IMG/VR virus record: IMGVR_UViG_3300019124_000103
Span: 1 to 64,000 of that record
From: a virus
DNA length: 64,000 nucleotides
Strand: one strand, 5' to 3'
A model generated the notes under the pieces. That model saw only the letters and a program-made list of their open reading frames with translations, was not told the origin of the DNA and searched no databases. A program made the position numbers and the translations under genes. Positions 1 through 64,000 of this stretch are shown piece after piece; position 1 is the first letter of the stretch; the number at the start of each line of letters is the position of its first letter.

Positions 1-1047
1 TCAAAGGGCGCTCCGCTTCACTTCCCGCGACCGGTCGTAGACCGTCTCCGTCGTCGCCTTGTTCTTGTGCATGTCCGGCAGCTTGCCGGTTTGCTGCTTG
101 TGCGCGGTGGCGTAGTAGGCCCGCAGCGCGTGGAAGTTGAAGCGCTCGGCCTCCGTGATGACCCCGGCCTTCATCGCGTCAATGACGCACCGCTGCCAGA
201 GCGTCTTGAAGCCCCGGGCGGTGTACTGCGTGTTGTCCCGGGTCGGAAACAGGTACAGGCAGGGACGGGCGGCGTTATTGGCCGCGATCCGGTCCAGCAA
301 GTCGGCCAGCCGGGGCGTGATCTGGATGACCTCGATGACCTCGATTCGGGCGCCTTTGCGCTGCTTGGCCCGCTTCACCCGGATCACCCCCGCGTCACGG
401 TCTACCTGCGGCCAGCACAGCGGCCGGAACTCCACCTGGCGATTGCCGGCCAGGGCGGCATATTCAGCGGCAAGCCCGATGATCCGGCGCTGGGGCGTCT
501 GCTGGTCCAGCCAGGCCAGGAACCGGCGCAGGGCGTCAGCCTGAGGCAGGACGGTCGAAGGGGTGGTTTCCGGGGGGTCCACCTCGGTCGCCGGGTTGCG
601 TTCGCAGACCCCCAACAGAATCCCGTGCTTGAACAGGTTCGACAGCAGCGCCTTCTCGATCCTGGCGCGGGTGGGCGATTCTTCCCGCTCCACGTGGACA
701 TAGCGGGCGATCAGCGGCGCCGTGATCGCGGCGATCTGCATTTCCCCGAAGCGGGCCGCCACCTGCTTCCAGGCGCCTGCATAGTCGTCCTGCGTGCCCT
801 GAGAGAGCTTCGTGAACTTCCGGTGCTTGGTGTACCGCTCCCACACCCACTTCAAGGTGCCGGTGGCGTCGGTCTGGCCGTTCATGTCCAGCACCTGCCG
901 GCAAGCGGCGTCCCGGTCGGTGCCGAGGTTGATCGGCTTGCCGCCTACCGGGTGGTACCGGTAGGTGATGAGTCCGTCCTTGCGCGGCCGCGCCTCCATC
1001 CGAGGCAGCAGACCAAAGCCGCTGGCACGCTCGCGCGGTCGTCCCAT
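1..1047 (-). CDS. int: Tyrosine recombinase (phage integrase A)
   Basis: Start MGRPRERASGFGLLPRM overlaps the xis stop (ATGA); catalytic motifs GNRQVE, HALR, DMH, TVYDR. Confidence 0.93.
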   Translation of the reverse strand: MGRPRERASGFGLLPRMEARPRKDGLITYRYHPVGGKPINLGTDRDAACRQVLDMNGQTDATGTLKWVWERYTKHRKFTKLSQGTQDDYAGAWKQVAARFGEMQIAAITAPLIARYVHVEREESPTRARIEKALLSNLFKHGILLGVCERNPATEVDPPETTPSTVLPQADALRRFLAWLDQQTPQRRIIGLAAEYAALAGNRQVEFRPLCWPQVDRDAGVIRVKRAKQRKGARIEVIEVIQITPRLADLLDRIAANNAARPCLYLFPTRDNTQYTARGFKTLWQRCVIDAMKAGVITEAERFNFHALRAYYATAHKQQTGKLPDMHKNKATTETVYDRSREVKRSAL

Positions 1048-1274
1048 CAGGCGGCCTTCTTCCACTTCGGACCGTTGGCTGGGCCGGGCTGGGGCTTGTT
1101 GCGGCGCTCCCATTCCGAGCGCATCACCAGCGGCCGACCGTTCGGCTTGCGGTCCACCATCAGCCCGAGCCGCTTCAGGTAGCGCACCTTCGCCGCGTTC
1201 TGCACCAGGCCGGCGCAAATGCTGTCCACCTCGGCATCGGTCAACGCTGCGCCGATGGCTTCGACTTGCATCAT
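1047..1274 (-). CDS. xis: Excisionase-like small protein (DUF4224-like)
   Basis: 75 aa, LTDAEV...RKPNGRPLVMRSEWE, directly upstream of and coupled to int. Confidence 0.7.
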   Translation of the reverse strand: MMQVEAIGAALTDAEVDSICAGLVQNAAKVRYLKRLGLMVDRKPNGRPLVMRSEWERRNKPQPGPANGPKWKKAA

Positions 1275-2107
1275 CCCTCCCCCCGTTCAAGGTGGGCGTC
1301 TATGGCGGCGTCTAGTCCTACGTCGCTGGTGTCGGTCGTGTCGAAAGAGCCAAGAAGCAGGCCTAGCCTTTCCGACCGAAGGAACCGATAGCGCTTGGCA
1401 TCGGCCTCGGCTGCTTCGGCGCGAACACGCCACGTTTTTCGCATGGCCTGCTCGGTGTCGCGCTCAAGACGGAGTTCCCCCACCTGGGCCTCGGCTGCTG
1501 CCAGCTTCTCCCGTAGGGATGCGATCTCTTGGGATGCGACGGCGTGGTCTGTGAGAGCCGTTACCTCCCGGCCGTACTGGGCCGCCAGCCTGGCTTGGTC
1601 CTCATCAGCAGTCAGGACGATGCTTGCCCATACGTCGCTCGGAACATAGCTCCAAGCGAGGACCGGCAGTTCAGGCAGTGGTGTGGTGCTGCTCATGGGT
1701 GATCCCTCGTCTGGTCTGTGAGCGTGCCTGACGGGCACCGGGCTATCCGCTCCAGCCCTTCGGGCGTCCGCTTCTATCCCTCGCGCGTGAGCGCGGGCGG
1801 CAACTTCCGACATGCCGCACCTGTCGCAGATGCGAATGCTGCTGCGCGGGTCTAGCGCGAAGGCGTGGTGGCAGGCAGAATCGGGGGCAGCCAAACCGGG
1901 TCTTGCGTTCGCGTGAGATTCACCTTGAGAAGCGCCTTCGGGCGCTTTTCCTTTTGCTGCCTGCCACGCATGCCACAGCATCGTCTGCTCGATGCTTTCA
2001 TAGTCGACACCATCGCGCTCAAGACTGAAGGTTGAGTAACTGGTGGCCCACGCCTCGAAAGCCTCGCGCTCTGTCTTGTCGGTGCTCATTTGGGGGCTCC
2101 TGCTCAT
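1271..2107 (-). CDS. Mosaic early hypothetical protein (alternative starts 2089 and internal 1696)
   Basis: EREAFEAW and DAKRYRFLR...LDAAIDA motifs typical of phage early genes; C-terminal part homologous to 45090..45362. Confidence 0.65.
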   Translation of the reverse strand: MSRSPQMSTDKTEREAFEAWATSYSTFSLERDGVDYESIEQTMLWHAWQAAKGKAPEGASQGESHANARPGLAAPDSACHHAFALDPRSSIRICDRCGMSEVAARAHARGIEADARRAGADSPVPVRHAHRPDEGSPMSSTTPLPELPVLAWSYVPSDVWASIVLTADEDQARLAAQYGREVTALTDHAVASQEIASLREKLAAAEAQVGELRLERDTEQAMRKTWRVRAEAAEADAKRYRFLRSERLGLLLGSFDTTDTSDVGLDAAIDAHLERGEG

Positions 2108-2736
2108 GCGGCCTCCAGTTGCTTGTACGCGGCCCTGGCAATGGACAACAGCACGTCGCGGAACGGTAGCGGTGTGCGATCCCTGATCCGTTCCTTGTCC
2201 TTGCCGCCGATCATCGCCACGACACCGATGCGCCGGGCCTTCTCATAGCCATAGCGTTCAATCATCCAGGCTGGGATGCGCTGCTCACCCTTCGACCAGT
2301 TCAGCTCTGGCAGGCAGCAGCCAGCGGCATAGAGCCAGGTCGGCTTGCGGCTCTCGTGTCCGTAGTGCCCTTGCTCTACATAGCAGGCCATGCCGCCGAA
2401 AGCGTCGGCTTGCTGCCAGCCCTTGCCCTGCTCGGGAGCCTTGAGGCCGAACCATGCCCATGCCTTCGAGTGCGCCGGGTGTTCCAGTACCCCACCGAAG
2501 TTGCGCACGGCGGTAAGCGCGGCGGCGAAGCAACCTTCATCGGCGCCGAGCTTGAACTGGTGCGGCTTGGCGGTACTGCCGTGCCAGAAGCGCCCCCAGC
2601 GCTTGCAAGGCGGGTGCGCCACCACAGGGTGCGGGCCGGCGTACTGGCGGGCATCCCGCTGCTTGTCCCACGGGTCCACATCCGGTAGGCCGAAGTACAC
2701 GCCATCGGTTTCAACGAACAACGCTGCGACCTTCAT
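2104..2736 (-). CDS. Cytosine-methyltransferase-like phage protein
   Basis: AHPPC (motif IV-like), VLEHP (motif VI-like), YGHESRKPTWL; canonical FxGxG not evident. Confidence 0.55.
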   Translation of the reverse strand: MKVAALFVETDGVYFGLPDVDPWDKQRDARQYAGPHPVVAHPPCKRWGRFWHGSTAKPHQFKLGADEGCFAAALTAVRNFGGVLEHPAHSKAWAWFGLKAPEQGKGWQQADAFGGMACYVEQGHYGHESRKPTWLYAAGCCLPELNWSKGEQRIPAWMIERYGYEKARRIGVVAMIGGKDKERIRDRTPLPFRDVLLSIARAAYKQLEAA

Positions 2737-3158
2737 TGACCACCTCCGGTGCCCTTTGCCGCCTCGCGCGCTTCTGCCTCGTCTTTGCGGCCCTCGGCAT
2801 AGGCGTCGTTCAGTGCCTGCTCAATGCCGGCCGCCATTGCCATACTGTCCAAACCAGTGTTCAGGCAGTCGGTACAGCCGTGCTCACCTAGGCCTCTGCT
2901 TCGACAGTGGCACCAGACGCGCTCTGCGTAGTTCGCGCCATGCGATTGAAGCGGACGCCCCGAAGGGGCTGGAGCGAAAAGCGCGGTCGCCGAAGGCGAG
3001 GCGCCCTGAACCTGTCCGGCTCCCAAAGGCTGGGAGAGGGAGGCGCGTAGCTGGCGCAGTTCTTCGAGAGCTTCCAGCACATCCGCATGCCCAAGCTCGA
3101 TCAGCAGCCGCTGCGTGCGGACGATCCTGCGAAGGCTCCCTGTCTTGTCGCCGCTCAC
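2733..3158 (-). CDS. Hypothetical early protein (Cys-containing module)
   Basis: 4-bp overlaps on both sides; N-terminus near-identical to 45818..46417. Confidence 0.7.
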   Translation of the reverse strand: MSGDKTGSLRRIVRTQRLLIELGHADVLEALEELRQLRASLSQPLGAGQVQGASPSATALFAPAPSGRPLQSHGANYAERVWCHCRSRGLGEHGCTDCLNTGLDSMAMAAGIEQALNDAYAEGRKDEAEAREAAKGTGGGQ

Positions 3159-3997
3159 ACCCCACCCCCTTGTGCGCCAGAGAGGCCGAGCCGGGCCGCG
3201 AGTCGGGTGATGATCGTCTCTAGCTGGTCAAGCCTGCCTTGGTCATCCGGTGCGTCGATGCGACCCAGCAAAAGCATGGCCTCGTCGATGTCGCTGTCCC
3301 CTGTCCAGGTGAACCGCGCCTCCCGCCCCTGCGCCGAGGGCGGCTCTGCGGGTGCTGTGGGGGTGACGCAAGAGCAGTTCACGATGTCGCTCGCGCTGCG
3401 AATTGCGGTGCCTTCCCAGAGGCAGACGGCGTCGTGTTTCGCCACTGCAGGCTGCTCTGCCTGCTCCCCGGCGGGGGCATCAACGATGTAGGTCATCAGG
3501 TGCGCGCGAAGCGCGGACGAGTACGCATTCGCAGATGCCACGTTTGACATCGCGACGCTGCCCGCCAGGAGTTCGGCCAGACGCAACGCTTGGTAGACGG
3601 CGTCGCGGGGCGAAAGGCGCTGCCTGTCGCCTGCCGGCTGCTCTGCCTGCTCGGGCACTGAGGGAGCGGCGGACAGCAGGGCTTGATACGCCCGCACTTC
3701 TGCCCAGGGAGAGCCGGCGAGGCTCGGCGCGACGCGCTTGTATGCGGCGCTCGCCTCTCGAAGCATCTGCTGTGTCGGCTCCACCGGCACCAGCTTCCAC
3801 CCCTTCGGCACCGTCAGTGCTGCGGGTGCCTGCTCGGTGGTGGCAAGGGCGGACAGTAGGATGCGCCTGGCGTTGCCGATCTTGAAGCCGCGGGCCTGCG
3901 CGATGGCGAACTCGGTCGGCCGATCCAGACCGGGGTTCTCCGGTGCCTCCAGTGCGGCCAGCGCAGCCGCCAGCGCCTCTCGTGTGGTGTCGGTCAT
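3155..3997 (-). CDS. Mosaic early hypothetical protein
   Basis: MTDTTREAL start, VPKGWKLVPVEPT module; shares blocks with 46632..47291. Confidence 0.75.
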   Translation of the reverse strand: MTDTTREALAAALAALEAPENPGLDRPTEFAIAQARGFKIGNARRILLSALATTEQAPAALTVPKGWKLVPVEPTQQMLREASAAYKRVAPSLAGSPWAEVRAYQALLSAAPSVPEQAEQPAGDRQRLSPRDAVYQALRLAELLAGSVAMSNVASANAYSSALRAHLMTYIVDAPAGEQAEQPAVAKHDAVCLWEGTAIRSASDIVNCSCVTPTAPAEPPSAQGREARFTWTGDSDIDEAMLLLGRIDAPDDQGRLDQLETIITRLAARLGLSGAQGGGV

Positions 3998-4209
3998 GAT
4001 GTGTGGTCCTGCTCGATGAAGCCGATGCATACCGCCTCTGGGTGGGCCTGAGGCGCTACTGGCTGCGAAAGCTCCAAGAGCTGCAGCACGCGTGCGGCAG
4101 CGAGAGTCGAATTGGGGTAACTAGTCGTCGGCCAGACGTTGTTGCCGGGTCCGATTTGTGAAACATCCCAGCCTCGCTTTGACTGCTTGATGGCGAGTTC
4201 AATGCTCAC
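3994..4209 (-). CDS. Hypothetical protein
   Basis: GTG start coupled to the upstream stop (GTGA), stop coupled to the next ATG. Confidence 0.6.
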   Translation of the reverse strand: MSIELAIKQSKRGWDVSQIGPGNNVWPTTSYPNSTLAAARVLQLLELSQPVAPQAHPEAVCIGFIEQDHTS

Positions 4210-4739
4210 GATGCCTGCTCCTGCTGTTGTGTGGAGAGGGCGCGAATGGCGCGTTCGCACTCACGAAGGCAGGGCTCAAAGTCCCCGCCATGCTGGGCAA
4301 TCTTTGTCGCCTGGCGCAGCATGTCCAGCGCACGTTCGGCCTCGCCCGCGTTGGATCGCTGCGTCGCGGTTGTGGTGTACGGGTTCGATGGCTCCTTTGG
4401 CGGCTGGCCGTAGTCGTGGGTTCGCCAGAACTCGTTCGTGCTTTCCTTCCACGCAACACCCGCAGCGAAGCCCTGCTGCCACGCCGCCGCCCCTGCGTGC
4501 TGTGGTGCTGGTGGGGTGGTGTAGAGGGGCGTTATGTCCCGCAGCTTGTCCGGGTAGCCGGGGCACCAGGCGATGCCCTCCGGTTGGTCCTTGTCGTGGA
4601 AGCCCGCCGGCTCTGCTGCCTCCTGCTGGGCGAGGGCGGCGAGAGCCCGGTTCACAAGGTCGCGTACCTCAGTTGTCAGGGTGCAGGTCTTTGCCTTCCG
4701 CAGGGCCTCTGCCGCCAGCGCTTCTCGGTCTTGGGTCAT
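4206..4739 (-). CDS. Mosaic early hypothetical protein
   Basis: MTQDREAL...GFHDKDQPEGIAWCPGYPDKLRDITPLY...ALSTQQQEQAS shared with 47431..48042. Confidence 0.75.
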   Translation of the reverse strand: MTQDREALAAEALRKAKTCTLTTEVRDLVNRALAALAQQEAAEPAGFHDKDQPEGIAWCPGYPDKLRDITPLYTTPPAPQHAGAAAWQQGFAAGVAWKESTNEFWRTHDYGQPPKEPSNPYTTTATQRSNAGEAERALDMLRQATKIAQHGGDFEPCLRECERAIRALSTQQQEQAS

Positions 4740-4777
4740 ATTTGGTTTCCCGTGGGAGCTAACCCGGGCCTGCGGCC

Positions 4778-5218
4778 CTAGGCGTTCTGGAATTCGGTGC
4801 TGCGTTCATCGGCATTGATCTCAACGCCACGCATTGCCGCCGTTGCCTTGAGGAAGTCCAGCCACTCGCTGAACTCCTTTTTCCCGAACTTGCTGGTGCG
4901 GAGTCCCAGCATCACGACACCGCCGTTTAGGCCCATCGCGAGGCGTGGCGTCTCGCCTCGGAACGCGCAGGTAAGAACGTCTTTCCATTCCTCGGCTGTC
5001 ATGTGGACCATCTGCCCATTCACCGGCCACTTGAGTTGCCGTGAGAAGGCTTCGAGGATCGGCCACATGGCGGCGTTCTGCTCCGAGGACCGGCCCTCGT
5101 CCTTGATCTCCAGAACCAGCCGGTGCCCCGCCAGCAGCAGAGGCTTGATCTGCATCCACAGATCCATCAGGAGCTTGTGCGCCTGATGTGCGTTGTAGAG
5201 GCGTTGAACGATCTTCAC
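4778..5218 (-). CDS. ninB: NinB/Orf-family recombination protein
   Basis: RSSEQNAAMW...EEWKDVL...RTSKFGKKEFSEWLDF pattern of the NinB family. Confidence 0.8.
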   Translation of the reverse strand: MKIVQRLYNAHQAHKLLMDLWMQIKPLLLAGHRLVLEIKDEGRSSEQNAAMWPILEAFSRQLKWPVNGQMVHMTAEEWKDVLTCAFRGETPRLAMGLNGGVVMLGLRTSKFGKKEFSEWLDFLKATAAMRGVEINADERSTEFQNA

Positions 5219-5544
5219 GGCTTCCTCTTCAGCGTTTCCATGTCCCAGCCTTCCCGCTCGGCCATCTCTTGCATTCGTTCGACGTACTCAGCCTCTAGCT
5301 CTCGTCGCTGATCCCGGCTCATGTCAAGACAGTTGTCGTGCTGCTGATGGCAGCCGATCAATCCGAAGCGAGGGACGCAGAGGGGGAAGATCTTTGAGTC
5401 GCAAACCTTCATCCCTAGTCCCTTGCCGAAATTCGCGTGAGCCGCTTGGCTCCAACCGTCGATACCGCAACCGAAGCACGGCTTAGAGGCGACGTACCTT
5501 CTGTACGCCTCTGACCTCAGTAGCCGTGTCTTCGGGTAGAGCAT
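5215..5544 (-). CDS. Zn-binding DUF968-like protein
   Basis: RSEAYRRYVASKPCFGCG...AAH...PLC...CH; near-identical to 48521..48850. Confidence 0.7.
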   Translation of the reverse strand: MLYPKTRLLRSEAYRRYVASKPCFGCGIDGWSQAAHANFGKGLGMKVCDSKIFPLCVPRFGLIGCHQQHDNCLDMSRDQRRELEAEYVERMQEMAEREGWDMETLKRKP

Positions 5545-5963
5545 CAGAATGGCGGGCCGTTGTCGTCGTAATCAGCCGCGTTGCCGCGCTTCATCTGGGC
5601 ATGCGTCTTCTGCTGGGCCGGCTCCCCGCCTTCACGCCCGCCAAGAAGCTGCATCTCGGCCGCGATCACCTCGGTGGTGTAGCGGTCGGCGCCGTCCTTG
5701 TCTTGCCACTTTCGGGTTTTGAGCCGGCCTTCGACATACAGCGGCTTGCCCTTCTTGGCGAACTCGCCGACAACCTCCGCCAAGCGGTCATATAAAACCA
5801 CGTTGTGCCACTCGGTTTCCTCTTGCTTGTCGCCTTGTTTGTCCTTCCAGCTCCGCGAAGTTGCTAGCGAGACATTGCAGACGGCCGAGCCGCTGGGCGT
5901 GTAGCGCACTTCTGGGTCGCGCCCAAGATTGCCGATGAGGATGACTTTGTTTACAGAGGCCAT
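5544..5963 (-). CDS. ssb: Single-stranded DNA-binding protein
   Basis: [21 protein letters not shown]...EGRLKTRKW, acidic PF tail. Confidence 0.97.
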
Positions 5964-5965
5964 GG

Positions 5966-6574
5966 TTACGCAGCCAGTTGAGAAAGGGCCTTGACCTCTT
6001 CGTCTACTTCCGAGAGGAAGAGGGAGACGGCTAGGGCAAGTTGGGTGATGTACTTTTCATCGCGCTCGATGCGCTGGATGAACAGTTGAAGGTGCTCGGG
6101 GAACTCGGGGTGGTAGCTCACGAAGTCCCACCACTGGCGACCGGTGATCCACATGGCCCCCTGCACCTGGGCCATGTGTTCGGGCGGCATCTTTTGGGCG
6201 AGAAGCGTCGCAAGGTGGGTTGCCTTGTTGGGGCACTTGATCTCAAGCCCGCCATCCTTGCCGATGAGGCCATCAGGGGATGCGCCGGCCATCATTTCCG
6301 GGTGCTGGATGAAGCCGGCGTCATCAACGATTAAGCCGGTCTTCGCCATGTAGGCGATGCGAGCGAAAGGCTCTTGCTCAGTGCCCCAGGCCATCGCGGC
6401 GTTCGTATAGGTTTGCTCTGGCGTGCCGGTCAGCCGCTCGCAGACGAGCGCGGCCCGGTAGTTCCTGCGATCAGCCGCTTCGCCGCTCTTGATCGTCGCA
6501 AGAATGTCTTTGAAGCGGCTGGCGGTGGCCTTGCCGACGCGGGCCTTAAACCATTCGTCACTCTGCTGTTGCAT
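5966..6574 (-). CDS. YqaJ/lambda-type exonuclease
   Basis: [37 protein letters not shown] motifs. Confidence 0.92.
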
Positions 6575-7343
6575 TCTTCAGCTCCTTCATGCGGGCATTG
6601 AAGTAGGAGACGTACTTTTTCTTATTGGCTTGATCCAGCTCGTTCATCGCCTTGACCAGTTCGGCAACGGTCTTCGCGGCCTTCATCTCGGGGTGCTCGA
6701 TGGGCGTGTCAGGCTGAACCGTGCCCCCTTCTTCCGACGCCGCCCCGCGCAACTCGTCGGGCAAGTCCTCGATGTCCTGCGTGAAGATGTCCGAAGCGCC
6801 AAGGGCGGTTAGCGTGAAGTCGATCTGTGCCCGCTTCTTCGCCATCTTCAGGACCGTATTTGCTAGGTCACTCGGGTCCGTCCGAACCTGTTGCGAAGTC
6901 CAGATGTCATAGCCGCGCTTGGCGATGTTCCACTTGCGTCCGTACTTGACGCGGCGGCGGTTAGGCGGCGTGGCCTCGAACTCTTCTTCGCAAACAGCGT
7001 TGCGCCACTTGTACTTTTCCTCTCCGGTGGAGCACTCGCCGACTCCCTCGCCGACGACCATTCCGGTCGGCTGGTGAACGCCGATCACCTTGACCCGAAA
7101 CCGGCGCTCGTCATCGGTGCCCAGGTCTTCGACCTCGACGCGAGTTCCAATGTGGAACGTGGCAAGCAGAACTTCGGAGCCGGCCTTGTAGAGCGTGGGC
7201 TTGTCAGTGCCGGGGATCTTTCCGTAATGCGTGCCGTCCTTCATCACGGCTCGCATCACCTCCTGAACCGCATTGATGCGAGCCCGCATGTCTGCGGCGG
7301 ACATCACCTGCATTTGTTCGACCTTGGCAAGTGCGCTCATCAA
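6558..7343 (-). CDS. Probable single-strand annealing recombinase
   Basis: HYGKIPGTDKPTLYKAGSE and NTVLKMAKKRA..D...FTQDIED; located next to exonuclease and ssb, same slot as ERF in unit B. Confidence 0.6.
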   Translation of the reverse strand: MMSALAKVEQMQVMSAADMRARINAVQEVMRAVMKDGTHYGKIPGTDKPTLYKAGSEVLLATFHIGTRVEVEDLGTDDERRFRVKVIGVHQPTGMVVGEGVGECSTGEEKYKWRNAVCEEEFEATPPNRRRVKYGRKWNIAKRGYDIWTSQQVRTDPSDLANTVLKMAKKRAQIDFTLTALGASDIFTQDIEDLPDELRGAASEEGGTVQPDTPIEHPEMKAAKTVAELVKAMNELDQANKKKYVSYFNARMKELKNATAE

Positions 7344-7585
7344 TGCACCTCCTTGCTAATCACATGCCGATGCCACCAGGCCGCGAGGCGCTGCTTCCAA
7401 GTAAGCGGAGCGGGGACGTGGCACATACCCCCCGGCATCTCTCCCCACATGGGCCAGCAGTCACAGGGGCGGCGGCCTTGGTTGCAGTCCCCGGCGCAGC
7501 CAAGAACAACGGTCAGGCGCTGGGCGTACAGCTCGCGGGTCTTAACGGTTTCGACCATGGCGAAGTGAGCTTGCGCGTCCATCAC
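7340..7585 (-). CDS. Cys-rich hypothetical protein
   Basis: CNQGRRPCDC; homolog at 50011..50259. Confidence 0.7.
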   Translation of the reverse strand: MMDAQAHFAMVETVKTRELYAQRLTVVLGCAGDCNQGRRPCDCWPMWGEMPGGMCHVPAPLTWKQRLAAWWHRHVISKEVH

Positions 7586-7764
7586 ATCACCCCCGCCACA
7601 AGCAGGACCGCAAGGACCGCGATGACGACAACGCCGACATAGGTCGCTGCTGCGTGGCCCTTGCTGGCGAACACCTCGACAGGGGAGGCGTAGTCAGCGG
7701 GGGTGACGAACTGCCGGCTAGCTCTCGTCCAGGCGGCCGGCGTCTCCGTGAAGTTGCGCTTCAT
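7582..7764 (-). CDS. Small membrane protein
   Basis: C-terminal hydrophobic helix; homolog at 50256..50438. Confidence 0.7.
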   Translation of the reverse strand: MKRNFTETPAAWTRASRQFVTPADYASPVEVFASKGHAAATYVGVVVIAVLAVLLVAGVM

Positions 7765-7976
7765 GCTGTCTCCCAAATCACGCCCACTTGTCGGACGTTG
7801 CGTTGCCGATCGATAGCCACCACATGGATACCCTCAGAGGTGGGCCAGAAGTCCAACTTGACCCCCGCCATGTCATCCATGCCTTCGACTTGAAGGTCAG
7901 AGAGAACGAAGGGCCGGGGCGCTTGCATTGCCTCGGGTGTGGGGCAGGGCAGCAGGGTGTCGAGAAGGGCGCTCAT
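7761..7976 (-). CDS. Hypothetical protein
   Basis: Coupled overlaps; homolog at 50435..50650. Confidence 0.7.
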   Translation of the reverse strand: MSALLDTLLPCPTPEAMQAPRPFVLSDLQVEGMDDMAGVKLDFWPTSEGIHVVAIDRQRNVRQVGVIWETA

Positions 7977-8290
7977 TGCTGGCCTCCGGTGGCCTTGGCG
8001 ATGGCTGCCACGAGGGCATCACCCGCTTCTACTGGAATGGAGAGGCCGCGGACGTTGAACGTTGCCAGCATTACCCGTGCGGCCTCCAGCAGTTCAGGAG
8101 CGGCAGCGATCAGGCGGGCGTCCGCTTCGCTGAACTCGCCGCACCGGTTGTCTAGCCGCCTTTCGCGGCCCCCGACGAACGTCATGTCTCGCCAGTAGAT
8201 GGAGTACTGAAAGTTGGCTCCCTTGGCCAAGGGGCTGTTGCTTTCGAGCCGAGGGAACCAAGGCCCCGGCGTGTGCTTCGCGGCGCTCAC
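7973..8290 (-). CDS. Hypothetical early protein (KHTPGPW / ARLIAAAPELL family)
   Basis: Widespread phage motif pair; GTG start coupled to the upstream stop. Confidence 0.75.
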   Translation of the reverse strand: MSAAKHTPGPWFPRLESNSPLAKGANFQYSIYWRDMTFVGGRERRLDNRCGEFSEADARLIAAAPELLEAARVMLATFNVRGLSIPVEAGDALVAAIAKATGGQQ

Positions 8291-8619
8291 AGCGCAGCCT
8301 CCCGAAACTTGGTCTTGCACGAATGGCAGTGCATGACGCGATTGAAGCTGGCTGACAGGCCGGCGCAGTCCTCGCAAGGCTCAGGCTCGGGAGCCGTCAT
8401 TGCCTTGATCTCGTCGTTGAGGTCTTGGATCTCGTAGTACGCGCTACGCAGCTCGCCGCGCAGCAGGCCAATCAGGTAGGCATTGCGCACAGCCTGATCA
8501 CCGCCGACCTTCGCCGTGTACTCGTCGGCCTGGCGCTCTACACGGGACAGGATGACGTCGCAGACGCTGGGCTTCAGCTTCCACGGAGCGGGGATCGGGA
8601 TGTCGGTTTGCATTGCCAT
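8287..8619 (-). CDS. First gene of leftward operon, Zn-ribbon C-terminus
   Basis: AGGAG RBS, CEDC...CHSC; homolog at 50943..51275. Confidence 0.75.
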   Translation of the reverse strand: MAMQTDIPIPAPWKLKPSVCDVILSRVERQADEYTAKVGGDQAVRNAYLIGLLRGELRSAYYEIQDLNDEIKAMTAPEPEPCEDCAGLSASFNRVMHCHSCKTKFREAAL

Positions 8620-8647
8620 CTCTCCTGCGAGTCGATGGCTGTAGTGT

Positions 8648-8705
8648 GGACAATAATGACCGAGAACGCAAGACAATAATGTCCAACTCCGACAGCTTCT
8701 GTCGG
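8648..8705. promoter_or_regulatory. oL operators / pL region of unit A (GGACA-N4-TGTCC-like)
   Basis: GGACAATAATGACC (8648), AGACAATAATGTCC (8671), CCGACAGCTTCTGTCGG (8689); same motif at oR. Confidence 0.7.
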
Positions 8706-8770
8706 GTATTTGAGGGATGGACCGGACAGTCTTGACTGCTTACAGTTATCGCGAGGAGTGGAGGGCCAGA

Positions 8771-8971
8771 ATGATTTGGGTTCTGACTGCTGGTGTTGTC
8801 GTGATTGGCTTCGAGTGCTTCGCCCTTAAGAGCGAGGTTCGCCGGCTGGAAGAGGTTGCGGCCAAGGATCGCGCGTCGGCCGAGAGATTCGCTGATGCGC
8901 TATGGGAGCGCTTGAGCCAACTTGAGGACAGGCTTCAGCGTCCAGCTAGAGGCCCGGAGGACGACCTATGA
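8771..8971 (+). CDS. Small membrane-anchored moron protein
   Basis: Hydrophobic N-terminus plus coiled coil; lies between pL and cI. Confidence 0.6.
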   Translation: MIWVLTAGVVVIGFECFALKSEVRRLEEVAAKDRASAERFADALWERLSQLEDRLQRPARGPEDDL

Positions 8972-9177
8972 GAGATCTTCTGAAGTGGGGCGCGGCTTTC
9001 GCGGCGATCCTTGTCGCAGCCGGCCTCGCGGAGGGCATGGATCGTGTGGAAAAGCTGTCCTGGTCGCTGGTCGCCTCGTGGGGGTGCTTCGCTTACTTCC
9101 AGCACCACCAAAACAAGCAGATCGCTGCCCTCCGGGATCAGCTTAATGATCTGCGCGAGCGCATGTTTAACCGCTAG
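8968..9177 (+). CDS. Small two-TM moron protein
   Basis: Two hydrophobic segments, coupled to the upstream gene. Confidence 0.6.
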   Translation: MRDLLKWGAAFAAILVAAGLAEGMDRVEKLSWSLVASWGCFAYFQHHQNKQIAALRDQLNDLRERMFNR

Positions 9178-9412
9178 TCCGCCAGCAGAGTCCGCCAACC
9201 GCTCCCCCACCGTCAAGGCCGAGTTCCGCCGCCTGAACCCCTGCCCGAGCACAGGGAAGACGCGGGGGCCTTGCCCTGGGTGGGAAGTTGAACACGCCGT
9301 GCCGCTCTGTCTGGGTGGCTCGGCTGTGGACGTGTACTCCAACCTGCGCTGGATGTCCGTCGAGGACCACAAGAAGAAGACAAGGCAGGATCGAAAACTC
9401 TGCCGCTTGTAA
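9146..9412 (+). CDS. Small HNH-like protein with putative export signal (start uncertain)
   Basis: RSPTVKAEFRRLNPCPSTGKTRGPCPGWEVEHAVPLCLGG...NLRW...H; homolog at 51873..52145. Confidence 0.7.
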   Translation: MICASACLTASPPAESANRSPTVKAEFRRLNPCPSTGKTRGPCPGWEVEHAVPLCLGGSAVDVYSNLRWMSVEDHKKKTRQDRKLCRL

Positions 9413-9418
9413 CCAGCG

Positions 9419-9434
9419 CTGTACACATGTACAG
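9419..9434. promoter_or_regulatory. LexA (SOS) box upstream of HNH endonuclease
   Basis: Perfect palindrome CTGTACACATGTACAG ending 8 bp before the ATG at 9442. Confidence 0.7.
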
Positions 9435-9441
9435 TGGGACC

Positions 9442-10152
9442 ATGGGCAAGTTTATTGACCTGACCGGTCAGCGTTTCGGAGAGCTCGTCGTCCTGTCACT
9501 TGCGCCCCTCAAGCTCAAGAATCGCCCCGCATGGTTGTGTCGTTGTGATTGCAGCATCGAAAGGGTGGTTCGGGCTGAGGACCTCCGGTCAGGAATGGCA
9601 AAGTCCTGCGGAAAGCACAAGACGGCTGTTGCCCGTGAAATAGCTTCTCAGTCGGCAAAGAGACTCCGGCTATATCAGGACCACGGTACAAGATCCAGGC
9701 TCTACACCATCTGGCGGGCCATGAAATGGCGCTGCCACGACCCCGCCCACAGCGCGTGGGCGCGCTACGGCGGGGCCGGGGTAAAGGTGTGCGCGGAGTG
9801 GCTGGTTTTTCAGCGCTTCCGTAGTTGGGCACTCTCCAGCGGGTATGAAGAGAGCCTATCGCTGGACAGAATCGACTCTGCAGGCGACTACGAGCCGGGC
9901 AACTGTAGGTGGGCCACCTCCATTGAGCAGGCGCGGAACAAGCGATCCGGAGTGCGCCCAATCACCGCGTTCGGGGAGACAAAGCTCGCTGTTGAATGGG
10001 CACAAGACCCCCGCTGCCGGACGACATACAGCACCCTGGTACAACGCATAGCGGCCGGCCACCCGCCTGAGCGGGCCATGACAGCAAGCGAGTTCGAGCT
10101 TAGGTCTCTTGCGCACAAAGGCAGGCCAAAGCCGAGGAAGAGCCAGACGTAG
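9442..10152 (+). CDS. HNH homing-type endonuclease
   Basis: IDLTGQRFGELVV, WLCRCDC, YGGAGVKVCAEW, SLDRIDSAGDYEPGNCRWAT..EQARN. Confidence 0.88.
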   Translation: MGKFIDLTGQRFGELVVLSLAPLKLKNRPAWLCRCDCSIERVVRAEDLRSGMAKSCGKHKTAVAREIASQSAKRLRLYQDHGTRSRLYTIWRAMKWRCHDPAHSAWARYGGAGVKVCAEWLVFQRFRSWALSSGYEESLSLDRIDSAGDYEPGNCRWATSIEQARNKRSGVRPITAFGETKLAVEWAQDPRCRTTYSTLVQRIAAGHPPERAMTASEFELRSLAHKGRPKPRKSQT

Positions 10153-10175
10153 GCCCGCCCCGAGCGGGCTTTTTC
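10151..10175 (+). terminator. Rho-independent terminator
   Basis: GCCCGC-cccga-GCGGGC followed by T run. Confidence 0.8.
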
Positions 10176-10272
10176 ACGCCTGCCGGCGGGCGTTACGCGG
10201 CTGTGACGCGGCCAACGCCGGGGGAGTGCGCTATTCCCACCCCCTAGCTCGTGGGATGAGCCACCCACCCGC

Positions 10273-10296
10273 TATGCTGTCTGGATACAAAAACAG
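10273..10296 (+). promoter_or_regulatory. -10 element plus LexA box of SpoIIAA-like gene A
   Basis: TATGCT (10273-10278) followed by CTGGATACAAAAACAG (10281-10296). Confidence 0.72.
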
Positions 10297-10306
10297 TGAG
10301 CGGGCG

Positions 10307-10738
10307 ATGGACGACGTACTTTGCCGGTGGCGTGGCGGAATGCTGTTGGTGCAGACAACAGGCTTGTTCGGCTTTGACGCGGCCGAACGCCTCTACGAAC
10401 GCGTTCGCCGCGAGACTGAGCGCAGAAGTGCGGTAAAGGTCTTGATCGATCTGCGCCGCGCCGTCCTATTGTTCGGTCCGGAGGACGGGGGCGAGCTAGC
10501 GCGGCTGGAGCCAGCTCTTGATGTTGCCATCGGCTTCTTGATCGATCCAGCTCACAAGTCGGTCATGGACCGATATCTAGAGCAAAGCGTGAACAGCGGG
10601 CGCACGCGCCTTGTCTTCACACGGCTTTCGCGTCAGTTGGAGTGCTGGATTGGGGGCGCGTTGCCGGAGGTGCGTCCTCTTCCTCGGTTTGAACCGGCTG
10701 CCCCTCGGCCTCCCGGTACGCCAAGCGCGTGCACATAG
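10307..10738 (+). CDS. SpoIIAA/STAS-SEC14-like protein, candidate SOS-inducible antirepressor A
   Basis: RGGMLLVQTTG.F...KVLIDLRR...GRTRLVFT...WIGG; homolog at 52322..52750; 3' end overlaps cI. Confidence 0.7.
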   Translation: MDDVLCRWRGGMLLVQTTGLFGFDAAERLYERVRRETERRSAVKVLIDLRRAVLLFGPEDGGELARLEPALDVAIGFLIDPAHKSVMDRYLEQSVNSGRTRLVFTRLSRQLECWIGGALPEVRPLPRFEPAAPRPPGTPSACT

Positions 10739-11042
10739 AGATCGCAAGGTTGCGCTCCCTCTCGTCCTCGATTGCCGCAAGCCCGCGCGCAATGTCCATG
10801 ATCGCTGCGGGTATCTGAGCGTACTCCTGCGCCGGGTGCAGGAGCTGCCACGTCTCCACACCGCACGCCGCCGCAAGTTCCTCCAGGAAGTCGAGTCGGG
10901 GCGCGTGTAACCCCTTCGTTGCCCTCTCGACGGCCTTCACATCCAGCTTCTTGCTCGTCGCCCAGGCGTGACGAGACATCCCCGATCTTCTGATGATCGC
11001 GGATAGGTTCTGCGCAAGGACTGTCCGGGCGAGTTTGTCCAC
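10617..11042 (-). CDS. cI: Phage repressor A (XRE HTH, no S24 peptidase domain; start uncertain)
   Basis: LAQNLSAII...HAPRLDFLEELAAACGVETWQLL HTH, divergent from cro across operators. Confidence 0.82.
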   Translation of the reverse strand: MDKLARTVLAQNLSAIIRRSGMSRHAWATSKKLDVKAVERATKGLHAPRLDFLEELAAACGVETWQLLHPAQEYAQIPAAIMDIARGLAAIEDERERNLAISMCTRLAYREAEGQPVQTEEEDAPPATRPQSSTPTDAKAV

Positions 11043-11066
11043 AAGTGGATTATTCCCGACCACGCA

Positions 11067-11125
11067 GGTCAACATTGTCCAAGTAGAGCTAGGCAACATG
11101 GCGGTTTTGTCGGACACTAATGTCC
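11067..11125. promoter_or_regulatory. oR operators of unit A
   Basis: GGTCAACATTGTCC (11067) and GGACACTAATGTCC (11112) match the oL motif. Confidence 0.7.
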
Positions 11126-11422
11126 ATGAAACTGCTGGACGACCTTATCCAACGACTCGCGGGCGCTGAGAGCCTGGAGGCGGTCGCTCGGGAAGCGCAG
11201 GTGTCCGAGCGGACTTTGCGGCGCATCCGGGACCGTGAAAACAGCCCGCGGCTTGAAACCGTCCAAAAAGTTCTTGCCGCCCTCGACAAGGTGGGGCGAG
11301 CAAGAAGGGCAAAGCCGGCCGCCGAGCGCCGCGAAATCCCCGAGGTTGGCGCCGAAGCGCGTCATACGGCCCTCGGTGACGTGGTAATCGACCGGCGCTC
11401 CAAGCGCGACGGCCCCCGCTGA
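11120..11422 (+). CDS. cro: Cro-like HTH protein A
   Basis: LEAVAREAQVSERTLRRIRD...PRLETVQKV HTH, divergent from cI. Confidence 0.8.
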   Translation: MSMKLLDDLIQRLAGAESLEAVAREAQVSERTLRRIRDRENSPRLETVQKVLAALDKVGRARRAKPAAERREIPEVGAEARHTALGDVVIDRRSKRDGPR

Positions 11423-11444
11423 TTTCTCAACACAGGAGCGAACC

Positions 11445-11636
11445 ATGCGCGACCTGAACGCCCTTGATCCTCTGCCGAAGCTCGGTGCCAAGGTGGAACC
11501 GCTGAACGACAAGCCGCTGACCGAACGCCAGAAGCAAGCGGTTCGCACATACGTTTTTGAGCGGTCGCGCTGGTACGACATCGCGCTGTTGCAAGAAACC
11601 TTCGCCCGCCAGTACCCCGAACTGGCCGGCAAGTAA
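11445..11636 (+). CDS. Hypothetical protein
   Basis: AGGAG RBS; near-identical to 53958..54143. Confidence 0.7.
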   Translation: MRDLNALDPLPKLGAKVEPLNDKPLTERQKQAVRTYVFERSRWYDIALLQETFARQYPELAGK

Positions 11637-11644
11637 CCGTCAAC

Positions 11645-11802
11645 GCCCGAGCCATGCAACTCAACCCCGTTGCTGGGAAGTTCAGTGAGTCGCGCGCTGT
11701 GGAGGCGGGCTCGGGCACCTTTTTCACCACGCGCCGGCAGTCGATGCTGGTCCGCTCCCCCTCCTACCGTCCTCCCTGCTTCGGGCCGGCTGGGGCGCGT
11801 GG
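11645..11802 (+). ncRNA. Candidate structured RNA element upstream of cII-like gene A
   Basis: Two closing stems GCCCGAGCC/GGCTCGGGC and CCACGCGCC/GGCGCGTGG conserved in unit B with variable interior. Confidence 0.45.
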
Positions 11803-11834
11803 GTCCTTCATTCATTGACCAAGGAGAAGTCCTC

Positions 11835-12173
11835 ATGCGCCAAATGATCCCCGCAACCGTCCCGCAACGCGAGGCAACCACACGAAGTGTCTCGACAGAG
11901 ACGCACTTTGCGGAGCCCGTCTTGGTGGATCGGTCCTCATTTGAGGGCGCCATGCGCTACGCCGTCCAACGCTGCGAGCTGGATCAATACGAGATCGCCG
12001 ACGAAATGGGCTGCTCTCACGGGCAAATGTCCAAGGTGATGAAGGGCACGGGCGGTTTCTATGGACATCGCTTTGTCGAGTTCATGAAGACCACCAAAAG
12101 CCTCGCGCCCCTGCAGTGGTACGCCGCTCAGATGGGTTGCGTCGTGGTCCCTAGGCAAATGTTGGGCCAATGA
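11835..12173 (+). CDS. CII-like HTH regulator A
   Basis: QYEIADEMGCSHGQMSKVMKG HTH...PLQWYAAQMG; AAGGAG RBS; cII position. Confidence 0.65.
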   Translation: MRQMIPATVPQREATTRSVSTETHFAEPVLVDRSSFEGAMRYAVQRCELDQYEIADEMGCSHGQMSKVMKGTGGFYGHRFVEFMKTTKSLAPLQWYAAQMGCVVVPRQMLGQ

Positions 12174-12349
12174 GTCGCGCGCCGGGTAGGGAGGAAAGCT
12201 GTGATGGAAAACAGAGATTCGACACACAAGCGCTTGCCCGGCGCATGGCTGAACGGCTCAACCGCAAAGGTGGACGTGTTCACGTTTACCGCTGCGTGCT
12301 TTGCGCTGGCTTTCATTTGGGCAGCGTCGGAAAGGTGAGGAAACCATGA
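12170..12349 (+). CDS. Small Zn-finger protein (59 aa, below ORF-track cutoff)
   Basis: CDGKQRF...YRCVLCAGFHLG; ATGA couplings; copy at 54701..54880. Confidence 0.7.
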   Translation: MSRAPGREESCDGKQRFDTQALARRMAERLNRKGGRVHVYRCVLCAGFHLGSVGKVRKP

Positions 12350-12753
12350 GCGTCTGGCGCCCGATCCTCACCAACTTGCACGAGCTGGGCCGCCCGGCCC
12401 CTCTGCGGGATTGGGACGACTTCCGCTTCTCGGCAACGTCCGTGAAAGCTGCTGTCGAGGATCTGTTGCGCCTCGGCCTGATCCAGCGTGACGGCTTGAT
12501 CGGCAAGCACGTGGTCTACCGCATCACGTCGCTGGGCACTCAGTTCTGCCAGGGCCGCGTGATCGCAGTTCGTGGCCGCAAACACGACCCGCTGTGGAGG
12601 AAGTACCTCAACAGCAACCACAAGACCCGCCAGCGTGCCAAGGCGTTCCAGAGCGGGAACCTGAAGACGCACTTTTGTGCGACGTGGCTGGCTGCGCTGC
12701 CCACAACGTATCCACAGCATTTCCCCGCTGTGTTCTCTTCCGCCCTCGCTTAG
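12346..12753 (+). CDS. Winged-helix-like hypothetical protein
   Basis: VEDLLRLGLI...YRITSLG; identical copy at 54877..55284. Confidence 0.7.
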   Translation: MSVWRPILTNLHELGRPAPLRDWDDFRFSATSVKAAVEDLLRLGLIQRDGLIGKHVVYRITSLGTQFCQGRVIAVRGRKHDPLWRKYLNSNHKTRQRAKAFQSGNLKTHFCATWLAALPTTYPQHFPAVFSSALA

Positions 12754-12770
12754 GCCGGCTGACCATAGCC

Positions 12771-12890
12771 ATGTCTAAGCAAGCCCTCTACGTACTCATG
12801 AAGAACGAGTTCTTGAATCAGAACCCGAACGCGACGCCGGAACAGATCGAGGCGTTCTGTAAAGAACTGGCTAAGGAGTTGGGCCTGTGA
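12771..12890 (+). CDS. Small hypothetical protein
   Basis: NPNATPEQIEAFCKELAKELGL; copy at 55302..55421. Confidence 0.65.
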   Translation: MSKQALYVLMKNEFLNQNPNATPEQIEAFCKELAKELGL

Positions 12891-12902
12891 GGGACTACGG
12901 CA

Positions 12903-13163
12903 ATGCCTAACGGCTCTGGTGTTCCGACTTCGATGCGACGCCGCGTTTTCCGCGAAGGCGGATTCAAGTGCGCCGTCTGTGGGGTGGTTGGATTTGAGCG
13001 CCGCTTCCCAAAGGGTGGCTATGGCTACTACACATACACGCAAGGGCTGTACCTGAGCATCGATCACATTGTCCCGAAGTCGAAGGGGGGCACGCACGAG
13101 CGGTCGAACTTGCGTGTGCTGTGCACGGACTGCAACACAAAGAGGGGGACAAAAGATGCGTGA
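12903..13163 (+). CDS. HNH endonuclease (McrA-like small)
   Basis: CAVCG...IDHIVPKSKGG...NLRVLCTDCN. Confidence 0.88.
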   Translation: MPNGSGVPTSMRRRVFREGGFKCAVCGVVGFERRFPKGGYGYYTYTQGLYLSIDHIVPKSKGGTHERSNLRVLCTDCNTKRGTKDA

Positions 13164-13926
13164 TTACGGCGCCGTGTCACCGCGCTTTTGGATCGGCGAC
13201 ACAGGGAAGCAGCTTCGCGGCCACCCTGAGGCCCAGGTGCTGGCTCTGTACCTGATGACCAGCCCGCACTCCACGATGACCGGCGTTTTCCATTGTCCGG
13301 TTCTCTACATGGCGCACGAGACGGGGCTTGGAATGGAAGGGGCTCAGAAGGCCCTCCGAAGGCTCTTGGAAGCGGGGTTCTGCGAGTACGACAGCGCCTC
13401 CGAAGAGGTGTTTGTTGTGCGGATGGCTGCGTATCAGGTGGGTGAGTCGTTGAAGCTGAACGACAACCGGGTTTCTGGCCTCAGGCGCGATGTTGAAAAG
13501 ATGGCTTCCGCACCTCTGAAAAAGCGGTTCTTGGAGGTGTACGGCGAGGCGTTCCACTTGGTTGAAAAAGCAGGGGGCTCCGAAGCCCCTTCCAAGCCCC
13601 TCCGAAGCCAGGAACAGGAACAGGAACAGAAACAGGATAAGAAGGCGCCTCGGGCCTTGCCCTCCGCACTCACCGTCGATGACCTCAAGGCCGAAGGCGT
13701 CAGCGAAGAGGCTGCATCCGCCTTCCTGGCGATTCGGAAGCGAAAGAGGGCGCCGCTGTCCCAGCTCGCATGGGCCGGGATCAAGCGCGAAGCCGGGAAG
13801 GCAGGGTGGGGCCTTGATGCCGCTGTGCGGAAGGCTGCCGAACGTGGGTGGCAGTCGTTCGAGGCCGAGTGGGTTCGCAACGAACCTCCAACGGACAGCG
13901 GCAGCCAATGGGCGGGGGCGATATGA
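13156..13926 (+). CDS. Replication initiator (O-like) A
   Basis: MRDYGAVSPRFW...LALYLMT, QEQEQEQ linker, C-terminal RKRKRAPL...RGWQSF domain. Confidence 0.8.
   Translation: MRDYGAVSPRFWIGDTGKQLRGHPEAQVLALYLMTSPHSTMTGVFHCPVLYMAHETGLGMEGAQKALRRLLEAGFCEYDSASEEVFVVRMAAYQVGESLKLNDNRVSGLRRDVEKMASAPLKKRFLEVYGEAFHLVEKAGGSEAPSKPLRSQEQEQEQKQDKKAPRALPSALTVDDLKAEGVSEEAASAFLAIRKRKRAPLSQLAWAGIKREAGKAGWGLDAAVRKAAERGWQSFEAEWVRNEPPTDSGSQWAGAI
13581..13610. repeat. Putative origin iterons A (AAGCCCCT-type)
   Basis: cgAAGCCCCTtccAAGCCCCTccgAAGCC inside the initiator gene; related inverted/variant copies near 13335-13372. Confidence 0.55.
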
Positions 13927-14261
13927 AGGGCCACGAACCGCTTTTCGCCATGCGCCTGCAGGGCTGGGCTCCCAAGGACGTTCACATCGACACCAGCCCG
14001 TCGAAGCTCTGGCGCGAATGGCAGGTGTGGAGCCCGGACCACGCACACCTCGTCGTGGAGCCGTCCGATTCGGTTCGCCTGCTTGACCTTCGCTGCGTTG
14101 TCGGCCTGCTGGTCTTCGTCAACGGCACCAGCCATGAGCGAGTGGCCGAGGTGATCGAGGCGGCGAAGAAGGCCGGCGCTCGCCGGGTGGTCGGGTTCGT
14201 CCATCCCGGACGACTCCCCGAGGAAATCCAGATTCTCGACACCGAAGGGGCGCTGCAATGA
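13923..14261 (+). CDS. Hypothetical protein between initiator and helicase
   Basis: ATGA coupling; near-identical to 56176..56514. Confidence 0.7.
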   Translation: MKGHEPLFAMRLQGWAPKDVHIDTSPSKLWREWQVWSPDHAHLVVEPSDSVRLLDLRCVVGLLVFVNGTSHERVAEVIEAAKKAGARRVVGFVHPGRLPEEIQILDTEGALQ

Positions 14262-15211
14262 ACATCATCACCCCGGACACCATCGATTTCTCGCTGTACC
14301 TGCGAGAGACGGAAGCGGCCCAGAAGGTGCGCGCGGCGAGCGATTACGTTCAAGACCTGATCGCATCCCTCGGGAAGAAGCGCCAGGAGCCGCGTTCTTA
14401 CCTGCCGTGGGACAAGACCCACAAGCTGTTCCAGCTCCGACCGGGAGAAGTGACCTTGTGGGCGGGCGTCAACGGCCACGGCAAGAGTTTGGTGACGGGT
14501 CAGGTGGCAGCGAGCCTTGTGACCCAATCCGAGCGGGTCTGCATCGCCAGCTTCGAGATGAAGCCTAAGAAGACCCTGGAGCGGATGGTGCGCCAGTGGG
14601 GCGGCGATGCCCCTGAGGAGGAATGGGACGGCGCAGACCTGTCGGGTTACCGGGACGTTTACGAGCAGTTCGGCGCCTGGACGACAGACAAGCTCTGGCT
14701 CTATGACCAACAGGGCACGGTCAACACCGACACGGTGATCGCCGTCATCCGCTACTGCGCGAAAGAACTCGGCATCAAGCATTTCTTCCTCGATAGCTTG
14801 ATGAAGTGCGTGAAGGGCGAGGACGACTACAACGGGCAGAAAGCCCTGGTCGATGAGCTGACCGCCATCGCTCGGGACTACGCGATGCACGTCCATCTGA
14901 TCCATCACCTGCGGAAGCTGGAGACGGAAGGAAAGATGCCCGACAAGTCCGACATCAAGGGCACCGGGGCCATCACCGATCAGGTGGACAACGTGATGTT
15001 GGTGTGGCGGAACAAGCAAAAAGAGCTTGAGCTTCAAAAGCCCAACAACAAGGTGCAGGACACAGAGCCCGACGCGGCGCTTCTGTGCCGGAAACAGCGC
15101 AACGGCGAGTGGGAAGGGACCGTGCAACTGTGGTTCCACAAGGACTCCCAGCAGTTCGTGGAGAGCCCGCACGCCGATTCAATGACCCTCTACAACTGGC
15201 CGCACCGATGA
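14258..15211 (+). CDS. DnaB/T7 gp4-like SF4 helicase
   Basis: Walker A GVNGHGKS, SFEM, FLDSL, HHLRK, DIKGTGAITD, KQRNG. Confidence 0.92.
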   Translation: MNIITPDTIDFSLYLRETEAAQKVRAASDYVQDLIASLGKKRQEPRSYLPWDKTHKLFQLRPGEVTLWAGVNGHGKSLVTGQVAASLVTQSERVCIASFEMKPKKTLERMVRQWGGDAPEEEWDGADLSGYRDVYEQFGAWTTDKLWLYDQQGTVNTDTVIAVIRYCAKELGIKHFFLDSLMKCVKGEDDYNGQKALVDELTAIARDYAMHVHLIHHLRKLETEGKMPDKSDIKGTGAITDQVDNVMLVWRNKQKELELQKPNNKVQDTEPDAALLCRKQRNGEWEGTVQLWFHKDSQQFVESPHADSMTLYNWPHR

Positions 15212-15564
15212 GCCGCCGAATCCGCATCCTCGCCTTGCTGAAAGAGCACGGCCCGATGACCGCCCGAGAGATCGCCGAGGAACTGGACATTCCCGATGTG
15301 TGCGCCGTCCGCGCGGCGCTGGCCTACATACCCGGGGGTGGCCCGAAGGACTATCACATCGCCGGGTATCGGAGGGACAACGATGGCGGACGCTTGTACC
15401 CCCGCGCGCTCTACGCTGCCGGGCCTGGTGAGGATGCGAAGAAGCTCAAGCCCCTTAGCAGTGCCGAGTGTCAGCGGCGGTGGAAAAAAGTCCGAGTCCA
15501 CAAGGCCGCCTCGGTGTTTGAGTTCGCGGCCAAGGTGCAGAAGTACCACGGAGACAGAGCATGA
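15208..15564 (+). CDS. HTH hypothetical protein
   Basis: ILALLKEHGPMTAREIAEEL. Confidence 0.7.
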   Translation: MSRRIRILALLKEHGPMTAREIAEELDIPDVCAVRAALAYIPGGGPKDYHIAGYRRDNDGGRLYPRALYAAGPGEDAKKLKPLSSAECQRRWKKVRVHKAASVFEFAAKVQKYHGDRA

Positions 15565-15734
15565 GCCTTCTTCCAAAAGAAGTTCACGAGCAGCGTAAGG
15601 CGTACTGCCAAGACGCGAAACCGCACGCGATGGCCGACCTTAAGGCCGGGGTGAGCGTAGGCCAGGTGGCGATGAAGTACGGGATCAACCGGGGAACGAT
15701 TCGCCGGTGGAAACGCGAACTGGACGCGTCATGA
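15561..15734 (+). CDS. Small HTH protein (57 aa)
   Basis: Manual translation GVSVGQVAMKYGINRGTIRRWKRE; ATGA couplings. Confidence 0.65.
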   Translation: MSLLPKEVHEQRKAYCQDAKPHAMADLKAGVSVGQVAMKYGINRGTIRRWKRELDAS

Positions 15735-15829
15735 GCCGCTTCCTCAAAACCGTCATGTGGTGCCTGTTCGCCTGGGGCGTTCTCGCCTGGGCGGTGATTG
15801 AGGCGGTGGAACTCGTGGTGATCGCATGA
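15731..15829 (+). CDS. 32-aa hydrophobic peptide
   Basis: MSRFLKTVMWCLFAWGVLAWAVIEAVELVVIA; copy at 58209..58307. Confidence 0.6.
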   Translation: MSRFLKTVMWCLFAWGVLAWAVIEAVELVVIA

Positions 15830-16065
15830 CCATTTGCGACGCCTGCCACGAATGGGAAGCCAAGGGGTATCACGGCTTCGACCCGACGTGCAGCGAGTGC
15901 CAGGTGAGGGAGATCGCCTCGGGACCGCTGTTCTTTGAGGCGCAGAAGGCAAAGCGAATCACGGCGGACTATGAGCAGCACATGCGCAAGAAGTACGGAG
16001 CCAAGTGGGAAGAAGCGCACAAGGCGGTGAAGGTGATGTATCGGCGGATTAAGGAACGGAAGTGA
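15826..16065 (+). CDS. Zn-binding hypothetical protein
   Basis: CDAC...CSEC; ends shared with 58304..58549. Confidence 0.7.
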   Translation: MTICDACHEWEAKGYHGFDPTCSECQVREIASGPLFFEAQKAKRITADYEQHMRKKYGAKWEEAHKAVKVMYRRIKERK

Positions 16066-16265
16066 CAGCCACAGGAACCGAAGCGCGAGTGATCGCGGAC
16101 ATCTCAAGCCGCCAGGCCAAGGGGATCGCCAAGTACGGCACCACCGTCGAGGACAACCCACTTGCATTGCGTGAGTGGTTGCAGCACGCCTACGAAGAGG
16201 CGCTGGACCAAGCCATTTACCTGCGACGTGCTATCGAGGCGATCGATGAGCGGTACGGCCTCTAG
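16062..16265 (+). CDS. Small all-alpha protein, possibly MazG-like nucleotide pyrophosphohydrolase
   Basis: KGIAKYG...HAYEEALDQAIYL. Confidence 0.5.
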   Translation: MTATGTEARVIADISSRQAKGIAKYGTTVEDNPLALREWLQHAYEEALDQAIYLRRAIEAIDERYGL

Positions 16266-16611
16266 GCGCAAGGGCCAGGCAGGGGAGCGGGAGGCGCTGC
16301 GGCTTCTTGGGCTGGAGCTGGGGCAAGTGCTGACCCGCAACCTACAGCAGACCCGAGAGGGCGGTGCGGATTGCCTCGTGGTCAAGGGATTTGCCATCGA
16401 GATCAAACGACAAGAGCGCCTGAGCCGCCCGAGCTGGTGGCGCCAGGCCGTAGAGCAGGCAGAGCGGGAGGGCGCCGAGCCAATGGTGCTGTATCGCAGG
16501 AGCCGGGAGCCTTGGAGCGCCCTGATCCACACGCGAAACGGCGAGTACCGCGAGGGCACGCTTGAAGAGGCAGCCAGCGTGATCCGTGAGAAATGGCTGA
16601 GGTGGCCTTAA
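16246..16611 (+). CDS. Holliday-junction resolvase-like PD-(D/E)xK nuclease
   Basis: SRRKGQAGERE...GADC...IEIKR. Confidence 0.78.
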   Translation: MSGTASRRKGQAGEREALRLLGLELGQVLTRNLQQTREGGADCLVVKGFAIEIKRQERLSRPSWWRQAVEQAEREGAEPMVLYRRSREPWSALIHTRNGEYREGTLEEAASVIREKWLRWP

Positions 16612-16979
16612 TGCAGCGCGACATCCCCGACTTCCACCTAGTGCGCCCGGAGCACTATGAGATCCACGACCGGCTCTTGAACTGGGCGCGGTGGGTAGAT
16701 CCAGGCCGAGGCGGCAGCAACGTCCAGCCGATGTTCCGCCAGTACCGCAACGGCTACGAGCAGCCCAGCCCTAAGACGGTGGATTCAATCGACGGTCAGG
16801 CGGTAGAGAAGCTGATGCGCCACCTTCCAGAGAAGCACCGCAGGGCGATCCGCTGGGCCTACCTGGATTCGTGGATGTCGATTCACCGGATCAGGCGTGA
16901 CCTGGCGGTGACGCATGAGGGGCTGGGGGAGCTGATCCACAACGCCCGGACGATGCTGAAGAACAGGGCGCAAGGGTAA
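16611..16979 (+). CDS. Q-like late antiterminator A
   Basis: RLLNWARW N-terminus, sigma-4-like C-terminus, directly upstream of a strong promoter. Confidence 0.75.
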   Translation: MQRDIPDFHLVRPEHYEIHDRLLNWARWVDPGRGGSNVQPMFRQYRNGYEQPSPKTVDSIDGQAVEKLMRHLPEKHRRAIRWAYLDSWMSIHRIRRDLAVTHEGLGELIHNARTMLKNRAQG

Positions 16980-16998
16980 ACACTATTTACGAGGGCAG

Positions 16999-17027
16999 TT
17001 GACAGGCGAGTAAAGACTCTTTATGAT
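16999..17027 (+). promoter_or_regulatory. Late promoter pR' A
   Basis: TTGACA-17 bp-TATGAT. Confidence 0.85.
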
Positions 17028-17227
17028 TGCGCGCAACCGACGGGGAGTCTGGTCCGACTGCTAGCCTGATGGCTGGCAGCGGCGTCTCTAGATCGGCCAG
17101 GGCATAGCCCGCGAGGTCACCCGTGACGATGGTGGCCGCCCGCAGTGAAAGCTGCGTATGGAGTCTGGGGCGTCGCCAGCCGCCCGGGTTGATCGCCGGG
17201 TGTAGGAATAGTAAGCAGCACCGACAC

Positions 17228-17260
17228 AGCCCCTCAGCAGCAATGCTCGGGGGCTTCTCT
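17228..17260 (+). terminator. tR'-like terminator A
   Basis: AGCCCC...GGGGCT hairpin followed by a pyrimidine tract. Confidence 0.55.
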
Positions 17261-17286
17261 CATTTGGGCTCACGCCCAAGCCGAAT

Positions 17287-17354
17287 GCCCGGGCCTGATC
17301 GCACTGCGTTTCAGACGTACCTTGATCAAGTGGCCGCTTCATGGCCCGGGCGCC
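17287..17354 (+). ncRNA. Candidate structured RNA in late leader A
   Basis: GCCCGGGCC/GGCCCGGGC closing stem with internal TGATC/GATCA stem; identical copy at 59643..59710. Confidence 0.45.
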
Positions 17355-17391
17355 TTACCTCAGTTGCGGAACCCGAAAGGGAAGCGACGCT

Positions 17392-17616
17392 ATGACCACA
17401 CTAGATGCCAACATGGCTCGGCTCGAATGGGGCCCGCCCGTGTTCTTCGTGAACGACCGGGTAAACCTGGACGACCTGCTGAACTCGGATATCTCCATCG
17501 GCGGGATCGTTCGGGTGTGTGGAGCCGAAGACGTGCGCACCGCGGTGACTGTCGTGTCGCCGCAAGCGAGTGAGATGGTCGGTTGTATCGCCGGCTGGAT
17601 CAGTGACGACCTATGA
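17392..17616 (+). CDS. Hypothetical protein
   Basis: Coupled to terS; contains DRVNLDDLL...GGIVRV resembling portal segment DKVNLDDLL...AGVVRV. Confidence 0.55.
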   Translation: MTTLDANMARLEWGPPVFFVNDRVNLDDLLNSDISIGGIVRVCGAEDVRTAVTVVSPQASEMVGCIAGWISDDL

Positions 17617-17915
17617 ATTCCGAAAAAGAATCAAAGAAATCAAACGGGAAGGGCGGGGCTCGTCCTGGTGCCGGGCGGCCGAAGGGTTCTTTGGACAAGG
17701 GCAACAAGCTGATCCGCGAAATGATCGTGGATGCCTTGGATAAGGCTGGGGGTGTTGAGTACCTCCAGAGCGTGGCACAGAGCCATCCAGCCGCCTTCCT
17801 GAGCCTGATCGGCAAGGTGATGCCTGTCCAAGTGACGGGAGACGGCGGCGGACCTGTCGTGACCCGCATTGAGCTGGTCGCCCTCGATGACAGCAGCGCA
17901 GATCAAGCTTCCTAA
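17613..17915 (+). CDS. terS: Terminase small subunit A
   Basis: GGARPGAGRPKGS...AFLSLIGKVMP.QVTG.GGGP, directly upstream of terL. Confidence 0.75.
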   Translation: MNSEKESKKSNGKGGARPGAGRPKGSLDKGNKLIREMIVDALDKAGGVEYLQSVAQSHPAAFLSLIGKVMPVQVTGDGGGPVVTRIELVALDDSSADQAS

Positions 17916-19197
17916 GAAGCTGATCCCAGTCTTCAGCGGCAGGGCAGACGTTAGAGGGGCCTACGGAGGCCGAGGGTCAGCCAAGACCCGCAGCTTCGCC
18001 AAGATGGCGGCTGTAGTTGGGTACCGATACGGCAAGGCCGGAACGAGCGGGATCATCCTGTGCGCCCGGCAGTTCATGAACTCGCTGGAAGATTCCTCGC
18101 TGGAGGAATGCAAGCGGGCGATTGAAGACGAGCCGTTTCTCGCTGACTACTACGAGGTTGGTGAGAAGTACATCAAGAGCAAGGACGGGCGGATCACGTT
18201 CGCCTTTGCTGGCCTCGACCGGAACATCGCCAGCATCAAATCGAAGGGGCGCTTGCTCCTGTGCTGGGTGGACGAGGCCGAGCCGGTCACGGATGAGGCG
18301 TGGACGACGCTGATCCCGACGCTGCGGGAAGAGGGCGAAGACTGGTCCGCGGAACTGTGGGTGACGTGGAACCCGAAGCGAAAGAACGCGGCGGTAGAAA
18401 AGCGGTTCAGGCACTCGAAGAACCCCATGGTTAAGGTCGTCGAGCTGAACTGGCGAGACAACCCGTTGTTCCCCGACAAGCTGGAGCGGGATCGGCAGAC
18501 TGACCTGATCGAGCGACCGGACCAGTACGACCACGTGTGGGAGGGCGGCTACGCCACAGTGGTGGAGGGTGCTTACTACGCTGCTTCACTGACTGAGGCC
18601 AAGGCCAAGGGTCGGATCGGGAAGGTTCCTGCCGACCCGCTGATGACGATTCGCCTGTTCGCCGACATCGGCGGAACGGGGGCAAGGGCGGACGCCTTCA
18701 CCCTCTGGGCTGCGCAGTTCATCGGCCTGGAGATCCGGGTTCTCGACTACTACGAGGCGGTAGGGCAACCTTTGGCGGCGCACCTGGCGTGGTGTCGGGA
18801 GCGTGGCTACACGCCGGACAAGGCGCAGTTCTGGCTTCCGCACGACGGGAGCACGCAGGACAAGGTCTACGACGTGTCCTACGAGTCCGCACTGAAAGCG
18901 GCGGGCTACAAGGTCACGGTCGTACCGAACCAAGGCAAAGGGGCGGCGAAGGCGCGCATTGAAGCGGCCAGGCGCCTATTCCCGAGCATCTGGTTCAACG
19001 CAGAGACAACGGAAGCCGGCCGGGCTGCGCTGGGCTGGTATCACGAGAAGCGAGACCAGGAACGCGACATCGGCCTGGGTCCGAATCACGACTGGTCAAG
19101 CCACGGAGCAGACAGCTTCGGCCTGATGTGCGTGGTCTACGAGCCGCCGAAAGAGCTGAAGCCGCTGCCCCCCATCAAGCGACGTTTCGTCGTCTAA
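17887..19197 (+). CDS. terL: Terminase large subunit A (PBSX-like)
   Basis: YGGRGSAKT Walker A, WVDEAE Walker B, TWNP, HDWSSHGADSF. Confidence 0.95.
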   Translation: MTAAQIKLPKKLIPVFSGRADVRGAYGGRGSAKTRSFAKMAAVVGYRYGKAGTSGIILCARQFMNSLEDSSLEECKRAIEDEPFLADYYEVGEKYIKSKDGRITFAFAGLDRNIASIKSKGRLLLCWVDEAEPVTDEAWTTLIPTLREEGEDWSAELWVTWNPKRKNAAVEKRFRHSKNPMVKVVELNWRDNPLFPDKLERDRQTDLIERPDQYDHVWEGGYATVVEGAYYAASLTEAKAKGRIGKVPADPLMTIRLFADIGGTGARADAFTLWAAQFIGLEIRVLDYYEAVGQPLAAHLAWCRERGYTPDKAQFWLPHDGSTQDKVYDVSYESALKAAGYKVTVVPNQGKGAAKARIEAARRLFPSIWFNAETTEAGRAALGWYHEKRDQERDIGLGPNHDWSSHGADSFGLMCVVYEPPKELKPLPPIKRRFVV

Positions 19198-19199
19198 AC

Positions 19200-19466
19200 A
19201 TGACCCTCGAAGACCAAATTGCGGCCCTGCTAGCAGAGGCCGAGCCGCTGCGTTGCCTGCCGGATGAAGAGGCCGAGGCCAAGGGTCTGCCTGCGCTGGT
19301 GGATCGGATCAATGCGCTGCGCGTGCTGCAGGGTGAGCGCGCTGCGTTTATGGCATCGGTGGCCAGCCTGGAGCTGACCGAGGAGCGCGAGCAGGAAATC
19401 GCCGCGCAAGTGCAACGGACCCAAGAGGCCAAGCGCCGCGGCCGCCCGCCCAAGGCAAAGGAGTGA
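19200..19466 (+). CDS. Hypothetical protein with C-terminal AT-hook-like motif
   Basis: KRRGRPPK. Confidence 0.6.
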   Translation: MTLEDQIAALLAEAEPLRCLPDEEAEAKGLPALVDRINALRVLQGERAAFMASVASLELTEEREQEIAAQVQRTQEAKRRGRPPKAKE

Positions 19467-19678
19467 CCATGCCCAAGTGCGACCTCTGCGAAGCGCAGGC
19501 CGTCTATCAGGACATTACCGGCGACTACTGCCACAAGCACAACGACGCCTTGCGCCCGGCCTATTTCCAACACTTGGATCGCGGCGGCAAGCCTGAATCG
19601 TGGCGCTCCAGCGCTGCGAAGCAAAAGGCAGTTGGCGCCCACCTGTTGCTGCGCAAAAGCGTCGGCCTGCCCGTATGA
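19463..19678 (+). CDS. Small Zn-binding hypothetical protein
   Basis: CDLC...CHKH. Confidence 0.55.
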   Translation: MTMPKCDLCEAQAVYQDITGDYCHKHNDALRPAYFQHLDRGGKPESWRSSAAKQKAVGAHLLLRKSVGLPV

Positions 19679-19699
19679 CTGTGCGCCAAGAGAACGTCA

Positions 19700-21853
19700 A
19701 TGTCTAAGATGTCCGACGATCAACTGTTGTCCCAGCTAGAGACGCTGGAGCGGCAGGCGACCGGCTTCTATGGCGGGGAAATCGCCAGCGAACAAGCGCG
19801 GGCGATGGACTATTACTTGGGTAAGCCCTTCGGCACAGAGGAAGAGGGCCGCTCGCAGGTCATCAGCTCGGACGTGTGGGATGTGGTCGAAGGACTCACG
19901 CCCATGGTTCTGAAGCCGTTTGTCGCATCTGAAGACGTGGTTCGCTTCCAGCCGATGGGGCCGGAAGACGAAGAGGCGGCAGAACAAGAGTCGGACTACA
20001 TCAACCATGTCGTTACCCAGAAGAACGACGTGTTTGAGCAGCTCGTCACCTGGGTTAAGACCGGCCTTCTGGCGAAAAACGGTGTCGTCAAATACTGGTG
20101 GGAGCAGTCTCGCCGCGTGGAGATCGAGCGCTATTACGGCCTGACCGACGACGAGATGGCGATGCTCGCGTCCGATGAGGACGTGGAGATCGTCGAGCAC
20201 ACCGAGAACCAGGCTGTCGAGGAAATCCCGCAGCCTGACGGCTCGGTGGTTCAGGCGCCCGTCTCGACTCACGATGTCACGCTGCGCATCACCCGCAGTC
20301 AGGGTGAGCCGCGTTACGAGGTGGTTCCGCCCGAGGAATTCCTGATCTCCCGGGACGCCCGTTCGGTCAACCCGAAGCACGCCCGCTTCGTCGAGCACAG
20401 AAAGCTCGTGACCCTCTCGGAACTCCGAGAGATGGGCTATGACGTGGACGACGACATCAACGACGGGGACACACAAGACCCGTCGATGTCGGAGCAGTAC
20501 CAGGCACGCCGGGAGACGGACGAACAGGGGTTCGGCGGGGAGGGTGAAGACCCGTCGCTAAAAGAGGTGGTTCTCCGTGAGGCGTATGTCCGCGTGGACT
20601 ACGACGGCGACGGCATCGCCGAGCTTCGGAAAATCTGCCGCGTGGGCCGGAAGATCCTGGCGAACGAGGAAACCGAAGAGATCCCGTTCTGCGCTTGGAC
20701 GCCTTACCAGCAGCCGTTCAAGTTCTACGGCCGGTCTCCAGCGGATGAGACCTGCGAAATCCAGTTGATCAAGAGCACGGTTCTCCGTCAGACGATGGAC
20801 AACCTCTACACGATCAACAACAACCGCAACTTCGTCTCGGACAAGGTCAACCTCGACGACCTTCTGGATAACCAGATCGCCGGGGTGGTTCGGGTTCAGG
20901 GCGACAACGTGGGCTCGCATGTGATGCCGGCCCCGATCACGCCCATCGGGAACATCACGCTGCCCATCGTCGAGTATTTCGACAGCGCAAAAGAGAACCG
21001 CACCGGCTTCACCCGCTACAACCAAGGCACTGACTCCAACAGCCTGAACAAGACGGCTACGGGTGTTCGACTGATCACTGAGGCGGGGAACCAGCGGGTG
21101 GACATCATCGCCCGCAGCTTCGCTGAAACCGGCCTGAAGCAGCTGATGCTGGGCATTCACGGGTTGTGCCGCCGTCACTCGACCAAGGCCGAGGTGACGC
21201 GGCTACGGGGTAAGTGGGTGCAGATCGACCCGCGGTCGTGGAAGACCCGCTACGACATGACCGTCAGCGTGGGTCTCGGGTCTGCAGACAAACAAATGCA
21301 GCTCCAGGGCATCCAGATGCTGATGATGGAGCAGAAAGCCCTCGCTCAAGCGGGCATCGTCCAGCCGAAGAACTTCTACGCAGCCGCAGCCAAGATGGCC
21401 GAGGCGGTGGGCTACAAGAACCCCGAACAGTTCTTCACCCCACCCCCGGAAGAACCGACGCCTCCGCCCGATCCTCGGGACGATCCGCAGTTCATCCTGG
21501 AAGCAACCAAGCTCCAGCACGATGAGGCTCGATTGAGGCTTGAGGCCATCAAGGCAGAGAAGCAATACGAGATTGACCGCATGGTCGCGGAGACGGGCGC
21601 CTCAAAGGCAACGGCCGAGATCGCGCTTAAAGCAGAACTGCAGGGCCACAACATGCAACTGCAGATCCTGCAGGCGCTGCAATCGCTCCAGCAGTCTCAA
21701 CACGACATGCAAAGAGCCCTGGCTGAGATGCAGATGAAGGCCCAAGGCCAGGCACACAGCCAGGCGATGGCAGAACACGGCGCTGCTTTGTCGGAGCAGC
21801 AGATGCACGCACAAGCGATGGCCGAACAAGCGGGGTCCGATGGACAAGCATGA
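19700..21853 (+). CDS. Portal protein A (P22-like superfamily)
   Basis: 717 aa after terL; AMDYYLG, KNGVVKYWWE, TATG, Gln-rich coiled-coil barrel tail. Confidence 0.9.
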   Translation: MSKMSDDQLLSQLETLERQATGFYGGEIASEQARAMDYYLGKPFGTEEEGRSQVISSDVWDVVEGLTPMVLKPFVASEDVVRFQPMGPEDEEAAEQESDYINHVVTQKNDVFEQLVTWVKTGLLAKNGVVKYWWEQSRRVEIERYYGLTDDEMAMLASDEDVEIVEHTENQAVEEIPQPDGSVVQAPVSTHDVTLRITRSQGEPRYEVVPPEEFLISRDARSVNPKHARFVEHRKLVTLSELREMGYDVDDDINDGDTQDPSMSEQYQARRETDEQGFGGEGEDPSLKEVVLREAYVRVDYDGDGIAELRKICRVGRKILANEETEEIPFCAWTPYQQPFKFYGRSPADETCEIQLIKSTVLRQTMDNLYTINNNRNFVSDKVNLDDLLDNQIAGVVRVQGDNVGSHVMPAPITPIGNITLPIVEYFDSAKENRTGFTRYNQGTDSNSLNKTATGVRLITEAGNQRVDIIARSFAETGLKQLMLGIHGLCRRHSTKAEVTRLRGKWVQIDPRSWKTRYDMTVSVGLGSADKQMQLQGIQMLMMEQKALAQAGIVQPKNFYAAAAKMAEAVGYKNPEQFFTPPPEEPTPPPDPRDDPQFILEATKLQHDEARLRLEAIKAEKQYEIDRMVAETGASKATAEIALKAELQGHNMQLQILQALQSLQQSQHDMQRALAEMQMKAQGQAHSQAMAEHGAALSEQQMHAQAMAEQAGSDGQA

Positions 21854-22118
21854 ACAAGCGGTGATGCGCGGTGAAGAGGCCCAGCGGCTTCTGAACAGCG
21901 AGATGCTGCAACAGGCGTTCTCTGACACCCGCTCCGCGATCCTAGAAGCGTGGTCAAAGCTGCCCACGAGTGACACCGAGAACGCAAAGGATCTGCATCG
22001 CATGGTCAAGCTCTTGGACCGCGTACAGACGTGCATTCGAGAGCATGTGGCGACCGGAAAGATCGCCCAGAAGCAGATCGAACAGGTGTCGAAACCCAGC
22101 ATTTGGCGGCGAGGGTGA
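21840..22118 (+). CDS. Conserved small head-module protein
   Basis: RGEEAQRLLNSEML...GKIA; typical portal-scaffold intervening gene. Confidence 0.7.
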   Translation: MDKHEQAVMRGEEAQRLLNSEMLQQAFSDTRSAILEAWSKLPTSDTENAKDLHRMVKLLDRVQTCIREHVATGKIAQKQIEQVSKPSIWRRG

Positions 22119-22435
22119 TGAAGAAGCTATCGCTGCGCCCGTACAACGGCAACCTGTTCGTCTGCCGGACGCAGGCGGACTACCTCCGCTCGCACGCCCG
22201 CGTGTTCCGTACCCCGGATGTCCTTACCTGCGCGACGGAAGGCCGTTTCGCGGGGGGCGAGGGGCACGACGGCATTTGGACCTACCTTGTGTGGGCAGAG
22301 AAGCCGCACACCTTAGCTCACGAGCTTTCGCATGTGGTGTTGCACCTCTTCGAGCGCTGCGGGATCGATCCGCGTGAGGCAGGCGGCGAACCCTTCTGCT
22401 ACATGCTCTCCCAGCTGATGCTGGAGGCCAACTAA
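22118..22435 (+). CDS. Small HEXXH metallopeptidase-like protein
   Basis: LAHELSH plus EPFCY. Confidence 0.65.
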   Translation: MKKLSLRPYNGNLFVCRTQADYLRSHARVFRTPDVLTCATEGRFAGGEGHDGIWTYLVWAEKPHTLAHELSHVVLHLFERCGIDPREAGGEPFCYMLSQLMLEAN

Positions 22436-22466
22436 CAAGCCGCTGGCGACCCGCCAGCATCCCCCG

Positions 22467-22492
22467 AAGCCCGCCACTGAGCGGGCTTTTTC
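22467..22492 (+). terminator. Rho-independent terminator
   Basis: AAGCCCGC-cactga-GCGGGCTTTTT. Confidence 0.8.
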
Positions 22493-22509
22493 ATTTCTGG
22501 AGTTAACGC

Positions 22510-23472
22510 ATGAGTGAAGTGCCGACCCCGGAGACTCAGAACCCGCAAGGGGAACCTGACGATTCGGGAAGCCTTGACGCAGCGGCAGCCGCTTTCGCGG
22601 CACGCGTGGAGCCTGAAGAGGCCCCCAAATCATCTAACGAGGAAGCCGATCCGGACCCCGAGTCCGCAGAGGAATCGACCGAGGAAGCCGACGAGGCCGA
22701 CCCTCAGGAAGAGGACGAAGCGGGTGAACTCGTGGAGGTGGAAATTGACGGCGTGAAGGTCAGCCTCCCACCTGACCAGGCCGACAAGCTTCAAAAAGGC
22801 TATCTCCGCCAGTCCGACTACTCGCGTCGCATGAACGAGGTGACGGAGAAGGAGAAAGCCTACACGCAGCGCATCGAGATCGCCGAAAAGCTGGTCGAGG
22901 GTGCCGAGAAGTACGCCAAGGCTCTTGCCGAGGTGAACAGCATCGACGCCGAGATCAAGCAATTCGAGTCGGTCAACTGGCAGCAGCTCGAAAGAGAAGA
23001 CCCCTCGCGGGCCTCTCTGATGGCTGTGAAGCTGATGCGCCTGCAACAAGCCCGACAGGACGCGGTGAACCAAGCTCAAAGCGTGGACCGCGAGATCGCA
23101 GAACACCGAATGAAGGACATCGACGCCAAGCGGGCCGAGATGGACAAGGTGTTGCGCAAGGAACTGAAGGGCTGGGGTGACGAACTGGGAGTGGAGATCA
23201 CGAAGTACGCCCTTGATACGGGCTGGACTCGTGAAGCTCTGTCGTCGCTCACCGATCCGCAAGTGGTGATCGCTTTGGACAAGGCCCGTCGTTTCGACGC
23301 TCTGCAAAAGAGCAAGGAAACCATCAAGGCCAAGGCCAAGGAAGCACCTCCTGTCGTGAAGCCTGGAGCTTCAAGGCCTTCGGTTGACAAGAAAACCGAG
23401 GCCATGAGCCGGCTTCGCAAATCTGGCTCTATGGACGACGCAGAAGCGGCGTTCCTCGCAAGGATGAATTGA
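22510..23472 (+). CDS. Scaffolding protein A
   Basis: Acidic N-terminus, GYLRQSDYSRR, coiled coil, immediately before capsid. Confidence 0.85.
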   Translation: MSEVPTPETQNPQGEPDDSGSLDAAAAAFAARVEPEEAPKSSNEEADPDPESAEESTEEADEADPQEEDEAGELVEVEIDGVKVSLPPDQADKLQKGYLRQSDYSRRMNEVTEKEKAYTQRIEIAEKLVEGAEKYAKALAEVNSIDAEIKQFESVNWQQLEREDPSRASLMAVKLMRLQQARQDAVNQAQSVDREIAEHRMKDIDAKRAEMDKVLRKELKGWGDELGVEITKYALDTGWTREALSSLTDPQVVIALDKARRFDALQKSKETIKAKAKEAPPVVKPGASRPSVDKKTEAMSRLRKSGSMDDAEAAFLARMN

Positions 23473-23473
23473 A

Positions 23474-24424
23474 ATGGCTGTTCCAACCAATACCCTGCAG
23501 ACTTACCAGTCTTCGTACAACGCCGAGGATGTCACCGACATCATCATGAACATCAGCCCGGTGGACACGCCGCTGCTGACGATGGCGAAGAAGGGCGAAG
23601 CTGAAGCCACCTACACCGAGTGGCCGATTGAATCGCTGGCTGCCGCTGACGGCACGAACGCGAACATCGAAGGCGACGACGCGACCACGGACGCTTCGAC
23701 GACCCCCAGCCGTGTGGGCAACTACACGCAGCTGGTGGATAAGGTGTTCCAAGTCTCCACGACTCAGGACGCGATCAAGAAGTACGGCGCCAAGAACGAA
23801 TTCGCCCGCCAGAAGGCCAAGAAGGGCAAAGAGCTGAAGCGCGACATGGAAACCATCATGTTGCGCAACCAGGCGCGTGTGGTGGGTGCCGCTGGTGTCG
23901 CTCAGTTGATGCGCGGTCTGCCGTCTTGGTACGCGACCAACGCCAACCGCGGCGCCGGTGGTGCGAACGGTTCGGCCTCCACGGCTGCGACCGATGGCAC
24001 TCAGCGCAACTTCACCGAAGCGCTGTTCCGCGCCACGCTGGTGACGGCGATCACCAACGCCAACGAGCTGCCCTCGGTGGTGATGGCTGGCCCCGCCAAC
24101 CGCGCCAACCTCTCGACCCAACTGTCCGGCAACTCGACTCGTTTCTACGAGTTGAAGGACGGCCAGCTGAATGCGTCGATCTCGGTGTATCGCTCCGACT
24201 ACGGCCCGCTGAAGTTCGTGATGAACCGCTTCCAGCGGGAGCGGGACATGCACTTCATCAACCCGGATTACTTGCAGATCCGGACGCTGGAGCCGATGCA
24301 GTACCAAGACCTGGCGAAGACCGGTCTGTCGCGCCGCGGCCAGATGTGGACCAACTTTACGTTGGCCGTGCTGAACGAGGGCGCCCACGCTGTTCTCGCT
24401 GACTTGAACACCGCTGTTCTGTAA
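23474..24424 (+). CDS. Major capsid protein (SU10/DUF5309-like)
   Basis: EDVTDIIMNISPVDTP, EGDDA, NYTQ, KELKRDME, YRSDYG. Confidence 0.92.
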   Translation: MAVPTNTLQTYQSSYNAEDVTDIIMNISPVDTPLLTMAKKGEAEATYTEWPIESLAAADGTNANIEGDDATTDASTTPSRVGNYTQLVDKVFQVSTTQDAIKKYGAKNEFARQKAKKGKELKRDMETIMLRNQARVVGAAGVAQLMRGLPSWYATNANRGAGGANGSASTAATDGTQRNFTEALFRATLVTAITNANELPSVVMAGPANRANLSTQLSGNSTRFYELKDGQLNASISVYRSDYGPLKFVMNRFQRERDMHFINPDYLQIRTLEPMQYQDLAKTGLSRRGQMWTNFTLAVLNEGAHAVLADLNTAVL

Positions 24425-24442
24425 AGAGCGGGTGTTCCCAAC

Positions 24443-24475
24443 AAGGGGAGTCCTTCGGGGCTCCCCTTTTCTTTT
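24443..24475 (+). terminator. Terminator after capsid
   Basis: AAGGGGAGTCC-TTCG-GGGCTCCCCTTTT. Confidence 0.9.
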
Positions 24476-24485
24476 GGTGTGACGT

Positions 24486-24839
24486 ATGGCTGAACGCGAG
24501 TATCTGGGCGGCGTGACGAACACGACGCTTCACTTTGAAGACGACAAGATGATCGTCGAAGAGGTGGTGGACGCAGAGCCGATCCTCGACTTCGCCCATG
24601 CGGCGCGCAACCATCGCTTCTCTGCCGATGTGTGCGACGGGATGATGCGCCACGAGGCGGAAATCCCCTGGCCGGTCTTCATCGAGGAATGCCGTAAGCG
24701 CGGGCTTCCCCCGACCATCTTTGGGTCTGAGCTGGGCGATATGGTCATCGACTCCATCGTCAACGACCCGCAATACGCGAAGTTCCGCACCGCTCCGACT
24801 CAACGCGACGCCCGCGTGCGCATCAAGGGGGCTCGGTAA
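24486..24839 (+). CDS. Hypothetical virion-module protein
   Basis: AEIPW...NDPQYAKFRT pattern common after capsids of this type. Confidence 0.7.
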   Translation: MAEREYLGGVTNTTLHFEDDKMIVEEVVDAEPILDFAHAARNHRFSADVCDGMMRHEAEIPWPVFIEECRKRGLPPTIFGSELGDMVIDSIVNDPQYAKFRTAPTQRDARVRIKGAR

Positions 24840-27016
24840 TGCAGCAGTACCGCAACAGCGTCCGTACGCTGTACGGGCGAGCCGTGCCCGGCGCGAGCAT
24901 CACGGTGCGGCGGTCAGATGGGTCGCTAGCGACGATCTACAACGACAACGGCATCACGCCTCGCGGTAACCCCTTCGCTGCTGGTCAGGACGGGGAATAC
25001 AGCTTCTACGCTGAGAACGGGCGCTATTCCATCACCGTAGTGGCGGCTGGTTATGCCACCGAGACGATTGCCGACGTTCTTCTGCACGACCCCAAAGACG
25101 TTCACGTCTTCGTCGAGGACTTCGGGGCCAAGGGTGACAACGTCACCGACTCGACAACGGCGATTCGCAACGCTTATGCGGCCTTGGTCGCCAAGGGTGG
25201 CGGGACGCTGCATTTCGGGATGGGGCGGTTTATCGTCACCGGTGAACTGAACTTCTATCGCGCCTCGTCCACGAAGATTCCGCTTGTGATCAAGGGGTCC
25301 GACCAACTGACCACGACCATTGTGGCGGGGTTCTATGGTGCGGGCTCGGCGGTGTTCAAGTTCCAGAACGGCACCACGACCCGATGCGCAGCCACCTCGG
25401 TCATGGATCTGGGGTTCGCGTGTCAATCGACCTCGGGCGGCATCAACCCAGTGTTTATCGATGGGTTCCTGGGTGAATCGAACCTCGACCGGGTGAAGTG
25501 CGGTTCATCGAACAACACTCACGTTCGCCTCTGGTCCACTCAAAACCTCCGCTCCACAGGGCTAAAGAGCTTCTACGGCGGTCGTCACTTCAACTACAAG
25601 TCAACCGCTGGTCTCCTGTTCGACGTGGAGACGACGGGCAAGACCATCACCTGCACGAACGGAACGCCGTTCAGCGCTTCGGACGTGGGGAAGTACTTCT
25701 TCATCTTCCCGAGCGATCCGACCCGGCGAATCCGCTACACGATCAGCTCGTATGTCAGCCCGACGCAGGTTGTCTACTCCAACGCAACGGGCCTGACGCA
25801 AACCGGCGCCTTCGGTCATTTCGAGCCTGCACGTGCGGCGATGACCAGCGGGTCGAACGTCCTGACGGCTAATAGCAATTGCTTCACCAGCGACATGGTG
25901 GGGCTGGTGGTCTACGTTCGGCGGGCTCGGGCCGGGTCGTTCGGTGATGGGCTGTTGCGTGGGCAGATCACGTCGTACCTGGCGCCCAACCAAGTAACGC
26001 TGGATCAGAGCTGCAGCAACACGATCACCGACGAGTTTTTCGCGGTGGCGACGCTCGACATGGGCCAGGTGCCCGGGACAGCAGCATCGTCGGACGTGAA
26101 GATCGACAAGTTGCACATCGAGCATTACGACGGTGTGGCGCTGATCTGCCAGAACACCAACAGCTACAACATCGCGGGGAAGCTGCACGGCGAAACCCGG
26201 TCCAGCGACCACGCGAAGTCGATGTCGGCGATGTGGCTGGACGACGTAGGCGGCGATTTCGAGATCGACCTCGATTCATCCTGCACGATGGCCGATAGCC
26301 GGATCTACGCGTCGAACTTCAACGACTGCGTTCGGCTCCACAACGTCGATACCCGCGGCGTGATCCACGGCGAGGTGATCCGCACCGAGCGCTTCACCGA
26401 TCCGGGCGGATATCTGGTGGTCGAGAACGTCAACAGCACGATCGATTTCCCGTCGCCTGAATCGATGTTCATCGACGGAAACGCGGTGGTCGATCCCACC
26501 GACCCCCGTCTGGTGATGACCGGCTTCTGGAACATGCTCGGCGACTCCCAAAAGGGGCGCGTGTATGTGGGCCGAAGCTATTTCATGCCGGATGGGACGT
26601 TCGTTCCTGCCCAGCGATTGGGGGACTCGGCTTTCACCGGCACGATTGCGTGGGACGGGACAGCGCCGAGTAATCCCACTTCTCTGCGGTACCGCTGGGA
26701 GCGTGTCGGGTCGTTGGTCCGTGCGGATTTCCGCCTGGAGTACGGCACGCCAGGGGCGACCAACACGGTCGTGACGCTGACGCTTCCCACGAGCATGCCG
26801 GCGCCGGTGTTCATGTCGGGGACGGGAACAAATGAGCTGGTCGCCGTGCCGATCACGGGCCACATCGCCACCGCTCCTTCGGGTGCGGTGCCGGCGTTGG
26901 TGAAGGCCTATGTGGTTCGGAGCGGGTCAGACACCCAGCTGAAGGTGACGCTCAACAGCGGCAGCGTCAGTGCCGGTTATGCGGCTTTCTCTGTCACGTA
27001 TTGGGCGGCAGCATGA
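24839..27016 (+). CDS. Tailspike/fibre 1 (anchor domain + beta-helix)
   Basis: GASITV...LATIY...NPF..G.Y.FYA.NGRY anchor; VEDFGAKGDNVTDSTTAI pectate-lyase-3-like start. Confidence 0.85.
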   Translation: MQQYRNSVRTLYGRAVPGASITVRRSDGSLATIYNDNGITPRGNPFAAGQDGEYSFYAENGRYSITVVAAGYATETIADVLLHDPKDVHVFVEDFGAKGDNVTDSTTAIRNAYAALVAKGGGTLHFGMGRFIVTGELNFYRASSTKIPLVIKGSDQLTTTIVAGFYGAGSAVFKFQNGTTTRCAATSVMDLGFACQSTSGGINPVFIDGFLGESNLDRVKCGSSNNTHVRLWSTQNLRSTGLKSFYGGRHFNYKSTAGLLFDVETTGKTITCTNGTPFSASDVGKYFFIFPSDPTRRIRYTISSYVSPTQVVYSNATGLTQTGAFGHFEPARAAMTSGSNVLTANSNCFTSDMVGLVVYVRRARAGSFGDGLLRGQITSYLAPNQVTLDQSCSNTITDEFFAVATLDMGQVPGTAASSDVKIDKLHIEHYDGVALICQNTNSYNIAGKLHGETRSSDHAKSMSAMWLDDVGGDFEIDLDSSCTMADSRIYASNFNDCVRLHNVDTRGVIHGEVIRTERFTDPGGYLVVENVNSTIDFPSPESMFIDGNAVVDPTDPRLVMTGFWNMLGDSQKGRVYVGRSYFMPDGTFVPAQRLGDSAFTGTIAWDGTAPSNPTSLRYRWERVGSLVRADFRLEYGTPGATNTVVTLTLPTSMPAPVFMSGTGTNELVAVPITGHIATAPSGAVPALVKAYVVRSGSDTQLKVTLNSGSVSAGYAAFSVTYWAAA

Positions 27017-27690
27017 CGGTCCTACTGAGTTCCGCGGATGTCCCGCCGCGAATCACCAGCTTCTCGGGGCTGCTGGAGGCGCTGACCCGCCTGATCGACG
27101 GTGAAGACACGTCGGTCTCCGATGTGTCGGTCAACACGCTCAAGCAGATCGTCAACATGGGCGAACGCCGGATCTACCGGGAAGTTCGCTCACGCCACAA
27201 CGAAAAAGCGTTCTCCGGCATCACGGTCGTGGACAACGAAGCCCCGATTCCCCCGGATTGGGAGGCTGCATCCATCGTGCATTTCGGGGGTAAGGCGCTC
27301 GCCCCGGTCGCTGAAGAGTGGCTTCGGGAGTACCTGGAGCGCGGGGCGACGGGGCCTGCCGTTTACTTCGCTGAAGCGGGGTCCAGCCTGATCTTTGCGC
27401 CCTCGGTCAGTGACGACACCGAGGTGAAGGGGCGCTATTACTGCCGGCTCCCCGACCTGACGACGGAGAACTTCTCCAGCAATCAGCTCTTTGCCGCGGA
27501 AAGCGACCTCTTCATCTACGCAGCCCTTGCGGAGAGCGGCCCGTACTTCGGCGCCGATCACATGCAGAAGATTCCCTTCTGGGAGCAGAAGTACCAGGCG
27601 GTCCGGGACCGCATCAACACGAACAAACAGCGCGCCGCGTACTCCGCTGGTCGGATGCAAGTGCGCCCGTCTACCAACTTGATGGGGTAA
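27013..27690 (+). CDS. Head-tail adaptor protein
   Basis: ERRIYREVR...DLFIYAAL.E..PY pattern; position before tail hub. Confidence 0.7.
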   Translation: MTVLLSSADVPPRITSFSGLLEALTRLIDGEDTSVSDVSVNTLKQIVNMGERRIYREVRSRHNEKAFSGITVVDNEAPIPPDWEAASIVHFGGKALAPVAEEWLREYLERGATGPAVYFAEAGSSLIFAPSVSDDTEVKGRYYCRLPDLTTENFSSNQLFAAESDLFIYAALAESGPYFGADHMQKIPFWEQKYQAVRDRINTNKQRAAYSAGRMQVRPSTNLMG

Positions 27691-27693
27691 TCA

Positions 27694-28233
27694 ATGCCAA
27701 CCGTAGCAGCAGGAAGCACGGCAAGCCATACGTTTACAGCGCCGGCCACCGTGGTGATCACGTTTGACCCTAACGAAGAGGCGGTGGTGGCGGTATCTCG
27801 TGGGGGGCGCCCTCTGTTCGGTCAGCGGATGGCAACAAGTCGATCAGTCGGGCCGTTCCAGACGGGCGACGTGTTGACCTTGACGGCTTCGCGCGGCGCT
27901 GTGGATTACGAAGTGTTTCCGTATGTGGCGCCGGCGGCCGGTACGGTTGTTTCGGCGCCGCGGACCATCACCGGCGCCGGCCCCGCGGGCGAGGTGATCA
28001 ATGTGGCGTCTGTGAGCGGGGTCATGACCCTATCACGAGGGGCTGTAGATAACACCGTCACTCAAGCGCAGCTGGAGGTGGTGGACGCTGCAACGTCCGT
28101 GCCCTTCGGCTTTCTGGGCTATCCGGGGCCGTCCGTTCGTCGCTTTCAAAAGCCGGCAGGCGTGGTTTCGGCCCGCATCAACGTTACGTCGTTCTCTGGT
28201 ACGGGTTCGATGCTGGTGAATCTGGAGGGTTGA
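27694..28233 (+). CDS. Beta-rich virion protein
   Basis: Thr/Val/Ala-rich, within tail operon. Confidence 0.6.
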   Translation: MPTVAAGSTASHTFTAPATVVITFDPNEEAVVAVSRGGRPLFGQRMATSRSVGPFQTGDVLTLTASRGAVDYEVFPYVAPAAGTVVSAPRTITGAGPAGEVINVASVSGVMTLSRGAVDNTVTQAQLEVVDAATSVPFGFLGYPGPSVRRFQKPAGVVSARINVTSFSGTGSMLVNLEG

Positions 28234-28234
28234 C

Positions 28235-30055
28235 ATGCCATTCAAGGACTACTACATCGGCCCGACCGGCTCAAACAGCAACAACGGGCAGAGCTATGCG
28301 AACCGGGTGCAGACCTGGCCGAAGATGAACCAATTGATCGCTTCGGAGAACCCTCCTGGCATCAACGACACGGTGCGCATCTTCGTGGATGCGTTCGATT
28401 TCTCGTCTAACGGCGCGTTCGGCTACTTCGGCAACTTCACGAACAACAACGTTGCGGCCAACGCGACGATCAGTGTGCAGTGCGCCAACGGCATCCTGAT
28501 TACCGCATACGACCCCACCGCGAACTGGCATTTCAGCGATATCCGCACGCTGACAAACACGGCCGACTTCACGGACCTGGGCGGCGGAATCTGGCGCACG
28601 AGCACCACGTTCGTGACCGCGGGCCTGTCGAACAAAGCAGTGCGCGTGTGGCGGTGCGCGACTTCGTTGACCGACAAGCGGTTGGCTGTGCTCGACCCGG
28701 ACAACGAGTTGTTCGAGGCGGCCAGCTACGCCACGCTGGGCGACAACGAATCGCACGCCTGGACGCAGGTAGACAGCGGCAACACCTGGGGCACGAGCGA
28801 CACGACGCCCACGTCGTTTGCTGCCATGCGCACGCTGTACCTCTACAGCCCGAAGGGGAACCCGGCGACGGTGTGGGGCGGCATCGCTGTGTTGACGCAA
28901 GAGGGCTTCCACAACTTCATGCGCATTCAGGGCCTGGACAACTGGACGCTGGACGACAGCATCAAGTGCTTGGGTGGCGGGCAGTACGCCTTCCGCTTGA
29001 ACGGCGGCAGCAACTGGCGGTTCGAGCCGCAGATTCTGGCGACCTCGCCATACCGGCCTGCAGTCGCGGTCAACGAGGGTCCGCTCAACACGACCGCCGA
29101 ACTGCAGAACTGCACGCTGGCGCCCCGCATCGATGCCCTGATCAAGGATCGGCCGTTCTACCCGTTCGAGAGCGGGCACCACAACGGCGGGTTCAACGAC
29201 CTCGTGCAGTTCGGCACCAACGCATGCGTGCGCAACATCCGCTTCGCGGCCAAGAGCACCTCCGGCTTGCAATCCCACATCCGTGGCGCCAACCACTCGG
29301 CGATTGCCCGCGGCGTCGGCGGCTCGGGGTATATCCACGGGCTGACCATCGAACCTGAGTTCCTGTTCGACGGCTCGGGGCAGCAGTATTCCCGCGCGTT
29401 CGCGTTCAACGGCACGGGTACCAGCCTGACCGGCCTGGATATCGGCGGCCGGGTCTACAACATGCGCGCGCCCGACCAAATCCATGGCTCCGGGTTCGTG
29501 CGCAACTACAAGTCGTTCAACCGCCTGCCGATGATCCCGGCCGCCCGCAATGCGGCCAACAACAGCGGCTTGGTGACGAGCTACACCAGCCGCTTCGGCG
29601 GACAGACGCGCAACTACGGCAACGCGCTCGCGGACGGCAAGTGGTGGGACGCCCAGTGCCTGGCGATCTACAACAGCGGCGCGAACGTGCGGTTTGGGCA
29701 CTTGTCCGTGGTCGATTGCGAGTTCGACGCCCCGATGGGGCCGGCTGTCGCGGTCACGACGGACGCGACCCCTGCGGCCAGCCAATCGGTGACGGTGGCG
29801 AACTGCCTATTCCGCCGTGGATCGTCGCCGGGCGAGGTGGGCGTGGCGGTGCAGATCGACACGCGCAACAGCTGCGCGAACGCGGTACGGTTGATCAACA
29901 ACACCGAGATCGGCGGCATGCAGAACGCGACGTTCAACGGCGCCGACCGTGTGAAGGTGTCGGTAGACGGTCTGGTCTGCGCAGTTAATACCGGCTGGAA
30001 GTCCTACGCCACCGATGCGGAGTACCGCGCCGCGCTTAGCGCACAGATTTCCTAG
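28235..30055 (+). CDS. Beta-helix tail/depolymerase-like protein 2
   Basis: DYYIGPTGSNSNNGQS start typical of right-handed beta-helix proteins; Asn/Gly-rich. Confidence 0.65.
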   Translation: MPFKDYYIGPTGSNSNNGQSYANRVQTWPKMNQLIASENPPGINDTVRIFVDAFDFSSNGAFGYFGNFTNNNVAANATISVQCANGILITAYDPTANWHFSDIRTLTNTADFTDLGGGIWRTSTTFVTAGLSNKAVRVWRCATSLTDKRLAVLDPDNELFEAASYATLGDNESHAWTQVDSGNTWGTSDTTPTSFAAMRTLYLYSPKGNPATVWGGIAVLTQEGFHNFMRIQGLDNWTLDDSIKCLGGGQYAFRLNGGSNWRFEPQILATSPYRPAVAVNEGPLNTTAELQNCTLAPRIDALIKDRPFYPFESGHHNGGFNDLVQFGTNACVRNIRFAAKSTSGLQSHIRGANHSAIARGVGGSGYIHGLTIEPEFLFDGSGQQYSRAFAFNGTGTSLTGLDIGGRVYNMRAPDQIHGSGFVRNYKSFNRLPMIPAARNAANNSGLVTSYTSRFGGQTRNYGNALADGKWWDAQCLAIYNSGANVRFGHLSVVDCEFDAPMGPAVAVTTDATPAASQSVTVANCLFRRGSSPGEVGVAVQIDTRNSCANAVRLINNTEIGGMQNATFNGADRVKVSVDGLVCAVNTGWKSYATDAEYRAALSAQIS

Positions 30056-30626
30056 ACTGAAGGAAGCCCAACGCCCCAAGCCCGAGCGCCATCAGGAGGT
30101 AGGTGGACGGCTCTGGCACTTCGGTTACTCGGAAGGTGTATGTCTCGCCGTGCAGGAGACGGTCAAAACGCACCGTGAAGGTATGCCCCCCGTTTCGCAG
30201 TGGAGCACCCCAGACCCCGGGGGTGCGCCAGTTCCCATCTTTGACAACTCCGGCCTGGAAGCTGTCTAGGGCCATCTCCAAGTAGCCGATTGCTGGCGGC
30301 GTGAACTTGAAGACGAACGAGAGGATCGGCCGGCCGCCGCCCCAGACGTTGCCGCGCTGGTCTTCTCGGGTTGTCTCCGTCCAGCTGATGCTGACCTTGT
30401 CGTCAAAGGCGTCGATTTTGAAGCCCCAGATCTGGGGCGCCCCGATGGCCGCGGTCCCGCCGAACTCCACGCCAGAGCCGACGACGGCGGGTGCGCCACA
30501 GCAGTCCGCCCAAGTCACCCCCGGGCTCCATTCCAGGGGCAGTGTGACGGACATTTCTTGCCCGTCCAGGGTGTAAGCCTGCGCAGCAGGAAGCAAGGCC
30601 AACAGGGCCAGCGGTAGCAGTTTCAT
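30036..30626 (-). CDS. PEP-CTERM sorting-domain protein (moron)
   Basis: Signal peptide MKLLPLALLALLPAAQA; C-terminal VPEPSTYLLMALGLGALGFLQSRK; GGAGG RBS. Confidence 0.93.
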   Translation of the reverse strand: MKLLPLALLALLPAAQAYTLDGQEMSVTLPLEWSPGVTWADCCGAPAVVGSGVEFGGTAAIGAPQIWGFKIDAFDDKVSISWTETTREDQRGNVWGGGRPILSFVFKFTPPAIGYLEMALDSFQAGVVKDGNWRTPGVWGAPLRNGGHTFTVRFDRLLHGETYTFRVTEVPEPSTYLLMALGLGALGFLQSRKSVR

Positions 30627-30715
30627 GGGTTGTCCTCCGTGAGTGCGGAGGTTAGCCATCAACCGGTGTGCCATCCCCCCAAGTGTTAGGGATTGGCCCC
30701 CTATCTAGGTGCATC

Positions 30716-32101
30716 GTGATCCCCTTCGTCGGCCCCTCTTATGCGCTGGATTTCCGCAAAGCGGACGTTCAGCGCTCGGTGAACTGGTACCCGGCCCTCA
30801 TTGAGTCGGGTACTGGTAAGTCGCTGGCGATGCTGGCCGAGGTGCCGGGCCTTCAGGTGTTCGCCACTCTGGGGGCACCCGTTCGGGGGGCTTGGGAGGT
30901 CGCTGGGCGGCTCTTTGCAGTGGCTGGTTCGGCCCTCTACGAGGTGAGTTCGGCGGGTGTTCCCACTTTCAGGGGGGCTCTGAACACCTCCTCGGGGGTG
31001 GTGGAGGCCGATCACGGGTTGTTTCAGTTGGTGCTGGTGGATGGACCCTGTGGTTATGTCCTGAACCTCCAGACCAACGCCTTCCAGCAGATCACCAGCC
31101 CCGCTTTCTACGGCTCAAAGAGCGTGGCCTTCCTCGACGGCGTCTTTTATTTCGTCCGCCCAGATACCCAGCAGTTCTATTGGTCGGCGATTGACGATGC
31201 GACGGACCTCAGTGGGCTGGATTTCGCTTCGGCGGAACGATCTCCAGACAACATCGTTCGCCTGATCGTCAGCTTCGGGGAAGCGCTGATTCTGGGCGAG
31301 AAGTCTGGGGAGGTCTGGTCCCCGAGAGGTGATCCTGAGTCCCCTCTGGAGCGCAACAACGGGGCATTGATCGAGGTGGGGTGTGCGGCGCCTGCCTCTG
31401 TCAGAAAGCTCGACAACACCGTGATCTGGGTCGGCAACGACGCGAACGGCTCGGGTGTCGTGTGGATGCTGGAAGGCTACAAGCCGGTGCCGATCTCTGA
31501 CCGTCCTAGGGAAGAACTGCTTGCCAAGAGCACGGACCTTTCGGGGGCGGTTGCCTATACCGAGCAGTACGAAGGCCATCGGTTCTATTGCCTGCGCGTT
31601 CCTGGGCTCGATACGACGCACGTTTTCGACCTCAAGACCCGGCAATGGCACGAGCGGGCGGAATTGGTCAATGGCGAGTACACCCAGCACCGGGCCACCT
31701 GCCATGCCTACGCCTTTGGCAAGCACATCGTCGGGGCGGATGACGGGAAGCTCTACGTCTACGTGAAGACCGGCAACAACGCGGGGGACGTGAAGGTCAG
31801 GGACCGGATCAGCCCTCACATGGCTGTGCCGAGCCTCGAATTCCTGCCGTTCAACACGTTTGAGCTTGACGCTCAAGTCGGCGAGGGCAAGCCGGACGGC
31901 ACTGAAGCGAAGGTTTTGCTTCGCTACTCCAACAACGGCGGGGCCACGTGGTCCGCCTGGCGGGAGGCGTCACTGGGGTCGGTGGGTCAACTCGAAAAGC
32001 GGGTGATCTGGCGGCGATTGGGTCGAGCCAAAGACCGCGTGTGGCACGTCCGGGTGACTGACGACGCGCCCTGTTCTCTGATTCAAGCGAAGGTGTCCTG
32101 A
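30716..32101 (+). CDS. Tail hub / packaged DNA stabilization protein (P22 gp10-like)
   Basis: QRSVNWYP, FASAERSPD, WHER, WRRLGRA.DRV beta-propeller pattern. Confidence 0.85.
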   Translation: MIPFVGPSYALDFRKADVQRSVNWYPALIESGTGKSLAMLAEVPGLQVFATLGAPVRGAWEVAGRLFAVAGSALYEVSSAGVPTFRGALNTSSGVVEADHGLFQLVLVDGPCGYVLNLQTNAFQQITSPAFYGSKSVAFLDGVFYFVRPDTQQFYWSAIDDATDLSGLDFASAERSPDNIVRLIVSFGEALILGEKSGEVWSPRGDPESPLERNNGALIEVGCAAPASVRKLDNTVIWVGNDANGSGVVWMLEGYKPVPISDRPREELLAKSTDLSGAVAYTEQYEGHRFYCLRVPGLDTTHVFDLKTRQWHERAELVNGEYTQHRATCHAYAFGKHIVGADDGKLYVYVKTGNNAGDVKVRDRISPHMAVPSLEFLPFNTFELDAQVGEGKPDGTEAKVLLRYSNNGGATWSAWREASLGSVGQLEKRVIWRRLGRAKDRVWHVRVTDDAPCSLIQAKVS

Positions 32102-32682
32102 TGTCCGTTACCACGGCCGCGAAAAACACGATGCTCGACGCGCTGACGGTGACGCATGCGTCATTGCACAGCGGCTTCCCCGGGCTGACGGGCGCGAACG
32201 AGATCTCGGGGGGTGCCCCGGCCTACGCACGCAAGGCGGTGACGTTCGGCGCCGCTTCAGGCGGGACACGAACCACCAGCGGTTCGGTCAACTTCGACGT
32301 TCCGGCCTCCACGGTCCGTTGGGTGGGGCTGTGGAATGGGGCCACCTTCATCGGGTATGCCCCGAATGGTGGAAGCCCTAAAGAGTTCGTTGTTGATCCT
32401 TCGACGGACGTGATTCGCTGCGTCTCGCACGGCTACACCGATACGCAAACGGTCGTGTTCTTCAACGGCACAGTTCCCCCCGGCCTGACTGAAGGGGTCG
32501 TTTACTACGTGCGGGACGCGACGACAGATACCTTCAAGGTAGCAGCCACCTCCGGAGGCCCGGCCATCGACTTGACCGGGGCTGGTTCGACGGATTGCCT
32601 CGTGTCGCTGATCGTTGAGAGTGTGTACGCAGCCCAAGGGACGCACACCCTGACCACTGGGACCATCGGTCTACCCCTGTAA
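32101..32682 (+). CDS. Tail protein
   Basis: GANEISGGAPAYARKAVTF, GLTEGVVYYV...TFKVAATSGGPAIDLT. Confidence 0.7.
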   Translation: MSVTTAAKNTMLDALTVTHASLHSGFPGLTGANEISGGAPAYARKAVTFGAASGGTRTTSGSVNFDVPASTVRWVGLWNGATFIGYAPNGGSPKEFVVDPSTDVIRCVSHGYTDTQTVVFFNGTVPPGLTEGVVYYVRDATTDTFKVAATSGGPAIDLTGAGSTDCLVSLIVESVYAAQGTHTLTTGTIGLPL

Positions 32683-33170
32683 TGGCCTCCACGACGTTTG
32701 CTGTCGCCCTCGGGTTCAGGGCGGGCTGCGGCATTTCCGAGAACAGGCAGGCGGCTTTCGCCCTGAGTGCTGGGGTGTTGGTTCAAGCGGACCCGTACAA
32801 CTCCGGGACCAGCTTTTCCCGGAATCGCGGGGACAACAAGGCGTGGCTTCCACCCCCTAGAGAACCTGTCCTCAACGCTGACGGGACGATGCGGCCGAGC
32901 TGGTACCGGTTCTTTGAATACGTCGCCAACCGTCGATTGGGCGGCATCGCCGGCCCCTCAATGAATGAGGTTCAGGCGAATGTCGTCGAAACCAAGGTCC
33001 AGGCTGTGAACGCGGTCGTTGCGGCTGCTTCGGTTGAGCAAGCCCTGACGACCAACGCGGAAGCGCTGAAGGCCACGATTCAAGTCGCCCAAAACGCCGG
33101 CCTCGCTGGTGCCTCGAATATCCCAGAGGTCGTGCTCCGACCTTCCTCCACCTCGTATCTGGAGCCCTGA
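32682..33170 (+). CDS. Tail needle/plug-like protein
   Basis: LPPPREP...WYRFF motif plus helical C-terminus. Confidence 0.5.
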   Translation: MASTTFAVALGFRAGCGISENRQAAFALSAGVLVQADPYNSGTSFSRNRGDNKAWLPPPREPVLNADGTMRPSWYRFFEYVANRRLGGIAGPSMNEVQANVVETKVQAVNAVVAAASVEQALTTNAEALKATIQVAQNAGLAGASNIPEVVLRPSSTSYLEP

Positions 33171-34576
33171 TGGAGAACCTTGTTAACTCGGTCAACCCTG
33201 CTGGGTGGGACACGGGCTTTGATCGCCCGTACTTTGATGGCGGCGGGCTCTCTCAGGAGCAACTGCGGGATCTGTGGACGAAGGCCGGTGAATCGGGCGG
33301 GTTCTTCTCTCGCGGCTCGCAAACGTGGGACGCGGAGGGCCGGCAAGCCCACGATGCGCGCTACCTTGCGGACGGCGACGACAACCGCGAGAACGATTTC
33401 TACGTAGTGCAGAACGACGACGGCACGCTGGGCCGCGTTCACATCGACCGCCACGGCTGGAATGCGCAGTTCGCCTCCTTGGTGGCGATGATGGCCCCGG
33501 CCATCGCTGGTGTTGCGGGTGCCGGTGCTGGGGCTTCTGCTGGCGGGGCTGGCGCTTCCACAGCGGGGACGGATGCTTTCTCTCAATGGCTCGCCACCGG
33601 CGCGACGGACGCCTCGACCATCGGCGGGATGGGCGGCGGCGCAGGCTCTGTGGGCGCCGGATCGGTTGCCGCAAGCATGGCCCCCGGCTACTCGGTCGGG
33701 ATGGTGGATGCCAGCTCCATTGCAAACCCCCTGGCAGGCTCGGCCGAACAGGTTGTTGCCGGGCTCCCGAGCTACAACGCGGGCGGCGTGGCGGCGGCAG
33801 CGGGAGGTGGCGGGGCGGCTGCTGCCGGTGGTGGTGGTGGGGCGGGTGGCGCAAGCGGCCCTTCCGTGACATCCAGCGGCTACACAGGAACGGAGTTCAA
33901 CCCCTCTGGGTACACGGGGGGCACCCCCTCTATGGCTTCGGGTGGAGGGATGGGAGGCGGTGTGTCTACGACGAGTTTCGGCGGTTATGGCGATTGGGTG
34001 CAGCTCGGGTCGAGCCTGCTGAATGGGTACCTTGGCCAACGTGCAGCGGATAAGGCAGCGAACGCGCAGATTGGGGCAACGAAAGACGCCAATGCCTTGA
34101 TCAAACACATGTACGACCAGACGCGGGCCGACAACATGCCCGCGCTTCAGGCTCGTAACGCTGGGTTGGCTGGGTATCAGAACCTGCTCAAGAACCCGTC
34201 CTCTGTCGCTCAAGACCCTGGCTATCAGTTCGGTTTCGACCAAGGAACCAAGGCCATCGGCACCCAAGCCGCTGCACGTGGAAATTACTACTCGGGCAAG
34301 ACCCTCAAAGACCTAACCCGCTTCGGGCAGGACTACGGGCAAAGCAAGTTCGATCAGTCCCTGAACCGTCACGGCAACCTGGCTGGCCTCGGTCAGGTGG
34401 GCTCGGGCCAGATCGGCCAAGCCGGCATGCAGTACGGCCAGCAGGCGGGGCAGAACCTGATCGGTGCTGGTAACGCACGAGGTGCTGCAGCCATCACTGG
34501 GGCGAACTCTTGGCAGAACGCCCTTAACGGGCTCATGTCCTACGGCAACCAAAACAACTGGTGGGGGCGTCCGTAA
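33170..34576 (+). CDS. DNA ejection protein (P22 gp7-like) with Gly-rich extension
   Basis: DPGYQF...AAARG..SG.TLK.L..FGQDY motif. Confidence 0.75.
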   Translation: MENLVNSVNPAGWDTGFDRPYFDGGGLSQEQLRDLWTKAGESGGFFSRGSQTWDAEGRQAHDARYLADGDDNRENDFYVVQNDDGTLGRVHIDRHGWNAQFASLVAMMAPAIAGVAGAGAGASAGGAGASTAGTDAFSQWLATGATDASTIGGMGGGAGSVGAGSVAASMAPGYSVGMVDASSIANPLAGSAEQVVAGLPSYNAGGVAAAAGGGGAAAAGGGGGAGGASGPSVTSSGYTGTEFNPSGYTGGTPSMASGGGMGGGVSTTSFGGYGDWVQLGSSLLNGYLGQRAADKAANAQIGATKDANALIKHMYDQTRADNMPALQARNAGLAGYQNLLKNPSSVAQDPGYQFGFDQGTKAIGTQAAARGNYYSGKTLKDLTRFGQDYGQSKFDQSLNRHGNLAGLGQVGSGQIGQAGMQYGQQAGQNLIGAGNARGAAAITGANSWQNALNGLMSYGNQNNWWGRP

Positions 34577-35913
34577 TGCCTGTCGATACTGGAATCTTCA
34601 ACTTGCTGGGGCGGGGCGTTAAGTCCGTCGCCGAGTACGACGCAGAGGCCCAGCAGGCGCAGATGAACAAGCTGAACTTGCTTCGCGCTCGTCAGCAGAT
34701 GGCCGAACAGCAGGCGCTGGACGGCGAGCGTTCGGAGCTTGCCAAGATCATGCCGACGCTGGACCGCAAGGCGCCCGATGCGATGCAGAGGCTGTATCAG
34801 GTGGCGCCACGGAGCGCGCCGGCCGTCATCAAGCAATGGCAGGATCAAGACAAGACAGACGCAGAGATCGCCGACAAAAAGTCGTTGACGGCCGACCGGG
34901 AATTCAAGTCACAGAAAGACCGCTACCTGCACGGCGTTTCATTGCTTCAGGGGGCGCAAACGCCCGAAGAAGCATTGCGCGCGGTCGACGAGGGCATCAA
35001 GCTCGGCGCCTGGGATCGCGAGAAGGCGACAGGCATGGTGCAGGCGATGAAGGCGGCCCACGATAGCGGAGACTTCCGGGGCTGGCAGCAGCTCTACTTG
35101 AAGACCGTTCTGAGCCCCGAGAAGCTGCTTCCCCAGGTGCAGAACCGCGACACGGGCGGCGCCATTCAAACGCTCGCCATTGACCCGCTGACTGGCAAGC
35201 CCTCGGTAACGGGCAGCGTTGCGAAGACGATGAGCCCGGAACAGGTGGACGCCTCAAAGCGCGGGTGGGCACAGTTTGGTGAAACCCGGCGGCACAACCT
35301 CGTTTCTGAGGGTTTCCGTGCGCAAGAGCTGACCACAGGGCGGGAAGAGAAGGTAGCCACGAAGAAGGCCGAGGCCGTCGAAAAGGCGGTCACCAAGTTC
35401 TCAGACACCATCCAGAAAGAAGGCATCCCTGAACTAGAAACGGCAGTGGCGCAAGCAGAAAACGCGCTGGGGAGATACAAGCCCGGCCAGGTGCCAGGGG
35501 TAGGCCCCATCAAGAACGCGCTTCCTGCCGCGTTGATGAGCGCTGAAGGCAAGGACGTTCGCCAGGCGCTCGCACAGGTGCGCAACATCGTTCTAAGCGC
35601 TCGCTCGGGCGCTGCCGTGACGGATCAGGAACTGCGTCGGCTGGTTGAGGAAATTGGTACTGGCGCCGGTATGGACGATGCAGACATCCGCCGTGGGCTC
35701 CAAAAGGTCCGCGCTCGGCTGGATCAGATCAAGACCAACGCGGCGGCGGGCGTTTCGGACGAGGTGCTGAACACGTATCGGGAGCGCGGCGGCCTTGACA
35801 TCCGTCGCGGCGGTAAGCCTGAAGCCGCACAGCGCACGGTGGTTCGCACGGGCACTCACAACGGCCGGAAGGTTGTCCAGTACAGCGATGGGACGGTTGA
35901 CTATGCCAATTGA
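34576..35913 (+). CDS. DNA ejection protein (gp20-like)
   Basis: Position, helical composition, RSGAAVTDQE. Confidence 0.65.
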   Translation: MPVDTGIFNLLGRGVKSVAEYDAEAQQAQMNKLNLLRARQQMAEQQALDGERSELAKIMPTLDRKAPDAMQRLYQVAPRSAPAVIKQWQDQDKTDAEIADKKSLTADREFKSQKDRYLHGVSLLQGAQTPEEALRAVDEGIKLGAWDREKATGMVQAMKAAHDSGDFRGWQQLYLKTVLSPEKLLPQVQNRDTGGAIQTLAIDPLTGKPSVTGSVAKTMSPEQVDASKRGWAQFGETRRHNLVSEGFRAQELTTGREEKVATKKAEAVEKAVTKFSDTIQKEGIPELETAVAQAENALGRYKPGQVPGVGPIKNALPAALMSAEGKDVRQALAQVRNIVLSARSGAAVTDQELRRLVEEIGTGAGMDDADIRRGLQKVRARLDQIKTNAAAGVSDEVLNTYRERGGLDIRRGGKPEAAQRTVVRTGTHNGRKVVQYSDGTVDYAN

Positions 35914-37753
35914 TCCAAAGCAGGTTCAGTGGGACCCCATCGACCCCAGCGCGGTGCAATGGGACGAGAGCCCCAAGGCAGCGAAACCGAGTCGCTCAGA
36001 CCTGTGGAAGCGCGAGCTTCAGCGTTCCGCTCCATACGGAATCGCCCGGGGCGTGAAGGATGTTATTGACACCGGCGCTAAAGCGCTCGCATCGGGTTTC
36101 GACGCCTTGACTGGCAGCAATGAGGCGCAGCGCGTCGGCGACATGAACGCCCAAGGGAAGGCCGAGTTTGATCGAGTGGCTGGCGACAGCACCAGCGCGA
36201 GTATCGGCCGCATCGCTGGCAACATCGCCGGCACGGCGCCGCTGATCTCTGCTGCTGGCGCCGGTGTTGCTGCGGCCGGTCTTCCTCGGCTCGGCGCGGC
36301 GATTGGTAGCGGCGGTTTCACCACGGGGGCCGCGCCTGTGGGCGCTTTGGCCCGGTCGGCAGACATGGGAGTCCGCATGGCCGGAGGCGCCCTGGCCGGC
36401 GGGGCGCAGGCGGGCATGGTTGACCCGAGTAGTGCAGGGACCGGGGCGGCAGTGGGCGCAGCGCTCCCGCCAGGGGTGGCAGCGCTTGGGCGTGTTGGCG
36501 CAGTTGGCGGCGAGATGCTTAAGAAGGGAGGAGCGGTGGTAAGCGACCGCGTGGCCTCCCGTGTAGCAACCGAGAAGGCCGCGGAAGCCATCGGGCCGAG
36601 TGGAGTCCGCCAGGCGGTGGGCGACCTGCAAACCTACTTCCCCAAGGGGGCCGAGGGCATCCCTGTCTCTAGTGCTGGTGTGACCGGCAATCTCGGCCTT
36701 GCGCGACTTGAGCAGGGCTCTCGCCTTCGTGTTCCGGAGAAGTGGGCCGAGTTCGATACACAGCAGTCGAAAGCCGTGTTCGACAACGTGCTAAAGGCGA
36801 CGCAGAGTGCCGATGAGATCGGGGCGCTCAAGGGGGCGCGGCAGGCAAACTGGCAGGAGGCCTGGGCTAAAGCTGACAGCAGTTTCAAGCCGAAGGTGTG
36901 GAACAAGAAGATGGGCGAACTTGGCCCGAAGATTGACCAAGCGTTGCGCTCCCCAGAGTCCTCAAACCCTGCAGTGCGCGGCTTGCTGCAGGCCATCAAG
37001 GACGAGGTAATCAGAGTTGGTCCGGATTTCAGCCCCGCTCATCTCCAGCAGATCCGGGCGAATCTGAACGGGCGCGCGAACCCGCTTTCACCGGATGCCT
37101 TCAAGTCGGCGCCTCGTGACTCGGCCGCGGTTAAGTCCGTGATTCGGGAGCTTGACGACATCCTCAACTCAGCCACTGGAAACAAGTGGCAGAAGGTGTT
37201 GGAGGGGTACGCCAAGGATTCAGAGGTGGTGCATTCGGCCGCGGCAGCATCGAAGGTTCGCGGCGCTTTCGTGGACCGGGAGACTGGACGCATCCTGACG
37301 AAAACGCGAGACGCGAATGGCGAAGTCCCTGTTATCACGGAAAGTGCGCTTACCCGGGCGATGAACAGCGCCAGGCTTCCGGACAAATCCCTGGCACTCA
37401 GCCAAGAGGCCAATCACAGACTAGAAGCGACGCTTGATGCCATGCGCAGGCAAGCGATTGTCCAGAACCTGAAGCGATCAGCGACGGCCGGTGGCGGCTC
37501 GGACACTGTGGCTAACGCATTCGCCGCAGATGCAGCGCGAACTGTTGCGCCGAACCGTTTGCTGGAGTTGATCGATGGGCTGCGCCGAGTGGGGACGGCT
37601 CGCACGGATCGGCAGCTAGCCGACCTGTTGAGCAACCCGGACGATCTTGCGAACGCGCTGAACCTTCTCAGCGCCCGCCAGGGTCGCCCCCCGGTGGGGA
37701 ATGCTCTTGCCCCTGCTTATCGGGCTGCCCCGACCCTAGCGGCCGACCGGTAA
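35903..37753 (+). CDS. DNA ejection protein (gp16-like)
   Basis: Ala/Gly-rich hydrophobic N-half, third ejection gene position. Confidence 0.65.
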   Translation: MPIDPKQVQWDPIDPSAVQWDESPKAAKPSRSDLWKRELQRSAPYGIARGVKDVIDTGAKALASGFDALTGSNEAQRVGDMNAQGKAEFDRVAGDSTSASIGRIAGNIAGTAPLISAAGAGVAAAGLPRLGAAIGSGGFTTGAAPVGALARSADMGVRMAGGALAGGAQAGMVDPSSAGTGAAVGAALPPGVAALGRVGAVGGEMLKKGGAVVSDRVASRVATEKAAEAIGPSGVRQAVGDLQTYFPKGAEGIPVSSAGVTGNLGLARLEQGSRLRVPEKWAEFDTQQSKAVFDNVLKATQSADEIGALKGARQANWQEAWAKADSSFKPKVWNKKMGELGPKIDQALRSPESSNPAVRGLLQAIKDEVIRVGPDFSPAHLQQIRANLNGRANPLSPDAFKSAPRDSAAVKSVIRELDDILNSATGNKWQKVLEGYAKDSEVVHSAAAASKVRGAFVDRETGRILTKTRDANGEVPVITESALTRAMNSARLPDKSLALSQEANHRLEATLDAMRRQAIVQNLKRSATAGGGSDTVANAFAADAARTVAPNRLLELIDGLRRVGTARTDRQLADLLSNPDDLANALNLLSARQGRPPVGNALAPAYRAAPTLAADR

Positions 37754-37832
37754 AGCCGCAGTAGACGCCCCAGCAAAACGCGGCGAACAAGACAACAACT
37801 GTCTTCCAGATCAGGTAGTCGCTGAATTCCAC
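37668..37832 (-). CDS. 54-aa single-TM antisense protein (not in ORF track)
   Basis: Manual translation MEFSDYLIWKTVVVLFAAFCWGVYCGFTGRPLG...; GTG start after AGGGGG. Confidence 0.5.
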   Translation of the reverse strand: MEFSDYLIWKTVVVLFAAFCWGVYCGFTGRPLGSGQPDKQGQEHSPPGGDPGGR

Positions 37833-37834
37833 CT

Positions 37835-37866
37835 AAGCCCCCTGGCTCGCGCCTCGGGGCTTTTTT
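37835..37866 (+). terminator. Rho-independent terminator
   Basis: AAGCCCC...GGGGCTTTTTT. Confidence 0.75.
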
Positions 37867-37878
37867 CATTGCCCCGCC

Positions 37879-39759
37879 ATGTACCTACTGCAAAACCTCC
37901 CGCAGCGTATCACGGACAGCAACGGCAACATCTGTGCCGGCGCCAAGGTCTACACCTACGTCACCGGGACGACGACGCCCAAAACGTCTTACACGGATCA
38001 GGCGGGGATCGTTCCTCACCCGAACCCGATCATCCTTGGCTCGGATGGTCTGCTGCCTCAGATCTGGCTCGATAGCGATTCCGAATATCGCGTCCAGGTG
38101 AGAACGTCAGACGACAGCCTGCTGTTCACCTGGGACGACTTGAGCGGCACCGAGGGGGCAGGGGTGCTCCGCAGTGAACTTGTGTCCACCGATGGGGCTG
38201 GTTATGTCGGGCTCGACCTCGAAAATAACTATGTCGCCAGCACCATCGGCTGGGGTGTTCGTGTCGCTTCTCGCGGGCTGAACATCCTTCGTTATGTTCC
38301 GCCGTCCATGTGGGCTGCTGCGCTGGCTGGAACAAGCACCGACGATCACACGGCATACATCCAGCAGGCGATCAACGCGGCTTCCAACAGCATGGAGACC
38401 GAGGTTTTCTTTCCCGCTGGGAAGTGGAACTACACCCGGCTGTATTGCTACTACGACGCAGCGCTGAACCCCGGCTTCAACATCAACCGCAATGCCGAGG
38501 TGTGGCTGAACGGCGCAGGCTACGCGCCCGAGAACGGTGGGGCCTGCGGGACGGTGCTGAACTGCACCAGCGCCACGGGCGACGGGCTGACGGTTTCGCC
38601 CGCCTCTGAAGATGCTGTGCCGTACCGGGGGCGAGATTTCCGGGCCAGCGGGATCAGCTTCCAAGGCGGGACGACGGGCTTCCTCGTGGTGTGCCGCGGC
38701 GTGCCTAGCGCTCGCTTTGATGGTTGCGAGTTCGTGCAGTCGAATGCAGCGGGCAACTTCCTGCACTTCACCACGGCTTATTTCGGGGGGCTGGATCTTT
38801 GCCGGTTCCGCAACACGGCTGCCCAGCCCTGGAGCGGAACCGCGATCAGATTCGGGACCACGATTGACGGCGGCCTGTTCGACATCAACCGCTGCAACAT
38901 CAACGGCAGCGCCATTGCGCTGGACTGCTATACCGGGTCGTGGCAGCTCATGAGCATCTACGACTCAGAGTTGTTGGGAACCTCCTACAACATCCGCAGT
39001 TCTGGCGGGGTCATCCAGCAGCTCAACTGCTACAGCACCTATTTCGAGGGGGTGTCCACTTCGTTCATTGCGGACAGTGCGCCGAACCTGATTCGCAACG
39101 TGAACCTGTTCGGGTGCTGGTTCTTTGGCCCATACCTGACCGGCCCGGCCATCAACCTGCAGGCCCCGAACTCGGTGCAGATCCTCGGGGGTTACTCGCA
39201 GGATCAGAACAAGCCGTTCTTGAACATCGCCGCGACCCCTTCCGGCGGTCGGGCGAACTATCGCGTGTCGGGGTTCAACTTCACCCGCACGACACCAGCC
39301 CCCGCACCGGTGACGCTGTTTACTGGTGTCCTTCCGACTCTAGACGGGGTGGATTACCCGGTCAGTGATCCGAACGTCACGCTGTACGCCACGACGGCGG
39401 CCAGCGGCTTTCCCATCGAAACGCGCGGCCTGATTGGAAACGCTGCGCAGATGACGGCCGGTGGCTTGGGTGTGAGTTGGGTCAAGTCCTACAGCGTGGG
39501 CGGTGGCGCCATCATCGACCAAGGGGGGGATGCCTTTCCTCGGTCCATTGTCGTGACTCAATCGGCAGGTGCGACGGTTCGGCTCGCCGCGGCAGCCGCT
39601 GGTCTGCCGCACGGAACACTGACTTTCGTGAAGAACGCTAACGCCTCAGTCGGGAACCTTTCGGTTACCCGCAACGGCGGTGCCGTGCTTGCCTCCTTGG
39701 CTCCCGGCGCCTCGGGCTGGTTCCTATTGGATCTTCGCACTGCCGGCGATTGGGTTTGA
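37879..39759 (+). CDS. Tailspike 3 (anchor + beta-helix)
   Basis: AGAKVYTYVTGTTTPK.SYTD...NPIIL..DG anchor; DDHTAYIQQAIN...VFFPAGKW. Confidence 0.85.
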   Translation: MYLLQNLPQRITDSNGNICAGAKVYTYVTGTTTPKTSYTDQAGIVPHPNPIILGSDGLLPQIWLDSDSEYRVQVRTSDDSLLFTWDDLSGTEGAGVLRSELVSTDGAGYVGLDLENNYVASTIGWGVRVASRGLNILRYVPPSMWAAALAGTSTDDHTAYIQQAINAASNSMETEVFFPAGKWNYTRLYCYYDAALNPGFNINRNAEVWLNGAGYAPENGGACGTVLNCTSATGDGLTVSPASEDAVPYRGRDFRASGISFQGGTTGFLVVCRGVPSARFDGCEFVQSNAAGNFLHFTTAYFGGLDLCRFRNTAAQPWSGTAIRFGTTIDGGLFDINRCNINGSAIALDCYTGSWQLMSIYDSELLGTSYNIRSSGGVIQQLNCYSTYFEGVSTSFIADSAPNLIRNVNLFGCWFFGPYLTGPAINLQAPNSVQILGGYSQDQNKPFLNIAATPSGGRANYRVSGFNFTRTTPAPAPVTLFTGVLPTLDGVDYPVSDPNVTLYATTAASGFPIETRGLIGNAAQMTAGGLGVSWVKSYSVGGGAIIDQGGDAFPRSIVVTQSAGATVRLAAAAAGLPHGTLTFVKNANASVGNLSVTRNGGAVLASLAPGASGWFLLDLRTAGDWV

Positions 39760-39760
39760 C

Positions 39761-39973
39761 ATGAATCTCAACGATCTGCCGCAAGCGGCATCAACTATGC
39801 ATGACCCGCGGGTAAAGCTCGCAACTGCCTGGGGAGGCGTGGGCGTGTCAGAAATTCTCGGTGCCTTTGGCATCAACTCGTGGAGCGACTTCGCGGCGAT
39901 GCTTGCTGCGATTTACTCGCTCATCCTCATCATTGAATGGGCCTGGAAGAAGGCGAAGGGGCGAAAGAAGTGA
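39761..39973 (+). CDS. Holin (putative)
   Basis: 70 aa, hydrophobic segments, basic C-terminus, near endolysin. Confidence 0.7.
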   Translation: MNLNDLPQAASTMHDPRVKLATAWGGVGVSEILGAFGINSWSDFAAMLAAIYSLILIIEWAWKKAKGRKK

Positions 39974-40170
39974 AGAAGAAGCAACCCCAAGACACAGGGC
40001 CGCGATGCGGCTCTTGTGCTTTCTGGCGCCATGAAGATGGCAACGAAGTAGGGGAATGCTTCTTCTATCCTCCGAAAGTTCAGTTTGACGACGAGGGAAA
40101 CTTCTTTCTGATTCGTCCGGTGGTTGATGACCTTGAGCCCGCATGCGGGCAGTTCAAGGGCAAGCAATGA
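39970..40170 (+). CDS. Small Cys-rich protein
   Basis: CGSCAFW...GEC...PP...CGQF. Confidence 0.65.
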   Translation: MKKKQPQDTGPRCGSCAFWRHEDGNEVGECFFYPPKVQFDDEGNFFLIRPVVDDLEPACGQFKGKQ

Positions 40171-40925
40171 AGACCCTGCTCCTGGACATTGAGACAGCGC
40201 CGAATCTGGTTCACGTCTGGGGGCTGTATCAGCAGAACGTGGGCATCAATCAGATCCAGGCGAGCGGTTACGTTCTGTGCTGGGCCGCGAAGTGGTACGG
40301 GAAGAAGGAGATCCTCTTTGATTCCGTCCACGCTTCCAGTCGCAAGCGGATGCTTAAACGCATCCATGCCTTGATCGATGAAGCTGATGTGATCGTCCAT
40401 TACAACGGGACGAAGTTTGACCTCCCCACCTTGAATAAGGAGTTCATCAAGGAAGGGATGTCGCCTCCAGCGCCGTACAAGCAGGTGGACCTGCTGAAGA
40501 CGGCGCGAGGACAGTTTCGCTTCCCATCCAACAAGCTGGACTACATCGCGCAGGAGTTGGGGCTGGGACAGAAGTTCAAGCACTCAGGGCACGAACTCTG
40601 GACCCGCTGCATGGCGAAAGATCCACAAGCCTGGGCCGAGATGGAGAAGTACAACCGCCAGGACGTGGCCCTTCTTGAGAAGGTCTACGACCGGATGATG
40701 CCGTGGATCAAGTCGCACCCGAATCATGGGGTGTACGACGAGCCCGGCATCCCTGTCTGCCCGAACTGCGGCGGCCACCACTTACAAAAACGTGGTGTCG
40801 CGCGCACGGTTGCAAACATATATGCGAGGTACCAGTGCCAGGGGTGTGGCGGCTGGAGCCGTGAGCCCCTGTCCGAGATGGCCCGAGAGGATCGGGCCTT
40901 GATCCTCCGACGCGACAACGGCTAG
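40167..40925 (+). CDS. DEDD/RNase H-like 3'-5' exonuclease with C-terminal Zn ribbon
   Basis: LDIET, HYNGTKFDLP, YNRQDV; CPNCG...CQGCG. Confidence 0.85.
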   Translation: MKTLLLDIETAPNLVHVWGLYQQNVGINQIQASGYVLCWAAKWYGKKEILFDSVHASSRKRMLKRIHALIDEADVIVHYNGTKFDLPTLNKEFIKEGMSPPAPYKQVDLLKTARGQFRFPSNKLDYIAQELGLGQKFKHSGHELWTRCMAKDPQAWAEMEKYNRQDVALLEKVYDRMMPWIKSHPNHGVYDEPGIPVCPNCGGHHLQKRGVARTVANIYARYQCQGCGGWSREPLSEMAREDRALILRRDNG

Positions 40926-41069
40926 TTATCCAACAGATCAAAGGCTGTTGTATAGCGAAACAGCCTCCAAGCTGTTGCCCCGAATTCGCGGTTCGTGAGT
41001 TCCGAATCAGCCGGCCCCTCGCCGCCAGGGACCGTGCCGTGTCTTTCTGACGGCTTCAGGAGTCCCCCC

Positions 41070-41270
41070 ATGAAAAAGCTGATCGCCGCGCTTGCGGTGT
41101 GCATTGCCGTGCCCGTCATCGCCATAGAGGTGAATCTCACCCCCGAAGAGCAGCAGTTGTGCGACGAACAGGGCGGGTGCGTGTTCGCCACCCGTCAGCA
41201 CATCCTGGCCTTGATCGAGCGGGCATTCACCGAAGGGGTCAAGCGTGGACAAGCCAAGTGCAGCTTGTAA
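41070..41270 (+). CDS. Small exported hypothetical protein
   Basis: MKKLIAALAVCIAVPVIA signal-like start; AGGAG RBS. Confidence 0.6.
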   Translation: MKKLIAALAVCIAVPVIAIEVNLTPEEQQLCDEQGGCVFATRQHILALIERAFTEGVKRGQAKCSL

Positions 41271-41445
41271 GCCCTACGCCTGGGCCGTCGAGTATTCCAA
41301 AGGACTCGGCGGCCTTTTCTTTGACCGCGCCCGCGCCGACCAGGCTGCGGTGAACCTGCACGGCGTTGTCGTGCCTCTTTATGACCACCCAAAAGAAGAC
41401 TGCCGCTGCCCTTGCCATCGCGGTGGCGATTGCTGCGCCGTTTGA
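41245..41445 (+). CDS. Hypothetical protein
   Basis: PYAWAV...VVPLY motif; overlaps both neighbours. Confidence 0.4.
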   Translation: MDKPSAACKPYAWAVEYSKGLGGLFFDRARADQAAVNLHGVVVPLYDHPKEDCRCPCHRGGDCCAV

Positions 41446-41839
41446 GGGCCTGAGAAATTGGGCCTATCGAGATCCGGTAGGAATCCCAACGATCTGCTTT
41501 GGCTCAACCAAGGGCGTGAGGATGGGGGACTACAAGACGACGGCCGAGTGCAAAGCCCTGCTCACCCACGAGATGCGGGAGTTTGTCGAGACGGTAGACC
41601 GATGCGCTCCGGGGCTGCCCCCTAACGCCTTGGCCGCTTTCTCGTCGGCGGCTTTCAACGTGGGGCCGGCCCTGACTTGTGGCGACACCACGGCGGCCAG
41701 GCTGTTGAGGCAAGGACACTGGCGGGAGGCCTGTGACCAGCTCCCCAGGTGGAACAAGGCCAGGGTGGCAGGTCAGTTGGTGGAGTTGCCAGGGCTTACC
41801 AAGCGGCGGGCGGCCGAGCGGGAGCTGTGCTTGTCATGA
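41381..41839 (+). CDS. Endolysin (GH24 lysozyme, SAR-type N-terminus)
   Basis: FEG...AYRDPVGIPTICFGST (E-8x-D-5x-T), GLTKRRAAE; Ala-rich N-terminal helix. Confidence 0.93.
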   Translation: MTTQKKTAAALAIAVAIAAPFEGLRNWAYRDPVGIPTICFGSTKGVRMGDYKTTAECKALLTHEMREFVETVDRCAPGLPPNALAAFSSAAFNVGPALTCGDTTAARLLRQGHWREACDQLPRWNKARVAGQLVELPGLTKRRAAERELCLS

Positions 41840-42198
41840 CGCCATACCTAACCCTAGCCGCTGTCGCCATGGTCGGCGTTCTCACTGGCGGCGCCTACTA
41901 CCAAGGCCGCAAGGACGGCGAAAACAAGATCATCGCCCAGCAGGCGAGGGAAGAACAGATTGCCCTCAAGGCTGCCGATGCCGCCGCCTCCGCCGCCGCA
42001 CAAGCCATCGCCCGTATCAAGGTTCAACACCGCACGATCACTCAAGAGGTGCAGCGTGAAGTTATCCAAGTGCCTGCTTACCGTGAGTGCAAGCATGACC
42101 CTAGCGTCCTGCGCAACATCAATGCCGCCATTGCGGGACAACCCGCGTCAGCACCTGATCGAAGCAAGTTGCCCGGAACTGACGCCCCTGACCGATGA
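41836..42198 (+). CDS. Rz: Inner-membrane spanin
   Basis: N-terminal TM, helical periplasmic part, follows endolysin. Confidence 0.8.
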   Translation: MTPYLTLAAVAMVGVLTGGAYYQGRKDGENKIIAQQAREEQIALKAADAAASAAAQAIARIKVQHRTITQEVQREVIQVPAYRECKHDPSVLRNINAAIAGQPASAPDRSKLPGTDAPDR

Positions 42199-42292
42199 CA
42201 CGTTCGGCGGGACTACTCTGAAGCTTCTGGAGCTGATCGGGCTGTATCGGGAGTGCCGGGCTGCGGCGCTGGGTAGGGACGCCACACCTTGA
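42056..42292 (+). CDS. Rz1: Outer-membrane spanin lipoprotein
   Basis: Overlaps Rz in another frame; lipobox LASC; CPEL...YREC. Confidence 0.75.
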   Translation: MKLSKCLLTVSASMTLASCATSMPPLRDNPRQHLIEASCPELTPLTDDTFGGTTLKLLELIGLYRECRAAALGRDATP

Positions 42293-42659
42293 TCCCGGTA
42301 GCCACGCAGCGCCTGGTGCAGTCCTCCGTGCCCCTGCCGCCCGGGAATGCAATGGCGCCGGTCGCGCCCGCGGCAACCATGCGCTGATTCCGCTCCGGCC
42401 CCGCCTTCGGACCGAGCGCGCGCCAGTCCGCCTCGAACCGCTGCACGTCCACCCCGCGCGCCTTGGCCCATTCGTCGGCCAGCGCGTCAGCACCAGTTGG
42501 GCAGGCGCCGTGAACCAGCAACGTGATCCGCCGCCGGGAGTGCGCGAGATCGAGGGCAGCAAACACCCGCTCCCGGTCCTCGTAGTCCCGGCCGCCGGTG
42601 ACGATCACGACATGCCTGTCGGGGTGGTGCCGCAGCCAGGCGATGTGCGCGGCCAGCAT
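42213..42659 (-). CDS. SLOG-superfamily protein (DUF2493/YspA-like; start may be up to ~70 bp earlier)
   Basis: IVTGGRDY, VHGACPTGADALA, AGPERNQRM, AFPGGRGT. Confidence 0.85.
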   Translation of the reverse strand: MLAAHIAWLRHHPDRHVVIVTGGRDYEDRERVFAALDLAHSRRRITLLVHGACPTGADALADEWAKARGVDVQRFEADWRALGPKAGPERNQRMVAAGATGAIAFPGGRGTEDCTRRCVATGIKVWRPYPAPQPGTPDTARSAPEASE

Positions 42660-42735
42660 CGACTCGCGCGTGCTGACTGGTGGCCCGGGAGGTGATGGGC
42701 CGATGACTGGGGGATAGGACGGGTTGCCCACCCCA

Positions 42736-42996
42736 TCAGGATATGCCGAACTCGCCCCGGACCGCCCCGCCTCCCTCGGGCAACGACATCTTCGAGGCGA
42801 TCTCCTCCTGGGCGCTGATCTGGTTAGCGGAGCAGCCGTGTCTGCAGGCGGGCATGTCCGTCCGATGCCGTCCCTGCTTATCGATCCCCACCCCACAGGG
42901 GGAGTAGTAGGCGTTGCCGCAGTTGCACACTTGACGCCCGTCCGCGAAGTTCCGTACAAGCTGCTGCCAGGCTGTGAGTGAATTGGGGGTAGTCAT
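42736..42996 (-). CDS. Cys-rich hypothetical protein
   Basis: CNCG...C...CRHGCSAN; GGAGG RBS, ATGA coupling. Confidence 0.65.
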   Translation of the reverse strand: MTTPNSLTAWQQLVRNFADGRQVCNCGNAYYSPCGVGIDKQGRHRTDMPACRHGCSANQISAQEEIASKMSLPEGGGAVRGEFGIS

Positions 42997-43304
42997 GTTT
43001 TCACCTCCTGGGGCATCGTGGCGGGTGGGGCGGCTGAAAGCATGGCGGACCAATACTGGCGGGAATCCGCCCACTCGTCTACTTTAAGTGCGGCAGCCGT
43101 CAGCATCGCCTCTGTGGGCTCCACCGGCACCAGTTTCCACCCCTTCGGTACAGCAGATATGCGGGAGAGGGCGGCCGTGACGTCTTCGAAAAGCTCGGCA
43201 GCCAAGGTCTCGGCGTTGTTGCGGGACATGCTGCCGTCCGCTGCGGCCTGCAGGTAGCCGCCGATCTCGGCCAGCAATTCGCGCAAATCTGTCGTCTGTG
43301 TCAT
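42993..43304 (-). CDS. Hypothetical early-type protein
   Basis: VPKGWKLVPVEPTEAML...AMLSAAP module. Confidence 0.7.
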   Translation of the reverse strand: MTQTTDLRELLAEIGGYLQAAADGSMSRNNAETLAAELFEDVTAALSRISAVPKGWKLVPVEPTEAMLTAAALKVDEWADSRQYWSAMLSAAPPATMPQEVKT

Positions 43305-43639
43305 TCGGTACTCCCTATTGCGGCTGCGGCGCGGACGATGGCGAGGCGGGTGGCGGCGTAGGGGTTATCACCGTGCGCCTCGGTCGAAAAGCCAAGGTGG
43401 CTCTCTGCGTCGGTCAGGTTGTTGTCGATGTGCGGCGTGATCTTCAGCTTCACGGCCAGCCGCAGGGCATCGCCGTCGTCGTTGAGCGGATTCCAGAGCG
43501 AGCTGCCGCCCCGTTCGTTGAAGATCGAGAGGCCGCCGGCCTTGTGTCCCGGGAAGACAACCAGCTTGTCGGCGTCGCCCTCGATCCTGTGCCCCGCAGC
43601 CCGTGCCGCTGCCTCCAGCATCTGTCTTGTGTCAGTCAT
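43301..43639 (-). CDS. Hypothetical early-type protein
   Basis: MLEAAARAAG...WNPLNDDGDALRLAVKL...ATRLAIVRAAA family pattern; GGAG RBS. Confidence 0.75.
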   Translation of the reverse strand: MTDTRQMLEAAARAAGHRIEGDADKLVVFPGHKAGGLSIFNERGGSSLWNPLNDDGDALRLAVKLKITPHIDNNLTDAESHLGFSTEAHGDNPYAATRLAIVRAAAAIGSTE

Positions 43640-43654
43640 TGCAGTGTCTCCAGG

Positions 43655-44659
43655 TTAGCGGTGCAGGTTCTTCGCGCGCAGTTGGGTGTAGCGCATGAGC
43701 TGCTTCGGGTCTTTGTGTCCCGATACCAGCATGATTTCCGGGATGCTGTACTTCCCCGACTCCACCAGCCGGCTGATCGCCTCGTGCCGGAGATCGTAAA
43801 GGCGTAGGTCGGTGATCCCGCAGGCCCGACAAGCCCGGGGGAAGATCGACGACCAGCTATCGCCGTTGACCGGGAAGATGAACGGCGAGGTTTTCGGCTG
43901 GCGGTCGATGATCTCCATGCACCGCCCGAGAAGGGGGACCGTCTGGTTGTTCCCGATCTTCTTCCGGGGGTCTTTGCGGTCGCGGATCAAGATGGTTCGA
44001 TCCTCGCGGTTCAGATCTTCCCACCGTAGGCGCACGATCTCGCTGGGTGGCCGGAATGCGCTATCAAGGATGAAGTCGATGATGTCCGGCGTCAGCGAGC
44101 TGGAGTGCTCGCCCAGCCACGCCCGCAGCTTCGTCAGTTCCTCGGCGGTGGGGCGGCGGTCACGCTCGGCGCTGCGGCTGGTCATCCCCATGTGATTGAG
44201 GATGTCCCGAGCCTCGTCAACCACGCTCGGGTGGACCGGGTACTTCCACAGCGCGCGGGCGATCTTCAGCACCCCCTTCAGGTACGTGAGATCGATGCTC
44301 GCCGTGACGCCTGACACCTGGCGTTCCTCCGTGATGTACGTCACCAGCCGCTCGGGGGTTAGGGTGGTGGCGGCGTCCTTTGCCAGCCACTCGCGCAGCT
44401 TCTTGAGCACGTCCGCCTTGTTTCGGCCGAACGGCTTGAGCTTGCCCACCTCGTCACAGTAGCGGTCGATCAGGGCGCCCACAGTGACCTTGCCGCCGCT
44501 GGCGTTGACGCCGGCCCGTGCAGAGTCGTATTCCGTCTCGATCTTGCGCGCCCACTTCTCCGCGAGAATCTTGGTCGGGAAGGTCTGCGTCTGAGGCGGG
44601 AATCCCTTCCTCCGCACCTGCGCCCGCCACTTCTCCCCAATCCTGATGATCGACGCCAT
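43655..44659 (-). CDS. int: Tyrosine integrase B (dusA-associated type)
   Basis: MASI...KWRAQVRRKG N-terminus, AFR..EI, RDRKDP, DLRHEAISRL, SGH, RYT; adjacent dusA-like att core. Confidence 0.92.
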   Translation of the reverse strand: MASIIRIGEKWRAQVRRKGFPPQTQTFPTKILAEKWARKIETEYDSARAGVNASGGKVTVGALIDRYCDEVGKLKPFGRNKADVLKKLREWLAKDAATTLTPERLVTYITEERQVSGVTASIDLTYLKGVLKIARALWKYPVHPSVVDEARDILNHMGMTSRSAERDRRPTAEELTKLRAWLGEHSSSLTPDIIDFILDSAFRPPSEIVRLRWEDLNREDRTILIRDRKDPRKKIGNNQTVPLLGRCMEIIDRQPKTSPFIFPVNGDSWSSIFPRACRACGITDLRLYDLRHEAISRLVESGKYSIPEIMLVSGHKDPKQLMRYTQLRAKNLHR

Positions 44660-44660
44660 T

Positions 44661-44880
44661 TCCGTAGCACTCCCCGTAGCAACGCGGCAGTGTACGGACG
44701 TGTTGGCGCGTGCAAAAGACTGGACAAACATGCTACGGAAGTGCTACAGCACCAGAGGCGATGGCTGAGAAATCAAGCACTTACGCCTCATGGCGTCTGT
44801 CGGTGGCACCGATGATGGATTGGACAAAAGTGCTAATGCTCACGCGGCTTTACGCTGCTGCTGTAGCAAAGTAATAGCAC
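44661..44880. other. attP of dusA-targeting element (core plus arm repeats)
   Basis: Core 44791-44825 encodes WRLSVAPMMDWT (DusA N-terminal motif); IR AAGCACTT/AAGTGCT flanks it; paired (C/T)GTAGCA arm-type repeats at 44663, 44675, 44731, 44742, 44862, 44873. Confidence 0.82.
44761..44874 (+). pseudogene. dusA: Phage-borne replacement 5' end of dusA (37 codons, not joined to the dusA body)
   Basis: AGAGG RBS, MAEKSSTYASWRLSVAPMMDWT then diverges (KVLML...) instead of the expected DRH..R. Confidence 0.75.
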
Positions 44881-45088
44881 CGGCGCGCTGCGCGTCGATG
44901 TGGTTCGCCACGTCGTGAACGTGAGCAACCCACTTGCTGCCGAGCTTGAAAACAGGGATGGGGAACTCCTGCGCGTACACCTTGTTCTCGGCGGTGCGTT
45001 CGGTGATGCCCATGATGTCGGCCACGTCCTTGAGGGTCATTACCGGGCGGCCCTCGTTCATCATCAAAAGCGCGAGTACCGTTTTCAT
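44840..45088 (-). CDS. xis: PrtN-like excisionase/regulator
   Basis: MKTVLALL...LKDVADIMGI...FPIPVFKLG...VHDVANHIDAQR; abuts att. Confidence 0.75.
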   Translation of the reverse strand: MKTVLALLMMNEGRPVMTLKDVADIMGITERTAENKVYAQEFPIPVFKLGSKWVAHVHDVANHIDAQRAGAITLLQQQRKAA

Positions 45089-45089
45089 C

Positions 45090-45362
45090 TCATCCCTCCC
45101 CCCGTTCAAGGTGGGCGTCTATGGCGGCGTCTAGTCCTACGTCGCTGGTGTCGGTCGTGTCGAACGTAGCTAGCAACACCTCCATACGCTCCCAGCGCAG
45201 CCAGCGATACCGCCTTGCATCAGCCTCGGCTTTGCACAGCTTCGCGGCCAAATCCTCTGCGTGCTGCACCGCCCCTCGGAGCAGGTTCCGTTCGGCCTCC
45301 ACCTGGGCCTCGGCTGCTGCCAGCTTCTCCCGTAGGGATGCGATCTCTGTGGTGCTGCTCAT
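45090..45362 (-). CDS. Hypothetical early protein
   Basis: Shorter allele of the C-terminal part of 1271..2107. Confidence 0.7.
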   Translation of the reverse strand: MSSTTEIASLREKLAAAEAQVEAERNLLRGAVQHAEDLAAKLCKAEADARRYRWLRWERMEVLLATFDTTDTSDVGLDAAIDAHLERGEG

Positions 45363-45604
45363 GGGTGATCCCTCGTCTGGTCTGGGCGCGCCACTCCGTG
45401 GCCGGGCTCTGCGGGCTCCGCCCCAAGCCGCTGCGCGTCTTGGCCTTCGGCTCCGATCCCTCGCGCTTCCCGTAGCGGGGACGAAAGCCCATGACGCCGT
45501 AGATAGTCCGTTGCCCGCCTAATTGCTTGGTTTTGCGCGTCGTGCTTCTTGAGGTGATGGCATAGCACGCGCACCAGCATGGCAAGTTCAGCCGTGTCGG
45601 TCAT
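45359..45604 (-). CDS. Hypothetical protein
   Basis: AAGGAG RBS; ELAMLVRVL...ATDYLRRHGLSSPLR. Confidence 0.65.
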   Translation of the reverse strand: MTDTAELAMLVRVLCHHLKKHDAQNQAIRRATDYLRRHGLSSPLREARGIGAEGQDAQRLGAEPAEPGHGVARPDQTRDHP

Positions 45605-45824
45605 CTGGCACTCCTTGGGTATTCGGCTCATAAGGCGAGCGAAGCCGTACAACGTCCGCTTGGTCAACCAGCAAAGCCGGCGCGCGGTCAAAGTCAACGT
45701 CGCACCACCGGAGGTCTCGAATGCTTGAATCGACTTGACCGCCGATGAAGGCTGGCCCGTTGACCAGCACTTGCAACACCGCCTTGCCGCCGAGCCCGCG
45801 GCGCACTCTGTATCGGTTCACCAT
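45588..45824 (-). CDS. Hypothetical protein
   Basis: GGAGG RBS; YRVRRGLGGKAVLQV...W.D. Confidence 0.55.
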   Translation of the reverse strand: MVNRYRVRRGLGGKAVLQVLVNGPAFIGGQVDSSIRDLRWCDVDFDRAPALLVDQADVVRLRSPYEPNTQGVPDDRHG

Positions 45825-46417
45825 TTCGCCTCCGGGGCGTTGGCTTGCTCGGTTATGCGCGATTGGATGACGGCGGCCGGCGGCGGGTCTGGAAGCTCTC
45901 GCCAGCAGGCAATCGCCCCTTCGGGGACTAGCCCTGCGCAACAGAACCAAGCCACGCCGTTCCACCAGCCGACAAGACGCCCACCGTCCCAGCGGTGGCA
46001 CAGAACCTCGCGCAGGTCTGCCGGCTTCAGCTCGTTGGCCCAGTTCCATACATCTCTCGTCCAGAGCGCGCAGTTCATGCGCAGCACCGATCCTGGCGGA
46101 CAACTGCAACGCTCGCCGCCAATGCACAGCCCTGATGGGTCGTTCTTGCATTGCTCCCGGCATGCCGAATCACCGCACGGGTGTGTGCAGGCCGCGCCAG
46201 CGATAGGAGCGGACGCCGCGTCAGCGGCTGGAGCGGATAGCGCGGTCCCCGAAGGGGAGGCGCCCTGAACCTGTCCGGCTCCCAAAGGCTGGGAGAGGGA
46301 GGTGCGTAGCTGGCGCAGTTCTTCAAGCGCTTCCAGCACATCCGCATGCCCAAGCTCGGCGAGCAGCCTCTGCGTGCGGACGATCCTGCGAAGGCTCCCT
46401 GTCTTGTCGGTGCTCAT
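45818..46417 (-). CDS. Mosaic hypothetical protein (Cys-rich + DUF551-like tail)
   Basis: N-terminus shared with 2733..3158; C-terminal WRELPDPP. Confidence 0.65.
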   Translation of the reverse strand: MSTDKTGSLRRIVRTQRLLAELGHADVLEALEELRQLRTSLSQPLGAGQVQGASPSGTALSAPAADAASAPIAGAACTHPCGDSACREQCKNDPSGLCIGGERCSCPPGSVLRMNCALWTRDVWNWANELKPADLREVLCHRWDGGRLVGWWNGVAWFCCAGLVPEGAIACWRELPDPPPAAVIQSRITEQANAPEAKW

Positions 46418-46635
46418 TTGGGGGCTCCTGCGTCTGCGGCCCGCTCGGCTTCGAGACTTCTTCGTATCTGGTCCCGAAGCGCTTCTCTACACCCGGCCAA
46501 CTTGGCGCGGTTGTCTTGGGCCGCGAACTTCCACCGCCCGCTGTCCACCTGCGTCTCGACCAGTTCCAGCCATAGATCAGCGTCCATTGCTGCCGCTAAA
46601 AGCGTGGTCGGCTTTCCGTCTGCCCACCTGCTCAC
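46414..46635 (-). CDS. Hypothetical protein
   Basis: Coupled overlaps on both sides. Confidence 0.6.
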   Translation of the reverse strand: MSRWADGKPTTLLAAAMDADLWLELVETQVDSGRWKFAAQDNRAKLAGCREALRDQIRRSLEAERAADAGAPK

Positions 46636-47291
46636 ACCCCACCCCCTTGTGCGCCAGAGAGGCGTCGCTCAGTGGCGCGGACTATCCAATAGTCCAGCGA
46701 ATCGCTGGGCATGATTTGCTGGCCCCGCGGACCGCTGGCGCACTGACGGAACAGCACGCGGGCATGCGTCAGCACCTCTTCCACCTGGTCGTCCGTCAAC
46801 GCCTCCTGCCCCTGCGCCGAGGGCGGCTGTGCGGGTGCTGTGGGGGTGACGCAAGAGCAGTTCACGATGTCGCTCGCGCTGCGAATTGCGGTGCCTTCCC
46901 AGAGGCAGCCGACGGCGTGTTTCGCCACTGCCGGCTGCTCTGCCTGCTCGGGCACTGAGGGGGCGGCGTCAATCAGGCGCAGCACCTCGCGCTCGATGCG
47001 GCGGATCGTCTCTTTCGCCCAGCCGAACTCCGAGCGCATGGCGAGCACCTGCTCATCCGTCAGTGCTGCGGGTGCCTGCTTACCCTCCCATTCGCGCCAC
47101 TTTGCGGCGTGCGCCAGGGATTCACGCAGCACGGGGATCGTGTCAACGCCAACAGGCGGTGCTGCGGGTGCCTGCTCGGTGGTGGCGAGGGCGACGCGCG
47201 CTCCACCCATTGCGACATGAGCCCGCTCCAGGTCTTTTGCGTCAAGCGCTGCCAGCAGTTCGCGCAGCGCCTCTCTCGTGGCGTCGGTCAT
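46632..47291 (-). CDS. Mosaic early hypothetical protein
   Basis: Shares blocks with 3155..3997. Confidence 0.75.
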   Translation of the reverse strand: MTDATREALRELLAALDAKDLERAHVAMGGARVALATTEQAPAAPPVGVDTIPVLRESLAHAAKWREWEGKQAPAALTDEQVLAMRSEFGWAKETIRRIEREVLRLIDAAPSVPEQAEQPAVAKHAVGCLWEGTAIRSASDIVNCSCVTPTAPAQPPSAQGQEALTDDQVEEVLTHARVLFRQCASGPRGQQIMPSDSLDYWIVRATERRLSGAQGGGV

Positions 47292-47434
47292 GATGTGTGC
47301 TCCTTCGCCGGCCAGCGCAGCGTTGCGACCAGTGGGCGGCCCTGTTTGTCAAACGCGCCGGGGTACAGCTTCGCAAGCGCGGCCAGGTCTGCGCGGGCCT
47401 GGCGCTGGATGCGGAGGATGTCGGCAAGGGTCAC
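47288..47434 (-). CDS. 48-aa hypothetical protein (not in ORF track)
   Basis: Manual translation MTLADILRIQRQARADLAALAKLYPG...EHTS; same slot and end as 3994..4209. Confidence 0.55.
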   Translation of the reverse strand: MTLADILRIQRQARADLAALAKLYPGAFDKQGRPLVATLRWPAKEHTS

Positions 47435-48042
47435 GATGCCTGCTCCTGCTGTTGTGTGGAGAGGGCCAACAAGGCCCGCGCAGCCTGATAGACGTAGGGC
47501 TTCAGGTCGTCGCAGCCCTCTTTGATCGTGAAGCCGTTCGCTAGGAAGACCGCGCGAATCTGCGCATCCGTCAGCCCCTGTGCTGCAGGGGTGGGAGTGG
47601 ATCGGGCGGCAGCTTCACAGTCTTCTTCCGAGACAGTGCCGGCCGCGGCCAGAAGGTCCGCCCACTGCCATTCCTCCTCCTGCATCACGCGCTCCATGGC
47701 GCGGTTCGGGCGAAGCGGCACAAGCGCGAAGCCTGCGGGAATCGCCCCCGCCCCTGCGGGCTGTGGTGCTGGTGGGGTGGTGTAGAGGGGCGTTATGTCC
47801 CGCAGCTTGTCCGGGTAGCCGGGGCACCAGGCGATGCCCTCCGGCTGGTCCTTATCGTGGAAGCCCACCGGTTCTGCTGCCTCCTGCTGGGCGAGGGCGG
47901 CGGACTCGATGAACCGGCGCAGAGTCTCTCGCGGCCCGACCGGGTCCACCGACACATTCATGCGGGCGAAGTCATCGAGCGATTCCAGCGCTTCGAGCGC
48001 CTGCTCTCGGGTGACTGCCAGCGCTTCTCGGTCTTGGGTCAT
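47431..48042 (-). CDS. Mosaic early hypothetical protein
   Basis: Shares blocks with 4206..4739. Confidence 0.75.
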   Translation of the reverse strand: MTQDREALAVTREQALEALESLDDFARMNVSVDPVGPRETLRRFIESAALAQQEAAEPVGFHDKDQPEGIAWCPGYPDKLRDITPLYTTPPAPQPAGAGAIPAGFALVPLRPNRAMERVMQEEEWQWADLLAAAGTVSEEDCEAAARSTPTPAAQGLTDAQIRAVFLANGFTIKEGCDDLKPYVYQAARALLALSTQQQEQAS

Positions 48043-48098
48043 ATGTGGTTTCCCGTGGGAGCTAACCCGGGCCTGCGGCCCTAGGCGTTCTGGAATGT

Positions 48099-48524
48099 TT
48101 AGCCTCGGCCCGCGGCGTTGCTGGGTGTCACCCCATGCATAGCCAGGAACGCCACGGTGTAGTCAATGAGACTGGAGCCTCTCTGCCTGGACATCGCGGC
48201 AGTGCTTTCGCGGATATTCACGAACTCGCCCTCAAGTCCCGGGACGATTTCAGCCCCTTGCTTTGTGGCGGTGGCATGCCCGGAGACAAACAGCACCTTC
48301 CACTGCTCGGCCGTTCTCGGGGCTCCGGCCCAGCACAAGCCGGCCTTTTCGGCGTCCTGGCAGAGCGCGTGAAACTTGGCGTTTTGATCCAGGCTGCGGC
48401 GCTCGGGCTTGACCGTGACTTCCAGTCGATGGCCCTGGAGGGTTTCGCCCTTGATCTGGCTCCATAGGTCGGACCAGACCTTGTATGCCTGCTGTGGGTT
48501 CACTAGCTTCTGGGTGACTTTCAT
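48099..48524 (-). CDS. ninB: NinB/Orf-family protein (second allele)
   Basis: RSLDQNAKFHALC...EQWKVLF...IRESTAAMS. Confidence 0.8.
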   Translation of the reverse strand: MKVTQKLVNPQQAYKVWSDLWSQIKGETLQGHRLEVTVKPERRSLDQNAKFHALCQDAEKAGLCWAGAPRTAEQWKVLFVSGHATATKQGAEIVPGLEGEFVNIRESTAAMSRQRGSSLIDYTVAFLAMHGVTPSNAAGRG

Positions 48525-48850
48525 CGCGTCCTCTTCAGCGTTTCCATGTCCCAGCCTTCCCGCTCGGCCATCTCTTGCATTCGTTCGACGTACTCAGCCT
48601 CTAGCTCTCGTCGCTGATCCCGGCTCATGTCGAGACAGTTGTCGTGCTGCTGATGGCAGCCGATCAACCCGAAGTGAGGGGCGCAGAGGGGGAAAATCTT
48701 GGAGTCGCAAACCTTCATCCCTAGTCCCTTGCCGAAATTCGCGTGGGCTGCTTGGCTGAACCCTTCGATACCGCATCCGAAGCACGGCTTAGAGGCGACG
48801 TACCTTCTATACGCCTCTGACCTCAGTAGCCGTGTCTTCGGGTAGAGCAT
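48521..48850 (-). CDS. Zn-binding DUF968-like protein
   Basis: Near-identical to 5215..5544. Confidence 0.7.
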   Translation of the reverse strand: MLYPKTRLLRSEAYRRYVASKPCFGCGIEGFSQAAHANFGKGLGMKVCDSKIFPLCAPHFGLIGCHQQHDNCLDMSRDQRRELEAEYVERMQEMAEREGWDMETLKRTR

Positions 48851-49125
48851 CAGAAGGGAATGTCGGAACCCTCGTCACGACCGTAGGCGCGCTTCGCCAT
48901 CTCGGTGCCGCCCATCTGGCGCTTTGGCTGCTCGGCCTGCTGTTCCTTGACATTGACCGCAAGAGACATGAACTTGCCCTGTTGACCCGTCTTGATCCAG
49001 GCGGACAACCAGAACTCCACTCCTTCGATGTTGATCGAACCCTTGTAGTCCGGGTGGGTGTCCTTCTCCTTGCGGTCGTTCTTAAAGAGGACGCCGGAGT
49101 TGGTGTTGTCGTATTGCTTGCTCAT
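48850..49125 (-). CDS. Short phage SSB-like protein
   Basis: [11 protein letters not shown]...PDYKG...WLSAW, acidic DIPF tail; occupies the ssb slot. Confidence 0.7.
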
Positions 49126-49793
49126 TACGCTGCCTTTTGCTTTGCGTGGAACTGGATTGAATACGCCTTGATGGCGTTGCGGGTGGATGCGGGCATGAGC
49201 TTGGAAAGGAAGATCTTTTCCAGGTCATCCAGCCCCTCTTGCTCGATGCGCTCGAAAGCCGCTTGGGGGCCGTAGGCTTCAAAGTCGCCCTTGACCGTTT
49301 CCCACAGCTTCAGAAGCTCTTGTTCCCGCACAGCAGGGATGGCCGGGGACTCGTTCAATACGTCGTTCATGACGCCGGTCGGCCGCTTGGTCTGCTTCGG
49401 CGGCTGGCTGGCCGCGTTACCGTCGTCGTCGTCTTGATACAAGCCAACAGCGGCGGCCAGCGAGTAGCGGCGGAGGTATGTGATGGCCGAGCCGTACCCC
49501 TGCGGGTCGTTCTTCGGCAGCGTCACAACCGCCATTGACTCGATCCACTCACCCGACTCGTGAAGCAAACGGGTCGTCAAAGCCAAGGTGCCGGGGTCGC
49601 TTGGGGCCGGTAGTTGAATGAAGGCGACGCCGTTTGCGTTCAGGGCCGGCTTGATCGCGTCGATCACTGCGGGAAGGTCCGCGTACTTGTTGCGGAAGTG
49701 CGGGTTCACCGCATCTTTCGCCGCGAAGGTGATCGCCCCTTGCGCCTTCACTAGCGCCTGGCTGATCTTGCTGATTGATTCGCTGGTTCTCAT
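49125..49793 (-). CDS. erf: ERF-family single-strand annealing protein
   Basis: [35 protein letters not shown]...DDDGN. Confidence 0.93.
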
Positions 49794-49813
49794 ATTCGTA
49801 CTCCTGTGTCCAG

Positions 49814-50014
49814 TCAGGCCCGAGGTTCGCTGCCGGTAGCGGCTTCATAGATCGCCTCCAGCGCCTTCAAGTCATCCGTCGTTGGGTCGGGTTCATACGA
49901 TTCGGGCCATTCGCCGTGTTCCGCGTAGAACTCCTGCGCCGTCATCAGATGGGCTTCCCCACAAGCCCGGCAGAACAGATCCACCGAGCATCCGCAGTAG
50001 GTGCAGTACATCAA
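49814..50014 (-). CDS. Small Zn-ribbon hypothetical protein
   Basis: CTYCG...CRACGE. Confidence 0.6.
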   Translation of the reverse strand: MMYCTYCGCSVDLFCRACGEAHLMTAQEFYAEHGEWPESYEPDPTTDDLKALEAIYEAATGSEPRA

Positions 50015-50259
50015 TGCACCTCGTCGCCGACAACGTGCCTAGACCACCAAGCCACGAGGCGCTGCTTCCAGGTGAGCGGTGCGGGGACATGGCACATACC
50101 CCCGGGCATCTCTCCCCACATGGGCCAGCAGTCACAGGGGCGGCGACCTTGGTTGCAGTTACCACCGCAGCCGAGAACAACGGTCAGGCGCTGGGCGTAC
50201 AGCTCGCGGGTCTTGACGGTTTCGACCATGGCGAAGTGAGCGTTGCGGTCGTTCATCAC
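50011..50259 (-). CDS. Cys-rich hypothetical protein
   Basis: Homolog of 7340..7585. Confidence 0.7.
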   Translation of the reverse strand: MMNDRNAHFAMVETVKTRELYAQRLTVVLGCGGNCNQGRRPCDCWPMWGEMPGGMCHVPAPLTWKQRLVAWWSRHVVGDEVH

Positions 50260-50438
50260 ATCGCTCCCGCCAAGAGAAGAACCGCAAGAACCGCCATCAC
50301 GACAACGCCGACATAGGTCGCTGCTGCGTGGCCCTTGCTGGCGAACACCTCAACAGGCGAGGCGTAGTCAGCGGGGGATTGATAGACCCGATGGGCGCGC
50401 ATCCACGCCTCGGGCGTCTCAGTGAAGTTGCGCTTCAT
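50256..50438 (-). CDS. Small membrane protein
   Basis: Homolog of 7582..7764. Confidence 0.7.
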   Translation of the reverse strand: MKRNFTETPEAWMRAHRVYQSPADYASPVEVFASKGHAAATYVGVVVMAVLAVLLLAGAM

Positions 50439-50650
50439 GCTGTCTCCCAAATCACGCCAACTTGGCGCACGTTGCGTTGCTGATCGATAGCCACCACGTC
50501 CACACCCTGGGACGTGCGCCAGAACTCCAAACGAATCCCCGCCATGTCATCCATGCCTTCGACTTGAAGGGCAGAGAGAAAGAAGGGCCGGGGTGCTTGC
50601 ATTGCCTCGGGTGTGGGGCAGGGCAAGACTGAATCGAGGAGGGCGCTCAC
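50435..50650 (-). CDS. Hypothetical protein
   Basis: Homolog of 7761..7976. Confidence 0.7.
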   Translation of the reverse strand: MSALLDSVLPCPTPEAMQAPRPFFLSALQVEGMDDMAGIRLEFWRTSQGVDVVAIDQQRNVRQVGVIWETA

Positions 50651-50943
50651 ACTGCACCCCCTGGCCGGTCGTCACGTCGGAGGCCGGGATTCGCTTCGCG
50701 GAACTCAGCGAGCGTCTGACGACCGGATTTGTCCAGCAGCGCGCGGCCGACTGCCGTGATGTTGTCTCCGTCAAGCGCACCCCACCCGCGGAGCGTGGCG
50801 CGGCACGTCACAAGGCCACGGGCATCGCCGACCGTCATTGCCTTGAGTGGCTTCCCGTCGCGTGCCGCGAGAAGCACGGCACGATGGCCGCTGTTCATGC
50901 GTGCGCGCATCTGCTTGATGCTTGGCGTGTGCTTCGCTTCCAT
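50647..50943 (-). CDS. Hypothetical protein
   Basis: AKHTP start shared with 7973..8290, remainder unrelated. Confidence 0.6.
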   Translation of the reverse strand: MEAKHTPSIKQMRARMNSGHRAVLLAARDGKPLKAMTVGDARGLVTCRATLRGWGALDGDNITAVGRALLDKSGRQTLAEFREANPGLRRDDRPGGAV

Positions 50944-51275
50944 CACAGCGCAGCCTCCCGAAACTTGGTCTTGCACGAATGGCAGTGCATGACGCGGTTA
51001 AAGCTCGCGGAGATCTCCGCGCAGTCCTCACACGGCTCAGGCTCGGGAGCCGTCAGCACCTTGATCTCGTCTTGGAGGTCTTGCACCGTGTAGAAGGCGC
51101 TGCGGAGCTGTCCGCGCAGCAGGCCCACGAGATAGGCCAGGCGCGCCAGATCGCCGCCGCCCACCTTCGCCACGTAGGCGTCAGCCTGCGCCTCCAGCCG
51201 ATCTAGAACGCGGTCACATGCGCTCTGCTTCTGCTTCCACGGAGCGGGGATCGGGATGTCGGTTTGCATTGCCAT
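50943..51275 (-). CDS. First gene of leftward operon B, Zn-ribbon C-terminus
   Basis: Homolog of 8287..8619. Confidence 0.75.
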   Translation of the reverse strand: MAMQTDIPIPAPWKQKQSACDRVLDRLEAQADAYVAKVGGGDLARLAYLVGLLRGQLRSAFYTVQDLQDEIKVLTAPEPEPCEDCAEISASFNRVMHCHSCKTKFREAAL

Positions 51276-51299
51276 CTCTCCTGCGAGTCGATGGCTGAA

Positions 51300-51340
51300 C
51301 TATGCAACATGCGCAGTCACAAGGCAAGCAGAATGCATAG
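51300..51340. promoter_or_regulatory. oL operators of unit B (CTATGC-N5-GCATAG-like)
   Basis: CTATGCAACATGCGCAG (51300) and GCAAGCAGAATGCATAG (51324), 24-bp spacing. Confidence 0.75.
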
Positions 51341-51405
51341 CCAGAAGACAAATTAGAGTGGCGCCTCTAATTCCGTGTGACTACAGTCGGAGGCGGAGGT
51401 GAGGG

Positions 51406-51903
51406 ATGAGGAAAACGATTTCCGCGGCTGTGGTCGCGGCGATGGTGGCCGGGTGCGCGACTACCCCCGAGCACTACAGGCAGAACAAGGCGGGCTTATC
51501 TGATCTGGAGGTGTGCCGCGCTTCCCGGGCCGCAATGAATGCCGCGGATTGGTCTTGGCACAGCGAAACAATGGAAGATATGGCCGCTCGGGGCCTTACT
51601 GCCGCGTCGTGCGTCGAGCTAGTAGCCGAGGCGGAGCAGAAAGCCAAAACGGTTGGGGCGATCGTCCTGGGAGTCGCCGCACTCGCGTTGATCGCTTCGC
51701 AGGCCAAGAAGGGCAGGATTGGTGGATCGCAGGCCACCGGCCAAGACTTTGACTGGGACTGGGATCTTTTCTACGGCGAGCGCATGCAGATGGTGTGGGC
51801 CTGCCGTGGCGTGCAAACGGGGCAATTCGCGGAGCCTTATAGATGTCAGCACAAGGCCCAAACCGACTTGCGGTGGCCGGGCTTGCAAGCGCCTTGGCGC
51901 TGA
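51406..51903 (+). CDS. Lipoprotein moron
   Basis: GGAGG RBS, lipobox VAGC, internal TM, WDWD...WACR...GQF..C domain. Confidence 0.8.
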   Translation: MRKTISAAVVAAMVAGCATTPEHYRQNKAGLSDLEVCRASRAAMNAADWSWHSETMEDMAARGLTAASCVELVAEAEQKAKTVGAIVLGVAALALIASQAKKGRIGGSQATGQDFDWDWDLFYGERMQMVWACRGVQTGQFAEPYRCQHKAQTDLRWPGLQAPWR

Positions 51904-52145
51904 TGGCCGCGGCCGGGCAGTCCAGCGCTTCTGCACGCTCCCCCGCAGTCAAAGCAGAGTTCCGCCGCCTGAACCCCTGCCCGAGCACCGGGAAGACGAG
52001 AGGCGCCTGTCCGGGCTATCACGTCGATCACCGGGAAAGCCTCATCTGCGGTGGCAAAGACGAGGTGTCGAACCTGCAATGGCTATCGATCCCCGAGCAC
52101 AAAGAGAAAACCCGCGTCGAGGTGAAGCTGTGCCGCTCGCGGTAG
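51873..52145 (+). CDS. Small HNH-like protein with putative signal peptide (start uncertain)
   Basis: ASALALMAAAG...RSPAVKAEFRRLNPCPSTG...VDHRESLICGG...NLQW. Confidence 0.7.
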   Translation: MAGLASALALMAAAGQSSASARSPAVKAEFRRLNPCPSTGKTRGACPGYHVDHRESLICGGKDEVSNLQWLSIPEHKEKTRVEVKLCRSR

Positions 52146-52270
52146 ATCGTTACGACCGCTCACGAATTGGGGCGCTTTCACCCCTTAATCTTGGGGTTGA
52201 CGCCTCGGACCTAGTACACGATTGGGCGTCGATAGAAGACTCGCCCGGCCCTGTGGCTCACGCGGTGAGC

Positions 52271-52295
52271 TAGCGTACTGGATACATTTACAGTA
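52271..52295 (+). promoter_or_regulatory. LexA box (and putative -10) of SpoIIAA-like gene B
   Basis: TACTGGATACATTTACAGTA (52276-52295), close to the TACTG(TA)5CAGTA consensus; TAGCGT immediately upstream. Confidence 0.82.
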
Positions 52296-52321
52296 CAACA
52301 AAGTGAGTGGGCATGAGCGGT

Positions 52322-52750
52322 ATGGACGAGTTTGAAATCACCCGGCGCGGCGGGATGCTCATCGTGCAGGTGGGCGGCTTCTTTACGGTGGAGAAGGCCG
52401 ATGAACTTCGGCAGCGCATCCTGGCGGACCTTCGGCAGGCCAACGCTGTGAAGTGCCTCATTGATCTGCGGCGGTGCGTCTTGGTCATGGGCGAGGCCCA
52501 AATCGACCAGATGGCGGAAGCCGAGCTGGCGAGCGGGCTGGAGGTGGCGACTGGTGTTCTTGCCAGCGAACCGCAGCGGGAGCTGGTCAAGCGCTACGCA
52601 AAGCGCATGGGCGCGACCGGCAGAACCCGCCTGGTCTTCACCGATGCTTCGCGGTCTTTGTGGGAGTGGCTGGGGGGAGTGGTTCCGGAGCTTCTTCCTG
52701 CTCGACAGTTCGAAGTCGGTGCTCGTCCTCAATCTCAAAAGCAACACTAG
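52322..52750 (+). CDS. SpoIIAA/STAS-SEC14-like protein, candidate SOS-inducible antirepressor B
   Basis: RGGMLIVQVGGFFT...KCLIDLRR...GRTRLVFTD...WLGG; homolog of 10307..10738; overlaps cI 3' end. Confidence 0.72.
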   Translation: MDEFEITRRGGMLIVQVGGFFTVEKADELRQRILADLRQANAVKCLIDLRRCVLVMGEAQIDQMAEAELASGLEVATGVLASEPQRELVKRYAKRMGATGRTRLVFTDASRSLWEWLGGVVPELLPARQFEVGARPQSQKQH

Positions 52751-53087
52751 CGCACTGCGCTATGGCGATCCGCTTCAGTAGCGGGTCTTCGATGTTGTTC
52801 AGCCGTCGCGCGATTTCCATGATCTCGGGCGGCAGTGCTGGCGCGCCGTCAACCTCAAGCGGCTGATCCATCCAGCCGACAGGCTTTTGCATCTTGGCTT
52901 CCAGCTTGGTAGCCAACTCGTCGCCTACATTCCGGCGCCCTTTGGACATCGCGATCAGATGCGTGTCCACCGTATTGCATAGGGCGGCGAGCTTCTGCGG
53001 CCCGCCCGCTTCAGCAAGAAGCATCTTTAGCCGCTCGCGCCTCCACGCGCGATAGGGCCTCTCGTCCCGTTCTCCATCCTCCGTCAT
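52638..53087 (-). CDS. cI: Phage repressor B (HTH, no S24 peptidase domain)
   Basis: RRERLKMLL...RNVGDELATKLE...GWMD repressor N-domain; C-terminus homologous to repressor A. Confidence 0.85.
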   Translation of the reverse strand: MTEDGERDERPYRAWRRERLKMLLAEAGGPQKLAALCNTVDTHLIAMSKGRRNVGDELATKLEAKMQKPVGWMDQPLEVDGAPALPPEIMEIARRLNNIEDPLLKRIAIAQCASVAFEIEDEHRLRTVEQEEAPEPLPPATPTKTAKHR

Positions 53088-53097
53088 GCCGGCAAGC

Positions 53098-53162
53098 CTA
53101 CGCGACTTGCATAAGGGCAGACTATGCGTTATGCTCAGTCCAGCACTGCGCAACTTGCATAG
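53098..53162. promoter_or_regulatory. oR1-3 operators of unit B
   Basis: Three 17-mers at 53098, 53122, 53146 (exact 24-bp period) matching the oL motif. Confidence 0.8.
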
Positions 53163-53167
53163 TCCAA

Positions 53168-53527
53168 ATGGAACTTCGAGCATACCTAGACACCCTTCCT
53201 CGTGGAGGCGTGGCCGAGTTCGCGGGCAAGTGCGGCATTTCTGAGGTTTACCTGCACCAGCTTGCTGCCCGCCAGGGCCGGAGACAGGCGAGCCCTGCGC
53301 TCGCGGTAGTTATCGAGCGGGAGAGCGGCGGAATGGTCAAGCGCGCGGATCTGCGGCCTGACGACTACAGCCAGATTTGGCCCGACCTCAAGAAGCCCGC
53401 TGCCTCGAAGAAAGCCGACGCCCCCGCGGCCAGCACAGAACCCCGCATCCCTGCGGCCGATCACCACGTCTGGCCGCTCCCCACTGACCGCCGCATCACC
53501 AAGCGTGACGGTCCTTCCAAGGAGTGA
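53168..53527 (+). CDS. cro: Cro/YdaS-like HTH protein B
   Basis: MELRAYL...FAGKCGIS..YL.Q...IERESGG.V...DLRPDD..IWPDL. Confidence 0.85.
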   Translation: MELRAYLDTLPRGGVAEFAGKCGISEVYLHQLAARQGRRQASPALAVVIERESGGMVKRADLRPDDYSQIWPDLKKPAASKKADAPAASTEPRIPAADHHVWPLPTDRRITKRDGPSKE

Positions 53528-53530
53528 GCG

Positions 53531-53956
53531 ATGAAGCTCCCCAGCGAGGATTTCGACGACTCCCGGGCTAGGCGGCTGTACCCGCCGCGAGACGGCATCT
53601 ACCGCCACTGGTTTTGCGACTACCAGCCCATCGTCGAGTCGTTCGGCGATGTGCTCGTGCAAGTTGATGACAACGACTATTCGGGTGATACGCGCGTCCT
53701 TCTGAAGAGTGGCGGGCGCTTCGGCTTCCTCAACTTCGGCTGGGGATCGTGCAGCGGTTGCGATGCGCTTCAGTCGTGCAACAGCTATCGCGCTGTTGAG
53801 GAACTCATCCAGGGGTTGGAGCGCGACATCAAGTGGTTTGACAACCTCCAGGACGCAAAAGACTACATCGCCAGCCCCGACCGCAAATCGTCCTACTACT
53901 GGCACGAGAGCGAATGGAAAAGCTTTGTTGACCAAGTTCTTGCCCTGGAGACCTGA
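53531..53956 (+). CDS. Hypothetical protein inserted after cro
   Basis: AAGGAG RBS; DYSG...GWGSCSGCD motif; absent from unit A. Confidence 0.7.
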   Translation: MKLPSEDFDDSRARRLYPPRDGIYRHWFCDYQPIVESFGDVLVQVDDNDYSGDTRVLLKSGGRFGFLNFGWGSCSGCDALQSCNSYRAVEELIQGLERDIKWFDNLQDAKDYIASPDRKSSYYWHESEWKSFVDQVLALET

Positions 53957-53957
53957 C

Positions 53958-54143
53958 ATGCGTGATCTAGACGCCCTCGACCCTCTGCCGAAGCTCGGTG
54001 CCAAGGTGGAGCCGCTGAACGACAAGCCGCTGACCGAACGCCAGAAGCAAGCACTTCGCACATACGTCTTCGAGCGGTCGCGCTGGTACGACATCGCGCC
54101 GTTGCAAGAAACCTTCGCCCGCCAGTACCCGGCCGGCAAGTAA
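53958..54143 (+). CDS. Hypothetical protein
   Basis: Near-identical to 11445..11636. Confidence 0.7.
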   Translation: MRDLDALDPLPKLGAKVEPLNDKPLTERQKQALRTYVFERSRWYDIAPLQETFARQYPAGK

Positions 54144-54151
54144 CCGTCAAC

Positions 54152-54294
54152 GCCCGAGCCATGCACCCCCTTCAGCTTTCTGGGCAGTTCACCCGCATGT
54201 GCTCGGGCACCTTTTTCACCACGCGCCGGCAGTCGATGCTGGTCCGTTCCCCCTCCTCCTGCCCTCCCTGCTTCGGGCCGGCTGGGGCGCGTGG
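54152..54294 (+). ncRNA. Candidate structured RNA element upstream of cII-like gene B
   Basis: Same closing stems as 11645..11802. Confidence 0.45.
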
Positions 54295-54332
54295 TTCCTT
54301 CATTCATCACTGACCTACCAGGAGAAGTCCTC

Positions 54333-54704
54333 ATGCGAGACATCGTGACCTCAACTTCGCGTCAACGCGAGGAATGCGCAGAGAAGCCGCGGAAACCGCT
54401 GCACTACATGCACCCCGACGACCTGCGTTATTCAGCGCTTCAGGACTGCATTGCAGAGGCGATTTTGCATTCGCGCTTCACGCAGCAGGCCCTGGCCCGA
54501 CGCATAGGTGTGAGCGAGTCCCATCTGTCGAAGGTCATCAACGGCCAAGCCGGTTTGCACGGCGAGGCGCTGGTGGCGTTCTGCAAAGAGACGCGCTCGG
54601 TTGCCTTGTGGCAGTGGTACTCAATGCGGATATCCGAAGCATTGCAAGCCGAGGGCGTGCAGTTCCCGCCGCTGATGGCGGCTGCTTCCCCTCGTTTGCA
54701 ATGA
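54333..54704 (+). CDS. CII-like HTH regulator B
   Basis: TQQALARRIGVSESHLSKVING HTH; cII position. Confidence 0.65.
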   Translation: MRDIVTSTSRQREECAEKPRKPLHYMHPDDLRYSALQDCIAEAILHSRFTQQALARRIGVSESHLSKVINGQAGLHGEALVAFCKETRSVALWQWYSMRISEALQAEGVQFPPLMAAASPRLQ

Positions 54705-54880
54705 GCCGCACGCCGGGTAGGGAGGAAAGCTGTGATGGAAAACAGAGATTCGACACACAAGCGCTTGCCCGGCGCATGGCTGAACGGCTCAACCGCAAAG
54801 GTGGACGTGTTCACGTTTACCGCTGCGTGCTTTGCGCTGGCTTTCATTTGGGCAGCGTCGGAAAGGTGAGGAAACCATGA
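54701..54880 (+). CDS. Small Zn-finger protein
   Basis: Copy of 12170..12349. Confidence 0.7.
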   Translation: MSRTPGREESCDGKQRFDTQALARRMAERLNRKGGRVHVYRCVLCAGFHLGSVGKVRKP

Positions 54881-55284
54881 GCGTCTGGCGCCCGATCCTC
54901 ACCAACTTGCACGAGCTGGGCCGCCCGGCCCCTCTGCGGGATTGGGACGACTTCCGCTTCTCGGCAACGTCCGTGAAAGCTGCTGTCGAGGATCTGTTGC
55001 GCCTCGGCCTGATCCAGCGTGACGGCTTGATCGGCAAGCACGTGGTCTACCGCATCACGTCGCTGGGCACTCAGTTCTGCCAGGGCCGCGTGATCGCAGT
55101 TCGTGGCCGCAAACACGACCCGCTGTGGAGGAAGTACCTCAACAGCAACCACAAGACCCGCCAGCGTGCCAAGGCGTTCCAGAGCGGGAACCTGAAGACG
55201 CACTTTTGTGCGACGTGGCTGGCTGCGCTGCCCACAACGTATCCACAGCATTTCCCCGCTGTGTTCTCTTCCGCCCTCGCTTAG
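54877..55284 (+). CDS. Winged-helix-like hypothetical protein
   Basis: Identical to 12346..12753. Confidence 0.7.
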   Translation: MSVWRPILTNLHELGRPAPLRDWDDFRFSATSVKAAVEDLLRLGLIQRDGLIGKHVVYRITSLGTQFCQGRVIAVRGRKHDPLWRKYLNSNHKTRQRAKAFQSGNLKTHFCATWLAALPTTYPQHFPAVFSSALA

Positions 55285-55301
55285 GCCGGCTGACCATAGC
55301 C

Positions 55302-55421
55302 ATGTCTAAGCAAGCCCTCTACGTACTCATGAAGAACGAGTTCTTGAATCAGAACCCGAACGCGACGCCGGAACAGATCGAGTCGTTCTGTAAAGAACTG
55401 GCTAAGGAGTTGGGTCTGTGA
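55302..55421 (+). CDS. Small hypothetical protein
   Basis: Copy of 12771..12890. Confidence 0.65.
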   Translation: MSKQALYVLMKNEFLNQNPNATPEQIESFCKELAKELGL

Positions 55422-56179
55422 GGGACTACGGCAAGGTTCATTCCCAGTTTTGGGCCAGCTCCACCATCGCCGCATTGAGCGATGACGGCAAGTTGTTGGC
55501 GCTCTATCTCATGACCTGCCAGCACAACACGATTGCTGGCGTCTTCCGTCTTCCTGATGGCTATGCCGCCGAGGATCTTGGCTGGTCGCCTGAAAGGGTT
55601 CGGGAAGGGTTTGCGGAACTGTCACGGAACGGTTTCGCTAACCGTTGCGAAACGACGAAATGGGTCTGGATCATCAAGCATCTGGACTGGAATCCGCCAG
55701 AGAACCCGAACCAGCGCAAGGCGGCCTTGAAGTGCTCCAGCCAAGTCCCCGAAAACTGTGATTGGAGGGCTCGTTTCCTAGGTGAGGCGACCCAAAAGCT
55801 GATCGACAGCGACTCCGCCGCGGCGAACCCTTCCGCAACCCTTCCGAAACCCTTGCCTAACCAGGAACAGGAACAGGAACAGAAACAGGATAAGAAGGCG
55901 CCTCGGGCTTTGCCCTCCGCACTCACCGTCGATGACCTCAAGGCCGAAGGCGTCAGCGAAGAGGCTGCATACGCCTTCCTGGCGATTCGGAAGCGAAAGA
56001 GGGCGCCGCTGTCCCAGCTCGCATGGGCGGGGATCAAGCGCGAAGCCGGAAAGGCAGGGTGGGGCCTTGATGCCGCTGTGCGGAAGGCAGCCGAGCGTGG
56101 GTGGCAATCCTTCGAGGCCGAGTGGGTTCGCAACGAGCCGCCAACGGACGGCGGCAGCAAGTGGGCGGGGGCGATATGA
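55418..56179 (+). CDS. Replication initiator (O-like) B
   Basis: MRDYGKVHSQFW...LALYLMT; C-terminus near-identical to initiator A. Confidence 0.8.
   Translation: MRDYGKVHSQFWASSTIAALSDDGKLLALYLMTCQHNTIAGVFRLPDGYAAEDLGWSPERVREGFAELSRNGFANRCETTKWVWIIKHLDWNPPENPNQRKAALKCSSQVPENCDWRARFLGEATQKLIDSDSAAANPSATLPKPLPNQEQEQEQKQDKKAPRALPSALTVDDLKAEGVSEEAAYAFLAIRKRKRAPLSQLAWAGIKREAGKAGWGLDAAVRKAAERGWQSFEAEWVRNEPPTDGGSKWAGAI
55826..55862. repeat. Putative origin iterons B (AACCCTT x3)
   Basis: AACCCTTccgcAACCCTTccgaAACCCTT; inverted AAGGGTT pair near 55594-55611. Confidence 0.55.
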
Positions 56180-57458
56180 AGGGCCACGAACCGTTGTTCG
56201 CCATGCGCCTGCAGGGCTGGGCTCCCAAGGACGTTCACATCGACACCAGCCCGTCGAAGCTCTGGCGCGAATGGCAGGTGTGGAGCCCGGATCACGCACA
56301 CCTCGTCGTGGAGCCGTCCGATTCGGTTCGCCTGCTTGACCTTCGCTGCGTTGTCGGCCTGCTGGTCTTCGTCAACGGCAGCAGCCATGAGCGAGTGGCC
56401 GAGGTGATCGAGGCGGCGAAGAAGGCCGGCGCTCGCCGAGTGGTCGGGTTTGTCCATCCCGGACGACTCCCCGAGGAAATCCAGATTCTCGACACCGAAG
56501 GGGCGCTGCAATGAACATCATCACCCCGGACACCATCGATTTCTCGCTGTACCTGCGGGAGACGGAAGCCGCGCAGAAGGTGCGCGCGGCGAGCGATTAC
56601 GTCCAAGACCTGATCGCATCCCTCGGAAAGAAGCGCCAGGAGCCACGCTCATACCTGCCCTGGGACAAGACCCACAAGCTGTTCCAGCTCCGACCAGGAG
56701 AGGTGACCTTGTGGGCGGGCGTCAACGGCCACGGCAAGAGCTTGGTGACGGGCCAGCTAGCAGCAAGCCTCGTGACCCAATCCGAGCGGGTGTGCATCGC
56801 CAGCTTCGAGATGAAGCCGAGGAAGACCCTGGAGCGGATGGTGCGCCAGTGGGGCGGGGATGCCCCTGAGGAGGAATGGGACGGCGCAGACCTGTCGGGT
56901 TACCGGGACGTTTACGAGCAGTTCGGCGCCTGGACGACTGACAAGCTCTGGCTCTATGACCAACAGGGCACGGTCAACACCGACACGGTGATTGCGGTCA
57001 TCCGCTACTGCGCGAAAGAACTCGGCATCAAGCACTTCTTCCTCGATAGCTTGATGAAGTGCGTGAAGGGCGAGGACGACTACAACGGGCAGAAAGCCCT
57101 GGTCGATGAGTTGACCGCCATCGCTCGGGACTACGCGATGCACGTCCATCTGATCCATCACCTGCGGAAGCTGGAGACGGAAGGAAAGATGCCCGACAAG
57201 TCCGACATCAAGGGGACCGGGGCAATCACCGATCAGGTGGACAACGTGATGTTGGTGTGGCGGAACAAGCAGAAAGAGCTTGAGCTTCAAAAGACCAACA
57301 ACAAGGTTCAGGACACGGAGCCCGACGCGGCGCTTCTGTGCCGGAAACAGCGCAACGGCGAGTGGGAAGGGACCGTGCAACTGTGGTTCCACAAGGGCTC
57401 TCAGCAGTTCGTGGAGAGCCCGCACGCCGATTCCATGACCCTCTACAACTGGCCGCAC
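55861..57458. repeat. Near-identical long repeat of ~13608..15205
   Basis: Initiator C-terminus, hypothetical gene and helicase differ by only a few residues. Confidence 0.9.
56176..56514 (+). CDS. Hypothetical protein
   Basis: Copy of 13923..14261. Confidence 0.7.
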   Translation: MKGHEPLFAMRLQGWAPKDVHIDTSPSKLWREWQVWSPDHAHLVVEPSDSVRLLDLRCVVGLLVFVNGSSHERVAEVIEAAKKAGARRVVGFVHPGRLPEEIQILDTEGALQ

Positions 57459-57464
57459 AGGTGA
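56511..57464 (+). CDS. DnaB/T7 gp4-like SF4 helicase
   Basis: Same motifs as 14258..15211. Confidence 0.92.
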   Translation: MNIITPDTIDFSLYLRETEAAQKVRAASDYVQDLIASLGKKRQEPRSYLPWDKTHKLFQLRPGEVTLWAGVNGHGKSLVTGQLAASLVTQSERVCIASFEMKPRKTLERMVRQWGGDAPEEEWDGADLSGYRDVYEQFGAWTTDKLWLYDQQGTVNTDTVIAVIRYCAKELGIKHFFLDSLMKCVKGEDDYNGQKALVDELTAIARDYAMHVHLIHHLRKLETEGKMPDKSDIKGTGAITDQVDNVMLVWRNKQKELELQKTNNKVQDTEPDAALLCRKQRNGEWEGTVQLWFHKGSQQFVESPHADSMTLYNWPHR

Positions 57465-57468
57465 GCGC

Positions 57469-58212
57469 ATGAAGAAATCCGGTCTTTGGGATGCTGTCTT
57501 AGCTGGGGCTGCCCGGCCTGAAGGGATTGGCCAATATGAGTTGCTGGACTTCGGTCTGCGCAAGGTGGCCGATGCGTTCTACCGACTGAAGAGGCTTAAA
57601 AAAATCTTCAAGGTAGGGGTTCGCAAGGACACCCGGGCATTCATCCGCCAAGAGGACGCGGATGCTTATCGGGAGAAGCTGAAGGCCCGCTACCTGGAGC
57701 GCAAGCGCAATTGGGACCGCAACCACCGCAAGCCGTACCAGCGTGTTCCCCGTGTCACCCAAGGGGAGCGCATCCTCGCCGCGGCTTCTCAGCAGGGTGG
57801 ATGTAGCCCGTATGACTTCCCGGACCTGACGGCCGCGCAAGTCCGGGACTCGGCACGTCACCTGGCAGAAGCGGGAAAGCTCTACGTCGCCGGGAATCGA
57901 CAACTGCGCCGCTTCTTCGCTGACCCGGCCGAAGCGATGGTCTACGAGGCGAGCATTCCGAAGCTCAAGAAGGAAAAGAAGCGCGAGAACAACCGCAAGC
58001 GGGCCAAGGTCGTGCGGCAGAAGGTCGCTAAGGCGCCGAAGTCACCAAAACCGCCGAAGCCGCCAGCAGTCCGTGCGGTCCACATCCCGAAGTATGTCGG
58101 CCCGAAGTGGGAAGACGACGCCCCGGCGATCATCCCCGACCACGTCAAGGTGCAGGTGATCCCGAGCCCCCCGGCGTTTGGGTTGGCTGCGAAGTACGGG
58201 ATTCGGACATGA
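57469..58212 (+). CDS. Basic hypothetical protein (two wHTH-like repeats)
   Basis: Lys/Arg-rich; C-terminal IIPDHVKVQVIPS. Confidence 0.7.
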   Translation: MKKSGLWDAVLAGAARPEGIGQYELLDFGLRKVADAFYRLKRLKKIFKVGVRKDTRAFIRQEDADAYREKLKARYLERKRNWDRNHRKPYQRVPRVTQGERILAAASQQGGCSPYDFPDLTAAQVRDSARHLAEAGKLYVAGNRQLRRFFADPAEAMVYEASIPKLKKEKKRENNRKRAKVVRQKVAKAPKSPKPPKPPAVRAVHIPKYVGPKWEDDAPAIIPDHVKVQVIPSPPAFGLAAKYGIRT

Positions 58213-58307
58213 GCCGCTTCATGAAAACCGTCATGTGGTGCCTGTTCGTCTGGGGCGTTCTCGCCTGGGCGGTGATTGAGGCGGTGGAACTCGTGGTGAT
58301 CGCATGA
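58209..58307 (+). CDS. 32-aa hydrophobic peptide
   Basis: Copy of 15731..15829. Confidence 0.6.
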   Translation: MSRFMKTVMWCLFVWGVLAWAVIEAVELVVIA

Positions 58308-58549
58308 CCATTTGCGACGCCTGCCACGAATCAGAGGTTCACGGCCGCCCCATCGCTCCATCCCTGGCCTGTGCTGAGTGCATGTGCAGAAACCTCGCTC
58401 ACAGGTGGGCAGAAGGGAAGGTAGACGCAAAGCACGTAGAGCTGGCGTGCCAGGGGCTGTACGGAGCCAAGTGGGAAGAAGCACACAAGGCGGTGAAGGT
58501 GATGTATCGGCGGATTAAGGAGCGGCATGCGTCGCGCGGCGAGGGTTGA
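58304..58549 (+). CDS. Zn-binding hypothetical protein
   Basis: CDAC...CAEC; ends shared with 15826..16065. Confidence 0.7.
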   Translation: MTICDACHESEVHGRPIAPSLACAECMCRNLAHRWAEGKVDAKHVELACQGLYGAKWEEAHKAVKVMYRRIKERHASRGEG

Positions 58550-58820
58550 CGCCAATCACTCGCTCATCGTCGGAGCGCTGATCCGATGCGGGGCGACGGT
58601 GCAGAGCCTGGCGGCGGTGGGGAGTGGCTGCCCCGATCTTCTGGTTGGCTTCCGTGGGAAGAACTTCGCATTCGAGATCAAGGACGGCTCCAAACCCCCA
58701 GGCGCTCGAAAGCTCACCCCGGATCAAGAGACGTGGCACGCGGCCTGGAAGGGCCAAGTGATCGTAGTGGAGTCGGTAGAGCAGGCGCTCGCCGCAATCG
58801 TGGAGACGAAGGATGAGTGA
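58527..58820 (+). CDS. VRR-NUC-like nuclease / resolvase
   Basis: AARVDANH...GCPDLLVG...EIKDG...LTPDQ. Confidence 0.82.
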   Translation: MRRAARVDANHSLIVGALIRCGATVQSLAAVGSGCPDLLVGFRGKNFAFEIKDGSKPPGARKLTPDQETWHAAWKGQVIVVESVEQALAAIVETKDE

Positions 58821-59139
58821 GATTCAGTTCCCCGAGATTTCCTCCGAAGAACTCCCGATTCAAGGAGGTCCGCTCAAAGGTGCGGCCGGCTGGGGGCCGA
58901 CGATCCAAACCGCGGTTGTCATGCCGGCGCTCGATCGCCAGATCGGAGGCGGGCATTACAAGGACCGCGCCATCCAGCCAATCGAGTACATCCACGCCAA
59001 CGGTTTGCCGTTTATCGAGGGGAGTGTGGTGAAGTACATCACCCGCTGGCGAGACAAAGGCGGGGTGCAAGACCTGGAGAAGATCAAGCACTACGTGGAT
59101 CTGCTGATCGAGCTGGAGCGGCGGAAGGGGAAGGCGTAA
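58813..59139 (+). CDS. DUF3310 (T7 gp1.7-like) protein
   Basis: QIGGGHYK...IQPIEYI...KYITRWRDKGGVQDLEK..HY. Confidence 0.85.
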   Translation: MSEIQFPEISSEELPIQGGPLKGAAGWGPTIQTAVVMPALDRQIGGGHYKDRAIQPIEYIHANGLPFIEGSVVKYITRWRDKGGVQDLEKIKHYVDLLIELERRKGKA

Positions 59140-59564
59140 TGGGCCGCCCCGCGAAGCTGGAGCCCCGGTGGCTGGTTGGGCTGTTGAACCAGTGGGCTCT
59201 GCGGGACGACCGCAACCGCTCGCGGGGGATCGGCTACTACTCGGTGAATCCGATGCTCAAAGACGGCATTCCCGGCCGAGCCAGGAGCTTTGAGCCGACC
59301 GGATTCTGTGAACAGGACTTCACCGACGCCGAGAAAGCCATTGAGGCGCTGGAGCAAAACCACCGATTAGCCGTCGTCCGCTACTTCAAGCCGTGGGCGA
59401 AACACGCCATCGATGGGGAGGTGTCGAGGTCGGATGACACCTGGCTGAGGTGGCTGAAAGAGGCGCTGGCGATCATCGAGGCGGACATGGATCGAAAAAA
59501 AGTGCGCCAAGTGCTTGACACCTACCAGGACGTGCGGTTATTCTGCGCAAATCTGGCAGACTGA
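59139..59564 (+). CDS. Q-like late antiterminator B
   Basis: LLNQWA start, position before late promoter and terminase. Confidence 0.6.
   Translation: MGRPAKLEPRWLVGLLNQWALRDDRNRSRGIGYYSVNPMLKDGIPGRARSFEPTGFCEQDFTDAEKAIEALEQNHRLAVVRYFKPWAKHAIDGEVSRSDDTWLRWLKEALAIIEADMDRKKVRQVLDTYQDVRLFCANLAD
59515..59544 (+). promoter_or_regulatory. Late promoter pR' B
   Basis: TTGACA-18 bp-TATTCT within the 3' end of the Q-like gene. Confidence 0.65.
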
Positions 59565-59580
59565 CCCCTGCCACCTCGAA

Positions 59581-59620
59581 AAAGGCCCCTCGTTCTCACG
59601 GACGCAGGGGCTTTTCTCAT
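59581..59620 (+). terminator. tR'-like terminator B
   Basis: GGCCCCT...AGGGGCTTTTCT. Confidence 0.7.
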
Positions 59621-59642
59621 TTGGGCTCACGCCCAGCCGAAT

Positions 59643-59710
59643 GCCCGGGCCTGATCGCACTGCGTTTCAGACGTACCTTGATCAAGTGGCCGCTTCATGG
59701 CCCGGGCGCC
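59643..59710 (+). ncRNA. Candidate structured RNA in late leader B
   Basis: Identical to 17287..17354. Confidence 0.45.
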
Positions 59711-59763
59711 TATCCGCGCACTAGCGCATCTACGGGCGAACAAGCTCCGCCGCCGGGGGCAAT

Positions 59764-60039
59764 ATGGGACGACCAATCGGAAAACTCCACCAGGAGGACG
59801 TGCGCCGCAAGATCCAGGTGAGTCAACTCCTGAATGTCTTGCAGGATCATGCACTTAGCGGCGAACACGACCTGAGCCCGACGCGCATGAAGGCAATCGA
59901 GATCCTTCTGCGTAAGAGCCTGCCTGATCTGACCGCCATCACGATCAGCGGCGACCCGGACAACCCGCTTGAGGTGGTGGGGTTGAGCAAAGAACAGAGA
60001 GATGCGGCAGTCCGCGCAGCTCAACGCGCCGACTCCTGA
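59764..60039 (+). CDS. terS: Terminase small subunit B
   Basis: HQEDVRRKIQVSQLLN.LQ.HAL...AIEILLRKSLPDL; upstream of terL. Confidence 0.72.
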   Translation: MGRPIGKLHQEDVRRKIQVSQLLNVLQDHALSGEHDLSPTRMKAIEILLRKSLPDLTAITISGDPDNPLEVVGLSKEQRDAAVRAAQRADS

Positions 60040-61450
60040 AGACTTCGCCTTTTCCAGGCTGATCGCCTATGCGGCGTATCAGTGGCCCGGCTACAAAGAC
60101 GCAGCGCATCACAGGCTGATTGCCAGGGCGCTGGAAAGGGTAGAGCGGGGAGAGACGAAGCGGCTGATGATCTTCATGCCGCCACGTCACGGGAAGTCGA
60201 TGCTCTCGAGCGAGTTCTTCCCAGCGTGGTACCTGGGGAGGAACCCGGATCACTACGTGATCGCCTCGACCTACGCGCAGGAGCTGGCTGACGACTTCGG
60301 GCGCAAGGTCAAGCTCCAAATTGCTGACCCGTCTTACTCGGCGATCTTTCCCGGCGTGAAGCTGGCTGACGACAGCCAGAGCGTCAAGCGCTTCCACGTC
60401 GAGGGCGGCCTTGAAGTAGGAACGGCCCAGCGTGGCGCCTACTACGCGGTTGGCGTGGGCGGGCCGTTGACGGGGCGGGGCGCCCACCTGCTGTTGATCG
60501 ATGACCCGGTGAAGAACCGGGAAGAGGCGGACAGCGAGATCGTCCGGCGTCGCATCAAAGACTGGTACACCTCAACGGCCTACACCCGCCTGATGCCTGG
60601 CGCTCGGGTGGTGGTGATTCAGACCCGCTGGCACGAGGACGACCTTTCGGGCTGGCTGCTGAAAGAGCACGCGCACGAAGGCTGGGAGGTGCTGGAGCTT
60701 CCGGCGCTAGACGGTGAGAAGCCGCTATGGCCCGAGCAGTACAGCCGGGAGGCGCTGGAGCGAATTCGGCTCGCGGTTGGTTCGCGTGATTGGTCCGCGC
60801 TGTATCAGCAGAGGCCGACACCAGAGAGCGGCGACTACTTCAAGAAGGAATGGTTCCGCTACTACGAGACGTTGCCGCAGCACGTCACGTACTACGGGGC
60901 GAGTGACTACGCGATCACGGCCAAGGGCGGGGATTACACCGTCCACGGCATTGGGGCGGTTGACAACGCCGGGAACCTCTACATCACTGACTGGTGGCGA
61001 CACCAGACCAGCTCGGACGTGTGGGTCGAGGTGTTCCTCGATCTGGTGAAGAAGTGGAACCCGCTCACCTGGGGCGAAGAACAGGGCCAGATCATCAAGA
61101 GCCTTGACCCGTTCATTCGGCGAAGGATGGATGAGCGGCAGACCTACTGCGCGCGGGAGCAGTTCACCAGCCTCACGGACAAAGCCAGTCGAGCCCAAAG
61201 CATCCGGGCTCGTATGGCAATGGGGAAGGTGTTCTTCCCGAAGAACGCGCCTTGGCTGGCGGATCTGGAATCCGAGCTGCTGACCTTCCCGGTCGGGGCG
61301 AACGATGACCAAGTGGACGTTTTGGGCCTGTTTGGCCGGATGTTGGATCAGTTGATCGGTGCGGAAGCGCCGGAAGTACAGAAACCCCGGGATCGGTGGG
61401 ATCGCGCATTCGGCGATGCCGAAGAGGACGACACATGGCGTACAGCGTAG
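60002..61450 (+). CDS. terL: Terminase large subunit B
   Basis: MPPRHGKS, LIDDPVK, QTRWHEDD, FPVGANDDQVD. Confidence 0.95.
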   Translation: MRQSAQLNAPTPEDFAFSRLIAYAAYQWPGYKDAAHHRLIARALERVERGETKRLMIFMPPRHGKSMLSSEFFPAWYLGRNPDHYVIASTYAQELADDFGRKVKLQIADPSYSAIFPGVKLADDSQSVKRFHVEGGLEVGTAQRGAYYAVGVGGPLTGRGAHLLLIDDPVKNREEADSEIVRRRIKDWYTSTAYTRLMPGARVVVIQTRWHEDDLSGWLLKEHAHEGWEVLELPALDGEKPLWPEQYSREALERIRLAVGSRDWSALYQQRPTPESGDYFKKEWFRYYETLPQHVTYYGASDYAITAKGGDYTVHGIGAVDNAGNLYITDWWRHQTSSDVWVEVFLDLVKKWNPLTWGEEQGQIIKSLDPFIRRRMDERQTYCAREQFTSLTDKASRAQSIRARMAMGKVFFPKNAPWLADLESELLTFPVGANDDQVDVLGLFGRMLDQLIGAEAPEVQKPRDRWDRAFGDAEEDDTWRTA

Positions 61451-63285
61451 ACAAGACACAGGACGAGGGGTTGACCCGGCTCGTCCAGTGGTACGAGTCC
61501 GCCGAGGAACTGACTCGGGAAGCCCGCCAAGACGCCGAGACGTGCCGCGACTACGTTGACGGCAAGCAGTGGACCGACGCCGAGATCGAGGCGCTGAAGA
61601 AGCGCAAACAGCCCATCATCACGATCAACCGCATGAAGCGGAAGATCGACTTCTTGAAGGGTGTCGAGAAGCGCCAGAGAACCGACCCGAAAGCACTCCC
61701 AAGGAACCCGAGCGACGAGAAGACCGCTGAAGCGGCGACCGATGCCCTTCGTTTCGTCTGCGAGGACAGCGACTTTGATCGGGTCCGCTCCGAAGCCTGG
61801 GACAACCTGCTTGTAGAGGGATTGTGTGCGGCTGAGATCCTGGTAGAGAAGGGCAAGAACCACCCAAAGATCCGTGTCGAGTTCCTGCCGTTTGATCGCA
61901 TCTTCTTCGATCCTCACAGCCGCTTTGACGACTTCCGGGATGCCAAGTACTTGGGCGTTGTCGTGTGGATGGACCTGGAGGACGCAAAGCAGCGCTATCC
62001 GGGCAAAGAGGACGTCCTGACGAGCTGCCTCGGTACCTCAACCCCAACAAGCGAGACCTACGAGGACCGCCCGCGGATGATGTGGGCCGACTCCAAGCGC
62101 AAGCGCGTCCGTGTCGCCCAAGTCTGCTACCGGGAAAACGGCGTGTGGATGCGCGCCACGTTCACGCGCACGGGATATCTACGCGATCCCGAACAATCGT
62201 GGCTGACCGACGAAGACGGCAACCCGGATTGCCCGATGGTGTTCCAGTCCGCTTACGTGGACCGCGAGAACAACCGCTATGGTCTCGCCAAGGAGATGAT
62301 TTCCCCCCAAGACGAGATCAACAAGCGCCGCTCCAAGATGCTCCATCTGCTGAATGTGCGGCAGACGTTGAGCGACAAGGGCGCCTTCGCTGATGCAGGC
62401 GGGGTGACGAAGGCCAAGACCGAGCTTTCAAAGCCGGATGGACACATCGAAGTCGCCCCAGGGAAGCGGTTTGAAGTTCTCCCAACGGGGGACATGGCTC
62501 GTGGACAGTTTGAACTGCTCCAGGAGGCCAAAGCCGAAATGGACCTTCTGGGTCCGAACGCGGCAATGCAGGGCAAACAGGGGGGTGACCCCTCAGGTCG
62601 AGCGATCCAACTCCAGCAGCAAGGCGGCTACGTCGAGATTGAGCCGCTTGTGGATGCTTTGCGGTTCTGGCAAAAGCGGATCTATCGCAAGCTGTGGATG
62701 TGCGTTCGGCAGTTCTGGACCAATGAAGTCTGGGTTCGGGTTACTGACAGCGACGAAAAGCTCAAGTGGGTCGGTTTGAATGTGCCTATCACGGTGGCCG
62801 ATCAGCTCCAGAGTGAGGGGATCGAGATTCCTCCTGAGGCGATGGGCGATCCGCGGCTGCAACAGGTGGTGGGCACTCATAACCCCATCGTTGAACTCGA
62901 CGTGGACATCATCATCGATGAAGGGCCGGACCTCGCAACCCTCCAAAGCGAGCAGTTCGAGACCGTGATGAACGCGGTTCAAGCCTCCGGGCAGCCGATC
63001 CCGCTGCCGGTGATGCTCAAGCTGATGCCGAACCTGCGTGACCGCGACAAGATCATTGAAATGGTCCAAGGCGGTGGTCAGCAAATGGACCCGCGCATGG
63101 CTCAGATGGGTCAACAGCTCGAACAGTTGGGTCAAGAGAACCAGCAACTGAAGGCAGACAAGAGCCTAGAAGCCCAAAAGATGCAGATCGAGGGCTTCAA
63201 GGCCGAAACAGACCGCTTGAACGTCGAGGCGGATGCCTTCTTTAACCAGATGCGTGCCCAACAGCCGCCGATGGTCTCGATCTAA
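61435..63285 (+). CDS. Portal protein B (P22 gp1-like)
   Basis: DYVDGKQW...ITINR, FFDP, PQDEINKRRSK, SGRAIQLQQQ. Confidence 0.93.
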   Translation: MAYSVDKTQDEGLTRLVQWYESAEELTREARQDAETCRDYVDGKQWTDAEIEALKKRKQPIITINRMKRKIDFLKGVEKRQRTDPKALPRNPSDEKTAEAATDALRFVCEDSDFDRVRSEAWDNLLVEGLCAAEILVEKGKNHPKIRVEFLPFDRIFFDPHSRFDDFRDAKYLGVVVWMDLEDAKQRYPGKEDVLTSCLGTSTPTSETYEDRPRMMWADSKRKRVRVAQVCYRENGVWMRATFTRTGYLRDPEQSWLTDEDGNPDCPMVFQSAYVDRENNRYGLAKEMISPQDEINKRRSKMLHLLNVRQTLSDKGAFADAGGVTKAKTELSKPDGHIEVAPGKRFEVLPTGDMARGQFELLQEAKAEMDLLGPNAAMQGKQGGDPSGRAIQLQQQGGYVEIEPLVDALRFWQKRIYRKLWMCVRQFWTNEVWVRVTDSDEKLKWVGLNVPITVADQLQSEGIEIPPEAMGDPRLQQVVGTHNPIVELDVDIIIDEGPDLATLQSEQFETVMNAVQASGQPIPLPVMLKLMPNLRDRDKIIEMVQGGGQQMDPRMAQMGQQLEQLGQENQQLKADKSLEAQKMQIEGFKAETDRLNVEADAFFNQMRAQQPPMVSI

Positions 63286-63300
63286 ACCGCTTTCCTCAAC

Positions 63301-63335
63301 AAGACCCGCCCAGGGAAACCTCGGCGGGTTTCTTC
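63301..63335 (+). terminator. Hairpin/terminator after portal B
   Basis: ACCCGCC...GGCGGGTTTCTT. Confidence 0.65.
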
Positions 63336-63397
63336 ATGCCGTCGCCGGGCTTTCGGGCGAGACGTGACGCCGACGAATCGGGCGATTTTGGGAATGT

Positions 63398-64000
63398 ATG
63401 GACCAGCTTGAAGGATTTCTTGGGAGCGAACCTGTTGTTCATGAGCAAGTGCAGGCAGAAGTGCCGGCCGAGCCAGTTCATCAGGAAGCACAGGGCGTAA
63501 TTGCGGAGCCGCCAGCCGCGCAAGAGACCGTAGCCCCTCAGACCCACGCCGAACAGGAGCCCCCTCAAGGGCATGTCCCTGTCAAGGCAGTGCTTGAAGA
63601 GCGCCGTAAGCGCCAAGAGCTAGAGCATCAGCTCGCGCAGATGCGGGCGCAGTTCTCACAACAGCCACAACAGGCCGTTCAGCCTCCCCCGGAGGTTGCG
63701 CACCAGGCGGTGATGAACATGGCCCTCAATACCGCGGAGTACGTCCTTCGGACCCAGTTCCAGGACTACGACGACGTGCGCGACTTCTTCATTTCACAAG
63801 CGGAACAAAACCCGTACCTGATCGGCCAGCTTCGGCAGTCAGGCAACCCGGCTTTGTTCGCCTACGAGATGGGGAAAAAGCTCAAAGCGATGGAAGAGAT
63901 CGGAGACCCGAAGAGCTACGAACAGCGCATTCGAGAGAAGGTTCTCGCGGAGCTTCAGGCACAGCAACAGGAACAGGTCAAAGAGGCGCGTCTTGCATCG
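63398..64000 (+). CDS. Scaffolding protein B (truncated by window end)
   Basis: Manual translation MDQLEGFLG...HVPVKAVLEERRKRQELE...; open to the end of the window. Confidence 0.8.
   Translation, partial: MDQLEGFLGSEPVVHEQVQAEVPAEPVHQEAQGVIAEPPAAQETVAPQTHAEQEPPQGHVPVKAVLEERRKRQELEHQLAQMRAQFSQQPQQAVQPPPEVAHQAVMNMALNTAEYVLRTQFQDYDDVRDFFISQAEQNPYLIGQLRQSGNPALFAYEMGKKLKAMEEIGDPKSYEQRIREKVLAELQAQQQEQVKEARLAS

Follow-up and report, generated by a model that had tools for sequence, protein, structure and literature searches.

A predicted STAS-fold gene that overlaps phage repressor genes: a candidate SOS-controlled antirepressor in two adjoining prophages

Introduction

Phages have more than one way of disarming a repressor by means of a second protein. 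In P22-like and N15-like phages, Ant-type antirepressors are proteins that inactivate the repressor. In coliphage 186, this is done by Tum, a LexA-repressed antirepressor of ~140–150 amino acids that acts on the S24-less 186 CI; the tum gene, partly DinI-like, lies far from cI. As outlined for Gifsy-1 and Gifsy-3, the repressors GfoR and GfhR are not cleaved and are inactivated by the small, LexA-controlled antirepressors GfoA and GfhA, which also inactivate the repressors of heteroimmune phages (Lemire et al. 2011, PMC3121763). Antirepressor induction under LexA control has been studied mainly in enterobacterial phages, and the locus described here would extend the same logic to environmental prophages of Burkholderiales type.

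How does this locus compare? It occurs in two copies, units A and B, each consisting of a phage repressor gene and a small neighbouring gene that we refer to as the partner. With the Gifsy phages, as far as that account describes them, it shares a repressor without a self-cleavage domain and a small gene under putative LexA control, as well as a terminator-like hairpin 5′ of the LexA-controlled unit, which we see in unit A and in two of the related loci introduced below (L096 and L097), with none seen in unit B. Unlike its Gifsy counterparts in the same account (PMC3121763), the partner gene adjoins and convergently overlaps cI, and its product has a predicted STAS fold and is unrelated in sequence. 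A likeness to 186 is found in a single related repressor (L095), which scores above the Pfam threshold for Phage_CI_repr, the helix-turn-helix (HTH) family of the 186 type (another does so for HTH_3); the repressors of units A and B, in contrast, miss Phage_CI_repr, and their C-domain of ~36 amino acids is far shorter than that of 186 CI. Ant-type proteins follow the same logic but differ in size and fold, and the 82.5-kb provirus record that carries both units encodes no ANT, Bro-N or pRha domain in any of its six reading frames. With SpoIIAA and RsbV, finally, the partner shares its predicted fold and a weak profile similarity, yet it differs from them in its sub-threshold Pfam STAS matches, in a phospho-serine that is not conserved, in the absence of the kinase and phosphatase from the record and in its location in a phage immunity region.

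The principle is thus already known from 186 Tum and Gifsy GfoA/GfhA, the new elements being the protein family and the architecture of the overlap. Our preferred reading, to which we give a probability of about one half, is that the partner is an SOS-induced antirepressor that targets the repressor C-domain, helped by transcription running head-on into cI.

Results

Two related units in adjoining prophages

The IMG/VR provirus record contains the 64-kb window, that is, the whole stretch of DNA analysed here. Within it, two related mosaic prophages lie side by side: the early region of the first, at ~1.3–17 kb, recurs at ~45–60 kb in blocks that are 82–100% identical and separated by unrelated DNA. 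The best relatives of a prophage replication protein belong to Burkholderiales (e.g. Janthinobacterium, Caldimonas, Methyloversatilis and Comamonas). Units A and B have a common layout, in which a LexA box is followed by the partner gene, a convergent and overlapping repressor gene and a divergent cro-like gene; the genes upstream of the partner gene are variable cargo.

In unit B, the LexA box (TACTGGATACATTTACAGTA) occupies positions 52276–52295. The partner gene, on the plus strand at 52322–52750 (alternative starts at 52313 and 52307), encodes 142 amino acids and runs into the 3′ end of the repressor gene, which lies on the minus strand at 52638–53087 (ATG at 53087, stop at 52638–52640) and encodes the 149-amino-acid CI-B. 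The two share 113 bp (52638–52750), such that the final 36 codons of the repressor and its stop are covered in antisense by partner residues 106–142. A switch region follows at 53098–53161, with two copies of CGCnACTTGCATA (53098–53113 and 53146–53161) between cI and the cro-like HTH gene, which is divergent from cI on the plus strand at 53168–53527 (phrog_35, E 3.7e-15; a YdaS_toxin-type HTH match, at E 1e-5, falls short of the Pfam cut-off).

Unit A, at 10279–11075, is a diverged copy. Its LexA box (GTCTGGATACAAAAACAGTG) lies at 10279–10298 (core 10281–10296), its partner gene of 143 amino acids at 10307–10738 on the plus strand and its repressor gene on the minus strand at 10617–11075, where CI-A comprises ~152 amino acids with an uncertain start and shares 122 bp with partner A. 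Three copies of GGnCAnnnnTGTCCA make up the operator-like repeats of the switch region (11027–11126), and the divergent cro-like HTH gene is found on the plus strand at 11120–11422 (phrog_4268, E 3.7e-6). In A as in B, divergent repressor and cro-like genes, recognised by PHROG matches, thus flank repeated operator-like sequences, which is the organisation of a lambda-type CI/Cro switch. Partners A and B are 41% identical over 142 amino acids (E 3e-29), so that the first-pass annotation, which had described the 142-residue gene of unit B as homologous to that of unit A and its overlap with cI as convergent and 113 bp long, was correct on both counts. Rfam gave no match in 51500–53600, and no sigma-70-like promoter site was found in 52000–53400.

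Six external loci served for comparison with A and B, giving eight in all: L083 (identical in location to L013) and L103 come from two Burkholderiales-family genomes, and L094–L097 from IMG/VR. The arrangement is the same at each of the eight: the family gene and an HTH repressor gene run towards each other and overlap, and a divergent cro-like gene adjoins the repressor gene.

The repressors lack a self-cleavage domain

CI-B matches phrog_12107, annotated 'transcriptional repressor' (E 5.1e-10), and weakly the HTH of the 434 repressor, and it has no Pfam family. It can be divided into an HTH N-domain, a helical C-domain (~residues 81–116) and a low-complexity tail (117–149). A word search with CI-B returned itself and one further protein, P0075. 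That the repressors of A and B carry different HTH domains and operators on related C-domains, as had been noted from the sequence beforehand, stands up well: the two proteins align only over their C-terminal 61 amino acids (38% identity, E 5e-8), the N-domains are 15% identical, the operator-like repeats differ and both C-terminal strings quoted at the time are present.

These repressors had also been called non-cleavable, in the sense that they lack the S24 peptidase domain, and this too is borne out. Peptidase_S24 is missing from CI-A, CI-B, P0075 and the five related repressors scanned (L083 and L094–L097). The 82.5-kb record likewise yields no match in any of its six frames, unlike the control genomes, which do match. 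Judged from the sequence, no alternative induction route is visible in that record.

A host-type LexA box precedes both partner genes

On its own, the core CTG-N10-CAG occurs in the window about as often as chance predicts, at 26 sites against 25.8 expected. When the 20-mer consensus was searched with up to three mismatches, by contrast, it matched once in the window, at box B, and in 0 of 100 shuffled sequences. For a host-adapted view, a weight matrix was built from ten sites in the lexA promoters of five Burkholderiales genomes related to the likely host clade. In all five, lexA was located above the curated cut-off, and each lexA promoter carries tandem boxes; four of them have the CTGG left half-site and A/T-rich spacer that are also seen in the window boxes, and the CTGGAT...ACAG type found at these promoters matches box B. 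By their letters, the window boxes are therefore of the LexA type found at the lexA genes of the likely host clade.

In the matrix scan of the window, box B ranked first (21.0 bits) and box A second (17.2 bits), followed by the next-best site at 10.3 bits; the training sites themselves score 11.8–27.2 bits. As the best scores in 50 shuffles averaged 12.4 and reached 18.1 bits, box B exceeds every shuffle and box A does not. A stronger argument than the shuffles is that both top sites directly precede homologous genes. The near-consensus SOS box reported ahead of partner B in the first-pass annotation is thereby confirmed, with no equal in the shuffled sequences and the top rank in the matrix. 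A CTGT-N8-ACAG sequence at 54730 (also at 12199) was considered as a further box and dropped, since it scores low and lies within a small open reading frame.

Beyond the window, the L097 locus has a box of 14.1 bits, and its 5′ DNA is homologous to that of unit A; in A, B and L097, the box is retained although the flanks diverge. The other five loci (L083, L094, L095, L096 and L103) have no recognisable LexA box, all scoring at most 5.2 bits, and this includes L083, even though the lexA gene of its host genome, G001, carries a box of this type. Because the box is present in only three of eight loci, SOS control is not a family-wide trait. On this sequence comparison, the family is linked to repressors at every locus examined and to LexA in a subset only.

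The partner is predicted to be a STAS-fold protein

Is the partner gene a gene at all? A chance open reading frame was considered for partner B and rejected on three grounds: a family of 73 representatives, a confident fold and a coding GC pattern. The family emerged from an exhaustive profile search: at E≤1e-3 it comprises 73 cluster representatives, almost all of which are 120–170 amino acids long, and at the stricter E≤1e-10 it comprises 26. Among the representatives, 20 were looked up; all stem from metagenome assemblies, as singletons or pairs, and bear no annotation beyond 'hypothetical protein'. Outside the overlap, the partner B frame has a GC3 of 82% against a GC2 of 41%, the pattern of coding DNA. 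Longer members (P0030, P0034, P0054 and others) carry no informative fusion.

The partner proteins match no Pfam and no PHROG family, and NCBIfam gave nothing meaningful; hence, they have no sequence relation to any known antirepressor. Among 41 members, weak matches to the Pfam STAS clan were seen for PF11964 (four members, best E 0.0014), STAS_2 (two) and STAS (one), with none for the window copy at the curated threshold. A search of profiles against PDB sequences likewise found SpoIIAA weakly (E 0.005), the similarity spanning residues 1–46. All 41 members have D48 and W116, while R50, G100, R103 and F106 are kept in 38–40 of them; past the fold, a C-terminal L-x-P-x-R-x-F-x-P tail is present in 24–29.

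Structure prediction is more telling. With the 41-row alignment, AlphaFold2 modelled partner B at a pLDDT of 94.2 and a pTM of 0.84, as compared with a pLDDT of 49.8 for a 2-row alignment. When the confident model was compared with the PDB using Foldseek, the top matches were chains of SpoIIAA, RsbS and RsbV together with a DUF3478-family protein (20 at E≤1e-3; best E 7.5e-6, probability 1.0; 1thn_B and 1th8_B at E ~8e-6 with TM 0.53–0.64). The confident model thus depicts the partner as a STAS fold, with beta-alpha repeats and a four-stranded sheet, a protein-binding module, and the earlier label 'SpoIIAA-like' holds at the level of the predicted fold. BFVD yielded no similarly folded phage protein whose function is known.

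Does the partner also work like SpoIIAA? Residue 57, which we take from the profile alignment and the SpoIIAA numbering to be the equivalent of the phospho-serine after strand 3, is T in 10, S in 10, G in 9 and another residue in 12 of the 41 members, and it is G in both window copies. A SpoIIAB/RsbW-type kinase domain (HATPase_c_2, PF13581) found no match in the 82.5-kb phage record, which is the sequence that was searched. With the phospho-serine not conserved and the kinase absent from the record, the partner appears to be no classical partner-switching protein.

One overlap phase in all eight loci

The convergent overlaps at the eight loci measure 65, 86, 98, 113, 113, 122, 152 and 215 bp, and every one of these lengths is 2 mod 3. 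The repressor stop lies across the partner's conserved F/L-T/I codons at four loci and within ~4 codons of the R-x-x-F-T strand at three more; in unit B, this stop (TCA on the plus strand) spans the codons for partner residues F106 and T107. Inside the overlaps, GC3 drops from 70–86% to 49–60% in the partner frame and falls to 46–70% in the repressor frame, which is consistent with constraint on both frames, although the fixed phase alone could give the same. The closest pair of proteins being 41–43% identical, synonymous sites are saturated.

What, then, is selected? The repressor tail is of low complexity, rich in Pro, Glu, Ala and Thr, and its few conserved letters mirror the W-L-G and tail motif of the partner. 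From these sequence features, the conserved C-terminus of the partner looks like the driver, with the overlapped tail of the repressor carried along as a passenger. If the tail is a passenger, retention of both frames is not independent evidence for selection on both. The first-pass annotation had argued for selection from the retention of the box, the overlap and both frames. Of this argument, the overlap carries weight, being present in all eight loci in one phase; the box, found in three of eight, and the passenger-like tail speak against the remainder.

The same tail bears on a reading in which the partner would act as a protease adaptor, handing the repressor over to a host protease, or destabilising it in another way, instead of sequestering it stoichiometrically. 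A ~30-amino-acid disordered repressor tail combined with a conserved linear motif at the partner's C-terminus is, we infer, what adaptor/degron systems would present. As the tail resembles a by-product of the overlap, however, we regard such an adaptor as quite improbable.

The overlap could also be taken to mean that the switch operates at the RNA level, with a LexA-gated antisense transcript through cI acting by interference or as antisense RNA and the STAS protein being auxiliary or unrelated. Convergent overlap in all eight loci would suit such a device, as would the fact that the orientation is kept even in loci without a LexA box, and no terminator was found on the plus strand between the partner gene and cI. 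A pure RNA device, on the other hand, would have no need of a strongly conserved protein in which some residues are invariant, the fold is confidently predicted and the C-terminal tail is conserved, and interference cannot remove a repressor that is already bound to DNA. We thus consider an RNA-only switch improbable. Head-on transcription has its place within the antirepressor reading, too: given the conserved antisense overlap, it is the obvious second lever.

The C-domain and the partner are inherited jointly

The helical C-domain is characterised by a motif, L-S-P-E-x-x-R-I-A ... D-P ... A-x-x-x-C-E-x-x-A-F with variations, that is found at 6–7 of the eight loci, from among A, B, L094–L097 and L103, and is weak in L083. 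The HTH domains, by comparison, fall into at least four unrelated types. The clearest exchange is between L083 and L097, whose HTH domains are 70% identical while their partners share 23% and their C-domains 22% identity. Over seven loci, identity among partners correlates with identity among C-domains at r 0.53 (Mantel p ~0.09, largely driven by L083), and with identity among HTH domains at r −0.19.

Taken together, these sequence comparisons support the notion that C-domain and partner travel jointly while the HTH is exchanged. It had previously been proposed that the two co-evolve as a unit independent of immunity type. The independence from immunity type is backed by the swapped HTH of L083 and L097. 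As for co-evolution, the DNA of the C-domain directly adjoins the partner gene; linkage alone predicts joint inheritance and suffices to account for it, and the correlation reaches p ~0.09 at n=7. Co-folding of CI-B with partner B (score 0.00, mark 0.32) weighs neither for nor against binding.

Alternatively, the partner might be a moron, an SOS-induced accessory gene whose product has a host target such as a partner-switching or STAS-binding protein, lodged in a cargo-tolerant slot by cI. In lambdoid phages, accessory genes are often found downstream of cI, and the variable cargo upstream of the partner gene fits this picture. So does the company that STAS domains usually keep (kinases, ATPases and transporters), as well as the chromosomal setting of distant STAS-like relatives (L084–L093), which have no adjoining repressor. 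Mere cargo, however, would neither hold one overlap phase in eight of eight loci nor co-segregate with one C-domain type across at least four HTH types; moreover, the record is without a SpoIIAB/RsbW-type kinase, and no more than 20 of 41 members have S or T at the phospho-serine position. An accessory gene of this kind is therefore unlikely in our view, albeit not to the degree of the RNA-only switch.

Discussion

What would the module do in a lysogen? Under the antirepressor reading, unit B (and likewise unit A) would be the module that induces a temperate phage of Burkholderiales type, the repressor of which is unable to cleave itself. Host LexA, bound at 52276–52295, would silence the partner gene; upon DNA damage and removal of LexA, the 142-amino-acid STAS-fold protein would be produced. 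This protein would then inactivate the repressor, most likely via the short helical C-domain that co-segregates with the partner, and thereby free the promoter on the cro side, while the partner transcript, running head-on through cI, would reduce the synthesis of new repressor. Of this scheme, we infer LexA control in vivo, binding between CI and partner, the C-domain as the target and the contribution of convergent transcription. Several observations weigh against the scheme: the negative promoter search around the box, the five loci that lack a LexA box, the weak correlation between partner and C-domain divergence, the frequency of accessory genes at this position, the missing kinship with known antirepressors and the negative BFVD search.

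A bolder version is conceivable, to which we are inclined to give less credence than to the antirepressor reading as such. Here, the STAS protein and the ~36-amino-acid C-domain would form a portable cassette that recombines onto unrelated HTH domains, is locked by the overlap, where the repressor stop falls inside the partner's conserved F-T codons, and acts as a LexA-gated toggle of protein and transcription, possibly with cross-induction between A and B. For the latter part, Gifsy offers a precedent as far as the account of its antirepressors goes, and by analogy cross-induction of the co-resident prophages A and B is possible (PMC3121763).

Under this bolder version, the partner would represent a new antirepressor family and the first known case of a STAS partner-switching fold controlling a phage repressor. 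If the antirepressor reading is true, the STAS fold would gain a new kind of partner. By overlapping cI in antisense, with a single phase at all eight loci, the partner gene couples the sensor to its presumed target. If the reading holds, the family could serve as a recognisable marker for SOS-inducible prophages without cleavable repressors. Likewise, it would provide a natural system for the separate exchange of immunity specificity (HTH) and induction specificity (C-domain plus partner), one that is also suited to asking whether adjoining prophages induce one another. If the reading is wrong, the family is a conserved SOS-linked phage gene with its role unassigned. In the literature, as judged at the level of search results, no STAS-fold antirepressor was found.

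How widespread is the module? Word searches with partner B and with the C-domain of the L096 repressor each returned the query itself only. Deposited phages gave no match in tblastn with partner B, P0012 and P0005, nor did the metagenome scans. Among genomes sampled from the Burkholderiales family, 2 of 401 matched at E≤1e-8 (G001 and G614); in the class-wide sample, the single match among 400 scored genomes (one more was unscored) was G001, the genome on which that sample was centred. Weaker matches were obtained in the order sample, in 9 of 401 genomes at E≤1e-4. Ten loci from this sample were checked and set outside the module: they are chromosomal STAS-like genes with no convergent repressor, five of them with internal stops.

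A minor feature of the 5′ region deserves mention. Directly 5′ of the LexA box of unit B, at 52255–52270, lies an inverted repeat, GGCTCAC-GCG-GTGAGC, variants of which are also found 5′ of the partner gene in unit A (10247–10262) and in L095, L103, L083 and L096; elsewhere in the window, it occurs only at 45625, with one mismatch.

Sequence elements in and around the module

Upstream of the partner gene, which encodes a STAS/SpoIIAA-fold putative antirepressor and converges with the overlapping repressor gene cI, most loci carry, at a distance of 40-200 bp, an inverted repeat that follows the pattern GGCTCA(C)-N3-7-(G)TGAGC. We find it at 52255-52270 in prophage B and 10247-10262 in prophage A, as well as in external loci harboring a partner-family gene (L103, 1240-1256; L095, about 2941-2957; L083, about 1301-1315; L096, about 2933-2950; each in its own coordinates). 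The repeat itself is present amid flanking DNA that is non-alignable between loci. The element is no LexA box, no T-run is found at the repeat, and it matched no family in Rfam.

Inside cI of unit B, the module copy of prophage B, the palindrome TAGCGCACTGCGCTA (52748-52762) spans the stop codon of the partner gene. Since a T-rich stretch comes next when read on the cI strand, this palindrome resembles, by its sequence, a terminator on that strand; if active, it would make cI transcripts stop short of the part encoding the repressor tail.

In prophage A, the perfect palindrome CTGTACACATGTACAG (9417-9436) lies immediately 5′ of an HNH endonuclease gene (9427/9442-10152; phrog_374, E 1.9e-60) that occurs in this prophage only, flanked by the cargo and partner genes. 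Scoring just 10.3 bits by a weight matrix derived from lexA-promoter boxes, the palindrome is an equivocal candidate for a further SOS box. Both prophages keep an exact match to CTGT-N8-ACAG (54730-54745 and 12199-12214), but this match probably arose by chance, because it falls within a small Cys-rich ORF and is richer in G/C than true boxes.

Prophage relatedness and neighboring genes

The two related prophages have mosaic blocks in common (1271-17355 versus 45090-59711), displaced from each other by about 42.5-43.8 kb; one of these blocks, 736 bp long, is 99.5% identical (12168-12903 and 54699-55434). As IMGVR_UViG_3300019124_000103 is a metagenome-assembly record, co-residence of both prophages in one cell depends on the assembly.

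In both, a small protein gene precedes the module (51843-52145 and 9011-9412). Its product combines a signal-peptide-like N-terminus with weak matches to HNH-endonuclease PHROGs (E 1e-5), an odd pairing for a secreted protein. In the external locus L097, the gene immediately upstream of the module (2457-2837) resembles, by eye, a Doc/Fic-type toxin and illustrates the variable cargo beside the module.
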